A stretch of DNA of 64,000 bases from Candidatus Spongiisociaceae bacterium. Its GTDB lineage: Bacteria; Actinomycetota; Acidimicrobiia; Spongiisociales; Spongiisociaceae. The notes beneath the pieces were generated by a model. The model was not told the DNA's origin. It saw only the letters and a program-made list of their open reading frames with translations, and ran no database searches. The position numbers and the translations under genes were made by a program. The stretch covers positions 2,304,001-2,368,000 of the forward strand of contig OZ241841.1 of assembly GCA_965202665.1 (NCBI GenBank). The letters are read 5' to 3'. Below are positions 1-64,000 of this stretch, piece after piece (position 1 is the first letter of the stretch; each line of letters starts with the position of its first letter).

Positions 1-1
1 T

Positions 2-859
2 GAGTATTCAGCGCCCGCCACCCTGGGCGAGGCTTTGACCGCCTTGGGGGAGGCGGGGAACGAAGGACGGGTTCTCGCCGGAGGGCAGAGCCTGATACCC
101 ATGATGAAACTGCGGCTGGCCGCCCCCGGCCACCTAGTCGACATCAACAACCTGGCCGAGTTGGACTACATTCGGGAATCCAACGGGCATCTGGCGGTGG
201 GGGCCCTGACCCGGCACGCCGCGGTGGCCGCCTCCGACCTGGTGCGCCGCTCCAACGACGCCATGGCCGCCGCCGCCCCCTGGATCTCCGACCCGCTGGT
301 GCGCAACCGGGGCACTTTGTGCGGTTCGGTCGCCCACTGCGACCCGGAAGGCGACTGGAATTCGGTGATGCTGGCCGTGGGCGCCTCGGTGGCGGCCCGT
401 TCCATCGCCGGGGAGCGGATCATCCCGGCCGCCGATTTCATAACCGGGCCGTTCACCAACTCCCTGGCCCCGGGGGAAATGATCACCGAAGTGCGCATCC
501 CCCGTTACCAGGGGCAAACCGGCGGAACCTATCTGAAGCTGGAACGCAAAATAGGCGACTACGCCACGGTGGGGGTGGCCGCCCATCTCCGCCTAGACGG
601 CGCCGGCCGGGTGGCCGAAGCCGGCCTGGCCCTCACCTCGGTGCACCAGTGCAACCTGAAAGTAACCGAAGCGGAACGGATGATGGCCGGCCAGGAGCCG
701 GGGCCGGAATTGTTCGCGGAAGCGGCGCGCATCGCCGCCCGCTCCTGCCAACCGGACAGCGACGTCCGCGGCCCCGCCGAATACAAGCGGGCGGTGGTAG
801 CCGAATACACCCGACGGGGATTCGCCCAAGCGCTATCCCAGGCACGAGGGGAGGTCTGA
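2..859 (+). CDS. coxM: Carbon monoxide dehydrogenase medium (FAD) subunit, 5'-truncated by window edge
   Basis: Frame open from position 2 (EYSAPATLGEAL...); AGGQSL and RNRGTLCGSVAH FAD-binding motifs; TGA overlaps coxS ATG. Confidence 0.9.
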   Translation, partial: EYSAPATLGEALTALGEAGNEGRVLAGGQSLIPMMKLRLAAPGHLVDINNLAELDYIRESNGHLAVGALTRHAAVAASDLVRRSNDAMAAAAPWISDPLVRNRGTLCGSVAHCDPEGDWNSVMLAVGASVAARSIAGERIIPAADFITGPFTNSLAPGEMITEVRIPRYQGQTGGTYLKLERKIGDYATVGVAAHLRLDGAGRVAEAGLALTSVHQCNLKVTEAERMMAGQEPGPELFAEAARIAARSCQPDSDVRGPAEYKRAVVAEYTRRGFAQALSQARGEV

Positions 860-1353
860 TGCAGGTAACGGTAACTATCAACGGCGCCGGGGAAACCCGG
901 GAGGTGGAACCCCGGAGGCTGCTGGTCGATTTCATCCGCACCGACCTGGGGCTGACCGGCACCCACATCGGATGCGACACCACCTCCTGCGGCGCCTGCA
1001 CGGTGCTGGTGGACGGCAAACCGATTAAGTCCTGCACCATGTTCGCCGTCCAAACCGACGGCCGGGAAGTGACCACCGTGGAGGGCCTGAAGCAAAACGG
1101 GGCGCTGCATCCCGTCCAGGAAGCCTTCAAAGAAGAACACGGCCTGCAGTGCGGCTTCTGCACTCCGGGGATGATGCTGGTCGGGGCCTCCCTGCTGGAG
1201 GAAAACCCCAGCCCCTCCGACGACGAGGTGCGCTGGGCCATCTCCGGCAACATCTGCCGGTGCACCGGATACCTGAACATCGTGTCGGCCATTCAGGCCG
1301 CAGGCCAAGCCCAAGCCGCCGCAGGCGAAGCGGGCGACACAGGAGGGAGCTGA
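859..1353 (+). CDS. coxS: CO dehydrogenase small (2Fe-2S) subunit
   Basis: ATG at 859 after GGAGG; GCDTTSCGAC, QCGFCTPG and CRCTGY motifs. Confidence 0.93.
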   Translation: MQVTVTINGAGETREVEPRRLLVDFIRTDLGLTGTHIGCDTTSCGACTVLVDGKPIKSCTMFAVQTDGREVTTVEGLKQNGALHPVQEAFKEEHGLQCGFCTPGMMLVGASLLEENPSPSDDEVRWAISGNICRCTGYLNIVSAIQAAGQAQAAAGEAGDTGGS

Positions 1354-1355
1354 CC

Positions 1356-3731
<2,376 letters not shown>

Positions 3732-3740
3732 GCCGCACCG

Positions 3741-4640
3741 GTGGACGTCCTGGCCCGGGCGGCCCGTCTCCGGGAGGAGGGCCGGGCCTTCGTCTTGGCC
3801 ACGGTGGTTTGGACGCGGGGGCCGTCCTCCGGCAAAGGCGGTTGCAAGGCCGTCATCCACCCGGACGGCCGGGTGGAAGGATGGCTGGGCGGGGCCTGCG
3901 CCGTCCCCACCGTGGTGCGGCAAGCGCTGCAGGCCTTGGGGGACGGACGGGCCCGGGTGCTGTCCCTGGGGCGGCCCGACGAACGGACGGGGGTGACGGA
4001 GGCTCCGATGGCCTGCGACAGCGAAGGGGAAATGGAGGTTTTCGTGGAACCGATGGCGCCCGCCCCCCGCCTGGTGATCGTAGGTTCATCGCCGATGACC
4101 GCCGCCCTGGCGGAAATAGCCCGGGCGGTGGGCTGGAGGACATGGACGGCCGCCGAAGCCTCGCAAGTGGGGGAAATCGAACGGCAGGCGGAGGGCTCCT
4201 ACGCGGTGGTGGCCACCCAGGGGGTGTTCGACGAACCGGCCCTGGCGGCTGTTTTGTCCACTTCGGCGGTCTACGTGGGCCTGGTCGCGTCGGAAAAACG
4301 GGCGTCGGCGGCCCTGGCCTGGTTGCGCGGCAACGGAGTTTCCGAAGAGGACCTGGCCCGGGTGCGCGCCCCGGCCGGGATGGATCTGGGTTCCACCACC
4401 CACGAGGAGATGGCGGTGTCCATAATGGCCGGCCTGGTGGCTTTCAAATCTTCCGCCCCGGGAGTCGCCGCCCCCCCGGTGGAACTACCGGAACAAGCGG
4501 TTGACCCGGTGTGCGGAATGTCAGTGGACGTTTCCTCCGCCGCCTTCACCGCCCGCCACGCCGGTGAAACCTTCTATTTCTGCGCCGCCGGTTGCCAAAC
4601 AACCTTCCAAAAAAACCCCACCCAGCACCAACCCGCGTAA
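3741..4640 (+). CDS. XdhC/CoxF/CoxI-family Moco accessory protein with C-terminal YHS domain
   Basis: GWLGGAC, YVGLVAS and PAGMDLG XdhC motifs; C-terminal DPVCGMSV...FYFCAAGC YHS domain. Confidence 0.85.
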   Translation: MDVLARAARLREEGRAFVLATVVWTRGPSSGKGGCKAVIHPDGRVEGWLGGACAVPTVVRQALQALGDGRARVLSLGRPDERTGVTEAPMACDSEGEMEVFVEPMAPAPRLVIVGSSPMTAALAEIARAVGWRTWTAAEASQVGEIERQAEGSYAVVATQGVFDEPALAAVLSTSAVYVGLVASEKRASAALAWLRGNGVSEEDLARVRAPAGMDLGSTTHEEMAVSIMAGLVAFKSSAPGVAAPPVELPEQAVDPVCGMSVDVSSAAFTARHAGETFYFCAAGCQTTFQKNPTQHQPA

Positions 4641-4662
4641 CCCCCCAAAAAAGACGCCTCGG

Positions 4663-4845
4663 TCACGCCTCCGCAGAAACCCCAGCACCCGGTTCGGCGA
4701 GTGGGACATCGGCGGCAGCCGATGGAGCTTCGGGAGCCGGACGGCCCGCCAAGTAATCCCTGGCCATCTGTACCAGATGCTCTTGCACCTCAGGCGAAAC
4801 CCCCAGTTCATCAGGGTTGCCAATAACATGACCCCTCTTAGGCAT
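4663..4845 (-). CDS. Small hypothetical protein (60 aa)
   Basis: ATG preceded by AAAGGAG RBS; fills the gap between the cox cluster and the RM pair. Confidence 0.55.
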   Translation of the reverse strand: MPKRGHVIGNPDELGVSPEVQEHLVQMARDYLAGRPAPEAPSAAADVPLAEPGAGVSAEA

Positions 4846-4935
4846 ATCAGTCTCCTTTCGTATCCCCGGGCGCCACTTTACCGGGATATGTCAACATAAT
4901 GCCTCACGCTCTGGTTTCTGGCCAAAAAACGGGTT

Positions 4936-5841
4936 TTACAGTAGATTCTTTATCTCTTGCAGTAGATCCGTGACCCGTTGAGCGACGGCTTCGTTGTCTG
5001 TTTCTGCGATGCGCCGGTACTTTTTACAGATCAGTTCTCTTATTTCGGCGGGGTCTCTTGATTCGGAGAAGACCCTGAAGAATTTTATCCAGTGCTCGGC
5101 TGGTATGCCCGCTATCAAGGACTCCAAGCTGGTCTGCAGGAAAAAATCCATTATTCCGGTTCGGGCCAAGCGGCCAAAGTTGCCACCAGGGTCAGACACT
5201 GGTTTGTCGGCTACCATGTCGGGTTTTGCCGGATATGGGCCTACATTTTCAATGGGCGCGACGATGGCGGAGTCGGATTTTGTCGTCCGTATTTCTTGCC
5301 ACCAATGGTTGCGATACTGAGCGGCGTATCGAACTGACTCCACCCACGGTACGGCAACCACCGGCTTACCCGACAGTACATTGGACAGGTACCAGGGGAT
5401 GACCGCGATCAGGTCATGCTCAGCGCAGGCGGATGGGGTGGTGGTCAATCTTAGGCTGGGCTCGCCTTCCTTGGACAGCAGGTACCAGCCTTTTAGTTCA
5501 ATGCCAAGGGCGATGGTTTTGGAGTCATTGTTACGAGCAACTAGTCGAACATCCGGGAAGGTCTGCGCTTGGCGCTCGAATACGTAAGTCGACCATTCAC
5601 CGTTGGGATCCCACACAGATCGCATGTTGTTGAGGGTTTTAACCACCTGTATCTCTATGGCGGCGGCCAGAACGGTATTGAGAGAGAACAAATCGGTGGC
5701 CTGAATTCCGGCAATGTGGGTATCAGATTCAAAATAGCCCGGCAACGAACGCAATGCATCGGCTATTCTTTGCCGCAACGCCGTTTTCGGGTCGGCGGCG
5801 GCCAGTACCGGCGGTACCGGAGGGCGGCGGGACGCTGTCAT
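4936..5841 (-). CDS. Putative type II restriction endonuclease (PD-(D/E)xK)
   Basis: ATG at 5841 overlaps the MTase stop (ATGA); FPDVRL...GIELKG motif; AT-richer; directly downstream of an MTase. Confidence 0.7.
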   Translation of the reverse strand: MTASRRPPVPPVLAAADPKTALRQRIADALRSLPGYFESDTHIAGIQATDLFSLNTVLAAAIEIQVVKTLNNMRSVWDPNGEWSTYVFERQAQTFPDVRLVARNNDSKTIALGIELKGWYLLSKEGEPSLRLTTTPSACAEHDLIAVIPWYLSNVLSGKPVVAVPWVESVRYAAQYRNHWWQEIRTTKSDSAIVAPIENVGPYPAKPDMVADKPVSDPGGNFGRLARTGIMDFFLQTSLESLIAGIPAEHWIKFFRVFSESRDPAEIRELICKKYRRIAETDNEAVAQRVTDLLQEIKNLL

Positions 5842-6935
5842 CTTGGATTGGAGGCTTGTATCAGTCGTTCTTCGGCGATGTCGGCGAAGGCCGTCACTTT
5901 TTCCGCGGCGTATGCCCGGCGTTTGAGTTCTACGGCGGCCGCCGACCCGGTGCATAGGCCGCCGAAGGGTTCCCAGATGACATCGCCCGCATCGGTGCAG
6001 GCCCTTATTATCCGTCGCATAAGAGCCAGGGGTTTCTGGTTGAGATGGGCGGCGGCGTTGCGCCCCGGATTGTGGACGCGGGGCGCGGAACGCAGACCGT
6101 TGCCCCGGTAACGTTCCTTGCCGTTGACCGGTGGATGACTCCACACATTGGTGATCCCGTGCTCGAAATTCCATTTGTATCTGAGTTTGCGCCAATCAGC
6201 GGCGGATGGCGGCCTCTCGCCGTCGAGGGAGAAGTAGGGGCGGTTGGTCGGGCGGCCGTGCTGGTTGGCGTAGCGCGCCATCTTCTCCAACATTTCCGGC
6301 GGCGGGAAATACCAATGCCGGTCACAGGTCAGATATTTACGGGTGGCGGCGTTGCGCACCCCGCATGCCTCATTGGCCAGGTTGAGCGGCAGGCCGGATC
6401 TCCGCCATTCGTGCCTCAACCACTCTTGCGCGGGCAACAGACCCCGACCGGTCGGCAGTTCCAGTTTGCGGGAGTAAAGCACGCACACCTCTGTAACGAC
6501 CGGAAACCGGCGCAGGGTTCGGCCATTGGAGTTGCCGGCCACATGGCCCAACCCTTTGTCCCAGACGATGGTTTGCTCATAAATCCATCCCAGTTCCGCC
6601 AATAGGGGGTGCATGGAAGCCCATCCCCGTTCCGTGTTCCAGAACCACAATGCGGTGGAGGGAAGGGCGCGCGCGGACCAGGCTCGCGCGTGTCCGGCGT
6701 ACCATTGGGGCAGAAGGCCGACTTCCAACGGATCTCCGGGGAATCCCCCCAATCCATAGGCGCCGTCGGATATGATGGCGTTGGGGCGGGGCCAGCCGGG
6801 ATAGGCGTCCAATGCATCGCCCCGGTACAGCGAAAAACGGGCGCTGGCGGGGGACGGCTGAGCCGGGTCGCCCTCCGACAGGAGAGTGCCCGAAGTGGGA
6901 TTACAAGTATGTAGTTTCATAGCAGTCTCCATCAT
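5838..6935 (-). CDS. DNA amino-methyltransferase (N4-C/N6-A, beta order)
   Basis: Motif IV variant ISDGAYG near N-terminus; HLNQKP and WEPFGGLCTG (motif I) near C-terminus; start uncertain. Confidence 0.85.
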   Translation of the reverse strand: MMETAMKLHTCNPTSGTLLSEGDPAQPSPASARFSLYRGDALDAYPGWPRPNAIISDGAYGLGGFPGDPLEVGLLPQWYAGHARAWSARALPSTALWFWNTERGWASMHPLLAELGWIYEQTIVWDKGLGHVAGNSNGRTLRRFPVVTEVCVLYSRKLELPTGRGLLPAQEWLRHEWRRSGLPLNLANEACGVRNAATRKYLTCDRHWYFPPPEMLEKMARYANQHGRPTNRPYFSLDGERPPSAADWRKLRYKWNFEHGITNVWSHPPVNGKERYRGNGLRSAPRVHNPGRNAAAHLNQKPLALMRRIIRACTDAGDVIWEPFGGLCTGSAAAVELKRRAYAAEKVTAFADIAEERLIQASNPR

Positions 6936-7004
6936 AGCCGCTTTTGATTCATTAGTAGCGGGCGGGTGGGACAAACTGCGGCCGGGGTTTACCCCCGGGT
7001 GGGG

Positions 7005-7829
7005 TCAGCCGAGGATTATTAGGGATAGGGAGACGGCCGCTAGGGCGAATCCGGCCAGCTGGGAGCGGGAGGTTCTTTCCCCGGCGAAAATAATTTGGAA
7101 GATGAGGGTGAATCCGTACAACATTTGGAAGAGCAGGCCGGCGATGGCCAGGTTGCGCTGGGCGGCCAGCAGATAGGAGCCCATACCCACCGCCCCCATG
7201 GCCCCGATGAACGCCAAACCGGGCATTATGGAACGCTCCGGCTTCAAAGAATGCCCGCCGGCCAGCAAAAATATCCCGATGAAGACGAAACTGGTCACCC
7301 GTCCGCCCAGCAACGGCCACAGACCGGAGCCTTCGGCGGTCAAACCGAGCAGGGTGGTCATCCCCCCGATGGCCGCCCCCGCCCGCAGGCCGTGCCGGAG
7401 GGCCACCGGATCCCATTCCCCGGCGGCGTTGTGATGGCCGATCAGCCACAGGGCCGCCAACCCCACCAGAATGCCGATGGCGACGGCCGCGGTGGGAAGC
7501 CCGGTGGTGATGATTCCCGCCGCCACCGGCATAATCGCCCCCAGCACCGCCGACACCGGCCCCACGATCCCCACCCCGCGGGTGGTGTAACCGCGAAACA
7601 ACTCCATCAGCCCCCAAGCCCCGAACAGGCCGGAAGCCGCCCCGTAGGCCATGTCCGCCAAGCTGGGATCCCCTCCCACCAGGAACGAAAACACCGTCAC
7701 GACCGACATCGTGTAAAAGAAAATCCACCACACCATGGTCGGCAGGTGGGTTTTCCGTCCGATGCCGATGGCGACATGGTCGCCGAAGCCTATGGCCAGC
7801 GGCCCCAGCAGGGCCAGGAAAATGGTCAC
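7005..7829 (-). CDS. EamA/DMT-family transporter
   Basis: About 10 hydrophobic segments in two repeats, 274 aa. Confidence 0.75.
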   Translation of the reverse strand: MTIFLALLGPLAIGFGDHVAIGIGRKTHLPTMVWWIFFYTMSVVTVFSFLVGGDPSLADMAYGAASGLFGAWGLMELFRGYTTRGVGIVGPVSAVLGAIMPVAAGIITTGLPTAAVAIGILVGLAALWLIGHHNAAGEWDPVALRHGLRAGAAIGGMTTLLGLTAEGSGLWPLLGGRVTSFVFIGIFLLAGGHSLKPERSIMPGLAFIGAMGAVGMGSYLLAAQRNLAIAGLLFQMLYGFTLIFQIIFAGERTSRSQLAGFALAAVSLSLIILG

Positions 7830-7868
7830 GTTCCCCCCCCGGCGCGAAGGATGCGGGGGGAGGGGTTT

Positions 7869-9062
7869 TCAGCGGAAAGCATCGAACCCGGTGATGGCTT
7901 GGCCGAGGATCAGGGCGTGTATTTCGTTGGTGCCCTCGTAGGTGAAAACCGTTTCCAGGTTGTTCATATGGCGGATGACCGGATATTCCAAGGTGATCCC
8001 GTTGGCCCCCAGGATGGAACGGGCCTGCCGGGCCACCGCCAAAGCGGACCGCACGTTGTCGAATTTGCCGAATGAGATATGTTCGGGGGAGACCCGCCCC
8101 TCATCTTTCATCCGCCCTATGTGCAAGGCCACCAAAAGCCCCCGGTTGACGGCCACCATCATGTCCGTCAGTTTGGCCTGGGTGAGCTGAAAGGAGGCGA
8201 TGGGCCGTTCGAAGGCGCGGCGCTCAACGGCGTATTCCAAAGCCGTTTCGTAGCAGGTGCGGGCCGCCCCCATCGCCCCCCAGATGATCCCGTAGCGGGC
8301 TTCGGTCAGGCAGGACAGCGGCCCCCGCATGGAGGACGTCCCGGGCAGGGCCAGGCCGTCGGGGATCCGCACCTCGTCCAAGAACAGGGCCGAAGTGTGG
8401 GAGGCCCGCAACGACATTTTGCCGGTGATGTCGCGGGCGGAGAACCCGGGGGAGTCGGCGGGGACGATGAACCCCCGCACTTCCCGCCCGGGTGTTCCGG
8501 AGTCTTCCACCCGGGCCCATATGACGGCTACGTCGGCCACCGACCCGTTGGAAATCCACATTTTGGAGCCGTTGACGATCCAGTCGCCCCCGTCCCGGCG
8601 GGCGGAGGTGCGCATCGCCGCCGGGTCGGAACCGGCGTCGGGTTCGGTGAGGCCGAAGCATCCCAGGACTTCGCCCGTCGCCAGGCGGGGCAGCCATTCC
8701 CGCTTCTGCTCCTCCGAACCGTATTTCCAGATGGGGAACATGACCAGCGACCCCTGCACCGACACCATGCTCCGCACCCCCGAATCCCCCGCCTCCAATT
8801 CCAGGCAGGCCAGCCCGTAGTCCACCGCCGACGCCCCGGCGCAACCGTACCCCTCCAGGTGCATTCCCAACAACCCCAGTTTTCCCAACTCCGGGGCCAG
8901 TTCCCGGGGCAGAATCCCCTCCTGGAACCATCCGGTTATTTCCGGAGCCACCCGGTCGGCCACGAAACGGCGGACCGTGTCCCGGCCCAGCCGCTCCTCG
9001 GCGGTCAGCAAATGCTCCAGCCCCAGAAAATCCCGGGGGTCGGGGGGCGAGTGCGATGTCAT
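7869..9062 (-). CDS. Acyl-CoA dehydrogenase (glutaryl-CoA dehydrogenase-like)
   Basis: GCFGLTEPDAGSD, NGSKMWISNG and TYEGTNEIH motifs; start MTSHSPP at 9062. Confidence 0.92.
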   Translation of the reverse strand: MTSHSPPDPRDFLGLEHLLTAEERLGRDTVRRFVADRVAPEITGWFQEGILPRELAPELGKLGLLGMHLEGYGCAGASAVDYGLACLELEAGDSGVRSMVSVQGSLVMFPIWKYGSEEQKREWLPRLATGEVLGCFGLTEPDAGSDPAAMRTSARRDGGDWIVNGSKMWISNGSVADVAVIWARVEDSGTPGREVRGFIVPADSPGFSARDITGKMSLRASHTSALFLDEVRIPDGLALPGTSSMRGPLSCLTEARYGIIWGAMGAARTCYETALEYAVERRAFERPIASFQLTQAKLTDMMVAVNRGLLVALHIGRMKDEGRVSPEHISFGKFDNVRSALAVARQARSILGANGITLEYPVIRHMNNLETVFTYEGTNEIHALILGQAITGFDAFR

Positions 9063-9251
9063 AGGCCCCTTTCCAGTAGCGTCGCGGCCCGGCGGCGCGG
9101 CCGTTTGAATATGTAGCGTACAACGGAGCGGGCGCAACGGCAACGGAAGCGCGCCCCGCAGGCGCCCCGCCAAAAGATTAGAGGGGTATGATGGGCAACC
9201 CGCGCAACCCGCCAGTGTTCCGTTTCCCGCTCTGACATAGGAGGCACCACT

Positions 9252-9764
9252 ATGAAACCTGTGAAGCGAATATGGGCGGCCGTGTTGCTGGCGGCCATGT
9301 TGGGCGGGGCGACGGCGGTTGCCCTGACCTCGTTCGATGATGTGCCCGACGACCATCCGCACGCCGAGGGCATACGAAATGTCGCGGAGCGGGGATGGTT
9401 CCAAGGCTACCCCGACGGGTCGTTCCGGCCCGATCGGAAAATCACCGCCGAGCAGTTGGCCACGGTGCTGTTGCGGGCCTATCCGGACGGTTTGACCCGC
9501 GGGGAGGCGGCTACTTTTCTGACCGGCGGGCAAACCCATCTGCAATCAGTGGCGCCTTCCGCCCAGGTGTCCGGTTCCTCAACCGATCCAACCACCACCA
9601 CGGGGGCCGCCGCCGCGACCACCACCACCTTCGTCTGCGAAGACGACCAGGAATACCATGACGGCGAATGCGACGATTACGCCTACGACTACGACGATTA
9701 CTGCCAAGAGGACGACGACGACGGCGAATGCGACGGCTATGACGACGAATACGACGAAGACTGA
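9252..9764 (+). CDS. Secreted SLH-domain protein with Asp/Tyr/Cys-rich tail
   Basis: AGGAGG RBS; signal peptide; SLH motif FDDVPDDH...GYPDGSFRPDRKIT; acidic tail. Confidence 0.8.
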   Translation: MKPVKRIWAAVLLAAMLGGATAVALTSFDDVPDDHPHAEGIRNVAERGWFQGYPDGSFRPDRKITAEQLATVLLRAYPDGLTRGEAATFLTGGQTHLQSVAPSAQVSGSSTDPTTTTGAAAATTTTFVCEDDQEYHDGECDDYAYDYDDYCQEDDDDGECDGYDDEYDED

Positions 9765-9890
9765 CGGCCAACGCCGCTTCCGGTTTCGGCGGCGCGGCCC
9801 GTTTGAAATCCTGTAGCGTTAGCGGAGCAAAGGCGTACGGGAGACGCATCCCGTCAGGCGCCCCGTCCCCTGGAAAATTTAAGGAGCGTG

Positions 9891-11255
9891 ATGAGCGAAC
9901 CCACCAAGATCCTGCTCAACGAGTCGGAGTTGCCGACCCACTGGTACAACATCATCCCCGACCTGCCCGCCCCGCCCCCGCCGGTGTTGCATCCGGGGAC
10001 TTTGCAGCCGGTCGGCCCGGACGACCTGGCCCCGCTGTTCCCCATGGACCTGATCATGCAAGAGGTGTCCGGGGACAGTTACGTGGAAATCCCGGAGCCG
10101 GTGCGGGACGCCTACCGGATGTGGCGGCCCACCCCCCTGCACCGGGCCCGCAATTTGGAGCGGGAACTGGGCACCCCGGCCCGCATCTACTACAAGTACG
10201 AGGGCGGCAGCCCGGCCGGGTCTCACAAGCCCAACACCGCCATCGCCCAAGCCTATTACAACGCCCAGGCGGGGGTGCGCAAACTGACCACCGAAACGGG
10301 GGCCGGGCAGTGGGGGAGCGCCCTGGCTTTGGCCTGCCAAATGTTCGGCCTGGAATGCGAAGTGTGGCAGGTGGCCGCCTCCTACCGGCAGAAGCCCTAC
10401 CGGAGCCTGATGATGCAGACCTGGGGGGCGGTGGTTCATTCCAGCCCGTCGCCGGTCACCAACGCCGGGCGGGCCGTCCTGGAATCCGACCCGGACAGTC
10501 CGGGCAGCCTGGGCCTCGCCATCTCGGAGGCGGTGGAAGCGGCGGCCCCCAACCCGGACGTCAACTATTCGCTGGGGTCGGTGCTCAACCATGTGCTGAT
10601 GCATCAGACGGTCATCGGCCAGGAGGCCCTCACCCAACTGGGCAAGGCGGGGGAGACCCCCGATGTGCTGATCGGCTGCACCGGCGGCGGTTCCAACTTC
10701 GCCGGCCTGTCGTTTCCTTTCATTCGGGAGAAACTGGCCGGCAATATGAACCCGGTCATCCGGGCGGTGGAACCGGCCGCCTGCCCGTCCCTGACTAAAG
10801 GCGAATACCGCTACGACTTCGGCGACGCGGCCGGGACGACCCCGTTGATCAAGATGCACACCCTGGGGCACTCGTTCATCCCCGACCCGATTCACGCCGG
10901 CGGCCTGCGCTACCACGGGATGTCCCCGCTCATCTCCCACTTGAAAGAGCTGGGGGTTTTGGAAGCGGAAGCCATCGCCCAGACCGAATGTTTCCAGGGA
11001 GCGGTGCGGTTCGCCCGCAGCGAAGGGATCATCCCCGCCCCGGAGCCCACCCACGCCATAGCCGGGGCCATCCGGGAGGCCGACCGGTGCCGGGAAACCG
11101 GGGAGGAAAAAGTGATCCTGATCGCCCTGTGCGGCCACGGCCACTTCGACATGCCCGCCTACGAAACCTACCTAGCCGACGGGATGAAGGACTACGCCTA
11201 CCCGCAGGAGAAAATAGCAGCCGCCCTGGAAAAAGTCCCGGTAGTAACCGGCTGA
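9891..11255 (+). CDS. trpB2: TrpB2-type tryptophan synthase beta-like PLP enzyme
   Basis: [14 protein letters not shown] lysine motif, [26 protein letters not shown]. Confidence 0.93.
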
Positions 11256-11271
11256 AGCCCTTTCGCAATCT

Positions 11272-11308
11272 ATTCACCCTTTGAATGATTATCATTCAAA
11301 GGGTGAAT
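11272..11308. promoter_or_regulatory. Perfect 18-bp inverted repeat (possible operator) over the ATPase gene start
   Basis: ATTCACCCTTTGAATGAT-T-ATCATTCAAAGGGTGAAT. Confidence 0.6.
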
Positions 11309-12523
11309 GATAAAGCACTGCCTCGGTTGGTGGTTCCCAGTCTGGTGGAAAGGCTGGGGGTGATGCCGGCGGTGGTGGTCACCGGCGCCCGCCAGACGGG
11401 TAAAAGCACCCTGGTGCAGGAACTGATCCCCGGCCGTCGACGCTTCTTCTCGCTGGACGACCTGGACGCCCTCGATTTGGCTCGCCGCAACCCCGGGGAA
11501 CTTCTGGCGGGCGTCGGGCCGGTCACCATCGACGAAGTGCAGAAGGCCCCCGACCTGTTGCAGGAGGTCAAGCGGGCCGTGGATCAGGACCTGCGTCCGG
11601 GGCGGTTTCTGCTCACCGGCTCCGCCAACCTGTTGCTGATGGGCCAAATTTCGGAGTCGTTGGCGGGCCGGGCCAGCTACCTGACTTTGTGGCCGATGAC
11701 CCACCGTGAGCAACAGGGCGCCGGCCGGGGCGGCATCTGGGAGGAGTTGTTGCAATCCGACAGCGAAGATTGGCCGGATTTGCTGGCCGCCGGGCCTGAT
11801 GAGCCGCAGGACTGGCGGCAGTTGGCCCGCCGGGGCGGATTCCCCCATCCCGCCCTGCGCCTGGGCGCCGCCTCGGAGCAGGACATCTGGTTCGACGGCT
11901 ATGTGCGAACCTACCTGGAGCGGGACCTGTCCGATATTTCATCCGTCGCCGCTCTGCACGACTTCCGGCGTCTGATGCGGATGACCTGCCTGCGCATCGG
12001 CCAACTGGTCAATCAGACCGAACTGGGTCGGGACGCGGCCCTCTCCCAGCCCACCGTCCACCGCTACCTCAACCTACTGGAAACCTCCTATATGCTGGTG
12101 CGCGTCCCCGCCTACACCGTCAACCGCACCAAGCGGCTGATCAAGTCCCCCAAGTTGTACTGGGGGGACACCGGATTGGCGTTGTTTTTAGCCGGGGGGC
12201 AACCCCAGGGGGCGCACTTGGAGAACATTGTGCTGAACAGTTTGCTGGCCTGGCGGGACGCCCGTCCCGGACCCGTGGATATTTTCCACTGGCGCACCGC
12301 GTCCGGCGAAGAAGTGGATTTCGTGATCGAGGCGGGCAATGACCTGTTGCCGGTGGAAGTGAAATCCTCCGCCCGGCCCCGGTTGCGGGATGGGGAGCGC
12401 ATCAGAGCCTTCCGTTCCGAATACGGGGAGCAGGCTCGGGCCGGGCTGGTGCTACACGACGGCCGAGAGGTGAAATGGCTGACGCCCAACGTGCTAGCCG
12501 CCCCCTGGTGGAAGGTGCTATAA
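11303..12523 (+). CDS. AAA+ ATPase with DUF4143 and C-terminal PD-(D/E)xK-like motif
   Basis: GARQTGKST, IDEVQK, LTGSA, ESLAGR, KSPKLY, EVDFV...PVEVK; GTG 11303 preferred (ATG 11285 alternative). Confidence 0.88.
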   Translation: MNDKALPRLVVPSLVERLGVMPAVVVTGARQTGKSTLVQELIPGRRRFFSLDDLDALDLARRNPGELLAGVGPVTIDEVQKAPDLLQEVKRAVDQDLRPGRFLLTGSANLLLMGQISESLAGRASYLTLWPMTHREQQGAGRGGIWEELLQSDSEDWPDLLAAGPDEPQDWRQLARRGGFPHPALRLGAASEQDIWFDGYVRTYLERDLSDISSVAALHDFRRLMRMTCLRIGQLVNQTELGRDAALSQPTVHRYLNLLETSYMLVRVPAYTVNRTKRLIKSPKLYWGDTGLALFLAGGQPQGAHLENIVLNSLLAWRDARPGPVDIFHWRTASGEEVDFVIEAGNDLLPVEVKSSARPRLRDGERIRAFRSEYGEQARAGLVLHDGREVKWLTPNVLAAPWWKVL

Positions 12524-12828
12524 TCCGGCTTTAGACGAACAGTTCACTTTGGAAAGCGTCAGCGGCGCGAAACCCCATCTGACCAGGCGATTTGATAACT
12601 TGCAAAACTTACAGTAAATTTAGTAAATCATGTGCATTTGAGTCAGAGGTGAAATGGTTGACGCCCAATGTGCTAGCCGCCCCCTGGTGGAAGGTGCTAT
12701 ATCCAGCTTTAGGCGAGGGGTTCGCTTTGGAAGCGTCAGCGACACGAAAACCCTCTTTGACCAGGCGATTTGACAACTTGCTAAACTTACAGTAAATTTA
12801 GTAAATAATGTTACATTTGAGTCAGAGG
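12466..12828 (+). repeat. Degenerate tandem direct repeat, 179-bp period (2 copies)
   Basis: 12466-12649 matches 12645-12828; AGAGG at all three junction points. Confidence 0.9.
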
Positions 12829-13815
12829 CCGTTGACCGGTTCCAAAGCCGATGGAAGGCTGTTCGTTGGCCGAGACGCTGAACTCCGTCGCCTGGAACGA
12901 GCCGCCCAACTGGACTTCAACGTGTTGGCCTTGGGCGAACGCGGCATCGGGCTGACGTCTCTGATACGTCAGCATCAACGGCGAATGGAGGAAGCGGGCC
13001 GCCCTTGCTTCTACCTGAGCGGTACCAAGATAAAAAGTTCCGAGCAGGTGTTTGAGGCGATACAGACACGCGGCATGGGCCGTGTCGATCCTTTTTCTCC
13101 GATGCGGAGAGTGTTGGGTTTTACCCAACCGGATTCCCCATTCCATGAACTGATTCAGAAGATTAACCGGGAAGCGGACAATGTGCCCTTGGTGTTTCTG
13201 GATGACATGCATGACCCAAAGTTGACGCACCAGATGTTCGGGCGTTACCGGGATGAAATATGGGGGTTGTCCTGTCGCTGGGTGGTGTGCGGTCTCACTC
13301 GTCATCGCTCCGAATATTTGACCTCGCCTGCCGATGCTTTTTTTGAGACGGAGATCGCCATCGGAACTATGGATGATTCCGTTGCGGGCGACCTGTTGGA
13401 GGCGCGGTTGGCGACGGCCAGAGGCGAGGATGCCCGGTCGGTGGAACTGATCCGCTCCAATTACGAACAAATCATCAGAGAGGGCGGAGGCAATCCCCGG
13501 CAGATTTTGGCTTCGGCGCGAGACACACTCCTCCGCGATGTTGATGAAAGTGCCAGTTTGGAGCGTCTCCGACAGGAGGCGGCGAAGTTGGGCGAAGCAG
13601 AAGGCCGCGTTTGGCAATATCTACTAACTCACGGCCCGGCCAGTGCCTCCGACGAGGAACTTCTGGAAAACTACGGGATAACCCGCGCCCGCGCCGCCCA
13701 AGTACTCGGACGTCTCGAAGAAGCCGGATTGGTAGTGGTTCATTACGAGAAGCAAGGAGTGGGCCGCCCTCGCAAGTTCTACCGGGCGGGTATCCCTCAC
13801 CAGGAGGTCGCATGA
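12808..13815 (+). CDS. P-loop ATPase-like protein (degenerate Walker A) with C-terminal winged HTH
   Basis: FVGRDAEL, GERGIGLTS (no Lys), LVFLDD, GGNPR; C-terminal ITRARAAQVLGRLEEAGLV...GRPRKFY. Confidence 0.75.
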   Translation: MLHLSQRPLTGSKADGRLFVGRDAELRRLERAAQLDFNVLALGERGIGLTSLIRQHQRRMEEAGRPCFYLSGTKIKSSEQVFEAIQTRGMGRVDPFSPMRRVLGFTQPDSPFHELIQKINREADNVPLVFLDDMHDPKLTHQMFGRYRDEIWGLSCRWVVCGLTRHRSEYLTSPADAFFETEIAIGTMDDSVAGDLLEARLATARGEDARSVELIRSNYEQIIREGGGNPRQILASARDTLLRDVDESASLERLRQEAAKLGEAEGRVWQYLLTHGPASASDEELLENYGITRARAAQVLGRLEEAGLVVVHYEKQGVGRPRKFYRAGIPHQEVA

Positions 13816-14864
13816 GTCTAGAATTGTTGCGACGGCTTCAAGAAGAGCGCGCTTTTGACTCTTCCCCGCTTCGTCATGATTTGGGTGTATATCATGTTCC
13901 CTTCAGCGAGCTGGGTTCAATCAGGCCGCTGGAGCAGACACTGTATGATGCGGCGAAACGGGCGGAACGCCTGATGGTTATCGGTTGCTCTGGTTCGGGT
14001 AAGTCGAGCCTCATTGAGCACACGCTGGGACCGCTCGCCCAAGGGGTGGCTCCCATCCATATTCCTGTTTTTGCGGAGTCGGCTAATATTGTTACCAATG
14101 TGCAAGCAGTGGCTGGGATGATAATCCAGCAACTAGTGCAACATGCAGGGATGTCCGAAGCCGAACGTAAGCACGCTCTGCAGTGGGCATCCTCACAACG
14201 CCCCTTAGATTATAGGGCTAGTATAACTAGTTTTAAGGCAGATGCTTCTTGGACGGGTGCAGGGTTGGGAGCTGAAATCAAAAGGCAGGCTCCTAGCAAC
14301 ATGACTCTGCCCAACACTGCTTCGGGCACATTAGAAATAGTTGATCATTTGCTAAATGCAATAAAGGAAGATAAGTTGATGCCGGTGCTGGTGTTTGATG
14401 ATACTGACAGATGGTTTCGCGAAATAGAATCTGAAAATACCGAATATTATGATATAGCGATCAGATTTTTTGGTTCGGTCCTCACAGAGATACGTCAACT
14501 TAGCACAGGACTTGTTTTGGCCGTTCATCCCCGCTACCTAGAGAACGAACAACTCAACGATCACATAGGCAACACTATAGAGAGCCCGATTGATATTCCT
14601 TTGTTAACTTCCGTTAGCGCATTAGGTAAAGTGCTTTATTCGCGCGTCGTGAAACACTCCTCTCCTACCGGTACTGATAATGTGCCGTCACTAGACGAAG
14701 TTCTGTCGCCGGAGGCACTGGATAGGCTGTACGATCTGTACCAGTGCTATTTTTCCGGATCATTAAGGGAAGCAATTCGCAAAGTTCACATAGCCTTAAC
14801 CGATGCCTGCAATGGTGGATTTGAGGTTATCACGCCGGAGCTGATTACTCAGGCCGTTTGGTAA
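13812..14864 (+). CDS. P-loop NTPase of unknown function
   Basis: ATGA overlap with upstream gene after GGAGG; GCSGSGKSS Walker A, VLVFDDTD Walker B; AT-rich. Confidence 0.75.
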   Translation: MSLELLRRLQEERAFDSSPLRHDLGVYHVPFSELGSIRPLEQTLYDAAKRAERLMVIGCSGSGKSSLIEHTLGPLAQGVAPIHIPVFAESANIVTNVQAVAGMIIQQLVQHAGMSEAERKHALQWASSQRPLDYRASITSFKADASWTGAGLGAEIKRQAPSNMTLPNTASGTLEIVDHLLNAIKEDKLMPVLVFDDTDRWFREIESENTEYYDIAIRFFGSVLTEIRQLSTGLVLAVHPRYLENEQLNDHIGNTIESPIDIPLLTSVSALGKVLYSRVVKHSSPTGTDNVPSLDEVLSPEALDRLYDLYQCYFSGSLREAIRKVHIALTDACNGGFEVITPELITQAVW

Positions 14865-14877
14865 CCCGGGGCGGGAC

Positions 14878-15891
14878 TTAGATGGGTAAGGGGGTTTGGG
14901 TGGGGGATGCGGGGGCGGGGGGTGGGGAGGGTTGGGGGGTTTTGCGGGGGCGGGGGCCGAAGTGTTTTCTTATTATGCCGTTTACCATTATTCCCAGCCG
15001 TTTGCCGGCGGGGCGGGGGGCGTAGGCACCTTTGCGGTAGAAGCGGTGATAGCGGTGCAACAGGTCCGGGTATTTCTCGCCCACCCACTCGTAATAGTGT
15101 TGCTTCAGCGGACCCCGCAGGTGCAGGTAGGAACCGGTGATGAAGCGGGCCCCCGCCTCCGCCGCCCCGGCCACCACCTCCTCGATCTGTTCCGGCCGGT
15201 CGGACAGGCCGGGCAGGATGGGCATCATCAACACCCCGGACGGCACCCCCGCTTCGTTTAGGCGGGCCACCGCGTCCAGCCGTTTGCGGGGATGGGCGGT
15301 GCCCGGTTCGGAAGCGGCCCACACCTCCCGGTCCAGTGTGGGAACGGACAGGTTGATGGTCACTTCGGTGCGGGAAGCCGCCTCCCGCAACAAATCCAAA
15401 TCCCGCAACACCAGGGGCGATTTGGTGAGAACGGAAAACGGGTTGCCCCGCTCCGTCAACGTTTCCACGATCCGCCGGGTCAGTTTGTATTTGCCCTCGG
15501 CCGGCTGATAAGGGTCGGTGTTGGTGCCCATCGCAATCGGATGCCCCGGCCAGCGGCGGGGTTCGGTTTCCCGCCGGATCAGCTCCGGCGCGTTGATTTT
15601 CACCACGATCCGGCTGTCAAAGTCTTTGCCTATGCCCATCCCCAAAAAGTCGTGGGTGGGACGGGCGAAGCAGTAGGTGCAGGCGTGGCTGCACCCCCGG
15701 TAGGCGTTGATGGTGTATCCGAAAGGAAACATGCCGTTGTCGGGAACCCGGTTGATCAGGGTTTTGGCCTCCACATGCAGAAATTCCAGACCCCGGTAGG
15801 CGCCCCGCCCGATGTGACGCTCCACCGCCTGCTCAAACAAAGCGGGCGGGTCTTCCCTCCGGTCGGCGATGGGCCAACGAATTTCGCTCAT
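14878..15891 (-). CDS. Rv2578c/SplB-like radical SAM DNA-repair protein
   Basis: YRGCSHACTYCFAR CX3CX2C; GTNTDPYQPAE; start MSEIRWP. Confidence 0.9.
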   Translation of the reverse strand: MSEIRWPIADRREDPPALFEQAVERHIGRGAYRGLEFLHVEAKTLINRVPDNGMFPFGYTINAYRGCSHACTYCFARPTHDFLGMGIGKDFDSRIVVKINAPELIRRETEPRRWPGHPIAMGTNTDPYQPAEGKYKLTRRIVETLTERGNPFSVLTKSPLVLRDLDLLREAASRTEVTINLSVPTLDREVWAASEPGTAHPRKRLDAVARLNEAGVPSGVLMMPILPGLSDRPEQIEEVVAGAAEAGARFITGSYLHLRGPLKQHYYEWVGEKYPDLLHRYHRFYRKGAYAPRPAGKRLGIMVNGIIRKHFGPRPRKTPQPSPPPAPASPTQTPLPI

Positions 15892-15897
15892 TCCCCC

Positions 15898-15926
15898 ATA
15901 ATACCGAACATATGTTCGGGTGTCAA
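15898..15926 (-). promoter_or_regulatory. Sigma70-type promoter with LexA SOS box in the spacer
   Basis: Minus strand TTGACA-17 nt-TATTAT; spacer contains palindrome CCGAACATATGTTCGG (15904-15919), matching actinobacterial CGAAC-N4-GTTCG. Confidence 0.88.
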
Positions 15927-16004
15927 ACAAGAATCAGGGGATGCCTCCGCCTTCCAAAGGGTAGGGTTGTCCCGACACCGAAGGTAGAAACCCGGAGGAA
16001 GGCA

Positions 16005-16754
16005 ATGGAGGGGTTGGACGGACAAACGGTGATAGTAACGGGGGCCGCCCGCGGCATCGGGGCGGCCATCGCCGAATATCTGGCCGGGCGCCGGGCGACG
16101 GTGATCGGCTGGGACAAAGAAGCGGTCGAAGACGCAACCCCGGCTCCCGGGCGGCCGGCGATGCGGCGGGTCGACATCAGGGACGGGGAGGCGGCGGAGG
16201 CCGCGGTTGACAGGATCGGCAACGACTACGGGGGGCTGTACGGCCTGGTCAACAACGCGGCGGTGTCGCTGGGGCAGCCCCTGCAGCAAACGTCCGCCGA
16301 AGTGTGGGAGGAAACCTTGGAGGTGAACCTGACCGGGGGTTTCCGGCTGATGCGCGCCGCCGCCCGGGTGATGATCGCCGGAGGCGGAGGGGGGCGGATA
16401 GTGAACATCGCCTCGGTTAATTCCTTCGCCGCCCAAGCCGGCGCCGCCTCCTATGTGGCCTCCAAAGGAGGGGTGGCCGCCCTGACCAGGGCCGCCGCTG
16501 TCGACCTGGCCCGCTACGGCATTTTGGTGAACGCGGTCGCCCCCGGCCCTATCGCCACCGAAGCCTACCGGGCGGTGTACGACGAACCGGCGGCCGACGC
16601 CGCCATTTGCCGCAACGTCCCCCTCGGACGCCCCGGACAACCGGAGGAAGTGGCGGCGGCGGTCGCCTTTCTGCTGTCGCCGGCCGCCTCCTACATCACC
16701 GGCTCCACCATCTCGGTCGACGGCGGTTTTCTGGCTTACGCCAGAGTGGACTGA
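16005..16754 (+). CDS. Short-chain dehydrogenase/reductase
   Basis: TGAARGIG, NNAA, YVASK motifs; GGAGG RBS. Confidence 0.92.
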   Translation: MEGLDGQTVIVTGAARGIGAAIAEYLAGRRATVIGWDKEAVEDATPAPGRPAMRRVDIRDGEAAEAAVDRIGNDYGGLYGLVNNAAVSLGQPLQQTSAEVWEETLEVNLTGGFRLMRAAARVMIAGGGGGRIVNIASVNSFAAQAGAASYVASKGGVAALTRAAAVDLARYGILVNAVAPGPIATEAYRAVYDEPAADAAICRNVPLGRPGQPEEVAAAVAFLLSPAASYITGSTISVDGGFLAYARVD

Positions 16755-16845
16755 CCCGCCGCTCCCCGCTCCCGCCGCAACAGGCCCCGCTATTCTTAAG
16801 GGCGACATCTGGATACCATCCGGGAAAAATCCGGGGAGGAACGGC

Positions 16846-17595
16846 ATGCGGCTAGCGGAGGATCTGTTTCTGGTGGGGGGCGGTTCGTTCAACGGGTTCG
16901 GGCTTTCCACCGCCGCCGACAGCCACGTTTACGCCTTCGTCTCCGGCGATGAAATTCTGCTGGTGGACTGCGGCATGGACCACCAGGGGGGTTTGGACGC
17001 CATTTGGCGGAACCTGCGGGCGGACGGGTTGCGCCCGCAAAACATCACCCACATTGCGCTCACCCACTACCACGTAGACCACTGCGGGGGACTGCTGTCG
17101 CTGCTGGAGCGGGTGGAGGCCCGCGTAATAGCCGGGGCGGAGACGCTGGCCGCATTAGCTACTGGGGACGTCCACGCCACCGGATTCGCCCTCGCCCAAG
17201 CGGGCGGCCTTTACCCGGAGGACTATCGCCTGCGGCCGGTTCCGGGCTTGGACGCCGCGCCCGGATACGGAAACTTCCGGGTGGGCGACGCCGTCGTGGA
17301 GGCGGTTGCCGCGCCCGGCCACTGCGCCGGCCACGCCGTGTTCGCTGTGCGCGGCGCGGCCGGAAACTACCTTTTCACCGGCGACTGCGTTTTCCACGGC
17401 GGGCGGATCGCCTTGCTCAACACCCCGGACTGCTCGTTGGACGAATACCGTTCCACGATTGCCGCCCTGGCCGAACGGCCGGTGGACGCCCTGTTGCCCG
17501 GGCACGGGGCGCTGGCGATGAGCGGAGGGGCCGAACACATCCAAGCGGCGGCGCAGGCCTTTGAGTCCCTGATCCTGCCGGAAAGCATAACGTAG
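16846..17595 (+). CDS. Metallo-beta-lactamase-fold hydrolase
   Basis: THYHVDHCGG, PGHCAGH, FTGD, PGHG. Confidence 0.9.
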   Translation: MRLAEDLFLVGGGSFNGFGLSTAADSHVYAFVSGDEILLVDCGMDHQGGLDAIWRNLRADGLRPQNITHIALTHYHVDHCGGLLSLLERVEARVIAGAETLAALATGDVHATGFALAQAGGLYPEDYRLRPVPGLDAAPGYGNFRVGDAVVEAVAAPGHCAGHAVFAVRGAAGNYLFTGDCVFHGGRIALLNTPDCSLDEYRSTIAALAERPVDALLPGHGALAMSGGAEHIQAAAQAFESLILPESIT

Positions 17596-17759
17596 CCGCC
17601 CCGGCGCCCAAAGCATCCAACCGCCCGGGGCGCCCATCGCGGGATTTTTCCGCATTGCGCCCCCCGGTCGCACAGCGGCGGGGTAGGCTGACCCCAAGGC
17701 CGTCGCAGACGCGAAGCCGGCGGCGGCTTGTTCACATGTCGATGAGAGGAGATTTGACG

Positions 17760-19022
17760 ATGAACAGGTTGAAAAAATGGAGCGCCGTTTTGGCGGCGCT
17801 GGCCTTGGCGGCGGCCGCCTGCGGCAGCGACGGTTTTGAGGGGCAGGAGATCGTGGTCAGCTACATGCAGTCGGGCACCTACGACAACGCGGCCCGCGAT
17901 CTGGTGGATTCCTTCCAGGAGGAGACCGGGGCCACCGTTGAGGTGGTGGCGCAGCCCTTCGAGGTGCTGACCCAGACCTATGTGACCGACCTTGCCACCG
18001 GCACCGGCCAGTTCGACCTGATTTCCTCCACCTCCTGGATCGCCGATCAGTTCCCGCAGTTGCGCTCCCTGGGGGACTTGTACAACGAAGAGGACTTCCC
18101 CGGCTTCATCCCCGAGTTGCTGCAACCGGGCCGGGCGGCCTACAACGGGAGCGACATCGTGGGCATCCCTTACGCGGTGGACGCCTACGGGCTGTTCTAC
18201 CGCACCGATATTTTCCAAGAGGCGGGCGTCAGCGCCGACTGGTCCAACTGGGAGGAGTTCTTCGCCGCTTTGGACGCCTTGCAACCTTCCCTGCCGGAGG
18301 GGATGAGCCCCTTCGTGTTCTCCTACGGGGCGGTGGAGCAGACCCCGGCCATCTGGCTGGCCGCCTACGACAGTTGGATGGTGGACTCCGCCGGCCGCTA
18401 CGGGGTGGACCGGGAACCGGCCATCCGCGCTTTGGACATCCTGGCGCGCACCTTGGACTACGCCCCGGAGGGGGCGGTGGCTTTGAGCATCGACGAAGCC
18501 AACGCGGTGTTCAACTCGGGCGGCGCGGCCGTGCTGATCTGCTGGCCCAGCTTCAACCGGGCGGCAGCCAACGAGTCGCTCCCCGGCCAATGGGCCCTCG
18601 GTTCCCTGCCCGGCCCGGGCCGTCCGTGGCTGAGCCTGTGGAACGCCTCCATCGCCTCCACCTCCGACAACCCGGAGTTGGTGTATGAATGGATCAAGTC
18701 GTACATAAACCCGGCGAATTCCACCGCCAACATGGCCGAGTACGGGATCGGTTCGCCCTTCGGCAGCACCTATTCCGACCCGGAGTTGCTGGCGGCCAAC
18801 GCCCACGACTATCCGACGCAGGCCGCCAACTTGGCGCAGGCCATCAACGTCCCATGGACTTTCCCCGCCTTCGAGGTGGCTTTCCGGGCGGTGGGGGAGA
18901 TGCTTACCGGCTCTCTCACCTCCGGGCAGGTGGTGGACGCTTGGCACGAAGGCTGGGGCCCCCTGGATCCCCCGGCCGCCGCCGTGGACGAGGCGGCCGC
19001 CTTGGGCATGCAGCAAACCTGA
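17760..19022 (+). CDS. Sugar ABC transporter substrate-binding lipoprotein
   Basis: Lipobox AAAC; GIPY...LFYRTDIF motif; GAGGAG RBS. Confidence 0.88.
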   Translation: MNRLKKWSAVLAALALAAAACGSDGFEGQEIVVSYMQSGTYDNAARDLVDSFQEETGATVEVVAQPFEVLTQTYVTDLATGTGQFDLISSTSWIADQFPQLRSLGDLYNEEDFPGFIPELLQPGRAAYNGSDIVGIPYAVDAYGLFYRTDIFQEAGVSADWSNWEEFFAALDALQPSLPEGMSPFVFSYGAVEQTPAIWLAAYDSWMVDSAGRYGVDREPAIRALDILARTLDYAPEGAVALSIDEANAVFNSGGAAVLICWPSFNRAAANESLPGQWALGSLPGPGRPWLSLWNASIASTSDNPELVYEWIKSYINPANSTANMAEYGIGSPFGSTYSDPELLAANAHDYPTQAANLAQAINVPWTFPAFEVAFRAVGEMLTGSLTSGQVVDAWHEGWGPLDPPAAAVDEAAALGMQQT

Positions 19023-19071
19023 CCGGCCCCGCCCCCGGGTTGGAGTCGGCTGACCGGAGCCGGTGGCCGCA

Positions 19072-19998
19072 ATGACGACGAAGACGGCTCCCGGGAGATT
19101 CAAACTTCCGGGGCCGTCCCGTCTGTCCGCCCGCCGCCAACCGCAGACCGGGCTGTGGCTGTTCCTGGCCCCGGTCATCGCGATAGTGGCCGCCCAGCTG
19201 GCCCTGCTGGTGTGGACGGCCCTTTTGGCCGGCCAGGATTGGGTGCTCACCCAAAGCCAGCAGTCCGAAGGCTGGACGGGGGCGGACAATTTCCGGGCCG
19301 TGCTGTCCGACCCCATTTTTTGGAGGTCGGTGCGCAACACGGTCATCATCACCGGGGCGTCGGTGCCCGCGCAGCTGATCATCGGCGTGGGCCTGGCCTA
19401 CGCCACTTTGGAGGTGGCCGCTTCCCGCTGGCTCCGCACCGCTTTGCTGGCCCCGATGGTGATCGCGCCGGTGGCGGTGGGGATCGTGTGGCGGCTGATG
19501 CTGAACGTGCAGGCCGGGCCGATAAACAATTTCCTGCTGGAACCGCTGGGCGTCCAAGGCCCGGTTTGGCTGGGCGACCCCGGCTGGGCCCTGGTTTCGG
19601 TGATCGCGGTGGAAATATGGGAGTGGACGCCGTTTGTAATGTTGCTGACCGCGGCCGGTTTGACCGGCATCCCGGACGACATTCGGGAAGCGGCCAAAGT
19701 GGACGGGGCGGGCCCTTGGCAACGGGTGCGGCGGGTGGAGTTCCCCATCATGAAATCGGTGTTTCTGCTCATCGTGCTGTTCCGCACCTTGGAGTCCCTG
19801 ATCAGCCTGGACGTGATCATTTCCCTGACCAGGGGCGGTCCCGGCTGGGCCACGTTCACCCTGCCCTATTACATCTATTCCCTGGGCCTCCGCAACTTTG
19901 ACCTGGGGAGGGCCTCCGCCGCTTCCCTGCTGTTCATGCTGGCGGCGGCGGCGGTGTCGGCGGCCATGGTGCGGGCGCAGACCAAGGCCCGGCTGTGA
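19072..19998 (+). CDS. Carbohydrate ABC transporter permease
   Basis: EAAKVDGA loop, multiple TM helices. Confidence 0.9.
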   Translation: MTTKTAPGRFKLPGPSRLSARRQPQTGLWLFLAPVIAIVAAQLALLVWTALLAGQDWVLTQSQQSEGWTGADNFRAVLSDPIFWRSVRNTVIITGASVPAQLIIGVGLAYATLEVAASRWLRTALLAPMVIAPVAVGIVWRLMLNVQAGPINNFLLEPLGVQGPVWLGDPGWALVSVIAVEIWEWTPFVMLLTAAGLTGIPDDIREAAKVDGAGPWQRVRRVEFPIMKSVFLLIVLFRTLESLISLDVIISLTRGGPGWATFTLPYYIYSLGLRNFDLGRASAASLLFMLAAAAVSAAMVRAQTKARL

Positions 19999-20852
19999 CC
20001 GCCCGCCCGGAGACCCCGCTCCGCCGCCCGATGCGCACCCGGTGGATACGCTGGACGATCATCGCCGCCGGCCTGGCCTGGGCCCTGGCCCCCCTCTTGT
20101 TCCTGCTGCTGACCAGCCTGAAACCGGCCAACGCCTTCCTGGAAATCCCGCCGCGGCTGTTGCCCAGCTCGGTGACTTTGGACAATTTCCGCACCGCCTT
20201 CAACGACTTCGACGCGTGGCGGGTGGCCGTCAACAGCCTGACGGTGACCACCGCGGTGATCGGGCTGTCCCTGTTGTTCGGCATTCCCGGCGGGTACGCC
20301 TTGCACCGCCTGTCCATTTCCCCGCGGGTGGTTATTTTCTTCGTGGGGGTTTTGCTGTTCGTCCGCTTCTACCCGCGCATCGCCACCATCGTCCCCTGGT
20401 TTTTGGCCATGCGGGAGTTGGACCTGCTGGACACCCGCCTGGCCGTCATTCTCGGGCATCTGGGTTTGACTTTGCCTTTGGCCACCTGGCTCATGCACAC
20501 CACCTTCCGGCAGGTGCCGCCCGACTTCGACGAGGCGGCCATCGTGGACGGGGCGGGCCTTTGGCAACGGCTGGTCCGGGTGCAGATCCCGCTGGCCGCC
20601 CCCGGTATCGCCGCCGCGGCCATCCTCAGCGCCTTCCTGTCCTGGAACGAGTTTCTGGTGGCGGCCAGCACCACCCGGGAGGGGGCGAAGGTGCTGTCGG
20701 TGACGGTGGCCGCTTTCATAACCGACAAAGGGGTGCTCTGGGGGCCGATGGCGGCCATCGCCGCCCTGATAATCATCCCGCCCCTGGTGTTCGCGTTGTT
20801 CGCCCAGCGGAATCTGATACGGGGCCTGACCGGGGGCGGGGTGAAAGGATGA
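19995..20852 (+). CDS. Carbohydrate ABC transporter permease
   Basis: EAAIVDGA loop, SWNEF, GLTGGGVKG end. Confidence 0.9.
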   Translation: MTARPETPLRRPMRTRWIRWTIIAAGLAWALAPLLFLLLTSLKPANAFLEIPPRLLPSSVTLDNFRTAFNDFDAWRVAVNSLTVTTAVIGLSLLFGIPGGYALHRLSISPRVVIFFVGVLLFVRFYPRIATIVPWFLAMRELDLLDTRLAVILGHLGLTLPLATWLMHTTFRQVPPDFDEAAIVDGAGLWQRLVRVQIPLAAPGIAAAAILSAFLSWNEFLVAASTTREGAKVLSVTVAAFITDKGVLWGPMAAIAALIIIPPLVFALFAQRNLIRGLTGGGVKG

Positions 20853-22096
20853 CCGCCCCTCTCTTCCGGGCCTTCTGCCGGGGATGTTCGGCTGAAATCC
20901 CCCCTTCGGAGCGCATCTGCCGGGAATGCGGGGCCACCCCCCGCTTTGAGTTCGCGGCGGACGCCCCGCTGGCGGCGGAAGGGGCCTTCGGCATGGACCG
21001 CTACCGCAATCTTTTGCCGTTGCCGCCCCCCGGCGAAGATCTGGTGGACCTCCCCGCCGGGGGCACCCCGTTGCTGTCGGTTCCGGGCAATACGTCCCCG
21101 GAACGGCTGTGGGTGAAAGATGAAACCCGCAACGGAACCGGTTCCCACAAAGACCGCCAGCTGGCCATCGCCCTGCGCCACGCCCACCGGGCGGGGGCGG
21201 CCGCTTCCCTGATCGTTTCGGCGGGGAGCACCGGCATCTCCCATTCCGCTTTGGCGGCCCGGTGCGGGATGCGGAGCATCGTGTTGATGAGCGGAACCCA
21301 GCCCCGCTACCGGCTGGTTCCGCTGCTGTTGCACGGCTCGGCGGTGGTGGCGGTCGACGAACAGATCGACCGCCTGCTGGAACGCGTCGAAGTTTTAGCC
21401 CAAAAACTGGGCCTCTACCACGCCAGCACCGCCGTCCCCCACAATTCCCATCAGGCGGAGGGGCCGAAAACCATCGCTTTTGAAATATACGAGCGCCTGG
21501 GCCGGGTTCCGGAGGCGGTGATCGCGGCGGTGGGCGGCGGCGGCACCCTGCGGGGAATGCACGACGGGTTCGCCGCGTTGCGGGAGCGGGGGTTGACGGA
21601 GCGAATCCCCCGCATGGTAGGGGTGGTGCCCCGGGAATGGAATTCGCTGGAGGTCGCCTTCCGCGAAGGGGCGGTCGAGCAACGGGACATTCCGTTCATC
21701 GACCGGGGCGGCCAACAGGGGGAGGCGGTGCTTTCCAAGTTGGCCCACGCCCGCCCCCCGGACGGAGCGGCCGCCTTGCAGGCGATAAGGGAGTCGGGGG
21801 GGACGGTGGTCAGCGTAACCGACGGGGAGGCGGTGCGGGGGGCCCGCTGGCTGGCTTCCCGCGCCGGGGTGATCGTGGAACCGGCCAGCGGCGCGGTGGC
21901 GGCCGCCCTGCCCCGCCTGCGGGAAGATTTCCCCGATCTGGGGGAGGCGGCGCTGCTCGCCTCCGGCTCCGGCTACCGGGAACTGCCGCTGCTGATGGAT
22001 CTGGTCCCGGAACCGGCCCCGCCCCTGGCCCCCTCCCAGTTGGAAAAAACCCTGGAAAACATCATTTCCGACCAACCCGAAAACCGGGAAAAATAA
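20849..22096 (+). CDS. Threonine synthase-like PLP enzyme (fold type II) with N-terminal Zn ribbon
   Basis: CRGC...CRECG; KDETRNGTGSHKDR; EGPKTIAFEI; VGGGG; ATGA overlap. Confidence 0.85.
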   Translation: MTAPLFRAFCRGCSAEIPPSERICRECGATPRFEFAADAPLAAEGAFGMDRYRNLLPLPPPGEDLVDLPAGGTPLLSVPGNTSPERLWVKDETRNGTGSHKDRQLAIALRHAHRAGAAASLIVSAGSTGISHSALAARCGMRSIVLMSGTQPRYRLVPLLLHGSAVVAVDEQIDRLLERVEVLAQKLGLYHASTAVPHNSHQAEGPKTIAFEIYERLGRVPEAVIAAVGGGGTLRGMHDGFAALRERGLTERIPRMVGVVPREWNSLEVAFREGAVEQRDIPFIDRGGQQGEAVLSKLAHARPPDGAAALQAIRESGGTVVSVTDGEAVRGARWLASRAGVIVEPASGAVAAALPRLREDFPDLGEAALLASGSGYRELPLLMDLVPEPAPPLAPSQLEKTLENIISDQPENREK

Positions 22097-22117
22097 AGCA
22101 AAGAAGGGAGAAAAACC

Positions 22118-22495
22118 ATGAGCCGCCAGGTTGCCTTTACCAACTCCGCCCCGCCCCCCGCCGGGCCCTACTCCCAGGCGGTCCGCTCCGGGCCGATGCT
22201 GGCCTTGGCCGGCCAGGGAGGGTTCGACCCGGCCACCGGGGAACTGGCCGGCCCCGACTTCGCCGCCGAAGCCCGCCGGACTTTCGCCAACCTCCTCGCC
22301 GTTTTGGAAGCGGCCGGGGCGGGACCGGAAAACGTCATCCGGCTGGGCGTGTTCCTGACCGACCCGGTTCATTTCCAGGAGATGAATTCGGTCCTGCGGG
22401 AGTTTTTCGCCGAACCGTTCCCTGCCCGCACCACCGTCTACGTGACCCTGCCCGGCTCCATGCGCATCGAAGTGGACGCCTTAGCGGTCATATAA
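22118..22495 (+). CDS. RidA/Rid family enamine deaminase
   Basis: GPYSQAV, PARTTV, IEVD. Confidence 0.9.
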   Translation: MSRQVAFTNSAPPPAGPYSQAVRSGPMLALAGQGGFDPATGELAGPDFAAEARRTFANLLAVLEAAGAGPENVIRLGVFLTDPVHFQEMNSVLREFFAEPFPARTTVYVTLPGSMRIEVDALAVI

Positions 22496-22500
22496 GCCGC

Positions 22501-24168
22501 ATGAGCGCAACCGTTTCTTACGCTTTGGCGGACCTGGCCGGGCCGGTAGCCGACCGGTTGCGGGACTGGGAACGGGAGGACTTCGGGCGGCGGCTGTGGG
22601 AGGGCGATCACTCCCTGTGGTCGGCGGAGCCCGTCCCCGAACTAACCGACCGGCTGGGATGGCTGCGGTTGCCCCGAACCGCCGCCGGGGCCTGGCCGGA
22701 GTGGCGGGCCTTCGCCGAAGAGGCCCGCGCCGAATTCGACCAGGTGGCCCTGCTGGGAATGGGCGGTTCCAGCTTGGCCCCGGAAGTGTTTCAAAAAACC
22801 TTCGGCCCCGCCCCCGGGCGCCCCGATTTGCTGGTGGCGGACAGCACCCATCCGGCCGCGGTGCAGGCGGCCCGCTCCCGGCTGAACCCGGAACGCACCC
22901 TGTTTTTGGCCTCCTCCAAATCGGGCGGCACTTTGGAAACCCTCTCCCTCCTCCGCTACTTCTGGGAGCAAACCGCCCGCCTGACCGACGATCCGGGACG
23001 CCGCTTCGCCGCCGTCACCGACTCCGGCTCCAGCCTGGAATCTTTGGCCCGAAAACGGGGGTTCCGCCGCGTGTTCCACGCCCCCCCCGACGTGGGCGGC
23101 CGTTATTCGGCCCTGACCGCCTTCGGGCTGGTTCCGGCCGCCCTGCTCGGAATGGACGTCCCCCGGTTGCTGGCGGGAGCGGAGACGATGATGGGGGAGT
23201 GCGGCCCGGACCGGGCCCCGGCGGACAACCCCGGCTTGAAACTGGGGGCGGCCCTGGGGGAGGCCGCCCGCGCCGGACGGGACAAAATCACTTTCCTGTG
23301 CTCGCCCGCCCTGGCTTCTTTCGGAGCGTGGGCGGAGCAGTTGCTGGCGGAAAGCACCGGCAAACGGGGAACCGGCCTGGTTCCGGTAGCGGACGAACCG
23401 CTGGGCGACTACCGCGCCTACGGCCCCGACCGCTTCTTCATCCACCTGGCGTTGGCCGGCGACGACCCGGCCGGCCTCCCGGCCCTTTTGGAAACCCTGC
23501 AGGCGGCCCGCCATCCCATAGTCAGGATCGCGATGGACGACCTTTGCGACCTGGGCGGGGAAATGTACCGCAGCGAAATGGCGGTGGCCGCGGCCGGGGC
23601 GGCGCTGGGAATCAACCCTTTCGACCAGCCGGACGTCCAAGTGGCCAAAGACCTGGCCAACCGGGACATGTCCGGCGGGGAGGAGGCGGCCCCCCTCCCG
23701 GAGGCGGACGCGGCCGACCCCTCCCAAGCCCCCGCTTTGGCGGCCGCCTGGGAGAACTGGATATCCGGCCTGCGGCCGGGCGACTATCTGGCCGTACAGG
23801 TTTACCTGCCCATGGACGGCCCGGCCGCCCCGCTCATCGACGAACTGCGCCGCGTCCTGCGGGACTCCCGCCGGGCGGCGGCCACGGTCGGCTACGGCCC
23901 CCGCTTTCTGCATTCCACCGGACAGCTGCATAAAGGCGGGGCGGACAACGGGCTGTTTCTGCAGATAGTGGACCGCCCCCGCCCCGAACTGCCCGTCCCC
24001 GAAACCGAATTCACCTTCGGCCAACTGATAACCGCCCAGGCGGCCGGCGACTGCCGGGCCCTCCTCCAACGGGGAAGGAGGACGTTGCGGGTGAACGCCG
24101 GGGACGACCCGGTGGCCGGAGTGCGGGCCCTGCTGGACTTGGCCCGGGACGGAAACTACCGGAACTGA
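22501..24168 (+). CDS. pgi: Glucose-6-phosphate isomerase (Tal-Pgi-type Pgi domain)
   Basis: GMGGSSL, SKSGGTLET, VGGRYS, AESTGK, NPFDQPDV, HSTGQLHKGG. Confidence 0.85.
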   Translation: MSATVSYALADLAGPVADRLRDWEREDFGRRLWEGDHSLWSAEPVPELTDRLGWLRLPRTAAGAWPEWRAFAEEARAEFDQVALLGMGGSSLAPEVFQKTFGPAPGRPDLLVADSTHPAAVQAARSRLNPERTLFLASSKSGGTLETLSLLRYFWEQTARLTDDPGRRFAAVTDSGSSLESLARKRGFRRVFHAPPDVGGRYSALTAFGLVPAALLGMDVPRLLAGAETMMGECGPDRAPADNPGLKLGAALGEAARAGRDKITFLCSPALASFGAWAEQLLAESTGKRGTGLVPVADEPLGDYRAYGPDRFFIHLALAGDDPAGLPALLETLQAARHPIVRIAMDDLCDLGGEMYRSEMAVAAAGAALGINPFDQPDVQVAKDLANRDMSGGEEAAPLPEADAADPSQAPALAAAWENWISGLRPGDYLAVQVYLPMDGPAAPLIDELRRVLRDSRRAAATVGYGPRFLHSTGQLHKGGADNGLFLQIVDRPRPELPVPETEFTFGQLITAQAAGDCRALLQRGRRTLRVNAGDDPVAGVRALLDLARDGNYRN

Positions 24169-25667
24169 TGGAAACGTTTCCGGGGGCGGGCGGCGGACGG
24201 GCGGAACCCCATCTGCTGGTGGTCTTCGGGGCCACCGGCGACCTGTTCCGCCGCAAACTGCTCCCCGCCCTCTACCACCTGGTGCGGGAACTGGGACTGG
24301 GCGACCGGTGCGCGATGCTGGGAGCGGCCCGCACCCCCCTCACCGACCAAGAGTTCCGAGAGCGGTCCCGGGCCGCCCTGGCCGCCGCCCGCCCCGACGA
24401 CTCCGAAGACCCCGACGACCCGGACGACCGGAACCGCTGGTGCGACCGCATGCTCCACTACCAGCCGATAGGGGAGGGGGCCGACTCCTACCGGGGGCTG
24501 GCCGAACGGGTGCGGGCCGTGGAGGCGGAACACGAGCTGGGCGGCAACCGCATTTTCTATCTGGCGGTGCACCCGCAGGTGGTGCCGACCGCGGTGCGGG
24601 CCCTCGGCCAATGGGATTTGTCCCGCAGCCCCGGCTGGACCCGGCTGGTGGTGGAAAAACCGTTCGGCTCCGACCTGGACTCCGCCCGGGATTTGAACCG
24701 CCTGCTGCATAGTCATTTCCCCGAAAACCGGATTTTCCGCATCGACCATTATCTGGGCAAGTCCACCGTCCAGAACCTGCTGGTGTTCCGCTTCGCCAAC
24801 CCGGTGTTCGAATCAATCTGGAACCGGGACCGCATCGACAACATCCAGATCACGATGGCCGAACGGGACGGCATCGGCGACCGGGCCGGTTATTACGACC
24901 GGGCGGGGGCGGTGCGGGACGTCGTCCAAAACCACGTGACGCAGGCGCTGAGCCTGGTGGCGATGGAACCCCCCGCCTCTTTCGCCGCCGAAGCCATCCG
25001 GGACGAGAAGGTCAAAGTGCTGCAGTCCCTGCGCCCGTTGCGGGCGGAGGACGCGGTCCTCGGCCAGTACGCCCCGGGCCGCATCGGCGGCGCCCCGGCG
25101 GCCGGCTACTTGGAGGAGCCGGGGGTGGCGGCGGGGTCGGCCACCGAAACCTTCGCCGCCCTGCGGGTGTTCGTGGACAGCTGGCGATGGCAGGGGGTGC
25201 CTTTCTACCTGCGCAGCGGCAAACGGCTCCCCGCCCGCCTCACCCAGGTGGCGGTGACTTTCCGGGAGCCGCCGGTGGCTTTGTTCAAAAGTTACGACCG
25301 GGGCCACCTGAAAGGCAACGTTTTGTATTTCCGCCTGCAACCCGACGAAGGCTTCGACCTGCTGTTCGACGTGCAGGTTCCCACCGGCGATCTGCGCCTG
25401 GCCACCTTGCCGTTCACCTTCAACTACGAGGACACGTTCGGCCGTTTCCCGGACGCCTACGAAACCCTCCTCTACGACGTGATGTGCGACGACCGGACCC
25501 TATTCGTGCGGTCGGACGAGGTGGAGGAGTCGTGGCGATTCTTCGAGCCGCTGTTGAAAAACGGGCCCCGCCCGGAACCCTATCCGGCCGGGTCGTGGGG
25601 GCCGGAGTCGGCCCATCGGCTGGTGGCCGCCAACCCCCCCGGTTGGACTTTGGCCCCCGGCTGGTAA
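24168..25667 (+). CDS. zwf: Glucose-6-phosphate 1-dehydrogenase
   Basis: FGATGDL, EKPFG, RIDHYLGK, RWQGVPFYLRSGK. Confidence 0.95.
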   Translation: METFPGAGGGRAEPHLLVVFGATGDLFRRKLLPALYHLVRELGLGDRCAMLGAARTPLTDQEFRERSRAALAAARPDDSEDPDDPDDRNRWCDRMLHYQPIGEGADSYRGLAERVRAVEAEHELGGNRIFYLAVHPQVVPTAVRALGQWDLSRSPGWTRLVVEKPFGSDLDSARDLNRLLHSHFPENRIFRIDHYLGKSTVQNLLVFRFANPVFESIWNRDRIDNIQITMAERDGIGDRAGYYDRAGAVRDVVQNHVTQALSLVAMEPPASFAAEAIRDEKVKVLQSLRPLRAEDAVLGQYAPGRIGGAPAAGYLEEPGVAAGSATETFAALRVFVDSWRWQGVPFYLRSGKRLPARLTQVAVTFREPPVALFKSYDRGHLKGNVLYFRLQPDEGFDLLFDVQVPTGDLRLATLPFTFNYEDTFGRFPDAYETLLYDVMCDDRTLFVRSDEVEESWRFFEPLLKNGPRPEPYPAGSWGPESAHRLVAANPPGWTLAPGW

Positions 25668-25669
25668 GT

Positions 25670-25924
25670 TCAGGTGCGCAGGTAGTGGGCCATGGCCGGA
25701 TGGCGCAACTTGGCCAAAGCCTGGGCCTCCACCTCCAAGGTTTCGGCGGGGGTGAGCCCGTGATGCCCGGCGACGTCCTCCAAAGGCTGGGGGGGTTGGT
25801 CGTCTAAGCCGTGGCGGGCGGTGAGGATTTCCCGTTCCAGCGGCTTCAGCAACATAAGCGCGGTGCGGAGCCGTTCCAAAAAAAACTGTTCGGGAACGTC
25901 GCCGTATTGAATTTGGTCGGTCAT
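25670..25924 (-). CDS. Stand-alone sigma-70 region 4-like HTH protein
   Basis: LKPLEREILTARHGLDD...LEDVA...EAQALAKLRHP resembles the RpoD C-terminus. Confidence 0.7.
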   Translation of the reverse strand: MTDQIQYGDVPEQFFLERLRTALMLLKPLEREILTARHGLDDQPPQPLEDVAGHHGLTPAETLEVEAQALAKLRHPAMAHYLRT

Positions 25925-25996
25925 GGGGGGGATCCTCGTTCTTGGGGAAGTAAGAACGCTCCACCCTACGACCGCCCCGCGCTCCCTTGGGGTATT

Positions 25997-26434
25997 TCAC
26001 CTATGTAGTTCAAAACCCGCCCCGGCGGCCGCCGACCAGGAGGCGACCCGTTCCGCGGTTATTTCCAGCACCGGGCCGGGCGGGGGGGCGGCCGCGTAAA
26101 CCGGGTATTTTTCCAGCAGGGCTTGCCGGGCCCCGGCCGGGGTTTCCGTCCATTCCAGGATGCGGGCCCGCCCGTCCACCCGTATCCACCACAGGCGGGT
26201 CCAGTCGTCGCGGTAGCAATCCACCAACGCCGAAACCGCCGGATTGGCCCGGATGTTTTCCAAGCGGCGCAGGCGGAGGGTGGTCTTCGGTTTGCGGTCC
26301 ACCGCGCTGTACAGCCGGCCTTCCCAGTAGGCGAACACGATGGGAACCAGATGCGGCCGCCCGTCCCGCCCGGCGGTGCCCAGCACGGCCCGGCGGGCCT
26401 CCCGCAGGCGCCGGTCGATTTCCTCCCGCTCCAC
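25997..26434 (-). CDS. PPOX-class F420-dependent oxidoreductase
   Basis: PHLVPIVFA, AVDRKPK, LRRLENIRANP, DDWTRLWW. Confidence 0.85.
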   Translation of the reverse strand: MEREEIDRRLREARRAVLGTAGRDGRPHLVPIVFAYWEGRLYSAVDRKPKTTLRLRRLENIRANPAVSALVDCYRDDWTRLWWIRVDGRARILEWTETPAGARQALLEKYPVYAAAPPPGPVLEITAERVASWSAAAGAGFELHR

Positions 26435-26483
26435 CCCGGCGCCCCTTTCCGTTCCCGTCGTCTCTCGTTGCCCGGTGCGGAAA

Positions 26484-27434
26484 CTAGCCCAGCCCGGCCG
26501 CCCGTCCTTTGTCCACCAGCTTCGCCGCCATCTTGCGGGAGGCCTCGTCGATCAACTTCCCGTCCAAGCTGGCCGCCCCCCGCCCGGCGGCGATCGCCTC
26601 CGCGTAGGCCTCCAGCACCCGTTGCGCCGCCGCGTATTCGCCGACGGTGGGAGTGAACATTTCGTTGGCCAAGGCGATCTGCGAAGGATGGATGCACCAT
26701 TTGCCGTCCACCCCCAGCAGTTTGGCCCGCCGGGCCGACTCCCGGAAACCGTCCGCATCCCCGTAATCCCCGAACGGCCCGTCGATGGCGTCGCATCCCA
26801 CCGCCCGGGCGTTGTTGACGATCTGGGCCAAAATGTAATGCCACTGATGGCCCGGATAGTCCGGCTCCACCATTCCCACCGAATCCTGCCACACCCCCTG
26901 GTTGGCCGAATAGTCCCCCGGCCCGAAAATAAGCGTTTCGATGCGGTCGGTCACCGCCGCAATTTCGGCCATGTTGACGCTGCCGGAGCCGGTTTCGATC
27001 TGCACTTCCAAGCCGATTCTTTTCCCGACGCCCAAGTCTTCTTCCATCTGGGTGAGCAAATTTTCCACAAACCACATTTGCCCGGCGTCCTGCACTTTGG
27101 GGATCATCAGGCAGTCCAACCCCTCCCACCCGCCGGACACCACTTCCATGATGTCCCCGTACTGCCAGCGGGTGGTGGCGTCGTTCACCCGCACCGTCAC
27201 CACCTTGCCCCGGTAGTCGTGGGAGCCCAGGGCGTCGACCACCTGCCGCCGGGCCTTCACCTTCTCGGCGGGGGCCACCGCGTCCTCCAAATCCAGAAAA
27301 ATCTGGTCGGCTTCGGTGGCGGCCGCTTTTTCCATCATGCGGGGATTGGAACCGGGCACCGCCAGGCAGGAACGGCGCAACCGGGCCGGACGGCCGGGAA
27401 CGGAGCCGGTGGAAAGGAAAGGATTGACGGGCAT
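26484..27434 (-). CDS. CitE/malyl-CoA lyase family (HpcH/HpaI aldolase)
   Basis: RSCLAVPGS, DLEDAV, QIET, GKWCIHPSQ. Confidence 0.9.
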   Translation of the reverse strand: MPVNPFLSTGSVPGRPARLRRSCLAVPGSNPRMMEKAAATEADQIFLDLEDAVAPAEKVKARRQVVDALGSHDYRGKVVTVRVNDATTRWQYGDIMEVVSGGWEGLDCLMIPKVQDAGQMWFVENLLTQMEEDLGVGKRIGLEVQIETGSGSVNMAEIAAVTDRIETLIFGPGDYSANQGVWQDSVGMVEPDYPGHQWHYILAQIVNNARAVGCDAIDGPFGDYGDADGFRESARRAKLLGVDGKWCIHPSQIALANEMFTPTVGEYAAAQRVLEAYAEAIAAGRGAASLDGKLIDEASRKMAAKLVDKGRAAGLG

Positions 27435-27502
27435 GGGACGGGCCCCCTTTCTTGCTAGCCCCTAAACCTGAACCTGAAACCGGGTGGGGACTGAAACCCG
27501 GG

Positions 27503-27576
27503 TGGGCGTTGACGGGTTCGAACCGCCGACCTCTTCCTTGTAAGGGAAGCGCTCTCCCAGACTGAGCTAAACGCCC
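27503..27576 (-). tRNA. tRNA-Val (anticodon TAC)
   Basis: GGGCGTTTAGCTCAG...CTTCC-CTTACAA-GGAAG...GGTTCGAACCC...AACGCCCA cloverleaf. Confidence 0.95.
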
Positions 27577-27633
27577 CGCCCTTACTCTAGCCGCCCCCGC
27601 CGGGGGGGGGGGGGGGGGGGACGCCCGTATAGG

Positions 27634-28794
27634 ATGAAAACAATGACCGCCGCCCAACGTCGCCTCGGACGGGTCGTGTTGCTGTTGCTGGCCGCCGTCC
27701 TGGGAATGGGGATTGGGGCCATACTGGCTTTGCTGGCCGACATTCAGGACCGGTTCGGCTACCCCACTTGGGCTTTGGGAGTGATCGCCGGGGTCACGTT
27801 TCTGACCACCTTCGCCACCCATTTGCTAATGTCCCCCCTGGCCGACCGGGGCTGGGAACGGCGGGTGATCGCATTGGGAACCGCCGTCATGATCGCCGCC
27901 CTGCTGTGGATGGTTTACGCCTCCCTGCTGTGGCATTGGGTGGCCGCCCGTGCCCTGCTCGGTTTCGCGGAAGGGGCGGTGGTAAGTTCCGGCCGCCGGG
28001 TGATGCTCAGCTGGGACCAGGACCACCAGGGCCGGGCCCTGAGTTTGCTCACCTCCGCCCTCCTCGCCGGGTTCCTGCTGGGACCGCCCCTGGGCGGGGC
28101 GTTGAACGAAGTAAACACCGCCCTCCCGTTCCTGGTTCCGGCGGCGATGGGGGCCCTCATGCTCCCGCTGATCATTTTCGCCAAACCGGACGCCTACGCC
28201 CGGCCCGCCGCCCGCCTCAGCCGCCTCCGGATCGCCGCCATCCCGGGGATGACTTCGGGGCTGATCGTAGCCGGGATAGCCTGGTTCATCATTGGGGTGA
28301 TGGACGCGGTCTGGTCCCGCTACGCCTCCGACCTGGGGGCCGGCACCCTGCTCATCGGCTTCAGTTACCTGTCCATCGCCCTGCCCAGCGTGGCCCTCAG
28401 CCCGGTGGGGGGTTCCATCGCCGACCGGACCAACCCGGTGCGGCTGGCCATGCTGGCTACTTTCGCCACCGTTCCGGTGGTGTTCCTCCTCGGCTGGGCG
28501 CCGGGGATGGCGGCTTTGATGGGGCTGGCGGCCGTTTATTCCAGCCTGTGGGCTTTTCAGCTCCCCACCGCCCAGGCGGCCGCCGCCAAAGTGGTCCCGC
28601 CCGGCCAGTCCGCCGAAGGCCAGGCCATCATGGAGGGCGTGGGCCTGCTGTGCGCCGGTGCGGGGGCCTTCGCCGCCGCCCCCCTCTACGGCTCGGCGGG
28701 CCCGCGGGCGGTGTTCGGCTTAGCGGCCGCCCTTTCCCTAACAGCCGCCCTCGGCATCTTCCGGCTCCGCCCCCGCTGGCGGAAACTATTCTGA
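27634..28794 (+). CDS. MFS transporter
   Basis: About 12 TM segments; LADRG and GSIADR loops; ARALLG. Confidence 0.88.
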   Translation: MKTMTAAQRRLGRVVLLLLAAVLGMGIGAILALLADIQDRFGYPTWALGVIAGVTFLTTFATHLLMSPLADRGWERRVIALGTAVMIAALLWMVYASLLWHWVAARALLGFAEGAVVSSGRRVMLSWDQDHQGRALSLLTSALLAGFLLGPPLGGALNEVNTALPFLVPAAMGALMLPLIIFAKPDAYARPAARLSRLRIAAIPGMTSGLIVAGIAWFIIGVMDAVWSRYASDLGAGTLLIGFSYLSIALPSVALSPVGGSIADRTNPVRLAMLATFATVPVVFLLGWAPGMAALMGLAAVYSSLWAFQLPTAQAAAAKVVPPGQSAEGQAIMEGVGLLCAGAGAFAAAPLYGSAGPRAVFGLAAALSLTAALGIFRLRPRWRKLF

Positions 28795-28918
28795 AAAAGC
28801 CCCCGCCGGGAAAGTTTGCGGTTACGATTCTTGAACCGGCGCCTAATATCAAAGCGGGCCGGCCGGGCGGCTGGGCGCAACGGGAAGCAACCAGGAACGG
28901 GAGGGCGCGCTGAGCACG

Positions 28919-29893
28919 TTGTTCGGATTCGGGGCTTATGTGCCGGAGCGGGTGGTAACTAACCGGGATTGGGAAAAACGGTTGGACACCAGCGACGAGT
29001 GGATCACGCAACGCACCGGCATCAAAAAACGCCGGTTCGCCGCCCCCGGGGAAACCACTCTCACCATGTCGGCCAACGCCTCCCGGGCGGCCATCGCCGA
29101 CGCCGGGATGTCCCCCGCCGACATCGACGAGATCATCGTCGCCACCGACACCCCGGAGGCGAAAACCCCCGACACGGCCGCCTACCTGCAGGACGAGCTG
29201 GGATGCCGGGAAGTCCCCGGCTACGACCTGGCCGGCAGCGGATGCGCCGGGTTCATCCAAGCCTTGGACGTGGCCCGGGCCCGCATCGCCTTCCATTCCA
29301 AAAACGTGCTGGTGGTGGGGGTGGAGTTGATAACCCGCCTGATCGACCTGACCGACCGCAACACGGCCGTGCTGTTCGGGGACGGGGCGGGGGCCCTGGT
29401 GATGGGCCCGGCGGGCCGGGGCGGTAAGGCCCGCATGGTGGAGGGGCTGTCCGGCACCGACGGCTCCCTGACCGGCATCCTCCACGTTTTAGCGGGCGGC
29501 ACCCGCCGCCCCTTCAACCGCGACCTGTTGGAGTCGGGCGAACATCTGCGCCTGGTGATGAACGGCCCGGAAGTGTTTCGCAACGCAGTGGCCCGCATGT
29601 CGGCCACCGTCAAAGAACTTCTGCGGCGAATGGGCAAAACCGCCGCCGACGTGGATCTGGTAATACCCCATCAGGCCAACAGCCGGATAATCGACGCGGT
29701 AGGCAAAAACCTGGGGCTGGGGCGGGACCACGTGTACGTAAACATCCGGGAATACGGCAACACCGGTTCCGCCTCGGTGCCGCTGGCCCTGTGCGAAGCC
29801 CAAGCCAACGGACGCATCAAACGGGGCGACCTGGTATTGCTCACCGCCTTCGGGGCCGGTCTGCACTGGGCGGGGGCGGCCCTCCAGTTCTAA
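28919..29893 (+). CDS. fabH: 3-oxoacyl-ACP synthase III
   Basis: TSDEWITQRTGI, GCAGF catalytic Cys, FGDGAGA, HQAN, GNTGSASVP; start uncertain (TTG 28919 or CTG 28910). Confidence 0.92.
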   Translation: MFGFGAYVPERVVTNRDWEKRLDTSDEWITQRTGIKKRRFAAPGETTLTMSANASRAAIADAGMSPADIDEIIVATDTPEAKTPDTAAYLQDELGCREVPGYDLAGSGCAGFIQALDVARARIAFHSKNVLVVGVELITRLIDLTDRNTAVLFGDGAGALVMGPAGRGGKARMVEGLSGTDGSLTGILHVLAGGTRRPFNRDLLESGEHLRLVMNGPEVFRNAVARMSATVKELLRRMGKTAADVDLVIPHQANSRIIDAVGKNLGLGRDHVYVNIREYGNTGSASVPLALCEAQANGRIKRGDLVLLTAFGAGLHWAGAALQF

Positions 29894-29980
29894 CCCGGTC
29901 CGGGGCGGCGCACGCCAACCGCCTAAAACCTGTATTAACTGAATTTCGGGTATCCTGGGGGCGTCTACGAGAGGAGGCGG

Positions 29981-30715
29981 ATGGCCGAATCGTTTCTTTG
30001 GAAAGGCCGTCTGGGCCCCATGGGACTCCACATTTCCGACACCACTTTCACCCCGTCCACTTTGTCGGCTTTGCTGGCCGGGGAGATGCGCATCGAGGAG
30101 GGGGACGTGGTGATCGACGTAGGTTGCGGCTCCGGGATTCTGGCCATCATCGCCGCCAAACTGGGGGCCCGCCACGTGCACGCGGTGGACAAAAACCCGG
30201 ATGTGGTGGAGGTGGGCGGAGCCAACGCCGCCGCCAACGGGGTGGCCGGGCGAATCACCTTCTACCAAGGCGACCTGTTCGAACCGCTGGACGAAAAAGT
30301 GTCCGCGGACGTGATCATCGGGGACGTGTCCGGCATCCCCGACGATTTAGCCGACGAAAGCGGCTGGTTCCCCACCCGGGGCGGCGGCGGACGGCGGGGA
30401 AGCGAACTTCCCATCCGCATGCTGACCGAGGCCCGGCGCCGCCTGGCCGCGGGCGGGCGGATGTTTCTGCCCACCGGATCCATCCAGGACGAAGAGTCCA
30501 TCCTGGAAGCCGCCCGGCGCATGTATTCCAAAGTGCGCAAACTGGCGGAACGCACCATCCCGCTCCCCGCCGCTTTGGCGGCCAGCCGGGTGACGGCCGC
30601 CCTGTCGGAGATGGGCATCGTCCGGCTGGCCACCCGCGGCTCCCGCAGTTTGTGGGAAGCCCGGGTGTGGGAGGTTTCCGGGGTCGCGCCGCCCGCCGCC
30701 GCTTTTCCCGTTTGA
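29981..30715 (+). CDS. Class I SAM-dependent methyltransferase (PrmA/PrmC-like)
   Basis: VIDVGCGSGILAI, GDLFEPL; GAGGAGG RBS. Confidence 0.85.
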   Translation: MAESFLWKGRLGPMGLHISDTTFTPSTLSALLAGEMRIEEGDVVIDVGCGSGILAIIAAKLGARHVHAVDKNPDVVEVGGANAAANGVAGRITFYQGDLFEPLDEKVSADVIIGDVSGIPDDLADESGWFPTRGGGGRRGSELPIRMLTEARRRLAAGGRMFLPTGSIQDEESILEAARRMYSKVRKLAERTIPLPAALAASRVTAALSEMGIVRLATRGSRSLWEARVWEVSGVAPPAAAFPV

Positions 30716-30755
30716 GGGCCGTCGGGCTCCGCAGCCAGGGTACGATGGGGGGCGA

Positions 30756-31562
30756 ATGGTTTTTCAGGTAAGCCGCCTGCTGAAGGCGATCGACCGCCGG
30801 GCGCCCTTCGCCGCCGCCGTCGCATGGGACGCGGTGGGCCTGCAAATCGGCGGCCCGCAACGGCCGATAGAACGGGCGGCGGTCGCGCACGAAATCACCA
30901 CCGACGTCGCCGAACGCCTTTGCGAAGGAGGGTACGACACGGCGGTCACCTACCACCCGTTGCTGTTTCAGCCTTTGACGGAGGTTCTGGACCGGCCCGG
31001 ACCGCAACGCCGGGTGATGGCCCTGTTGAAACGGGGGGTGAGCGTCATCGCCGTTCACACCAGCTGGGACGCGGCGCCCGGCGGATGCTCCGACGCCTTA
31101 GCCGAAACCTTGGGCGTCAACCCCGGAGGATGGTTCGCCCAAATGGAGACCGAAGGGGAGGAGGGCTGGCTGGGCCGGGTGGGGATGTGCCAGGGAAGCG
31201 CCGCCCAGTTGCTTTCCCGGGTAGAGGAAAAACTGGGTTCCTCGCCCCGCCTGGTCGGCATGAAAGAGCGGCTGCAGAAGCGCGCCCGGGCGGGGATGGT
31301 GGCGGTCCTGCCCGGTTCCGGCGGCTCTTTCGTAGAAGAAGCCGCCTACTGCGGGGCCGACATCTACGTAACCGGCGACGTCTCCCATCATGAGGCCCGC
31401 CTGGCGCTTGATTTGGAGTTGGCGGTAATCGACGCCGGGCATATACCTACCGAGCGGCCGGGGGTGCGCAGGCTGTATGATTTCGTGGCTGAAACGTTGG
31501 GGCGGACGGCCGCGGTGGATGATTTGAGCAGCCCGCAAGATCACCCCTGGGAGGAGGCATGA
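30756..31562 (+). CDS. Nif3-like dinuclear metal protein
   Basis: WDAVGLQ, YHPLLF, HTSWD, PGSGG, TGDVSHH, DAGH..TE. Confidence 0.9.
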   Translation: MVFQVSRLLKAIDRRAPFAAAVAWDAVGLQIGGPQRPIERAAVAHEITTDVAERLCEGGYDTAVTYHPLLFQPLTEVLDRPGPQRRVMALLKRGVSVIAVHTSWDAAPGGCSDALAETLGVNPGGWFAQMETEGEEGWLGRVGMCQGSAAQLLSRVEEKLGSSPRLVGMKERLQKRARAGMVAVLPGSGGSFVEEAAYCGADIYVTGDVSHHEARLALDLELAVIDAGHIPTERPGVRRLYDFVAETLGRTAAVDDLSSPQDHPWEEA

Positions 31563-32278
31563 ACGAGTCGCCCGGTTTGCCCGGTTTGGCCGACCTGCTG
31601 GATGTGCAGGCCGTGGATTCGGCGTCCGACAAGTTGCTGGCCGACCGGGAGGGGATGCCCGAGTTGGCCGAACACGCCGCCGCCGCCCAATCCGCCGCCG
31701 AAGCGGCCGCCGCCCGGGACCAGGCGGAAGCCCTCCTGCAAGAAGTGGACGGCGAGACGAAGCGGGTGGATGATGAGTTGCAGTTGGCCGAGCAGACCCT
31801 GAGTGAACGGGAGGACCGTCTGTACGCCGGGGGGATGAGCGCCCGGGAGGCGGACACCATGCGGATAGACGTGGAAAACCTGGGCAAACAGAATTCCGCC
31901 ATGGAGGACGAACTGCTGGAACTGTTGGAGAAGCGGGAGAAGGCGGCCGCCGCCGCGCAGGAAGCGAATCAGGCGGCGGAGGAAACGGAAAAGGTCAAAC
32001 GGGGACTGGCCGAGACCATCGCCCGCAAACAGTCGGAAATCGATGTCCAGTTGGCGGCGCAGGAGTCCCGCCGGGGCGAACTGACCCCGGCGGTCCCCCC
32101 CGATTTGCTGGAATTGTACGAGGAGTTGCGGGCGCGGCGGGGCGGGGTGGTGGCGGGGGTTTTGAACGGACGCAGTTGCGGGGCCTGCCATATGGAAATG
32201 TCCATGGCCGAATACGAAGAAGTGGTGGAGGAGTTTCCGCCCCGATGCATCCACTGCCAGGCCATAGTGGTCCCCTGA
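31559..32278 (+). CDS. Coiled-coil C4 zinc-ribbon protein
   Basis: Long coiled coil then CGAC...CIHC; usual neighbour of Nif3. Confidence 0.88.
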   Translation: MNESPGLPGLADLLDVQAVDSASDKLLADREGMPELAEHAAAAQSAAEAAAARDQAEALLQEVDGETKRVDDELQLAEQTLSEREDRLYAGGMSAREADTMRIDVENLGKQNSAMEDELLELLEKREKAAAAAQEANQAAEETEKVKRGLAETIARKQSEIDVQLAAQESRRGELTPAVPPDLLELYEELRARRGGVVAGVLNGRSCGACHMEMSMAEYEEVVEEFPPRCIHCQAIVVP

Positions 32279-32785
32279 ATGCTCTTTTGGCATCTGGGGG
32301 GATCGCTGTTTCTGTTCCGCCACCTATTCCGAGACCCGGGGGTGGACGCAAGGTTCCTGCTGGCGGGAGCGATCCTCCCCGACCTGCTGGACAAACCAAT
32401 AGGACTGGGCTTCCTAGGGTCGGGCCGCGTCTTCGCCCACACGCTGATTTTCGGCGGCGCCCTGCTAACGGCGGTGTTAATCACAACCCGCCGGGGCGGG
32501 ACGGCCCGCAAACGATGGATGGCCCTGACGGTGGGAGTAATGTTCCATCTGCTGCTGGACGGAATGTGGGCAGCCCGCGAAATCCTGCTCTGGCCCCTCT
32601 TCGGCTGGGAGTTCCCAACCGGAGCCCCCAACGACTGGACAATGCTCCGCTGGCCGCTCCTGATACAAGAAACAGCAGGCCTGGCCTACCTGATCTGGCT
32701 ATGGCGCAAACACAACCTGTCCGCCCCCGCCCCCCGTCGCCGCTTCCTAAAAACCGGAACCCTCCCCACAGAAACCAAGGTATAG
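32279..32785 (+). CDS. Membrane-bound metal-dependent hydrolase
   Basis: LPDLLDKP, HTL, HLLLDGMW. Confidence 0.8.
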   Translation: MLFWHLGGSLFLFRHLFRDPGVDARFLLAGAILPDLLDKPIGLGFLGSGRVFAHTLIFGGALLTAVLITTRRGGTARKRWMALTVGVMFHLLLDGMWAAREILLWPLFGWEFPTGAPNDWTMLRWPLLIQETAGLAYLIWLWRKHNLSAPAPRRRFLKTGTLPTETKV

Positions 32786-32813
32786 TAGGTCGAGCAACCG
32801 ACGAGGAAGAAAG

Positions 32814-35261
32814 ATGAGCATCCGCCAAGAAGCACAACAAGAGTTGTCTAATCTGGATTTGGACGAGGAAGTAGTCCAGTTGGCCCTAGCCGCTCTCGCT
32901 GGCGAAGACGAGATAGAACGAGTCCTGTCCGGCGGAGAAGCGGATGTTCCCGAAGAACCGACGGATGCCAAAGCGCAGATTCCGACTATCTTTTTACAGA
33001 ATATAGCCGTTGCAGGATTTCGAGGTATTGGACCGGAAGCTACACTAGAAATCCCGCCGGGTCCCGGCCTAACGGTGGTGGTGGGCCGCAACGGTTCCGG
33101 CAAATCCAGCTTTTCGGAGGCCCTGGAGGTGTTGCTAACAGGAGACAGTTATCGCTGGAAAGACAAGCATAAGGCTTGGGAGAGAGGTTGGAAAAACCTC
33201 CACCAAGGCGATAACCCTAAAATAACTGCTCGCTTTCAGGTAGAAGGAATGAATAAACCGACCGTAGTTGAACGAACCTGGAACGAGGGTTCCGGAATAG
33301 CGGATTCCGAGTATTTTGCGCAACATCACGGTCAGCCCCGTTCTGATCTAGATGGAATAGGTTGGGAAGAACCGCTGAATCTTTACCGGCCCATTTTGTC
33401 GTATAATGAATTAAGTATGGTAGAGAGCCGTCCCACCACCCTGCATGATATACTAGCTGAAGTGCTAATGATCGGAGATTTATCCGTTGCCCCCAAAAAT
33501 TTAGCCCAAGTTCGACTTAAGAGGGAACGCTACAAAAAAGAAGTTGTCGAAGATTTGAAAGATAATATTCTTCCCGCACTGGAAGGCTCGGATGAGGAAA
33601 GAGCGATGAAGGTAAAGGAGGCTCTCACCAAGCGATCCTGGGATTTGAAAGTAATTACCGATCTTGGCTTGGAGCCCGATGCTGATTATAAAGTTTTACA
33701 AGATATAATGAACCTCGCAGTACCAGATGAAGAGAAGGTTACAGAAGTAGCCGAGGAGATTGATTTAGCCCATACCAGTTTGTCCAACAGATCCAGTACG
33801 GAAATAGAAAGCGCAGAACGCGTGAAGCGATTGTTGGAGACTGCGCTTAAACATTATGAATTGCCTCATAAGAACCAGCCTTGTCCCGTTTGCGGAGTGG
33901 GATTTCTTGATGATAGTTGGCATACAGGTGCTCTGGAACAGGTTAAACAACTGAAAGATATGACGCAAGGTTATCGGAAGGCTAAAAAAAATCTAGATCG
34001 GGCCTTAGATAAGGCCCGGCAACTGGCGGCTGTTCCAAAAACTAACCTGTCTTCCCGCGTCAAAAAACTGCGGGTCAGAATATCTATTTCTAATGTTCTT
34101 GACATCGATAGGTTAATTTCAGAGTGGGAACGGTGGAGTTCCTTTCCGGAGAGGGTAGATAAGACATTCGAACATTTTCGCTCACAATATTATACAGTCA
34201 AAAGGGAACGGAATATTGTTTCTAAACAGGCTAGAGAAATTTTCTCTGAACGAGAAGAAAAATGGAGAGCAATCTTGACTGAACTTCTAGAATGGGTTTC
34301 CAAGGCTCAAAAAGTTGTCAAAGAGAAACCGGAAATCGCTAAAATAAAGAAGGCCGAAGGGGCGATCAAAACTGTTACCGATAACATACGAAGCAGACGA
34401 TGGAGGCCTATAGAGTTACAAGCTTTAGATTTGTGGAATGATATTAAATTGGAGAGCAATGTAAATTTACGCTCTGTGGAACTTGCTGGTGCGCGCAACA
34501 TGAGAAGAGTCGATTTGCAAGTGGATGTAGACGGTATCAGAACAGAGGCCCTATCAGTGGTTAGCCAAGGGGAGTTAAGTTGTTTGGCATTGTCCCTTTT
34601 CTTCCCCCGTGCTATGTTGCCCGCCAGCCCTTTTCGTTTTTTGATGATTGATGATCCAGTTCAGGCTATGGATTCGGCCCGGGTTGACGGGCTAGCCCGA
34701 CTTTTTGCGAAGATAGCCGAGGATCGTCAGTTGATAGTGTTTACCCATGACAATCGTCTTCCCGAATCTTTACGTCTCCTCAATTTGGATCACCATTGTT
34801 TAGAGGTGGTTCGTCTAGCTAAATCGAAGGTGGAAGTTTCAGAAAAACGTGATCCTGTTATTCAGTATTTTTTTGATGCCCGCTCCATTATGAAAGACGA
34901 AAATTTTCCGGCAGATATGGCGAGGCGGGTAATCCCCGGTTTCTGCCGCGACGGTTTGGAGGCCGCCTGCGTAGAAGCAGTTTGGCGGAGAAGGCTGGGC
35001 AGAGGAAAGTCTCATCAGGCAATTGAAAAAGAGTTGCTTTATGCCAAAAAGTTGAGCCAAAAGGCCTCTTTAGTATTTTTTGATAAGATTGATAAGGGCG
35101 GTGAAGTTTTTAAAACAATTGCGGGTAAATGGGAAAGAAGGTTGGCCGACGCTTACAGCGATGCTAATAAAGGCACTCATAAAAAATATTCTGGCGAATT
35201 ACCCGCTCTGATAAATGACTGTCAAACGTTGGCGGAACGACTCCGTCGTCATAATGCTTAA
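32814..35261 (+). CDS. Rad50/SbcC-like ABC ATPase with coiled coil and Zn hook
   Basis: GRNGSGKS, CPVC hook, SQGE signature, MIDDPVQAMD, FTHD; AT-rich. Confidence 0.85.
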   Translation: MSIRQEAQQELSNLDLDEEVVQLALAALAGEDEIERVLSGGEADVPEEPTDAKAQIPTIFLQNIAVAGFRGIGPEATLEIPPGPGLTVVVGRNGSGKSSFSEALEVLLTGDSYRWKDKHKAWERGWKNLHQGDNPKITARFQVEGMNKPTVVERTWNEGSGIADSEYFAQHHGQPRSDLDGIGWEEPLNLYRPILSYNELSMVESRPTTLHDILAEVLMIGDLSVAPKNLAQVRLKRERYKKEVVEDLKDNILPALEGSDEERAMKVKEALTKRSWDLKVITDLGLEPDADYKVLQDIMNLAVPDEEKVTEVAEEIDLAHTSLSNRSSTEIESAERVKRLLETALKHYELPHKNQPCPVCGVGFLDDSWHTGALEQVKQLKDMTQGYRKAKKNLDRALDKARQLAAVPKTNLSSRVKKLRVRISISNVLDIDRLISEWERWSSFPERVDKTFEHFRSQYYTVKRERNIVSKQAREIFSEREEKWRAILTELLEWVSKAQKVVKEKPEIAKIKKAEGAIKTVTDNIRSRRWRPIELQALDLWNDIKLESNVNLRSVELAGARNMRRVDLQVDVDGIRTEALSVVSQGELSCLALSLFFPRAMLPASPFRFLMIDDPVQAMDSARVDGLARLFAKIAEDRQLIVFTHDNRLPESLRLLNLDHHCLEVVRLAKSKVEVSEKRDPVIQYFFDARSIMKDENFPADMARRVIPGFCRDGLEAACVEAVWRRRLGRGKSHQAIEKELLYAKKLSQKASLVFFDKIDKGGEVFKTIAGKWERRLADAYSDANKGTHKKYSGELPALINDCQTLAERLRRHNA

Positions 35262-35631
35262 TATAGAAGACATTCGTTTGTTGCTCGCTGGAAACCCAAG
35301 CTCAAAAGGAGTATGGCTCCGTGCTGCGGTATTTTTAACCCGTGGTGTGTTGGAAAGGGAGGTGGATAGATTATGGAGAGTTGCATTTGGCGGTAAGGGA
35401 CGCACGAATCGTCATACGCAGTTTATTTGCCTAAAGCAACTGGCGCGTGATGATCGTATTGACATGGATCCGGTGATGGCGGAAGACATACATTCTGCTT
35501 GGGCATCTCTCAGCAGAGCCTGTCATCATCACGAGTACGATTTGACGCCCACCGTTCCCGAACTGAAATTATGGATAAGACAAGTGGAGCGACTGGTTGA
35601 ACATTTGAAAGACAATTCTGAAGAGAAGTAG
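35254..35631 (+). CDS. Small helical protein, HEPN-like
   Basis: Overlaps ATPase stop; RGVLE near N-terminus and LSRACHHH (RX4H) near C-terminus. Confidence 0.6.
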   Translation: MLNIEDIRLLLAGNPSSKGVWLRAAVFLTRGVLEREVDRLWRVAFGGKGRTNRHTQFICLKQLARDDRIDMDPVMAEDIHSAWASLSRACHHHEYDLTPTVPELKLWIRQVERLVEHLKDNSEEK

Positions 35632-35661
35632 GTGATCTTCCCAAACGGGGGGCGGTCTTCG

Positions 35662-36699
35662 TCAGGTGCCGGTGAGCAGAAGTTGTTGATTGTGTTCTTC
35701 GGTCTCAGCAGGTTCCGCGGGTTGGGGCGGGGCGGTGTTGGACACTGATGGTGAGGGGCTCAGCAGTGTTTTCAGTTCTTCGGGGGTTTGCGGGTTGGGC
35801 CAGGGTTGGGCTCCTTGTTCCCGTAGGGCGGTCAGTCCCGGACTGGGCAGGTCCCGCACATATACGGGGACCTGCTGGTCGGGATGCTTGTTTCTCTGCA
35901 GTTGGCTTTCGGCCCCCGCTTTGGTGCCGCCCTGCTCCGGGTGGGCGTCCACCACCAGGGCGGCGTCGGCCAGGTTGTAGATCAAAGCGTTGCGCCCCAT
36001 CGCCGTCCCGCGGCTAAACCCGGCCCCGGGATCGTAGGGCGAGACCATCAGCATCTGGTCGTTCACGATCCAGTCCCGCCGGTCGCGGGTCATTATTTCT
36101 TTTTCCAGTTTGGCCGCCAACACTCCGACTGTCCGCCCGCCCGCCTCCAAAGCCCCCGTCATCACCTCCCGGTCCGTCCCCCGCGCCCCGCCGGAAACCA
36201 CCGGGAGCGCGGCGCGGGCGGCCAGATCTCCCGTCCGCCGGGCGAAATCCAACGCCTCCTCGTCTGCCTCACGCGGCCCCACCACTGCCAGCCCGCTTTC
36301 GTTGAGAAGCGACCGGTCGCCGCACCCGTAGAGGATCGGGGGAGCGGAGCGGGGAAGGCGGTCCTGGAAATGGCGCGGGTATTCCTCGTCATAGGAACTT
36401 ATCACCCAGATGGCCCGCGTATGCCAATGGTCGACGGCCTGAGCCAAACGGCCGCCCCGCCCCAACAGGTCTTTGATGCGTTCCATACCGCCATCGCCCG
36501 ACGGGTAGTCGCCCAGGACCTCCTCCAGTCCCTCCAGTAGCAGGTCCGCCGGTTGGAATCCTTTCTCCCGCAAGTGCTCTTCCAGTTTCCGGTATTCCGG
36601 CAGACGCAGACGCTCGCTTGTTTCCCGATGTTTGCCCACATTGAGCGGCGCGGTCAGCAACAGGATGGCTTTAGTGTTGGGAAAAAGCGACCAGGTCAT
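35662..36699 (-). CDS. DprA/Smf-fold protein (RqlI-like)
   Basis: PPILYGCG, AVVGPR, VSGGARGTD, AMGRN..IY, GGT; ATGA overlap with helicase stop. Confidence 0.85.
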   Translation of the reverse strand: MTWSLFPNTKAILLLTAPLNVGKHRETSERLRLPEYRKLEEHLREKGFQPADLLLEGLEEVLGDYPSGDGGMERIKDLLGRGGRLAQAVDHWHTRAIWVISSYDEEYPRHFQDRLPRSAPPILYGCGDRSLLNESGLAVVGPREADEEALDFARRTGDLAARAALPVVSGGARGTDREVMTGALEAGGRTVGVLAAKLEKEIMTRDRRDWIVNDQMLMVSPYDPGAGFSRGTAMGRNALIYNLADAALVVDAHPEQGGTKAGAESQLQRNKHPDQQVPVYVRDLPSPGLTALREQGAQPWPNPQTPEELKTLLSPSPSVSNTAPPQPAEPAETEEHNQQLLLTGT

Positions 36700-38791
36700 G
36701 AACTTCCCGCTTTCGCCAAAGCCAACGGCCACACTTCGCCCGCGCCGTGCGTGCGGAGCAACCAGGCGCATACGGTCATCGTCCACCGCGAATCCGCCAT
36801 ATCATCCACCAACAGTACCGGTTCCCGGAGGAGCCCGCCGGTCAGCCGGGAGTTCACTCGGAATGCCCCATCCAAGTTGCGGGCCTGCCAATAGCTGTTG
36901 CGCATCCCCTTTTGCTGTTTCTGTTTCCGGCCGGTGTCTTCCAAAACCATATGGAAGGGAATCCCCAGGGCGTCGGCCAGCCGCTGGGCGAAGTCGGGCA
37001 CTAGGTCGGGATGATCGCGCGACGGCACGCAGGTGACCCATTTCGGTTCCGGCTCGGGTTTCCAGTCCTGCAACAGTTTCACGCAGCCTTCCACCAGCTG
37101 GTCGGAGAAACGGTCGTCTTGATATTTTCCTCGCTCTACCAACCGTCCCAACGTTCCGTTTCCCCATTGACACAATATCTTGCCCGGCTGATGCCGGTGT
37201 TCTTGCTCGATCCGCCCTTCAACCTTGTAGAAAGACAGAACGTCCCCCGGCCACTTTTTGCGCGGTTCGATTACGTACCAATCCCGGCTCAGGAAATCCG
37301 CCGCCGCCGTCTTCATCTGATCGGACGCCGTTGTGGGCGGGGGAGGCAGATTGTGGGTGGGGGCGGTCGCGGAGTGTGTGTCGTCTAAAGCCTTGACCAG
37401 AAACTCCATATGCTCCTCCGACAGGGCGGCGTATTCCCGCATTTGGGCCTGTTCGCGGCGGCGTATCCGGTCGAGGCGCTCCACCCGTTCCCGAAACCCT
37501 TCGCCCAGAAGGTGCGGGGTCAGCTGATAGCGGTTGCCCTGTTTGGCCAGCGGAGCGGGGGTTTCCACTTCCAGCAATTTCAGGGTTTGGTTCAACCGTT
37601 TCGCATTGATGTTCACTGCGGCCTGGAGCCCGTGGTACGTTAGTCCCTCATCTGATTCTTGCAGGGCGTCCAACACTTCTTCCACTTCTTCCCGGCTGGG
37701 GAAGGCGGTTTCTCGGAAATAATTGATTATGTCCTGGTCTTCCGCCCCGCTCAGCAACACCCCGTAGGCCCCGCTGGTGCCGCGGCCGGCCCTGCCCACC
37801 TGCTGGTAGTAGGCGACCGCTGATCCGGGGGCCTGATAGTGGATGACGAACCCCAAGTCCGGTTTGTCGAATCCCATCCCCAGGGCGGAGGTGGCCGCCA
37901 AGGCTTTGACCCCGTTGTCGAGCAGGGCGTTTTCCAGGTGCGGACGTTCGTCGGGGTCGGTGGATCCGGTATAGGCGCGGACATCCAGCCCGCGGCTTTG
38001 CAACCATCGGGCCACCTGCTCCGCGTCCCGGATGGTCAAAGTGTAAATGATTCCGCTGCCGGGCAACTGCGGCAGATGCTCCGCCAGCCAGGCCAGACGT
38101 TCCCGGGGGTTGGGCATGGCCATGGTCTGCAAGAGCAGGGAGGGGCGGCGCAGGTCGCCGCGCACCACCTGCAACCCGGGCCCCAGCGTTTTTTGCACAT
38201 CTTCGATAACCCGGTCGTTGGCGGTGGCGGTAGTTGAAAGTACGGGAACATTGTCGGGCAACCCCCGCACCATGCTTTCTATCCGGCGGTAATCCGGCCG
38301 GAAGTCGTGTCCCCAGTCCGATATGCAATGGGCTTCGTCGACGACCCACATTCCGGGTCGGCTGAAATAGGGGGAATAAACCTCGTCGAGGAATTGCCGA
38401 TTACCCAGCCGTTCGGGGGACACCAGCAGTACATCCACTTCGTTGCGGGACAGCCGTTCGATGACCGAATCCCATTCCAACCTGTTGTCGGAGTTGATCG
38501 TGTCGGCCCTCACCTCCAAACGTTTGGTCATCTCAATCTGGTTGCGCATCAAAGCCAGCAGGGGCGATATGAGCAGAACCGGCCCGCTCCCCGCAAGCGC
38601 AGAAGCTTGGCGGCTATGAAATACACGAAGCTCTTGCCCCATCCGGTTTTCTGGACCAGCAACAGCTTTCTGCGGCCGCCGCCCTCCACCAAGAAGCGGA
38701 TGGTCTCTTCTTGGTCGGGGCGGAACGCGGCGTTGGGGTCGTCGGCTCCGGCGCGGAGCAGTCGATGGGCGAGTTGGGCGTCGTATGTCAT
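36696..38791 (-). pseudogene. RecQ-like helicase with C-terminal PRTase domain (RqlH-like), frameshifted near 38590-38600
   Basis: Walker A QKTGWGKS in one frame; SPLLALMRNQ, DEAHCISDWGHDFRP, QQVGRAGR and LLVDDMADSRWT in another. Confidence 0.82.
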
Positions 38792-39474
38792 GGCGGTAAA
38801 CCTTATTCGGGGGGTGTGACGGAAATGAGGATGGGAGCGACGGGGACGGGTGTTGGGGACAAATCGAACCGTATGTGTCCGCCACCCAACAAATCCACAT
38901 AGAACCTGTCCGGTAACTCCGCCCATCCAACAATCCACTCGCACGGCACGCCATCACCGTCCGGGTCAAACTTGGAGTTCCACTCAAACCCAGCCAGCGC
39001 CGCCCCCACCGTCGTCATCCTCCACACCTGCCGAGATGCACCCTGCCATTCCCGGCATCTGGCGTATTTTGTCTGCGCCTCATCCCAGCACAGCATCATA
39101 AATCCCGTAGATATCGTGCCTTCGGTGATTGTCACCCTTGCCGCTCGCCGGGTCGGTTCGTAGTCGCAATCCCAGATGTGTTGGCCGCCTGCCGACCACC
39201 GAAGCCGCGATTCTCGGCCAGCGACGGGTATCGCACTAACTGCCAGAATCATCAGGGCGCACAAGGCGGCAGCCAGGCGCCTCATATGTCTCCTGGAGCC
39301 GCGGCCCTCCTCCAGGAAGCGGATGGCCTCTTCTTGGCCGGGGCGGAACGCGGCGTTTGGGTCGTCGGCTCCGGCGCGGAGCCGTTGATGGGTGTGTTGG
39401 TTGTCGTATGTCATAGTGGGAAACCTTATCCGGGGGGTGTGACAGAAACGGGGATGGGGCCGTCAGGGGGCGGG
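38681..39474. repeat. Diverged ~170-bp direct repeat (38681-38850 and 39304-39474)
   Basis: Both copies carry a promoter plus MTYD...RAGADDPNAAFRP.QEE.IRFL.EG; offset 623 bp. Confidence 0.88.
38803..39285 (-). CDS. Secreted protein with excalibur-like Ca-binding motif
   Basis: AGGAG RBS before MRRLAAALCAL signal peptide; FDPDGDGVPCE matches DxDxDGxxCE. Confidence 0.65.
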   Translation of the reverse strand: MRRLAAALCALMILAVSAIPVAGRESRLRWSAGGQHIWDCDYEPTRRAARVTITEGTISTGFMMLCWDEAQTKYARCREWQGASRQVWRMTTVGAALAGFEWNSKFDPDGDGVPCEWIVGWAELPDRFYVDLLGGGHIRFDLSPTPVPVAPILISVTPPE

Positions 39475-40704
39475 ACCGGCGCGGGCGGGAGGCTGGCGCC
39501 GGGACGGGACGGGCGGCCCGGCGCGGGGGCGGGTCCGCCACTCGCCGCCGACTTTGGCCAACTCCAGGTTGCGTTCCTGCAACCTTCGGTGGTGGGCGCC
39601 GCACAGCGAAGCCAGGTTGTCGATGTCGGTTGCGCCCCCGGCGTGCCAGTCGAGCACATGATGCAGTTGGGTCTGGTGGGAGGGGGCGTCGCAGGGCAGC
39701 ACGCAACCCCGGTCGCGAATGGCCGCTACCAGTTTTTGCGAAGCGTTGGCCAGCCGACGGCTTCGTCCCAGCCACAGCGGGTTGCCCGACCGGTCGAATA
39801 TTGCCCCCGCTATGTGGGCGTCGGGGGACAGCAGGCGCAGGATGGAGGGCGGAACGGGCCCCGTATCCAAGATTTCGCATTTCCCGTCCGGGTTGGTTCC
39901 GTCGAACAGGCCCAGTTCGGCGGTGATGATCAGGCGGGTGGAGGCCTTGCCCCCCATCCCTTCCATAGGGCGGAGATGGTCGGCGTCCCGGCCGGTCAGC
40001 AGTTCGAACAAGGCATCGGCCCGGCGTTGGTCGCCGGTGCGGACATCGTCGGGCGGAACCTCGCCGCCGCCGTCGGCCCGGCGCAGGGCTTCGGCGCGGA
40101 GATCCAAGGCTTGCCGGACCTGTCCGAAGCGGATGGGGTCCAACTCGGCGTGCACCACGCCCATTTGTTTGGAGTGGTCCCAGAAGGCGTACGCTTTGCG
40201 CCGCGCCCGTTGCCGCTTCAACTGTTCTTCGCCGCGGTCCGGGGAGTTGGCGTTGGCCCATTGGCGGGCCCGTTTGCGGAAACGGTCCGGGTCGGCGGCC
40301 GCCGCGTCTTCCAGCAGGCCCCGGTCCCCGTCCACCCGGCGGGGGCCGCATTCCCCGGCGGCGGCGGCCAAGGCGGCGACGTGGTCCAAAGTGATCTCGC
40401 CCGCCTGCAATTTGGCGCGGGCGTTGGGCATTTCCTCCAACTTCTGCGCCACCTTGGTCATCTGCTTGGCGTCCCGCCGGGTTATCCGCAGGGCGTCCCG
40501 CAGTTCCTCCTCCGACCCGGTTGCGCCGTCTGCGGCCAGACGGGAGGCTATGGAGCATTCCAAGGCGGACAGTCCGGCTTTGAGCCGGCCCAGTTCCTCT
40601 CCCAAGCGGCGCACCTCCTCCAAAGTGAGGCGATGGCCGGCCTGTTCGGCCCAGGCGGGCAACCCTTCCCGGAAGGAACGGCATTGGCGAATAATTTCAT
40701 TCAT
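39463..40704 (-). CDS. DUF222/13E12-family HNH endonuclease
   Basis: QRRADAL, LWLGRSRRLA, RDRGC, HHVLDWHAGGATDIDNLASLCGAHH. Confidence 0.88.
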   Translation of the reverse strand: MNEIIRQCRSFREGLPAWAEQAGHRLTLEEVRRLGEELGRLKAGLSALECSIASRLAADGATGSEEELRDALRITRRDAKQMTKVAQKLEEMPNARAKLQAGEITLDHVAALAAAAGECGPRRVDGDRGLLEDAAAADPDRFRKRARQWANANSPDRGEEQLKRQRARRKAYAFWDHSKQMGVVHAELDPIRFGQVRQALDLRAEALRRADGGGEVPPDDVRTGDQRRADALFELLTGRDADHLRPMEGMGGKASTRLIITAELGLFDGTNPDGKCEILDTGPVPPSILRLLSPDAHIAGAIFDRSGNPLWLGRSRRLANASQKLVAAIRDRGCVLPCDAPSHQTQLHHVLDWHAGGATDIDNLASLCGAHHRRLQERNLELAKVGGEWRTRPRAGPPVPSRRQPPARAGPAP

Positions 40705-40711
40705 AACCCCC

Positions 40712-40733
40712 AACTTAGGAGGGGGGTGTGACA
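40712..40733 (-). promoter_or_regulatory. PafBC/RecA-NDp-like DNA-damage promoter (further copies at 39423-39444 and 38800-38821)
   Basis: TGTCAC-N10-TAAGTT, 7 nt before ATG; same geometry as TGTCGG-N10-TA-N3-T. Confidence 0.6.
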
Positions 40734-40827
40734 TTTTTTGGCGGGATGTCCCCCAACGGACAAAATCAGGCAAAAAACCTGAATTTTCTCGGCGTTCCCG
40801 GCCCGAACGGGGCGAACCGGCCGGGGT

Positions 40828-41820
40828 TTATCCGTCGGCGACGGCGCGCAGGGCGGGCAGCACCTTGGCTCCCAGCAGGTCGATCAGGCCTTCCTGGTCG
40901 ACGGCGGCCATCTGGATGGTTACCACATCGGCGTCGATGTCTTTCACCAGCGGTTCGTAGACGTCGATGATGCCGGCGGCGTCGGCGGTTCGGGCGTAGC
41001 GGCCCAGCACCTCCTCGCGGGGCAGGTCGTCGGCCCGTTCCCGCAGGGTCATCGGATCCACCGCCTCCAACCGGCCCGGGGCCCGCAGCCCCCGCCAGGA
41101 AAACAGCGCCCGCCAGGCTTCGTCATCGTCCCCGGCCAGGATCGCCCACCGGGAGGTGAGGACGATGGGGGCCGGACGGCCATGGTCGGCGGCCTCTTCC
41201 CGAACGGGGCCGATCACCCGCTCCACGGCCTCCGCCGGGTCTTTCACCGACACGATCACCCCGTCCGCTTTGCGCCCCGCCAGCCGGGCCGACTTGGGGC
41301 CGCCCGCCGCCATCAGAATCGGCACCCGGGACAGAGGGGGGGAATAAAGTTTGGCCCGGTCGGTCACGTAATATTCGCCCCGGTAGGTGAGTTTTTCCCC
41401 GTCCAGCATGCGGCGCATTATTTGCAGGGCCTCGTCCATCCGGGCCGCCCGCTCGGCGTATTTGGGGAAATGGTATCCGAGGGGGCCTTCGTTGATGTTC
41501 TCCCCGGTTCCCACTCCCAGGTTGAACCGCCCGCCGCTCAGCCGGTCCAAAGTGGCGGCCGCCTGGGCGACCAGGGCCGGATGGAACCTCCACAGGGGAG
41601 TGGTCACCCCGGTGGTGAACTCCACCCGCTCGGTGGCCTGCGCCATGGCGGCGATGGTGGCGTAGGCGAACCCGGAGGCGGAGGCGTCGTCCACCCAGGG
41701 ATGAAAATGCTCGGAGACCACCAGCATGTCGAACCCGGCCTGCTCGGCCCGCACCGCATGCTCCACCAGCTGCTCCGGATGCCACTGCTCATGGCCGCAG
41801 AAATAAGCGAATTTGGTCAT
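40828..41820 (-). CDS. F420-dependent LLM-class oxidoreductase (G6PDH-like family)
   Basis: HEQW, SEHFHPW, TGVTTP, GVGTGENINE. Confidence 0.9.
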   Translation of the reverse strand: MTKFAYFCGHEQWHPEQLVEHAVRAEQAGFDMLVVSEHFHPWVDDASASGFAYATIAAMAQATERVEFTTGVTTPLWRFHPALVAQAAATLDRLSGGRFNLGVGTGENINEGPLGYHFPKYAERAARMDEALQIMRRMLDGEKLTYRGEYYVTDRAKLYSPPLSRVPILMAAGGPKSARLAGRKADGVIVSVKDPAEAVERVIGPVREEAADHGRPAPIVLTSRWAILAGDDDEAWRALFSWRGLRAPGRLEAVDPMTLRERADDLPREEVLGRYARTADAAGIIDVYEPLVKDIDADVVTIQMAAVDQEGLIDLLGAKVLPALRAVADG

Positions 41821-41886
41821 AGGTCCTCCTAGGGGGCATAGTGGATTTGGCATGCCTGCCCCGACCAGTCTAATATGGCCCCCGCT

Positions 41887-43770
41887 ATGACCCAAAACCC
41901 CAAATGGAAGTTCGCCGAAAACCAGGATGGTGCCATAGAAGGCCCGAACCATCCCGGCATCGCCAATTTTACGGGCGACCGGGCGACCGCCATTATCAGG
42001 GAAGCCATTCAGAACTCGCTGGATGCTAGGGAGGGTGATCGCCCCGTCTCTGTTATTTTCGAGAGGAAAATGTTGGATAGGAGTATTTTAGCGGCTGATG
42101 ATTTGTTGGAGCACATTGAATGGTCTATTGAATCCCCTGCCAACGATGATGAAAACAGGCCGGATTTCAAGAAAGCCCAAAGTCTATTGGGGGGGGGGGG
42201 TAGAGAAGTTACATGTCTCTGTATAACGGACAGCAATACAACCGGGGCCGTTGATACAGAAGAGGACACATCGCCATGGAAGGCTCTTACCAAAGGTTCC
42301 GGGTTTCCCCGTAAGGCTTCCAAAAGTGCTACCGGATCTTTTGGCATAGGAAAATTTGCTTCGTTCACTTCAACTTATCTACGAACAGTACTCTATTCTA
42401 CTGCTTTCCAAAACAACGGCAGGCTGGAACACAGGTTTCAAGGAAAAACGATTCTCGTTTCTCATAAAGACGGCAGTGGAAATCCATTGCAAAGTATAGG
42501 ATACCTCGGTGATGGATTCGACCCGCTGAAAGATCAAGAAGTTCTGGCTGAAGTAAAGAGACTTGAACCAGGAACCTCTTTGTATATCCCCTATTATAGT
42601 TTTGGTAAAATGAGGCAGTGGTTGCAGGATAGCACTAGCATAGTTTTGGAGAACTTTTTTCATGCTATTATCCATGGCAACTTGCAAGTTCAATTCAGGG
42701 ACTCTGTTGAAGATGCTTTTCCAACTAGAACTATAGACAAAAAAACAAGTAATAAATATCAGCGGGAAATAACAGGGGATAGCACAACATACAGGTTAAT
42801 GCAGGTTTCTAAAAAGAAACCGCTAGCGAAAAAGACCTTCCAAGATGTAGGTGATATTTCTATCCGAATTACTATAAATCCAGAAACTAGATGGAGGGAG
42901 ATCGGATTAGTACGGGATGCGGGAATGTTAATTACATCAGACAGAAAGAATATGTTCCCCAGCCTCAAGCGAATTCCTGCTCACTGGTGTGGGTTTACGG
43001 CAATAATTGAATGTCAATCCAAAGGGAAGTCCCTTTTACGCCAGGCAGAATCTCCCCGTCATGATCATATCTCAGCAGATTATATTAGAGGTGCAGATGT
43101 ACGGGCTAGTACCGAAGAGAAGTTTAAAGAAATAGGTGATTGGTGTTTAGAAGAAATTCGAAAATTAGCAGAGCCGGATCTAGGAAGCGAGTCAGTTAAT
43201 GTTGATGAACTTGCTCAGTTGTTAGGTGTTGGGGGTGATACTACTCTAGAAGCAGGTCAGGAAGTGCCTGATGAAGACGGAGATCCGGTGGTATCTGAGC
43301 CAGAAAAAGTCTTGCGGTCTCCCAATCAATACAAGAAAACATCCGTAAAGAAAGCTATTGAAGATTTAGTGGAAAGCATTGTTGATGATGAGACGGCTGA
43401 TGATGCGGAAGAAGTAGAACGAACTGACAAAAAAATAGATAAAAAAGCGGACAAGAAGCGTCAAGTGAGAGCAGTTCCTCAGTCTTATATAAAAACACGA
43501 TTTAGAACAGGATCAAAACCAACCCACTCTGTGATTGTATCTTTCGATCGTCCCGAAGGCAATCCCTCCAAAATTGAGTTAAATGCCATGGGTGAAGATG
43601 GTATCAGATATCTTATAGGTGTCAGTGAGGCAGTGTATGACGACAAATCTCTGTCAGTCGATAATGACCTTATTACTCTACCTGATACCACCCAGGAGCG
43701 CCAAAGTATTGAAATTTTTACTCGCGACCCTGTTCAAGGTAAATCATTCGATTTGAGATTCATAAAATGA
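41887..43770 (+). CDS. GHKL-type ATPase, cassette 1 gene A
   Basis: REAIQNSLDA (N box), DSNTTG (G1), GSFGIGK (G2), GTSLYI; acidic linker; AT-rich. Confidence 0.8.
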   Translation: MTQNPKWKFAENQDGAIEGPNHPGIANFTGDRATAIIREAIQNSLDAREGDRPVSVIFERKMLDRSILAADDLLEHIEWSIESPANDDENRPDFKKAQSLLGGGGREVTCLCITDSNTTGAVDTEEDTSPWKALTKGSGFPRKASKSATGSFGIGKFASFTSTYLRTVLYSTAFQNNGRLEHRFQGKTILVSHKDGSGNPLQSIGYLGDGFDPLKDQEVLAEVKRLEPGTSLYIPYYSFGKMRQWLQDSTSIVLENFFHAIIHGNLQVQFRDSVEDAFPTRTIDKKTSNKYQREITGDSTTYRLMQVSKKKPLAKKTFQDVGDISIRITINPETRWREIGLVRDAGMLITSDRKNMFPSLKRIPAHWCGFTAIIECQSKGKSLLRQAESPRHDHISADYIRGADVRASTEEKFKEIGDWCLEEIRKLAEPDLGSESVNVDELAQLLGVGGDTTLEAGQEVPDEDGDPVVSEPEKVLRSPNQYKKTSVKKAIEDLVESIVDDETADDAEEVERTDKKIDKKADKKRQVRAVPQSYIKTRFRTGSKPTHSVIVSFDRPEGNPSKIELNAMGEDGIRYLIGVSEAVYDDKSLSVDNDLITLPDTTQERQSIEIFTRDPVQGKSFDLRFIK

Positions 43771-44672
43771 AGCACGATCCCAATCGCCATTTTCTGTATC
43801 CGGTGGCTCGGCCATTGTCCGATGACTATCCGGATAGCAATATTACCGCTGATGTAAAGGCAAGCCTTGTATCAGATAGTGTGCAGATTACGGTCACATA
43901 CCAAGTTGACGATGCTTCCATCCGTCAGCAAGTGTTGGATTCCAAGGCGCGTTGTGTCGCCATGTTGTACTGCACGGACACGCTATATCGTCGCTCCATT
44001 CGAAAGACAGTTGATGGTAATCCCCTTGAGATAACGGATATAATCCCTCTGAATAGTTTACGAAATCGAGTGCAAGTGCACCCGGTCATTGTGGCTGATT
44101 GTGATATTGAAACACTTCCGCTTCAGACAGCGCATTCAGAATACAGAGGAATGTCTTTTAGCGTTAAGACAGGGCAACCTTTGGCTTTTGATTCTCCGAT
44201 GTATTTCAACGTTAATCCATCTCAAATGAAATTACAGAGCATTTTTAATTTAGTTACCGATACGGATGCTAGCAGGGTGCAGGCTGACGAATTTGAGATT
44301 GAGATGGATGCTACTCAACGATATATAAATATTATTGCCGACGAGGATACTATGTCTTGGTTTCAAGAGCTACGTCGCAATAGGAATATTACTTTTCCTA
44401 GTATTTATATGAGTGCATTGGTTACTGTACTATCGTATTTTAGAGAAATAGATGAAGGCAGTGATGAAGATATGCTCGACAAGATTTCTGCTGATGGATG
44501 GTTTTGGTGTATACGTAGGAAATTAGAAGATCAAAATATTACTTTGTCTGATGGTTCTAGTAAGGAACAAGTATCTTTAATCAAGGCAGCACAAAGTTTA
44601 CTAACAGTGCATCGTAATTCCCGCCCCTTTAAGCGTTTGCTTTGGCAGCAAGGAGTAGAGAGCGATGATTGA
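43767..44672 (+). CDS. Hypothetical protein, cassette 1 gene B
   Basis: ATGA-coupled to gene A; YPVARPLSDDY N-terminus; long AT-rich ORF. Confidence 0.8.
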   Translation: MKHDPNRHFLYPVARPLSDDYPDSNITADVKASLVSDSVQITVTYQVDDASIRQQVLDSKARCVAMLYCTDTLYRRSIRKTVDGNPLEITDIIPLNSLRNRVQVHPVIVADCDIETLPLQTAHSEYRGMSFSVKTGQPLAFDSPMYFNVNPSQMKLQSIFNLVTDTDASRVQADEFEIEMDATQRYINIIADEDTMSWFQELRRNRNITFPSIYMSALVTVLSYFREIDEGSDEDMLDKISADGWFWCIRRKLEDQNITLSDGSSKEQVSLIKAAQSLLTVHRNSRPFKRLLWQQGVESDD

Positions 44673-45447
44673 AAACATCCCGTACATTAATGAGGTCGGC
44701 AATCAGATTTTGGAACGTCTTGTTCTGACTGATCCTAGTCTCTTTTTCGGAGGAAGGCATCTAAGAGACAAGCTGGAGGATTTGGCTGGTGACTTAGGTG
44801 AGTCTCCGTATTCTAACAAATCCATCAATCTTGAGACATCACTTGCACCGCTAAATCAGATTCGCGAGGATGGCCCAGGTACGGATGCGGATAATGCTCC
44901 GATACTTCGTCAGGCATTGTCCAGTGTGTCTCCTGCTGAGGCATCTGATGGCTTGCTATGGGCTTCCATCAACTGCTTTGCTTTGTCCCCCTATATTCCC
45001 GTTAGGTGGGGTACATCATCATTGAGGAGAGATGATCTGCAAAACACCGCTTTTGTAAAAAGGCACTGGCTTTGGCAGGGAACTGCAGGTAGAACCTGGA
45101 ATGCGTCTGCTCGGCTTTGGTGGCTGGCGGAATTGGCAACCCGCGCCAGCGAATATTCTAGAAATTCGGTTGAGACACTACTAGAAGCAATGGGAAACAA
45201 TGTGGGTTTATATCATCAACTGACCTCTCGTACGTTTCTGGCGGCAAATCCCCAGGTGGTGGCCGCGATTTATGATGTCGCTTTAGACGGAAGCCGACAT
45301 GTTTTTGAAAAAGCATACGCCAACCAGTTGATGAAGGCTTTGAATATGAGGGCGGGGAATATTAGTTTTGATGTTTTTGATTATGACGAGTTATATACGA
45401 TTGTTGAAAGTTGTTTGCCCCCAAAAGAACGGGGGGCCACCGACTAA
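44665..45447 (+). CDS. ARLWW-motif (DUF6339-like) protein, cassette 1 gene C
   Basis: Overlaps gene B; LWASIN...RW...NASARLWW motif; family name from recollection. Confidence 0.75.
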   Translation: MIENIPYINEVGNQILERLVLTDPSLFFGGRHLRDKLEDLAGDLGESPYSNKSINLETSLAPLNQIREDGPGTDADNAPILRQALSSVSPAEASDGLLWASINCFALSPYIPVRWGTSSLRRDDLQNTAFVKRHWLWQGTAGRTWNASARLWWLAELATRASEYSRNSVETLLEAMGNNVGLYHQLTSRTFLAANPQVVAAIYDVALDGSRHVFEKAYANQLMKALNMRAGNISFDVFDYDELYTIVESCLPPKERGATD

Positions 45448-46289
45448 GGTCGGCCGCCCCTCCTGCGTTGCGGGTCGTTAGTTTGGGCGGGGGGATACAG
45501 AGCACCGTTATGTGCCTGCTGGCCGAGCAGGGGGCGTTCGGGGTCAAGCCGGATGTGGCCCTCTTCGCCGACACCGGGTGGGAGCCGCAGGGGGTGTATG
45601 ACACGGTGGAATGGTTGCGGTCGCAGGTTTCTTTTCCGATAGAAACAATCAGCAACGGGCGAAGCCTGCGGGAAGATGTTCGCGATGGGGTGAACGCGCA
45701 AGGCCAACCCTGGTTGACCATCCCGGCGTTTCTGGCCGAACGCAACGGCGACCCGGCGGGCATCAACTGGCGGCAATGCACCAAAAACTACAAGTTGGAT
45801 CCGATCCGGACCGCGGTGCGAAGGATGCTCGGCGTCCGTCCCCGGCAGATGCTGTCCTCAGACACCAACGTGGAAATGTGGCTGGGGATTTCCACCGACG
45901 AGATTATGCGGGCCAAGCCCAACCGCGAATGGTGGATCAAGCACCGGTTCCCGCTGATTGACGATGTGCCCATGTCCCGTCGGGAATGTCAAGCCTGGTT
46001 TGAGGAAAGGTACCCGGACCGCACCCTGTCCCGAAGCGCCTGCGTGGGATGCCCGTTTCGCAGCACGGCCAGCTGGCTGGAAGTGCGGGAAAGCGACCCC
46101 GACCTGTTTGAGGAAGCGGTGCGGATGGACGCCCAACTGCGCTCATCCGGCCACAACGCCGCCAAGATGTTCCGCAAACGGGCCTTCCTCCACCACCGCC
46201 GAATACCCCTCGCCGAAGCCATCCAAGCAGACCAAGCGGAAGAAGAAGATCACTTCATAAACGAATGCGAAGGCCACTGCGCCCTGTAA
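45411..46289 (+). CDS. PAPS-reductase-like / adenine nucleotide alpha-hydrolase with Cys motifs
   Basis: SLGGGIQST PP-loop-like, FADTGWE, RQCTKNYK, GISTDE, SACVGCPF, ECEGHC; true start may be TTG 45468. Confidence 0.8.
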   Translation: MFAPKRTGGHRLRSAAPPALRVVSLGGGIQSTVMCLLAEQGAFGVKPDVALFADTGWEPQGVYDTVEWLRSQVSFPIETISNGRSLREDVRDGVNAQGQPWLTIPAFLAERNGDPAGINWRQCTKNYKLDPIRTAVRRMLGVRPRQMLSSDTNVEMWLGISTDEIMRAKPNREWWIKHRFPLIDDVPMSRRECQAWFEERYPDRTLSRSACVGCPFRSTASWLEVRESDPDLFEEAVRMDAQLRSSGHNAAKMFRKRAFLHHRRIPLAEAIQADQAEEEDHFINECEGHCAL

Positions 46290-46311
46290 GGATAAAACCT
46301 TCTTGGTGTTC

Positions 46312-47172
46312 CTATGATTCGATACGCCCTGTGGAGCACATTTGTATAAGCTTTTCCATCGGATAGGTGGAGAAGTCCACCACCGGTGCCAACCTTCCCA
46401 GCCATCCTAGCCGATCTTCGACATTTTCTTGCCTGCTACGGTTGTTGTTGGCCACAGGCTTTTCCCTATCAAATGATAGAAGTGCCGCTACTAGCACCTG
46501 GGGGCTATTTAGGACAGCCAAGCGTCTCACCAACACACCCACAACTCCTCTCCAAACCGCTGAACCGTGTAATATCTTGTGTGCCTCATCAGAGGTGAGA
46601 TGTCCATCGGAAGCCTCTGCTACCCGGTCAGCCATGTGCGGTCTCCACCAAGCCTGTGCTATCGGGCAGTTAAAAACCGATACTGATCCACGTACATGAG
46701 AAAGGCCGCCTATTCGCCAGCCGATGAAGCGGGCTAAACTGTCATCATCGTCCATATTGTTTCCCGCTGTAGTCGTTATCCAGTCAGAGGGGACATATCC
46801 CTTCTCCCACCACAAGAGGGAAAGTGCCGTCCAAAGGGCAGGCCGGGAGGCTGCCGTTGGCACCACCGTTGGGGTCAGGGTTTGGTAAATCTCCCTTTCC
46901 AGTTCTACCGACGCGGCTCCCGTGAACTCTTTTGCCGACAGATTCTGGGGCAAAAGTGGAGGAGTGCCGCCTTCCAGGCCGTCTAGGCCAGAATTGACCC
47001 CCAGTTGGTCGAGCAGAATATCCAGTGCCTCCCCCGACCGGGCCGCTTCTGCCAGCAGTTGCGCCTTCTCCGTGGTCGCCCCTTCTCTAGTACTTCCTTT
47101 TGGCGTCGTCGCCATCCACCATTTTTGGCACGCCTCGTCAAAAACCCCGGTCGCTCGCAAGTAATCGGACAT
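46312..47172 (-). CDS. Hypothetical protein, cassette 2 gene C (remote similarity to ARLWW proteins)
   Basis: TGATG-coupled to upstream gene; ALWTALS and NCPIAQAWWR motifs. Confidence 0.7.
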   Translation of the reverse strand: MSDYLRATGVFDEACQKWWMATTPKGSTREGATTEKAQLLAEAARSGEALDILLDQLGVNSGLDGLEGGTPPLLPQNLSAKEFTGAASVELEREIYQTLTPTVVPTAASRPALWTALSLLWWEKGYVPSDWITTTAGNNMDDDDSLARFIGWRIGGLSHVRGSVSVFNCPIAQAWWRPHMADRVAEASDGHLTSDEAHKILHGSAVWRGVVGVLVRRLAVLNSPQVLVAALLSFDREKPVANNNRSRQENVEDRLGWLGRLAPVVDFSTYPMEKLIQMCSTGRIES

Positions 47173-48002
47173 CACTCCTCCATCCCCTCCGGCAGAAGCA
47201 TGAAAGCTTCCAAGCAGGTGGCAGCCTGCGCTGGGTCGTAATCTTCGTCCATCCAAGTAGGGACGTTTGCCTTTTGCAGGTGGGCGGCCATTTCCCCCAA
47301 CACTTGTGAGCCAGCAGGGTCGTCGCTTTTCTTAAGGCGAGCCAATGCCCCCACTAGGGCGGCGATCATGATGCCGCTTCGCCTTTCCCTTTTTACGCTC
47401 TGCAAAGTTGCCTGAGTCATGAAAACCTTGAAGTGGTAATAGGGGTCCGGGTCGGCGACTCGGATTTCCCCATTCCTTGTCATTTGCTTATCTACTACGA
47501 ATTCCAATATGGAGGCAACCGCCTCCTCCAGCGCAAACACTTCCCCTCGGGCCACCACCCGTCCTGGGGGGATGGTAAGCGAAGAAGCCCCATCTTGCCA
47601 CACAAAGCTCAACATTTCCTTTGATAAGATTATCTGCCCATGGGCGCACAGTTGCGTGATGAGGAAGGGGCGCGCCGTGCAATGGGCCGGGTCCCACTTC
47701 ACGGAGTACTCCCAAATACTCCTTTCAGCATCCGTACCTTCTTCCTCCAAACTATGAGTTACCGTCAGGTCGTCAAGTCGGTAAGTCGCGTATTCGGAGT
47801 AAAGGGTATGGGGGGATCGTATTTCGGAGACCCACGCCCCATTGTCCCAGACGGCTCTCGTGAAAGGGCCGACATCGGGGCCGCTCAGAATATTCACAAC
47901 CCGCGCTTCGCTTTCACCTGTTCTCTCGAAGGTGTTGCTGTAGGAAACACCGGGGAAGTCGTAACCCAAGCCGTCGGCTCGTAACATCGGACGGTGGATC
48001 AT
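47172..48002 (-). CDS. Hypothetical protein, cassette 2 gene B
   Basis: ATGA-coupled to ATPase; RPMLRADGLGYDF start and HTLYS echo gene B of cassette 1. Confidence 0.72.
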   Translation of the reverse strand: MIHRPMLRADGLGYDFPGVSYSNTFERTGESEARVVNILSGPDVGPFTRAVWDNGAWVSEIRSPHTLYSEYATYRLDDLTVTHSLEEEGTDAERSIWEYSVKWDPAHCTARPFLITQLCAHGQIILSKEMLSFVWQDGASSLTIPPGRVVARGEVFALEEAVASILEFVVDKQMTRNGEIRVADPDPYYHFKVFMTQATLQSVKRERRSGIMIAALVGALARLKKSDDPAGSQVLGEMAAHLQKANVPTWMDEDYDPAQAATCLEAFMLLPEGMEE

Positions 48003-49903
48003 GGCCGCCTCTTTACGATGTCAAGGGCCAGCGGCCCGCGTCCGCGCTCGACGGGAATAGTCATTTCTATCTGGAATCTATGCAAGTCGGTGGGAACCAG
48101 CACCTCGAACGGGCCCATCTTCTTCAAGCCCGGGGAGCCGGGGGATATGCGGCAAAATTCCGGCCGCGGTGAGGAGTCGCAGGTTTCATCTCCGCCGGTG
48201 GCGCGAATTACCCGCACCCCCAACACCTCCTCTTTGTGCTGGCCGAGTTCCACTTGTATCGCTCTAATGTTGCCGTCCCGGCTATCGCCGAGCACTATCT
48301 CGCCGAAGGCGAAAGGCACCGAGATGGACTTCCCCGGCCGGGCGGTTGTATCTTCCTCCGTTGGTATGATGGGCCGCGGATGGGGGCCCGGACCGGGTCC
48401 GGGACCGGGTTCGGGCTCCGGTTCACCTGGTTCCAACCACGGGGTCTCCCCTTCGCCTTCGCCGGGAGTCCAGACCGGGGGACGCGGGGGGAGGGGACGC
48501 GGCCGCGGCCGCTCCGTTCCTTCTCCGTACGCGGCGAAACCGGTTGGCCGCCAGGAATCCCCGGTTACGCTCTCCGCCTCCGCTAGCAGAATATTCAGTA
48601 TCTCGTCCAGCATCCCCTTGAGTTCTTCTTTGTCCTCTTTAGGGAGGTTGGGGAGGTTGATGTCGTAATGCTCCGCCCCTTCGGAACGGCGTACCAGTTC
48701 GGAGAACCGCCGCCCATTTTCCGGGTCGGCCAGCACTACCGCGTCGAAACGTTCACGGTCGGCAAAATGGCCGGTAGGGTAATGGCTGTTGGTGATCCAC
48801 ATCCCCTCTCGGAAAAAGTTGACGCGGGTGCGGCCCCTATCCGTGTCATCCAGCTTTCGAAACAGGATGGTCGCCGTTTCCGAGGACAGTTGTTTTCCCT
48901 GATTGAGAGTGCGCCACGCCCGGTGCGCCATCCCCTCGGGGAACCGCCATCGCTCGGAGCGAACAATGTATCCGTCCTTTGACAAAGCCTTCCCCACCGA
49001 GTTCGGCGAGTCAAGCGTAATGCTTCTCTTCTCGTCTTTTACTTCCACCGCTATACGACCGTCGCAGATGGCGGGTGCGAAGTGGGCGGCGGCGGTGCGG
49101 GCGATGTAACGAAGCGCTTCGCCTGTTTCGGGGGGCTCTCCGAAGTGGTTGAAGCCCAGTATGGCCACCACCGTTCCGGTCTTGGCGGTTCCGGTCTCGG
49201 TTATGCGGTCAATATCCGGTTTGACAAGGGCGGGCGACTGGGAGACGTACTGGAAGGGAGAATCGAACATGCCGATTTTGTTTGGGTTGTCGCCTATGGC
49301 CAACGTTCCTTTGTGACTGCGGGTCTTTTGCTCCCCCCGCGGCAGGTGGGCGGCCAGCAGGCATCGCCCGGAGACAATCGGACCTTCGGGGCCGCGGGAT
49401 CCGTATATGACGTAGCGCAGGTCGGAGGCCCCGAAGGCGGTCAGGTGCCCCAACCCGACCGAGCCAGCCCCATGATCGGTTTTGGTGGTGTTTCCCTCCG
49501 ACAGCAGGCGGCTCATCGTATCGTCCGTCAGCCCTTGGCCGTCGTCTCGGCAAACCAACACCCACATCTCTCCGTCTTTGTCCCCCAGCACATCCTCGAT
49601 TCGGTTGGCGACCGTATTGTCGGTTTCGGAAAACCTGCCTGCCTCCTTGCGGTTGCGGACCACATCCTCAAAGGCCCGCTTGTATCCGCTCAAATCAGGG
49701 ATTTGCGATATCGGGACGCGGCGGATGGAGATGGAAACATCCACCCGCTGTCCGTTCTCGCGGGCGTCTAAGCAGTTTTGGAGCAACTCGCGAATTACCG
49801 GCTCGGCGTAGCCGCGCAAGGCGCGGTCGGCGTCGGCGGAGGCAAAGCCGGACTGGTCGGTGGGGTCTGGTGGGAAAATCAGCCGGGGGGTATGGGCGGT
49901 CAT
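47999..49903 (-). CDS. GHKL-type ATPase, cassette 2 gene A
   Basis: RELLQNCLDA, DDGQGL, GSVGLGH, GTVVAI; Pro/Glu/Gly-rich linker; AAGGA RBS. Confidence 0.8.
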   Translation of the reverse strand: MTAHTPRLIFPPDPTDQSGFASADADRALRGYAEPVIRELLQNCLDARENGQRVDVSISIRRVPISQIPDLSGYKRAFEDVVRNRKEAGRFSETDNTVANRIEDVLGDKDGEMWVLVCRDDGQGLTDDTMSRLLSEGNTTKTDHGAGSVGLGHLTAFGASDLRYVIYGSRGPEGPIVSGRCLLAAHLPRGEQKTRSHKGTLAIGDNPNKIGMFDSPFQYVSQSPALVKPDIDRITETGTAKTGTVVAILGFNHFGEPPETGEALRYIARTAAAHFAPAICDGRIAVEVKDEKRSITLDSPNSVGKALSKDGYIVRSERWRFPEGMAHRAWRTLNQGKQLSSETATILFRKLDDTDRGRTRVNFFREGMWITNSHYPTGHFADRERFDAVVLADPENGRRFSELVRRSEGAEHYDINLPNLPKEDKEELKGMLDEILNILLAEAESVTGDSWRPTGFAAYGEGTERPRPRPLPPRPPVWTPGEGEGETPWLEPGEPEPEPGPGPGPGPHPRPIIPTEEDTTARPGKSISVPFAFGEIVLGDSRDGNIRAIQVELGQHKEEVLGVRVIRATGGDETCDSSPRPEFCRISPGSPGLKKMGPFEVLVPTDLHRFQIEMTIPVERGRGPLALDIVKRRP

Positions 49904-50058
49904 GTCCTTCCTTGTTGCGGAGGGCACGCAGTATACTTCCGCAGATTGTTCGGGGGAAAATCGGCGCATGGTTTGGCGCGTCGCCGGGTGTTGTGTTATA
50001 TTTGCGGGACTCCGGATGGCGGTTGCCCTGCCGGAGCGAGGCCGAAGGATTAGCTGAT

Positions 50059-50844
50059 ATGTTCAACAATGTTCTCAAACTCAACCAGAGCGGATACCAT
50101 ATTTTGGAGGAGTTAGCTGAGATTGTACCCTATATTTTCATAGAAGGGGGTACTAGGCTACTTAAGAAGAGTTTAGATTTTTTGGCCGCCAAACGGAACG
50201 AGCGGCCTTTTGATCCCCGCGACATCAAATTGAAGGTTCCGCTTGATACGTTGAATACCCAAATCACCGAGGAAGGACCCGGCACGGATGCCGATTTTGT
50301 TCCTCTGATACGCCAGGCGACAGCCGGTATTGCGATGGACCAAATCGATCAAAAGATGTTTTGGACTTCTATAAACTGCTTGGTTTTGTCACCCTATATC
50401 GCCGAACGATGGTCCACTAGTCATTTGCTCAAAAAAGAACCGAACAGGTTCGTCCAAAAACATTGGTTCTGGATGGGCACAGAAAGCAGATGTTGGAACG
50501 CATCCGCCCGATTGTGGTGGTTAGGGGAGATGTCGCTCCGGGCATCAGAGTTTTCCATTCACTCCACCGACACGCTGTTGAGAGTTATGGCGGGCAATGT
50601 AGGGTTGTATCATCAACTAATGTCACGTTCCTATGCAGTTAACGATCCGGTTTTGACAGCGGCTATTTACGACACAGCCTTGGCGGGAAATAAGCAGTTG
50701 TTCCAAACCGATAACGCCAACGAACTCTTTAAAAATCTCAAAGCCAAGGCGGGTACTTTCAACGGTTTAGACTATTATGAACTATGTCAGATAGTGGAAA
50801 ATAGCTTACCCGATACTTCTATGAGAACTGAGGATCGGCAGTGA
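50059..50844 (+). CDS. ARLWW-motif protein paralogue 2
   Basis: EGPGTDAD, FWTSINC, WNASARLWW, AAIYD shared with 44665-45447. Confidence 0.8.
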   Translation: MFNNVLKLNQSGYHILEELAEIVPYIFIEGGTRLLKKSLDFLAAKRNERPFDPRDIKLKVPLDTLNTQITEEGPGTDADFVPLIRQATAGIAMDQIDQKMFWTSINCLVLSPYIAERWSTSHLLKKEPNRFVQKHWFWMGTESRCWNASARLWWLGEMSLRASEFSIHSTDTLLRVMAGNVGLYHQLMSRSYAVNDPVLTAAIYDTALAGNKQLFQTDNANELFKNLKAKAGTFNGLDYYELCQIVENSLPDTSMRTEDRQ

Positions 50845-51602
50845 GTTTGAAAAACATTCCTCGCCTAAACGATAACGGATATCGCATTTTAGATGAAATG
50901 GCTGATAGCGCGCCTCATATTTTCACGTCGGGAGATACCGCTCAACTGATAGAAGAGTTGGAACAGAGGGCCCAACAACAGGGCGTACCGCCATATGTTG
51001 ATTCAAGGATCAACTTGAAGGTTTCTCTTGACCCCTTGAATCGGGTGGATAGGAAAGGGCCTTCCACCGATGCCCGCAACGTACCGATATTACGCCGAGC
51101 GGTTGCCGGAATTTCATCTGAACAGGCTGATCAGGGCTTATTTTGGACTTCCATAAGCTGTTTCCTGTTGTCTCCGTATATTTCACAACGCTGGAGTACC
51201 AAAAAACCTACTAGATTCGTCAAAAGGCATTTGCTGTGGATTGGGAAAAAGGGCAGGATTTCGAACTCTGCCGCTCGGCTGTGGTGGTTGGGAGAGATGG
51301 CCCTTCGCTCCTCCGAGTTTTCCATACATTCTTCTCGTACTTTACTCACTGTTATGGCAAATAATACAGGACTGTATCACGCTATTATGGATCGTAAATT
51401 TGCTTCTAACCCGGTTTTGGTAGCTGCCATATACGACACGGCTTTGGCTGGAAAAACCTATCTTCTCTACAAGGAACATGCTAACGACCTCTGTATAAAA
51501 CTTCGTGCCAAGGCTGACACCTATAATGTTTTAGACTATTATGAACTATACCAAATAGTGGAAAACTGCTTGCCCCTCAAAGCACCCCGATCACCTCGGT
51601 AA
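50841..51602 (+). CDS. ARLWW-motif protein paralogue 3
   Basis: KGPSTDA, FWTSISC, NSAARLWW, AAIYD; GTGA overlap. Confidence 0.8.
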   Translation: MSLKNIPRLNDNGYRILDEMADSAPHIFTSGDTAQLIEELEQRAQQQGVPPYVDSRINLKVSLDPLNRVDRKGPSTDARNVPILRRAVAGISSEQADQGLFWTSISCFLLSPYISQRWSTKKPTRFVKRHLLWIGKKGRISNSAARLWWLGEMALRSSEFSIHSSRTLLTVMANNTGLYHAIMDRKFASNPVLVAAIYDTALAGKTYLLYKEHANDLCIKLRAKADTYNVLDYYELYQIVENCLPLKAPRSPR

Positions 51603-51631
51603 GTTGCCCGTACAGCGGTTAAGGTTAAGCA

Positions 51632-52411
51632 ATGAATAGCACCGTTTTAGGGCTGAATAGCGATGGTCTCCGTTTGGTGGAGAAACTGGCTTACACTGCT
51701 CCCCATCTTTTTTTCGAAGCCGATATGATACAATTCAAAAACGAACTGGATGAGTTAGCCGCCCAGGGGGAAGTGTCTCCCTATGACTCGCAAAATATCA
51801 AGTTGGTTGCTCCGATTGACTCTCTGAATCGACTTAAACGGAAAGGTCCGGGGTCTGATTTCCACTACGCGCCGATTATTCACCGGGCGTTAGCCGACAA
51901 CCCACCGGAATATATGAACCAAGGTTGGTTTTGGTCTTCTATCAACAGCTTCGTCTTGTCCTCCTACGTCTCAATGCGTTGGGACAGTGGGCTTAGAAGA
52001 TCAAACCCCGGCAAGTTTGTGAAGAGGCACTGGTTGTGGATTGGTGCCCATGGCAGACTTTGGAACGGTTCGGCGCGGCTGTGGTGGTTGGCGGAGTACG
52101 CTCATAGGGCATCTGAATTTTCCGAACATTCGGCTGAAACCCTTATCAACGCTATGGCCGACAACAGGGAGTTGTATACTCGAATCATGTCGCGGAGTTT
52201 TGCGATCAGAAATCCAACTGTGGTGGCCGCTATTTATGATGTAGTCTTGGCAGACAATAGCTATTTGTATAAAAGAAGTAATATTATACAGTTACTAAAG
52301 TCGTTAAAGATAAAGGCTGATACTTTCGATATTTTAGACTATGAAGAACTGCATCAAATTGTGATCAACAGCCTGCCGTCTCGATATGAAACTATGAGGA
52401 TGTTTCCGTAA
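51632..52411 (+). CDS. ARLWW-motif protein paralogue 4
   Basis: KGPGSD, FWSSINS, WNGSARLWW, AAIYD. Confidence 0.8.
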   Translation: MNSTVLGLNSDGLRLVEKLAYTAPHLFFEADMIQFKNELDELAAQGEVSPYDSQNIKLVAPIDSLNRLKRKGPGSDFHYAPIIHRALADNPPEYMNQGWFWSSINSFVLSSYVSMRWDSGLRRSNPGKFVKRHWLWIGAHGRLWNGSARLWWLAEYAHRASEFSEHSAETLINAMADNRELYTRIMSRSFAIRNPTVVAAIYDVVLADNSYLYKRSNIIQLLKSLKIKADTFDILDYEELHQIVINSLPSRYETMRMFP

Positions 52412-52571
52412 CGGCGGTGGTTTCGGCGACGGTGGAGGTGACGGGGACGGGTTCGCCGGCGGGCGGCCCTCGGTCGGGCCAGAGGATGAACAACGCCAGC
52501 ATCACGGCCAAGGCCAAGGCGGCCAGCAACTGGGGCCAGCCGCTTACGGGTTGGGGAGGGGCGTTGGTCAT
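52392..52571 (-). CDS. Small single-TM membrane protein
   Basis: One hydrophobic helix; TAGAAT 7 nt upstream of ATG; 3' end overlaps the island's last gene. Confidence 0.5.
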   Translation of the reverse strand: MTNAPPQPVSGWPQLLAALALAVMLALFILWPDRGPPAGEPVPVTSTVAETTAVTETSS

Positions 52572-52611
52572 CTCCGCCATTCTAGCGACAGCACCCCTGC
52601 TTGCCCGGAAT

Positions 52612-53298
52612 CTACCAGACCGGCCAGGGGATGGGCGGGCGGTCCTCCGGCGGCGGGGGATGAACCGGGTTGTCCAGCAGGCCCTCCACCCGTCCGGTCA
52701 AAGCGTCCGCCTCCGGTTTGCCCAGCAACCGCATCACTTCCGCATACAACCACCCCCGCAAAGCCTCCCGCAACCGCCCCGCCGCCCCGACCATTTCCTC
52801 TGGCAAAGGGCGGCCCGCGAAGTTCCACAACACGGTGCGCAATTTGGCTTCGGAATGAAAAGTCACCCCATGGTCGATGCACCATAATCGACCCCCGGCG
52901 TCCTTCAGGAAATGCCCCGCTTTGCGGTCGGCGTTGTTTACCAAAACATCCAAAACCGCCACCGGCCACAGCGACGGATCCGCGTCATTAATAGGCCCGG
53001 CGGCGTCGAATTCAGGGTCGGCTTCCACGAAACGCTGGGCGGAACCCGGCCCGAAAGGCCCTTCGGCGAATAGGGTTTCCGGCACCACTTCCAGCCCGGC
53101 CGCCTGCGACGTCTGAAAGGTGAGCACTTCCCGGGCGGCCAAAGTCCCCGGGGTGAAATCCCACAGCGGGCGTTCCCCCCGTTCCGGTTTGTAAACCACC
53201 ATGTCCCCTTCTTCGGTGCGGGCCAGCAAAGTGGCGTTGGAGGCGTTGCGGAACCTGCCGATGATTTCGGTTACGACCGGCGCGGGGCGGATTTTCAC
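52612..53298 (-). CDS. SCO1664-family kinase-like protein
   Basis: ASNATLL, YKPERGERPLWDF, NNADRKAGH, IDHGVTF; GTGA overlap. Confidence 0.88.
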   Translation of the reverse strand: MKIRPAPVVTEIIGRFRNASNATLLARTEEGDMVVYKPERGERPLWDFTPGTLAAREVLTFQTSQAAGLEVVPETLFAEGPFGPGSAQRFVEADPEFDAAGPINDADPSLWPVAVLDVLVNNADRKAGHFLKDAGGRLWCIDHGVTFHSEAKLRTVLWNFAGRPLPEEMVGAAGRLREALRGWLYAEVMRLLGKPEADALTGRVEGLLDNPVHPPPPEDRPPIPWPVW

Positions 53299-53810
53299 CG
53301 GGCCGGCCGGTGGCCGTTGCCGGAGGGGCAGTCGTGGCCGTCGGGATTTTCCGGCAACAGGCACATGGGGCACAGCGGCCGCCCGGCGTTGACCGATTCC
53401 AACGCCATAATGGCCATCGCCCGCAACTGCTCGGGAGTGGTCATAAACAGCACCTCCTGCCCTTCTTCGGATCCGCGCAGCAGTATCTGAAAGAAATGGT
53501 CGGAGCTGATCCGCATGGCGATGGACTCCACCGGGAAAAAATGGTCGTGTTCGGACGGCCCGGTCATTTCCCCGGCGGTGGACACCATCCCTTCCACCGC
53601 CCCTTCGTCCACCGTTCGTTCCATGGCGCCCAAAATTTCGATGCTCTGCTGGGCGAGGGCCGCCGCCTGCTCCTTTTCGCATTTGAACCACACCGGGTCG
53701 CCCCCCATTTCGATCATCAGGTAGAAGGTGCGTTTGCCGGGCACGCCCACCGCCCCCACTCGGAACCAGTCGACCAGGCCGTAGTCGCGGGGAGTGAATT
53801 CGTGCGTCAA
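53295..53810 (-). CDS. DUF3090-family protein
   Basis: GAVGVPGKRTFYL, EKEQ, AGRPLCPMC...GHDCPSGNGH. Confidence 0.85.
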   Translation of the reverse strand: MTHEFTPRDYGLVDWFRVGAVGVPGKRTFYLMIEMGGDPVWFKCEKEQAAALAQQSIEILGAMERTVDEGAVEGMVSTAGEMTGPSEHDHFFPVESIAMRISSDHFFQILLRGSEEGQEVLFMTTPEQLRAMAIMALESVNAGRPLCPMCLLPENPDGHDCPSGNGHRPAR

Positions 53811-54412
53811 TCGATTCCCCCCGTTCCCATTCGGTTGACGGAGGCCACCGCCGGCGGGCCCGGTCCCAGGATAATTTCCGACACCGACGCCGGGGAGACC
53901 ACCAGCCGTTGAAACAGGTCCAGCGGCTGGCCCAGGAAATGGGCGAGGACAAGTTTGATCACATCCGCATGGCTTACCGCCGCCGCCGTCCCCCGGCCCG
54001 CTCCGGCGGCGATCCGTTCCACCGCCGCCACCGCCCGCACCTGCGCTTCGGCGAACGATTCCCCGCCCGGGAAGCGGGCCCGGGAGGGGGTGTTCCGCAC
54101 CACCTCCCACAGTTTGGTGCGGCGCAGGGATTTGAGGGTGCGCCCCGTCCAAGACCCGAAATCCATTTCCACCAAGCCTTCTTCGATGACCGGTTCCAGC
54201 CGGTGGCGGGCGGCCACGATGCGGGCCGTTTCCAAGGTTCGTTCGATAGGGGAGGTGAACACGGCTTTGACGGCCCGGTCGGCCAGCAGGTCGGCGGTGC
54301 GGCGCGCGGCCGCCTCCCCGGCCTCCCCCAGGGAAACCCCGGGGGCCCGTCCGGTCAGCCGGACGCCGGTCTCGGGGGTGGGGGCGTGTCGGATGAGGAG
54401 TATGCGGGCCAT
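53807..54412 (-). CDS. Histidine phosphatase (MSMEG_4193-like phosphomutase)
   Basis: LIRHA, SPIERTLET, SHADVIK; conserved cluster with DUF3090/SCO1664. Confidence 0.88.
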   Translation of the reverse strand: MARILLIRHAPTPETGVRLTGRAPGVSLGEAGEAAARRTADLLADRAVKAVFTSPIERTLETARIVAARHRLEPVIEEGLVEMDFGSWTGRTLKSLRRTKLWEVVRNTPSRARFPGGESFAEAQVRAVAAVERIAAGAGRGTAAAVSHADVIKLVLAHFLGQPLDLFQRLVVSPASVSEIILGPGPPAVASVNRMGTGGID

Positions 54413-54446
54413 CGGCAACAGGCTAGTGGGATGGGGCGGGCGGCGG

Positions 54447-55130
54447 TCAGACCAGGTCCGCCGACCGGGGGGCGATGTTTTCCGGGAGGTTGTTGCGCAC
54501 GTTGTTCACCAGGTCGGAAACCGGATGTTCCGCCACCGCCTCCGACCGGAGCGGGGCCAGCAACGGTTCCAAAGCGGCCGGTTCCCGCATCTCCCGGTCC
54601 AGCCACATATCCCAGGATTCGGGTTCCAAGATGACCGGCATGCGGGTGTGGATGCCCGACAGGCGGCGGTTGGCGACGGTGGTGATGATGGCGCAACTGC
54701 GTGTCCAGCCGTCCGACTCCGGGTCCCGCCGCGCCGCCCATATTCCGGCGAACATCATCGGCTCCCCGGAGGCCAAAGTCACATAATGGGGGCGCCGCCC
54801 TTCCCGCTTCGGTTCCCATTCGTAGAAGCCGTCGGCGGGGATCAGGCACCGTTTGCGGCGCAACGAGTCCCGGAAGGCCGGTTTGACGGCCGCCGTTTCC
54901 GCCCGGGCGTTGATGTTGAGCGGGCCTTTGCGGTCCGGCGACCAGTGGGGGATGAGCCCCCATCGCATCGTCCCCAGCAGGCGCCGCCCCCGCTGTTCGG
55001 CCACCGCGTACACCGGATCGGTGGGGGCCACGTTGTAACTGGGCTCCAACTTTTCGGACGCCGCCTCCTCCGCCCCCAGGTAGGAGGCCAGGGCGCCCGG
55101 GTCCAAAGTCCGCGCGTAGCGTCCGCACAT
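54447..55130 (-). CDS. SRAP (YedK/HMCES-like) abasic-site protein
   Basis: N-terminal MCGRY, YNVAPT, INARAET, GFYEW, HTRMPVIL. Confidence 0.93.
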   Translation of the reverse strand: MCGRYARTLDPGALASYLGAEEAASEKLEPSYNVAPTDPVYAVAEQRGRRLLGTMRWGLIPHWSPDRKGPLNINARAETAAVKPAFRDSLRRKRCLIPADGFYEWEPKREGRRPHYVTLASGEPMMFAGIWAARRDPESDGWTRSCAIITTVANRRLSGIHTRMPVILEPESWDMWLDREMREPAALEPLLAPLRSEAVAEHPVSDLVNNVRNNLPENIAPRSADLV

Positions 55131-55183
55131 GCGTCCATCTTAGGCCGTCCCGGGGGGTGCCGGCGCCTGCTATCCTGGTGGTC

Positions 55184-55558
55184 GGCGAGTTCGCCAGACG
55201 GTCGCGGCCGCCCCCGGCGTCGGGAGGCGGTCGAGGAAAGTCCGGACTCCGCAGGACAGGGAGCTGGGTAACGCCCAGGCGGGGCGACCCGACGGAAAGT
55301 GCCGCAGAAACCAGACCGCCGATGGCCCGTAACGGGCACAGGCAAGGGTGAAACGGTGGTGTAAGAGACCACCAGCATTCCGGGCGACCGGGGTGGCTGG
55401 TAAACCCCTCTCGGAGCAAGGTCAAGCAGAGGCGCCGGCGGTCCGCCGATTAAGCCTCGGGTGGACCGCGCGAGGTTTGCGGCAACGCAGATCCCAGATG
55501 GATGACCGTCGCCCGGGGGCAACCCGGGCACAGAATCCGGCTTATCGGCGAACTCGCC
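55184..55558 (+). ncRNA. rnpB: RNase P RNA (type A)
   Basis: GAGGAAAGTCCGGACT, GGGTGAAACGGTG, GGTAAACCC, ACAGAATCCGGCTTA; terminal GGCGAGTT/AACTCGCC pairing. Confidence 0.96.
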
Positions 55559-55561
55559 CCT

Positions 55562-56002
55562 TCACCCGCCGTTTATCGTATTTTCCTTTTCCCGCTGTCG
55601 GCGGTCGCGGCGACCCGCCAGTTTCCCGCCGCCGTAACCTATCGCCACCGCCGCCGCCCCGAAAAAAAGCAGGGTTGCGACCCCGGCCGGGCTGCCCCCC
55701 AGCAGGCTGACAACCGCGAAGACGGCGTAGCAACCGACGGCGGCCATCCCCCCGTGGGCCCCCGCATAGGGACTGCGTGACAGGCGCCCCCCTACGTATC
55801 CGGCCAGAAACTGACCGGCGAGCAAGGACAGGGCCAGGCCGATCCAACCGGACAGGTTTTCCGGAACCCGGCCGGTGCGGTAGATGAGGGCCGTCAGAAT
55901 GTAGGCCACCAGGCTGATTATCAGGGTGGCGAACAGGCCGCTCACCGCCCCCAGCAGGACGGCGCTCCAGCGGGTGCGGGCGGGCGCGGCGACGGGGCTC
56001 AT
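55562..56002 (-). CDS. Four-TM membrane protein
   Basis: Four hydrophobic helices; LAGYVGGRL motif. Confidence 0.7.
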   Translation of the reverse strand: MSPVAAPARTRWSAVLLGAVSGLFATLIISLVAYILTALIYRTGRVPENLSGWIGLALSLLAGQFLAGYVGGRLSRSPYAGAHGGMAAVGCYAVFAVVSLLGGSPAGVATLLFFGAAAVAIGYGGGKLAGRRDRRQREKENTINGG

Positions 56003-56148
56003 ACGCCCCCAATCTAGTTGAAGGCTCAAACGCCGTCCCCGTCCGGCGGGGCGAAACCGACCCAGATGTCGGAAATACCGGTTTTTGGGCCGCCGCGGTG
56101 GTAGATTTTCTCCCGGTAAGCGCAGACGGCCTGACGGGAGGTTTCGAA

Positions 56149-56823
56149 ATGGCGTCAATTCACAAGTACGTAGCCGAGATGCTGGGCACTTTCGTGCTGG
56201 TCGGCTTGGGCGGAATGTCCATTCTCTACGCCGACGGCGACAGGGTGATGGTCAGCTTCGGCTTCGGTTTGGCCCTGCTGGCGGCCCTGTACATGTTCGG
56301 CGGACGTTCGGGGGCCCATTGCAACCCGGTGGTGTCTTTGGCGATAATGATGCGCAAAGAGATAACGCCCGTTGAATTCGTCGGCTACGCGGTGGGCCAG
56401 TTTGTTGGGGGGCTGGCCGCGGCCGGATTGATTTTAGCCATCGGAAGCCAGAAGGCGGCTGACATGATCGTGGCCGGTCCCGGTTTCAACCCCGCCAATG
56501 TCCGTTTCGGGGCGGATGACATTCTGATTGTGGAAACGATTCTGACCGCAATCCTGGTGATGGTGATTTTGCGCACTACGGCCAGTCATCCGAAGGTCGC
56601 CCCCATCATTATCGCTTTGACGCTGACCGTGCTCCATCTGGCGGCGATTCCCATAACCGGGGCCTCGGCCAACCCGGCCCGCAATCTGGGCCCGGCCATC
56701 GTAGCCGGCGACTTCTCCTTTTTGTGGGCGTATTTCGTCGCCGCCCTGTTGGGTTCGGTGATCGCCTTCTACCTGGACAAGTACGTCAACGAATATGGGA
56801 TGATGTCCGGGGCCGAGGCCTAA
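56149..56823 (+). CDS. MIP/aquaporin family channel (NPV/NPA)
   Basis: AEMLGTF, SGAHCNPVVS, SANPARNLG. Confidence 0.92.
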   Translation: MASIHKYVAEMLGTFVLVGLGGMSILYADGDRVMVSFGFGLALLAALYMFGGRSGAHCNPVVSLAIMMRKEITPVEFVGYAVGQFVGGLAAAGLILAIGSQKAADMIVAGPGFNPANVRFGADDILIVETILTAILVMVILRTTASHPKVAPIIIALTLTVLHLAAIPITGASANPARNLGPAIVAGDFSFLWAYFVAALLGSVIAFYLDKYVNEYGMMSGAEA

Positions 56824-56910
56824 CCCCGGCCCGTCCGGCAAAAGCCGCAAGGAGCCGGGGAAGCCCGGTAAATTGAGTTCGCGCAACAGCCGGCGAACGG
56901 GAGGTTTCCC

Positions 56911-57609
56911 ATGGTTGCTTCAATGAACAAGTATTTGGCGGAGTTGCTGGGCACCTTCGTGCTGGTGGCGGTGGGTTCCATGTCCATCATCAGCTCCGAC
57001 GGCAACCTGCTGTTCATAGGCTTCGGGTTCGGTTTGGCCCTGCTGGGCGCCATCTACGTGTTCGGGGACCGGTCGGGGGCCCATTTCAACCCGGCGGTCA
57101 CTTTGGCGATGATGATGCGCAAAGACACTTCCCCCTCCGATCTGGTCGGCTATCTGATAGCCCAGACGGCCGGGGCGTTGCTGGCCGCCGGGTTGGTCTT
57201 CTACATCGCGGGCCAGCAGGCGGTGGAGTTCACTTTGACCCGGGCCCCCGATTTGGACATAGTGGAGTTGCTGGTGGTGGAGGGGATCCTCACCGCCATT
57301 TTCGTGATGGTCGTTCTCCGCACCACCGCCGCCCACAAGCGGGCCGCCCCGTTGGCCATTTCGTTGGTGCTGGTGGCCATCCATCTGGCGGCCATCCCCA
57401 TCACCGGGGCGTCGGTCAACCCGGCTCGCAGCCTGGGACCGGCCATCGTCGCCGGGGATTTCACCGACATCTGGGCCTACATCGTCGGTCCGGGGATCGG
57501 AGCGGCGGTCGGCTTCTACTTCGACAAGTTCATCAACGACGACCCGGTCCCCGCTACGCCGGCCGCCGCCGAATCCGCCGACTCCGGCGAACCGGGCGGC
57601 GACGCCTGA
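56911..57609 (+). CDS. MIP/aquaporin family channel (NPA/NPA)
   Basis: AELLGTF, SGAHFNPAVT, SVNPARSLG. Confidence 0.93.
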   Translation: MVASMNKYLAELLGTFVLVAVGSMSIISSDGNLLFIGFGFGLALLGAIYVFGDRSGAHFNPAVTLAMMMRKDTSPSDLVGYLIAQTAGALLAAGLVFYIAGQQAVEFTLTRAPDLDIVELLVVEGILTAIFVMVVLRTTAAHKRAAPLAISLVLVAIHLAAIPITGASVNPARSLGPAIVAGDFTDIWAYIVGPGIGAAVGFYFDKFINDDPVPATPAAAESADSGEPGGDA

Positions 57610-57663
57610 GCCGGCCCCCCTTCTCCATATAGAACCCGTCCCCCTCCCGCGGCGGGCCGAGGA

Positions 57664-58107
57664 TCAGGTGATGATGTGTTCGGCCAGGCCGGCCACCCAC
57701 CCGGTGGGCAGTTCCCAATGGCGGGCCCCGTTCACCACGATTTCCATGTAGTCGCTGGAGGGCTCCCCGGCGGTTTCCCCGCCCTCCGCCGACACATGGG
57801 TGAGCACCGCGTAACTGCGCCCCTGGCGGTCCACCGCTTTGAACTCCTCCGACGGTATCCGCCCTTCCGCTTTTTCAGCCCGGTCCAGGCCTTTGATTTC
57901 CGATTTGGGGACTTCGAACACCGCCCCCCACACCGTGTTGCCCCCCCGCGGGCGCACCGAGGGCAACGCCCCCTCCCAGTCCCGGTTGGTGATCGGAAAC
58001 AGCAGTTCCGTTTCCGGCAGATGGGCTATGAACTGAAACTCGGCGGATGGGGCCGCCTCAGCCAGCAGGTGGGGGGCGATCCGGGCGGTGTAAGCAAAGT
58101 ACAGCAT
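57664..58107 (-). CDS. Gamma-glutamylcyclotransferase family protein
   Basis: LYFAY, VWGAVFEV, LDRAE, PSSDY...GARHWELP. Confidence 0.78.
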   Translation of the reverse strand: MLYFAYTARIAPHLLAEAAPSAEFQFIAHLPETELLFPITNRDWEGALPSVRPRGGNTVWGAVFEVPKSEIKGLDRAEKAEGRIPSEEFKAVDRQGRSYAVLTHVSAEGGETAGEPSSDYMEIVVNGARHWELPTGWVAGLAEHIIT

Positions 58108-58256
58108 TTTTCCTCCGAGAGGGTCTGGCCCCCCAAGTTTAGCCTGCGCCGAAACTTATGGGACCACCCGGCGGTAGTAGGGTTTCCGCAGGCGACCCGC
58201 GGCTCCGCGGGGACGCCGCTACGCGATCAAAACCATCGGAACGGGGCAACGGAAAC

Positions 58257-59321
58257 ATGGAACAGGCCAACCACGCGCAGGGGGAAAGCGGGTTTTCGTG
58301 GGCGGAGATCCTGGGCGGGCTGGGGGAGGGCCGCCACCTGACCCGGGCCCAGGCCCGGGCGGCCATGGATCGGGTGATGACCGGAGAGGCGGCCCCTTCG
58401 CAAATCGCCGCCCTCATCGTCCTGTTGCGGGCCAAAGGGGAGACGGCGGAGGAAATTCTGGGGCTGGTGGAGGGAATGCGGGCGGCGGCGGTGGCGGTGG
58501 ACTTGGGGGACGCCGACCCGGTGGACATCGTGGGAACCGGAGGGGACCGTTCCGGAACTTTCAACGTGTCCACCACCGCCTCTTTTGCGGTCGCCGGGGC
58601 GGGGGTTCCGGTCGCCAAACACGGCAACCGTTCCATGTCTTCGCAATGCGGCTCGGCCGACCTGTTGGAAGAGTTGGGGGTGGCGATCGACCTGCCCCCG
58701 GAGCGCAACCGGGAACTTTTCCGCCGCACCGGCTACGCCTTTTTCCTGGCGCCCGTCTACCACCCGGCGATGCGCTGGGCGGGGCCGGTGCGCAAAGAGC
58801 TGGGCGTGCCCACCGTGTTCAATTTTCTGGGGCCGCTCAGCAACCCGGCCGGGGTGCGCCGCTTGGCGGTGGGGACGTCGGACGGCCGGATGGCGGAGCG
58901 GATGATAGAGACGTTGCGGGCGGCGGGGGCGGTGCGGGCCTTGGTCTTCCACGGCGAGGACGGGTTGGACGAGTTGAGTTTGGCCGGTCCGTCGGTGGTG
59001 TGGGGCCTGCGGGAGGGGCGGATCACCCGTTCCGTGCTGGAACCGGCGCAGGTCGGGTTGGCGACCGCCCCCTTGGAGTCGGTGCGGGGCGGGGGGGTTT
59101 CCGACAACGCGGCCATCGCCCGGGCGGTGCTGGAAGGGCGCCCCGGACCGGCCCGGGACATGACGGTGTTGAACGCGGCCGCCGCCATCCTGGTTTCCGG
59201 GGCGGCGGACGGGTGGGAGGAGGCGGCGGAGGCGGCCCGGCGCTCTTTGGACGGCGGAGCGGCGGCGGAGGCCCTGTCCCGGGTGGTTGCGGAGAGTCGG
59301 GAACTGGCCGGGTCTTCCTGA
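58257..59321 (+). CDS. trpD: Anthranilate phosphoribosyltransferase
   Basis: DIVGTGGD, FNVST, KHGNRS, FNFLGPLSNP, DGLDE. Confidence 0.95.
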   Translation: MEQANHAQGESGFSWAEILGGLGEGRHLTRAQARAAMDRVMTGEAAPSQIAALIVLLRAKGETAEEILGLVEGMRAAAVAVDLGDADPVDIVGTGGDRSGTFNVSTTASFAVAGAGVPVAKHGNRSMSSQCGSADLLEELGVAIDLPPERNRELFRRTGYAFFLAPVYHPAMRWAGPVRKELGVPTVFNFLGPLSNPAGVRRLAVGTSDGRMAERMIETLRAAGAVRALVFHGEDGLDELSLAGPSVVWGLREGRITRSVLEPAQVGLATAPLESVRGGGVSDNAAIARAVLEGRPGPARDMTVLNAAAAILVSGAADGWEEAAEAARRSLDGGAAAEALSRVVAESRELAGSS

Positions 59322-59854
59322 TGGGGCGCCGGGCCTTCGCTTGCCTGTTGGCCGGGTCGGCGCTGGCCGCGGCCTGCGGAACGGGTGAGTTTTCCGAGCC
59401 GCCCGCATCATCCGTTCCGGCCACCGGGGCCTCCCAACCGGCCGAGCCGGCGGACGAACTTGTTCCGAACGTGACCTTGCAGTTGGACGATGGAAGCAGT
59501 TGGACGGCGAGGGAGGCGGCCCGGCCCGCCCTGCTGGTGTTCTGGGCGGAATGGTGAGGGGCCTGCCGGAGGGAGTTGCCTTCCGTAGACGGTTTGGCCC
59601 GGTTGTGGGCCGGGTCGGTGGATGTGATGGCGGTGGCCTGGCAGTCCGGCTGGGAGGAAACCCGGGCGGAGGCGGAGAAACTGTTGCGCACCGGCTGGAC
59701 GCGCTGGACTTTGGACGAGGCGGCGGTAGCGGCGTTCGGCGTGGCGTCGCAACCGGTGTCGATTCTGATAGCCGACGGACGGGAGGTGCGCCGCTGGCAC
59801 GGGCCGGTCGGCGGCGATGTAATCGGATTGGTACGGGATCTGACCCGCACCTGA
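59321..59854 (+). CDS. TlpA/thioredoxin-like lipoprotein, predicted selenoprotein (UGA 59555-59557, UGAC)
   Basis: Lipobox AAAC; FWAEW-TGA-GAC-RRELP continues in frame to 59854; SECIS-like hairpin 59567-59585. Confidence 0.85.
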
Positions 59855-59985
59855 CCCCCCGCTACGAGCGAACCCCTTTTCCCCACGTATCCGGCCCGGC
59901 GGCCCCGGGTTTTCAGCATACGGGTGCGGGCGCAACGAAGCCCGGCCCGCTGGGGAACAGGCCGGGCTCGGTCGGGGGTGGCGGG

Positions 59986-60435
59986 TTACTTTTCCGCCGC
60001 GGATGGGTCGGCGATGGACCGGATCCTCTCCGGATTGTCCGGAACGGGGACGGACGGAGCCGGGCGGGGCGGAGCGGGTTCGGGAGGGACGGGATGGCCG
60101 TCGGTTATCCGCAACCGGTACATTACGACTTTCATGTTCCCCTCCACATCTCGAACTCGGTTATCAATGGTCAGCAGCCGGTCCTCGACTCGCTGAGTGC
60201 CGTTCGCCAGCCGGTTGGATTCCTCTCGGATTTTGCCTTCCAGGGAGGTTCTGGCCTCTTTGAGGTCGTCGGCAACCTTCTGGGTGTTGGCCTCCTGCCG
60301 GTTGGATTCCCGCAGGATCATATCCTCCAGTCCCTTCGCCAATTGGCGGGTGTCCTTCCGTTGCAAAACGAAGAACACCGTAAGCCCGCCGATGGTCGTC
60401 AGGGCGCCGGATATGCTGGCGTAGAACTCTTCCAT
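59986..60435 (-). CDS. Hypothetical N-terminal TM plus coiled-coil protein
   Basis: One TM helix, heptad-rich middle, Pro-rich tail; AAGG upstream. Confidence 0.6.
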   Translation of the reverse strand: MEEFYASISGALTTIGGLTVFFVLQRKDTRQLAKGLEDMILRESNRQEANTQKVADDLKEARTSLEGKIREESNRLANGTQRVEDRLLTIDNRVRDVEGNMKVVMYRLRITDGHPVPPEPAPPRPAPSVPVPDNPERIRSIADPSAAEK

Positions 60436-60636
60436 GCTCGTACCTTACCCTTTCTGCGTCAGGGTGCGCGCCATTCGGGCCGCGCTTCTTACAATATGCA
60501 ACATAAGGTAAAAAAACGACGACGACAACCCCCTTGTTTCAAGAAACGGCCAAAACGCGAAAAAATCTTTAGCCCGTTGGGCGCCAACCACGGCAAAATC
60601 GTTCATATACCGCGCCGGACGGACTATTCTGGGGAT

Positions 60637-61179
60637 ATGAAACCCCGCATAGGTTTCGCAACGGCGATCGGTTTGATGCTGGCGGTCGCCGCCTGCGGGT
60701 CCGGATCCGAGCCAGCCGGGACGGCCTCCTCCGCCCCGCCGGTTCAGGAAACCCCCTCCGCCCCGTCGGGACCGGCCGCCCCCGCCGTCTCCTTGCAGTT
60801 GGACGACGGTTCCTCGTTTGATTCTTCGCAGGCCGTCCGGCCCACCCTGTACGTGTTCTGGGCGGAATGGTGACCGACCTGTCAGCGGGAGTTGCCCGCT
60901 GTGGACGGCCTGGCGGCGGAGTACGAGGGCCGGGCGGACGTGATCGCGGTGGCCTGGAAGGCGTCTTTGGCGGACACTTCCGCCGCCGCCCGGCGGCTGT
61001 TGACCAGCGGGGCGACGCGCTGGGCCTTGGATGAGGATGAAAGCGTGTTCGCCGCCTTCGAAGTCGGCTACCAGCCGGTGTCGGCCCTGGTCCATCAGGG
61101 CGTGGAAATCGGACGTTGGCACGGGGAGGTTCCCATCTCCGAGGTGCGCGCCCTGTTAGATGAGGCGGTGCGGCTGTGA
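60637..61179 (+). CDS. TlpA/thioredoxin-like lipoprotein, predicted selenoprotein (UGA 60871-60873, UPTC)
   Basis: Lipobox VAAC; FWAEW-TGA-PTC-QRELP in frame to 61179; hairpin 60883-60901; YQP cis-Pro loop. Confidence 0.88.
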
Positions 61180-62285
61180 GCCGGGCCGGATGGGGGAGGG
61201 CCCTCGTCCTCCTGGCGATTCTGGCGGTGATCGCCGCCGCCTGCGGCTCCGGGGCCGCGCCCGAGTCGGCTTCTCCAACCGAAGCGGAGGCCCCGCCCGC
61301 CCCGGCGACGACCGCCGCCCCGCCCGCAACCACGGCGGACTCCGCGGCGCCGGGTTCAACCGCCGTTGCGCCCGAATCGCCCCAACCGGAAGTTTCCACT
61401 ACCCCCGCCCCCGCCCAACCCGAAGCCGAGGCCCCCGCCGAGGAAGCAACCGAGGATGTCCCCGCAACCACCGAAGCCCCTACCTCCACCACCGCAACGG
61501 AAACCACCGTCGCCGCGCCGGCCACTACATCGACCACCGCTACTTCCGCCGTCGCCTCCACCACCGCCGCGACGACCACCGCGGTGGTTTCCGCCGATCC
61601 CGATCCCACCACCACCGTTCCCGCAACCACCACGACCACTACGACCACGGCCGTCACCACCACGACCACGGCCGCCACCACTACCGTCGCAACCACCACT
61701 ACGACGACCGCTCCCACCACGACGACAACCACCACAACCACTACCGCTCCCGCCAGGACGACCACCACCAGGGCCGCCCCTGCCACCACCAGGGCCGCCC
61801 CTGCCACCACCAGGGCCGCGCCTACCACCACGACCACCACCACGCCTACCACCACGACCACCACCCGGCCCCGGCCGCAGGGTCCGGCCGCCCCGTCGGT
61901 GACGCTGGCCCTCGACGATGGTTCCACTTTTAGTTCAGCCAACGCCTCCCGGCCCATCCTCTACGTGTTCTGGGCGGAATGGTGACCGACCTGTCAGCGG
62001 GAGTTGCCCGCTGTGGACAATCTGGCGAGGGAGTACCGGGGGCGGGTGGACGTGATCGCGGTGGCCTGGAAAGCCTCCTACGACGACACGGCCTCCCGGG
62101 CCCGGAGCCTGCTGACCAGCGGCGCGGTGCGCTGGGGGCTGGACGAAGACCAGAGCATTTTCGGAGCGTTCGGTTTTTCCTACCAGCCCAATATGGCTTT
62201 GGTCAGCCAAGGCGTGCTGGTGAAAAAATGGATAGGGGCCGCCCCCATGCAGGATCTGCGGGCCGAAATAAACAATCTCTTGTGA
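61176..62285 (+). CDS. TlpA/thioredoxin-like lipoprotein with long Thr/Ala/Pro stalk, predicted selenoprotein (UGA 61983-61985, UPTC)
   Basis: Lipobox AAAC; ~210 aa low-complexity linker; FWAEW-TGA-PTC-QRELP in frame to 62285; hairpin 61995-62013. Confidence 0.88.
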
Positions 62286-63499
62286 CAGCGCCACCCCCCA
62301 AAGTATTGGAGTCCCTCCCGCCGGCGGATGGACCCGCCGCGGACGGGGGCGGGACTCCCGAAGGAAACCCGCCGCTCCGGGTGGTCAAAGAGTTTTGGAC
62401 GGCCCGGCAAAGGCGGGGGCACAGCCTGCACGAGATAAGCTACCGGGCCTGTTTCAAGCCGCAACTGCCCGAATTTTTCATCGAAAAATACACCAGGCAG
62501 GGCGATTTGGTGGCGGACCCTTTTCTGGGACGGGGAACCACCCCGTTGCAAGCCCATCTGATGGATCGGCGGGCGGCGGGCAGCGACGTCAACCCGCTGT
62601 GCGTAATGCTGGCCCGCCCCCGGTTTGACCCGCCTCCCCTCCGCGAAGCGGAAGCCAGGTTGCGGGAAATCCTGGACGCCGGCGGCGATGTTGCGGACGC
62701 CGCCGCCCCCGAGGATGACCTGCTCGCCTTCTACCACCCGGACACCTTGTCGCAACTTTTGATCCTCCGGCGGTGGTTCATGGACCGGGAGCGGGAGGAC
62801 GGGTTGGATCGCACCGACGATTGGCTCCGCATGGTTTGCCTGAATCGCCTGAGCGGGCATTCGCCCGGGTTTTTCTCGGTGCGCACCATGCCGCCCAACC
62901 AGGCGGTGTCCGCCGAGTCGCAACGCCGCATCAACCAGCGGCAAGATCAAACCCCCGGCCCCAAGGACATCGTTGACATCGTGATGAGAAAATCCCGTTC
63001 GCTGTTGCGCACCGGATATCCCGCTCCGCAAACGCCGGCCCCTCCCATGTTGCGCACCGCCACCGCCGACCACCTCTTCTACCTAGCCGACGGCTCGGTT
63101 GATTTAGTAGTCACTTCTCCCCCTTTTCTCAACATTGTGGACTACCGCAAAGACAATTGGCTACGGTGTTGGTTCGCAGGCGTTGATGTTAGCGAAGTTC
63201 AAATAAGCGGTTTTTCCTCGGTCACCGAATGGAGGGGTTTTGTCCGCAACGCCCTGCGGGAAATGTCCCGGGTGGTGCGAGCGGGCGGCCACATAGCGTT
63301 TGAGGTGGGGGAGGTGCGCAACGGAGAGGTGCTGCTAGAAGAACAAGTGCTACAAGCATCGGAAGGGTTGCCCCTGATACCACGCGAGGTGCTGGTCAAC
63401 CAACAAAATTTCACAAAAACCTCCAACCTGTGGGGCGTAGACAACAACAACGGCGGCACCAACACCAACCGAGTAGTGCTTCTACAAAGAGCAAACTAA
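62282..63499 (+). CDS. DNA amino-methyltransferase (alpha order, SPPF; probably N4-C)
   Basis: GTGA overlap start; ADPFLGRGTT motif I, VVTSPPF motif IV. Confidence 0.85.
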   Translation: MTAPPPKVLESLPPADGPAADGGGTPEGNPPLRVVKEFWTARQRRGHSLHEISYRACFKPQLPEFFIEKYTRQGDLVADPFLGRGTTPLQAHLMDRRAAGSDVNPLCVMLARPRFDPPPLREAEARLREILDAGGDVADAAAPEDDLLAFYHPDTLSQLLILRRWFMDREREDGLDRTDDWLRMVCLNRLSGHSPGFFSVRTMPPNQAVSAESQRRINQRQDQTPGPKDIVDIVMRKSRSLLRTGYPAPQTPAPPMLRTATADHLFYLADGSVDLVVTSPPFLNIVDYRKDNWLRCWFAGVDVSEVQISGFSSVTEWRGFVRNALREMSRVVRAGGHIAFEVGEVRNGEVLLEEQVLQASEGLPLIPREVLVNQQNFTKTSNLWGVDNNNGGTNTNRVVLLQRAN

Positions 63500-64000
63500 T
63501 GACTACTAAGCCTTTCTATCAAGTTATCAAACACCTCACAGGATATAAGGTGTTTCCTTTGGCTAACGCTGATTTGGCTAACGCTGATTTGGCTAACGCT
63601 GATTCAGATTCGCCTGTTATCGATACGTTGCAACTCGTTGCGGATACGGTTGCTGAAGATATAACGCTAAACCCTATCACAAGGCCGCGTCCCAATGAAG
63701 TTGGCAATGACGTGAAGAAAAGAGTTGGTAAAGTATTAAAAGCAGAAAATAAAGTTAACATTATCCCTATGGCTAAAAAGGCAGATTATCTAGAGCCAGC
63801 AGGTTATCCAGATTTCAAGATTCGTATTGCTGACGAAATATATTTTTTGGAATGCAAGACCTTTCAATCTGACCAAAAGAAAAAATCAATGAGAAGTTTT
63901 TATTGTTCTGATGGTCCCTCTATACGAGAAAAAATTAACTGCGATGCTATTCATATTTTGATGTCCTTTGAAATGAGAAATCAAGGGAATAAATATACTC
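63499..64000 (+). CDS. Putative PD-(D/E)xK restriction endonuclease, 3'-truncated by window edge
   Basis: TAATG coupling to MTase; open to window end: MTTKPFYQ...NEVGN...GYPDF...YFLECKT; AT-rich; absent from ORF track. Confidence 0.75.
   Translation, partial: MTTKPFYQVIKHLTGYKVFPLANADLANADLANADSDSPVIDTLQLVADTVAEDITLNPITRPRPNEVGNDVKKRVGKVLKAENKVNIIPMAKKADYLEPAGYPDFKIRIADEIYFLECKTFQSDQKKKSMRSFYCSDGPSIREKINCDAIHILMSFEMRNQGNKYT
63558..63604 (+). repeat. 15-bp tandem repeat x3 (TTTGGCTAACGCTGA), encoding LANAD x3
   Basis: Read directly from the sequence. Confidence 0.92.

Follow-up and report, generated by a model that had tools for sequence, protein, structure and literature searches.

What kind of system does a ten-gene island with two GHKL ATPase cassettes and one PAPS-reductase-like enzyme encode, and has it already been described? 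The island lies in the window, i.e., the whole analysed stretch of 64,000 nucleotides from contig OZ241841.1, between an F420-dependent LLM oxidoreductase gene (40828-41952, -) and an SCO1664 gene. The host is an uncultured, probably sponge-associated actinobacterium. The ten-gene island described in an earlier note is confirmed: all ten reading frames are present between the two flanking genes, in the order and on the strands given there. The features are as follows.

41887..43770, + strand: A1, GHKL ATPase (PDC-M33A, E 3.7e-74), ExxxH motif after the ATPase domain, 627 aa
42189..42200, + strand: G12 tract within A1 (about codons 101-104), in frame, read from the sequence
43767..44672, + strand: B1, PDC-M33B (E 4.2e-35), predicted Ig-like N-terminal domain, helical C-terminal part and predicted C docking site (model)
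44665..45447, + strand: C1, PDC-M33C / DUF6339, mostly helical ARLWW protein (PDC-M33C E 2.5e-18; Pfam E 2.5e-22)
45411..46289, + strand: P1, phage-type PAPS-reductase-like PP-loop enzyme with five invariant cysteines (phrog_424 E 2e-45; alignments)
46312..47172, - strand: C2, diverged homologue of C (profile-profile probability 96.1%, E 3e-9)
47172..48002, - strand: B2, diverged homologue of B (profile-profile 99.4%, E 2e-21)
47999..49903, - strand: A2, type 2 GHKL ATPase, ExxxH motif, without a long G tract (PDC-M33A E 2e-9; profile-profile 99.85%, 389 columns)
50059..50844, + strand: Ca, extra DUF6339 paralogue of cassette-1 type (Pfam match; identity to C1)
50841..51602, + strand: Cb, extra DUF6339 paralogue of cassette-1 type (Pfam match; identity to C1)
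51632..52411, + strand: Cc, extra DUF6339 paralogue of cassette-1 type (Pfam match; identity to C1)

The genes of cassette 1 (A1-B1-C1-P1) occupy 4.4 kb and overlap at stops and starts, as the earlier note had read (ATGA for A1/B1, 8 nt for B1/C1, and 37 nt for C1/P1); further overlaps are ATGA for A2/B2, TGATG for B2/C2, and GTGA for Ca/Cb. As read from the sequence, A2 likely starts at 49903, C2 at 47172, and Ca at 50059. Positions 40000-54000 lie within a single contig with 0 differences in one public run, probably the window's own source, and contigs from two further runs bridge cassettes 1 and 2. The view that most genes are AT-richer than the host applies to A1, B1, C1, and the three extra C genes (GC 0.42-0.47) and to B2 and C2 (0.55-0.56), but not to P1 and A2 (0.62, as against 0.64 for the genome). 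Profile searches detected no integrase in the island, a search for terminal repeats around cassette 2 returned none, and promoter and terminator counts across the locus were at chance level. The first two results, together with a split A gene at a third A-B-C-type locus elsewhere in the source genome, would suit an island built by chance, in which decaying cargo accumulated at an insertion hotspot and P1 is a stray gene from a phage or from sulfate assimilation. Such an origin is nevertheless highly improbable: the ten reading frames are all open and coupled, the extra C genes retain the invariant residues, and type 1 and type 2 cassettes occur together in 5 loci, the pairing being seen again in L028, L030, L102, and L090.

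Cassette 1 corresponds to a system that has already been catalogued, and the earlier statement that no named system matches does not hold. Its adjacent, co-oriented genes match the PADLOC models PDC-M33A, PDC-M33B, and PDC-M33C, all three in order, and the ARLWW proteins belong by profile to Pfam DUF6339 (PF19866): C1 scores 79.9 bits, Ca 42.7, Cb 48.4, and Cc 51.1, all exceeding the gathering threshold (23.2 bits). PDC-M33 is a defence candidate predicted by embedding (PDC set, Payne et al., bioRxiv 10.1101/2024.01.29.577857). Literature searches returned no paper on PDC-M33, none on DUF6339, and no title or abstract start describing this A-B-C/P system. Among 87 full-length A proteins, 83 carry the N-box pattern, 86 the G-box, and 82, within a fixed residue window, the ExxxH motif that follows the ATPase domain; residues E39, N43, D46, G150/G153/G155, E388, and H392 of A1 are invariant in the homologue alignment, and ExxxH is invariant in a second alignment as well. 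These homologues were found by an alignment-based scan of genomes, while a scan with the A1 sequence alone confirmed none; in viral contigs, 12 pattern matches to A yielded 0 confirmed, and sequence searches with A, B, and C against solved structures gave nothing usable. The published paraMORC2 family (Iyer et al., PMC2292703), compared by its description only, shares with A the GHKL motifs, the conserved ExxxH, and a restriction-modification neighbourhood (Dcm and Vsr are also found among the neighbours of A-B-C loci). The partners stressed in that publication, however, are an SFII helicase and a nuclease, neither of which is present in the island; in line with the earlier note, none of the ten proteins matches a methylase or nuclease family in Pfam, NCBIfam, or the PADLOC models.

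Cassette 2 had been described as a strongly diverged counterpart of cassette 1, and all three of its genes are indeed true homologues (by profile-profile comparison for B2 and C2). Among the PDC-M33 models, only that for A matches, with A2; B2 and C2 match none, and C2 has no DUF6339 match in Pfam. The three extra paralogues are present as described, yet their affiliation is different: they are of cassette-1 type, lie on the strand of cassette 1, and are 46, 48, and 43% identical to C1 (C2, 17%). Expansion of C is not a general feature, as a whole extra C outside the cassette was found in 2 of 87 loci with C1 matches. The C-terminal half of C was also considered as a generally swappable domain, but orphan 3' halves were found in only 1 of 18 loci with C2 matches. 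The 3' part of C2 differs in other populations; because orphan halves are rare and both halves of C show similar identity across families, swapping of C halves stays a lead. This analysis adds a second clade, a twin layout in which the two cassettes stand head to head with P1 between them, a docking model for B and C, and the rapid divergence of A-B-C between conserved flanks. Relative to the catalogued PDC-M33, the island carries P1 in place of the usual C5 methylase neighbour, a second clade not matched by the B and C models, and three added C genes.

The predicted structures suggest how the core might be assembled. In the model, C docks on B with a score of 0.76, as against 0.00 for the best control; the docking mark was reached by 116 of 157 solved pairs and 2 of 215 mismatched pairs, a calibration set from which this job differs in having three chains and custom alignments. 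The runs share at least 86% of contacts with a partner pLDDT of at least 85, and the docking site is predicted on the Ig-like domain of B. The three-chain model contains no confident C-P contact and the run in which B was replaced scored 0.00, so that the model is uninformative on C-P binding. For the C model (pLDDT 94.5), Foldseek returned nothing at E 0.001 from the PDB or viral libraries and the best Z was 4.8; the B model has generic Ig-like matches only (best Z 7.5, rmsd 2.7, 99 aligned), in a comparison that barely covered its C-terminal part. In the Atlas, the neighbours of B are unnamed clusters and the named matches of C score below 0.9. As judged from these models, neither protein demonstrates a new fold.

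P1, which is of iron-sulfur type, is likely a DNA-marking enzyme. Within the P family, PP-loop residues G11 and S14 are near-invariant and C106, C194, C197, C269, and C273 are invariant; a PP-loop and conserved cysteines also characterise phosphorothioate writers of the DndC/SspD/BrxP kind. P1 scores 46.7 bits with the SspD model, as against 358.5 for the SspD of its own source genome, which carries separate sspABCD and dndABCD operons as well as cysteine desulfurase genes. The genome also contains a further P gene, P3, elsewhere. Among solved structures, P is best matched by the PptA chain of PDB 21fy (E 4e-6); the literature searched gave neither a function for PptA nor a paper joining it with phosphorothioation and phage. 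Assignment of P to the sulfate-assimilation enzyme CysH was rejected because of its context and because it resembles solved PAPS reductases only weakly (E 0.2-0.3). Patterns of the P family recur in about 1100 viral stretches, and PHROGs classes such phage 'PAPS reductase' genes as auxiliary metabolic genes. Since close homologues of P1 in phages occur without A-B-C (with a polymerase as neighbour in 51 of 80 loci and a helicase in 40 of 80), P may not need A-B-C.

The partners of A-B-C in other genomes connect the core with DNA modification. In a survey of the best 80 of 361 confirmed loci plus relatives, a biased and related sample, the A-B-C order is conserved across many phyla, and 85 of 90 complete loci contain a modifier gene: a C5 methylase only in 44, a PAPS-like enzyme only in 40, both in 1, and neither in 5. 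Two of the 40 PAPS-like-only loci (L082 and L116) encode canonical SspD within sspBCD operons and are not phage-type P loci. Twelve reading frames are full C-P fusions (one checked with Pfam), and the P label on a quick B tree requires 5 changes, 3 of which are forced by starred branches. The modification-enzyme link proposed in the earlier note is borne out by these fusions and by the exclusive swap with C5 methylases; no paper describing the methylase-to-PAPS swap beside A-B-C was found. The rest of the earlier interpretation stands as to the core order, the homology of cassette 2, and, through the predicted docking on B, C as a subunit; its lack of a named match does not. Some loci also stand near known phosphorothioate genes. 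SspE directly follows the A-B-C::P fusion in L102, a MAG (possibly incomplete) in which searches detected neither SspC nor DndC; the fusion locus L103 has a DndB-family gene in its vicinity; and in L082 A-B-C sits between sspBCD and sspE. PbeA/PbeC are neighbours at L098 and L112 (the L098 genome has SspC elsewhere), and are not specific because CxC ABC-ATPase/DndE (Pbe) systems also pair with cytosine methylases, according to the available part of PMC10853773. Each of the SspE, Pbe, and DndB neighbours is found in the fusion clade and none in the window's clade, where the scanned neighbours include almost no defence matches.

Alternatively, A-B-C might do no more than target the writer, in the way that SspBC and DndDE serve SspD and DndC, within an orphan, phase-variable epigenetic system with its own effector absent and any reader encoded elsewhere. 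The C-P fusions, the lack of a nuclease in the island, and the small conserved P beside a variable A-B-C, as for a specificity module, would agree with this, as would a G tract in A through which the mark would be switched; known phosphorothioate writers, moreover, require an ATPase partner, as stated in the available part of PMC12914056. However, A-B-C stands beside C5 methylases, enzymes needing no such machine, in 44 loci, and in L082 it accompanies an already complete writer; a role in targeting alone is unlikely. The same logic might operate with another mark: P could attach sulfur to a base by TtcA/ThiI-like chemistry, or leave a stable adenylate. Thiolation of RNA bases is known from PP-loop Fe-S enzymes too (PMC12914056, available part), P swaps with a base-modifying methylase, and an SspB- or DndE-like nickase is not recognisable in the island. 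The SspE gene adjoining a C-P fusion in a genome where SspC and DndC were not found and the PptA chain as best solved-structure match argue against it, and such a mark is quite unlikely; a phosphorothioate is most likely.

In BREX type 4, the PAPS-domain enzyme BrxP replaces the methylase (PglX in type 1) and makes phosphorothioate, according to the same part of PMC12914056; this precedent speaks for a phosphorothioate writer in the methylase slot. The island resembles BREX in its ATPase-centred core and in the place taken by the PAPS-domain enzyme, but its ATPase is of the GHKL type (P-loop in BREX), its P is phage-type (phrog_424), and none of the ten proteins matches the PADLOC models for BrxC, PglZ, BrxL, or any other Brx. 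With Ssp and Dnd it shares a cysteine-rich PP-loop enzyme beside an ATPase, and the link extends to the loci L102 and L082; among the ten proteins SspD is weakly matched, and SspB, SspC, and any Dnd model (DndD and DndE included) are not. SspE itself relies on host phosphorothioate (PMC9646914, in the part available). The Pbe systems likewise join one ATPase core with phosphorothioate genes or cytosine methylases, yet their ATPase is unrelated to A and they carry an HKD nuclease-helicase (PMC10853773, available part).

The variation of the locus also bears on its function. Homologues of A contain G10-G21 or C10 tracts and are often frameshifted at the place of the G12 tract, several being split; the tract is likely a slippage switch. 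In two runs, assembled contigs break off within it. At the same site, the sister genome G001 has A-B-C-P-C' without cassette 2. Identity to the same-site orthologues in G001 and G013 is 44-57% for A, B, and C, as against 84-90% for P in both genomes and 94% for the flanking LLM gene in G001. Fast change of A-B-C between conserved flanks is as expected under conflict-driven change. It might also be expected if A-B-C sensed a phage protein or phage-modified DNA and triggered growth arrest, with the C paralogues as sensors or decoys and the modifiers as passengers; the strain-variable C2 and the presence of PsyrTA and an SMC-like ATPase 3-9 kb upstream point the same way. Passengers, however, would not be near-constant (85 of 90), mutually exclusive (both in 1), or fused to C, and we regard a sensor of this kind as improbable.

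A defence role of the locus is likely, as a candidate role only. The preferred reading, in which the chances for and against seem to us evenly balanced, is a BREX-like, nuclease-free self/non-self system, with an A-B-C core and with P marking host DNA with sulfur. P would adenylate DNA and insert sulfur from a host cysteine desulfurase, and the A-B-C complex, powered by ATP, would be directed against phage DNA lacking the mark. Since C5 methylases act alone, without such a machine, A-B-C would form the reading or effector side; because the island is without a nuclease gene, it would act by binding or nicking. A might serve as a GHKL clamp carrying the B-C unit along DNA, and the extra C genes might supply B1 with alternative partners. 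Cassette 2, which has no P of its own, could use P1 or P3, and slippage in the G12 tract could switch cassette 1 on or off.

In its fullest form, which we offer tentatively and consider rather doubtful, this would be a new pathway of phosphorothioation and defence, the first to depend on an ATPase of the GHKL (MutL/MORC-like) group together with a single-domain sulfur enzyme derived from phages, with an exchangeable B-C unit holding specificity. The genome would then combine two ATPase cores, up to 5 C subunits, and one shared mark, with on/off switching at the G tract and recombinational swapping of C. If true, the PADLOC candidate PDC-M33 and DUF6339 would gain a function, a GHKL-based route of DNA sulfur marking would join dnd, ssp, tdp, and brx, and a testable role would fall to the 'PAPS reductase' genes of phages. 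For the uncultured actinobacterium itself, it would mean a defence system under G-tract phase variation.

The earlier note could match the ten-gene island (41887..52411) to no named system, but the GHKL ATPase A1 and the proteins B1 and C1 of cassette 1 match PADLOC PDC-M33A, B, and C, and C1 and its extra paralogs Ca, Cb, and Cc all exceed the Pfam cut-off for DUF6339. The PDC set, to which PDC-M33 is assigned from its name, consists of embedding-predicted candidates placed in PADLOC for later study (10.1101/2024.01.29.577857). A literature search for PDC-M33 and DUF6339 by name gave no paper; the supplements of the PDC preprint may describe M33. Cassette 2 matches the PDC-M33 models weakly and for A only, but profile comparison ties A2, B2, and C2 to A1, B1, and C1 (probabilities of 99.85, 99.4, and 96.1%, respectively). 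An ExxxH motif is located downstream of the ATPase domain in 82 of 87 full-length A proteins; this arrangement is the stated hallmark of paraMORC2 (PMC2292703). The locus is a variant of the untested candidate PDC-M33.

All ten ORFs described previously were recovered on reading the sequence. The island is flanked by an F420-dependent LLM oxidoreductase gene and an SCO1664 gene, and this pair of flanks recurs in G001, a member of the same genus, and in G013, from the same family. In a single public run, probably the source of the window, the entire stretch forms one contig with zero differences; contigs from two further runs span the junction of the cassettes, and several runs containing part of the stretch are labeled 'sponge metagenome'. 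Relative to the genome (GC 0.64), GC content is 0.42-0.47 in A1, B1, C1, Ca, Cb, and Cc, 0.55-0.56 in B2 and C2, and 0.62 in A2 and the PAPS-reductase-like gene P1. The same window contains the following features:

32814-35261 (+): SMC-like ABC ATPase, 815 aa, low GC, weak LmuB/Mad3 matches
35662-38987 (-): defense pair PsyrA (DprA-like) and PsyrT (RecQ-like); PsyrT appears frameshifted, as the N-terminal Walker A part of the helicase lies in a different frame (ORF 38549-38944)
38693-39489 and 39463-40773: a 130-180-nt unit resembling the psyrT start, with several copies in G001, adjoined by an Excalibur-domain ORF and a DUF222-HNH gene

The partner genes of A-B-C were surveyed in the best 80 of 361 confirmed genome-scan loci, 20 regions of relatives, one further locus of the window's own genome, and the window; removal of three duplicates and two overlapping regions left 97 loci, of which 7 lack A, B, or C and 90 are complete. 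Within this set, which includes the best 80 of 361, a C5 methylase lies within 3 kb in 44/90 complete loci and a PAPS-like gene is the partner in 40/90, with both in one and neither in five. Nine members of the methylase cluster were checked with Pfam; canonical SspD inside ssp operons accounts for 2 of the 40 PAPS-like partners, and C is fused to P in twelve ORFs of 535-553 aa in the same survey. A quick tree built from 94 B proteins places P-linked cassettes in three groups and requires 5 changes of the P label (3 of them forced by starred branches), so the swap from methylase to P probably happened a small number of times and was then passed between Acidimicrobiia and Chloroflexota by transfer, rather than arising 40 times independently. 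In Paenibacillaceae (L077, L083, L100, L109, and L068), two C5 methylases flank A-B-C, often with an HhH-GPD glycosylase-like gene. Elsewhere, A-B-C sits between sspBCD and sspE (L082:4683-16084) or immediately preceded by sspBCD (L116).

P1 matches phrog_424 and retains the PP-loop and five invariant cysteines; among solved structures it best matches a chain called PptA (E 4e-6, or E 0.005 when a deeper alignment was used). The best 80 viral homologs of P1 lack A-B-C and neighbor genes for polymerase (51), helicase (40), and DNA methyltransferase (23); what such phage genes do is described as open in 10.1101/2024.08.14.607894.

Type 1 and type 2 cassettes occur together in five loci (the window, L028, L030, L102, and L090). 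P3, a longer PAPS-like gene, lies upstream of type 2 cassettes in 5/10 genome loci and 5/7 metagenome loci, the remaining two beginning near a contig edge. Of the five type 2 cassettes that lack P3, four adjoin a P-bearing type 1 cassette, which suggests that the two may share a mark. A third locus of the window's genome (L001:9179-14038; G000:C1, ~361-366 kb) is a type 2 P3-A-B-C cassette in which a G12 tract splits A; in its G001 ortholog, A is split at G11. In G001, the site corresponding to that of the window is occupied by A-B-C-P-C', and the closest relative of cassette 2 is located elsewhere; cassette 2 thus most likely entered downstream of P1, ahead of the extra C genes.

Ca, Cb, and Cc group with the sole extra C of G001 in a single clade (99/99), whose members share a two-residue deletion and retain W99, Y110, R114, W115, H134, N146, R150, W153, and R189. 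The expansion of C is local, as extra whole C genes occur in only 2/87 loci with C1 hits. When B1, P1, and C1 were modelled together as three chains, C scored 0.76 and the best control 0.00 in a job that differs from the calibration, where the model mark was attained by 116/157 solved versus 2/215 mismatched pairs. At least 86% of contacts agree between runs, with partner pLDDT of at least 85, and the modelled interface listed is that of B with C, including W153. At clade-fixed interface positions, the extra C proteins deviate in 3/28 cells versus 38/242 elsewhere, but their overall interface identity to C1 is only 28-46%; docking of Ca, Cb, and Cc on B1 would thus be plausible. Other populations have a C2 whose 3' part has given way to different sequence (335 other letters in X4) or is too diverged for alignment (X3 and X5). 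Behind C2 in G001 (L042:7941-8972) lie two degenerate tandem orphan 3' halves of C2, both starting at the conserved GGL-HV-G motif after a stop; such halves occur in 1/18 loci.

Compared with its orthologs at this site, P shows 90% identity in G001 and 84% in G013, and the LLM flank is 94% identical in G001, whereas A/B/C are 51/44/57% and 46/47/57% identical, respectively. At the DNA level, identity of 0.7-0.9 gives way to 0.5-0.6 shortly after the start of A and is restored near the end of C, a pattern that would fit either allele exchange or strong diversifying selection.

The genome contains 865 G/C runs of 7, 96 of 8, one of 9, none of 10, and 75 of at least 11, the last compared with ~0.15 expected by extrapolation; 23 of these 75 match a TTGAC...TAG promoter-spacer pattern. 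A1 contains an in-frame G12 tract. Runs of at least 9 are present in the A region of 11/40 P-type, 0/44 methylase-type, and 0/10 partnerless cassettes, and within the P-type in 6/9 split and 5/31 intact A genes (two of the five at the gene's edge). Eight homologs, selected for short coverage, start just before the corresponding glycine run. Long-read homopolymer errors could account for individual on/off states, but not for the tracts themselves. A G19 run is also located at 27602 of the window, and a G11 tract falls, by coordinates, within the genome's sspB ORF.

For the cassette as a whole, a nuclease-free, BREX-like self/non-self system is given about an even chance: P would put a mark on DNA, which A-B-C would read, blocking unmarked DNA without a nuclease. 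A system that only writes is unlikely, a different chemistry for the mark of P somewhat less likely still, and a sensor-type defense less likely again. BREX type 4 makes phosphorothioate with a PAPS enzyme substituting for the methylase (PMC12914056), and this replacement, common to it and the P-type loci, was counted for phosphorothioate. So were SspE, which depends on host phosphorothioate (PMC9646914), after A-B-C::P in L102, and a DndB-family gene close to the L103 cassette; both cases come from the clade with C::P fusions, which tempers this reading. SspC and DndC were looked for in the genome of L102 and not found. Pbe neighbors (CxC ABC-ATPase/DndE systems) are non-specific for phosphorothioate (PMC10853773), and viral P homologs without A-B-C are against it or neutral. 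The terms tried gave no mention of an A-B-C-P system in passages of PMC12839542 and 10.64898/2026.09.30.754977. Elsewhere in the genome, L215:5736-19046 and L216:8426-19128 carry sspABCD and dndABCD, respectively, each with pbeA/pbeC; these operons supply desulfurases and confound a test in the native host. The marking and blocking system proposed here would work like BREX type 4 or Ssp, but A-B-C-P belongs to neither.
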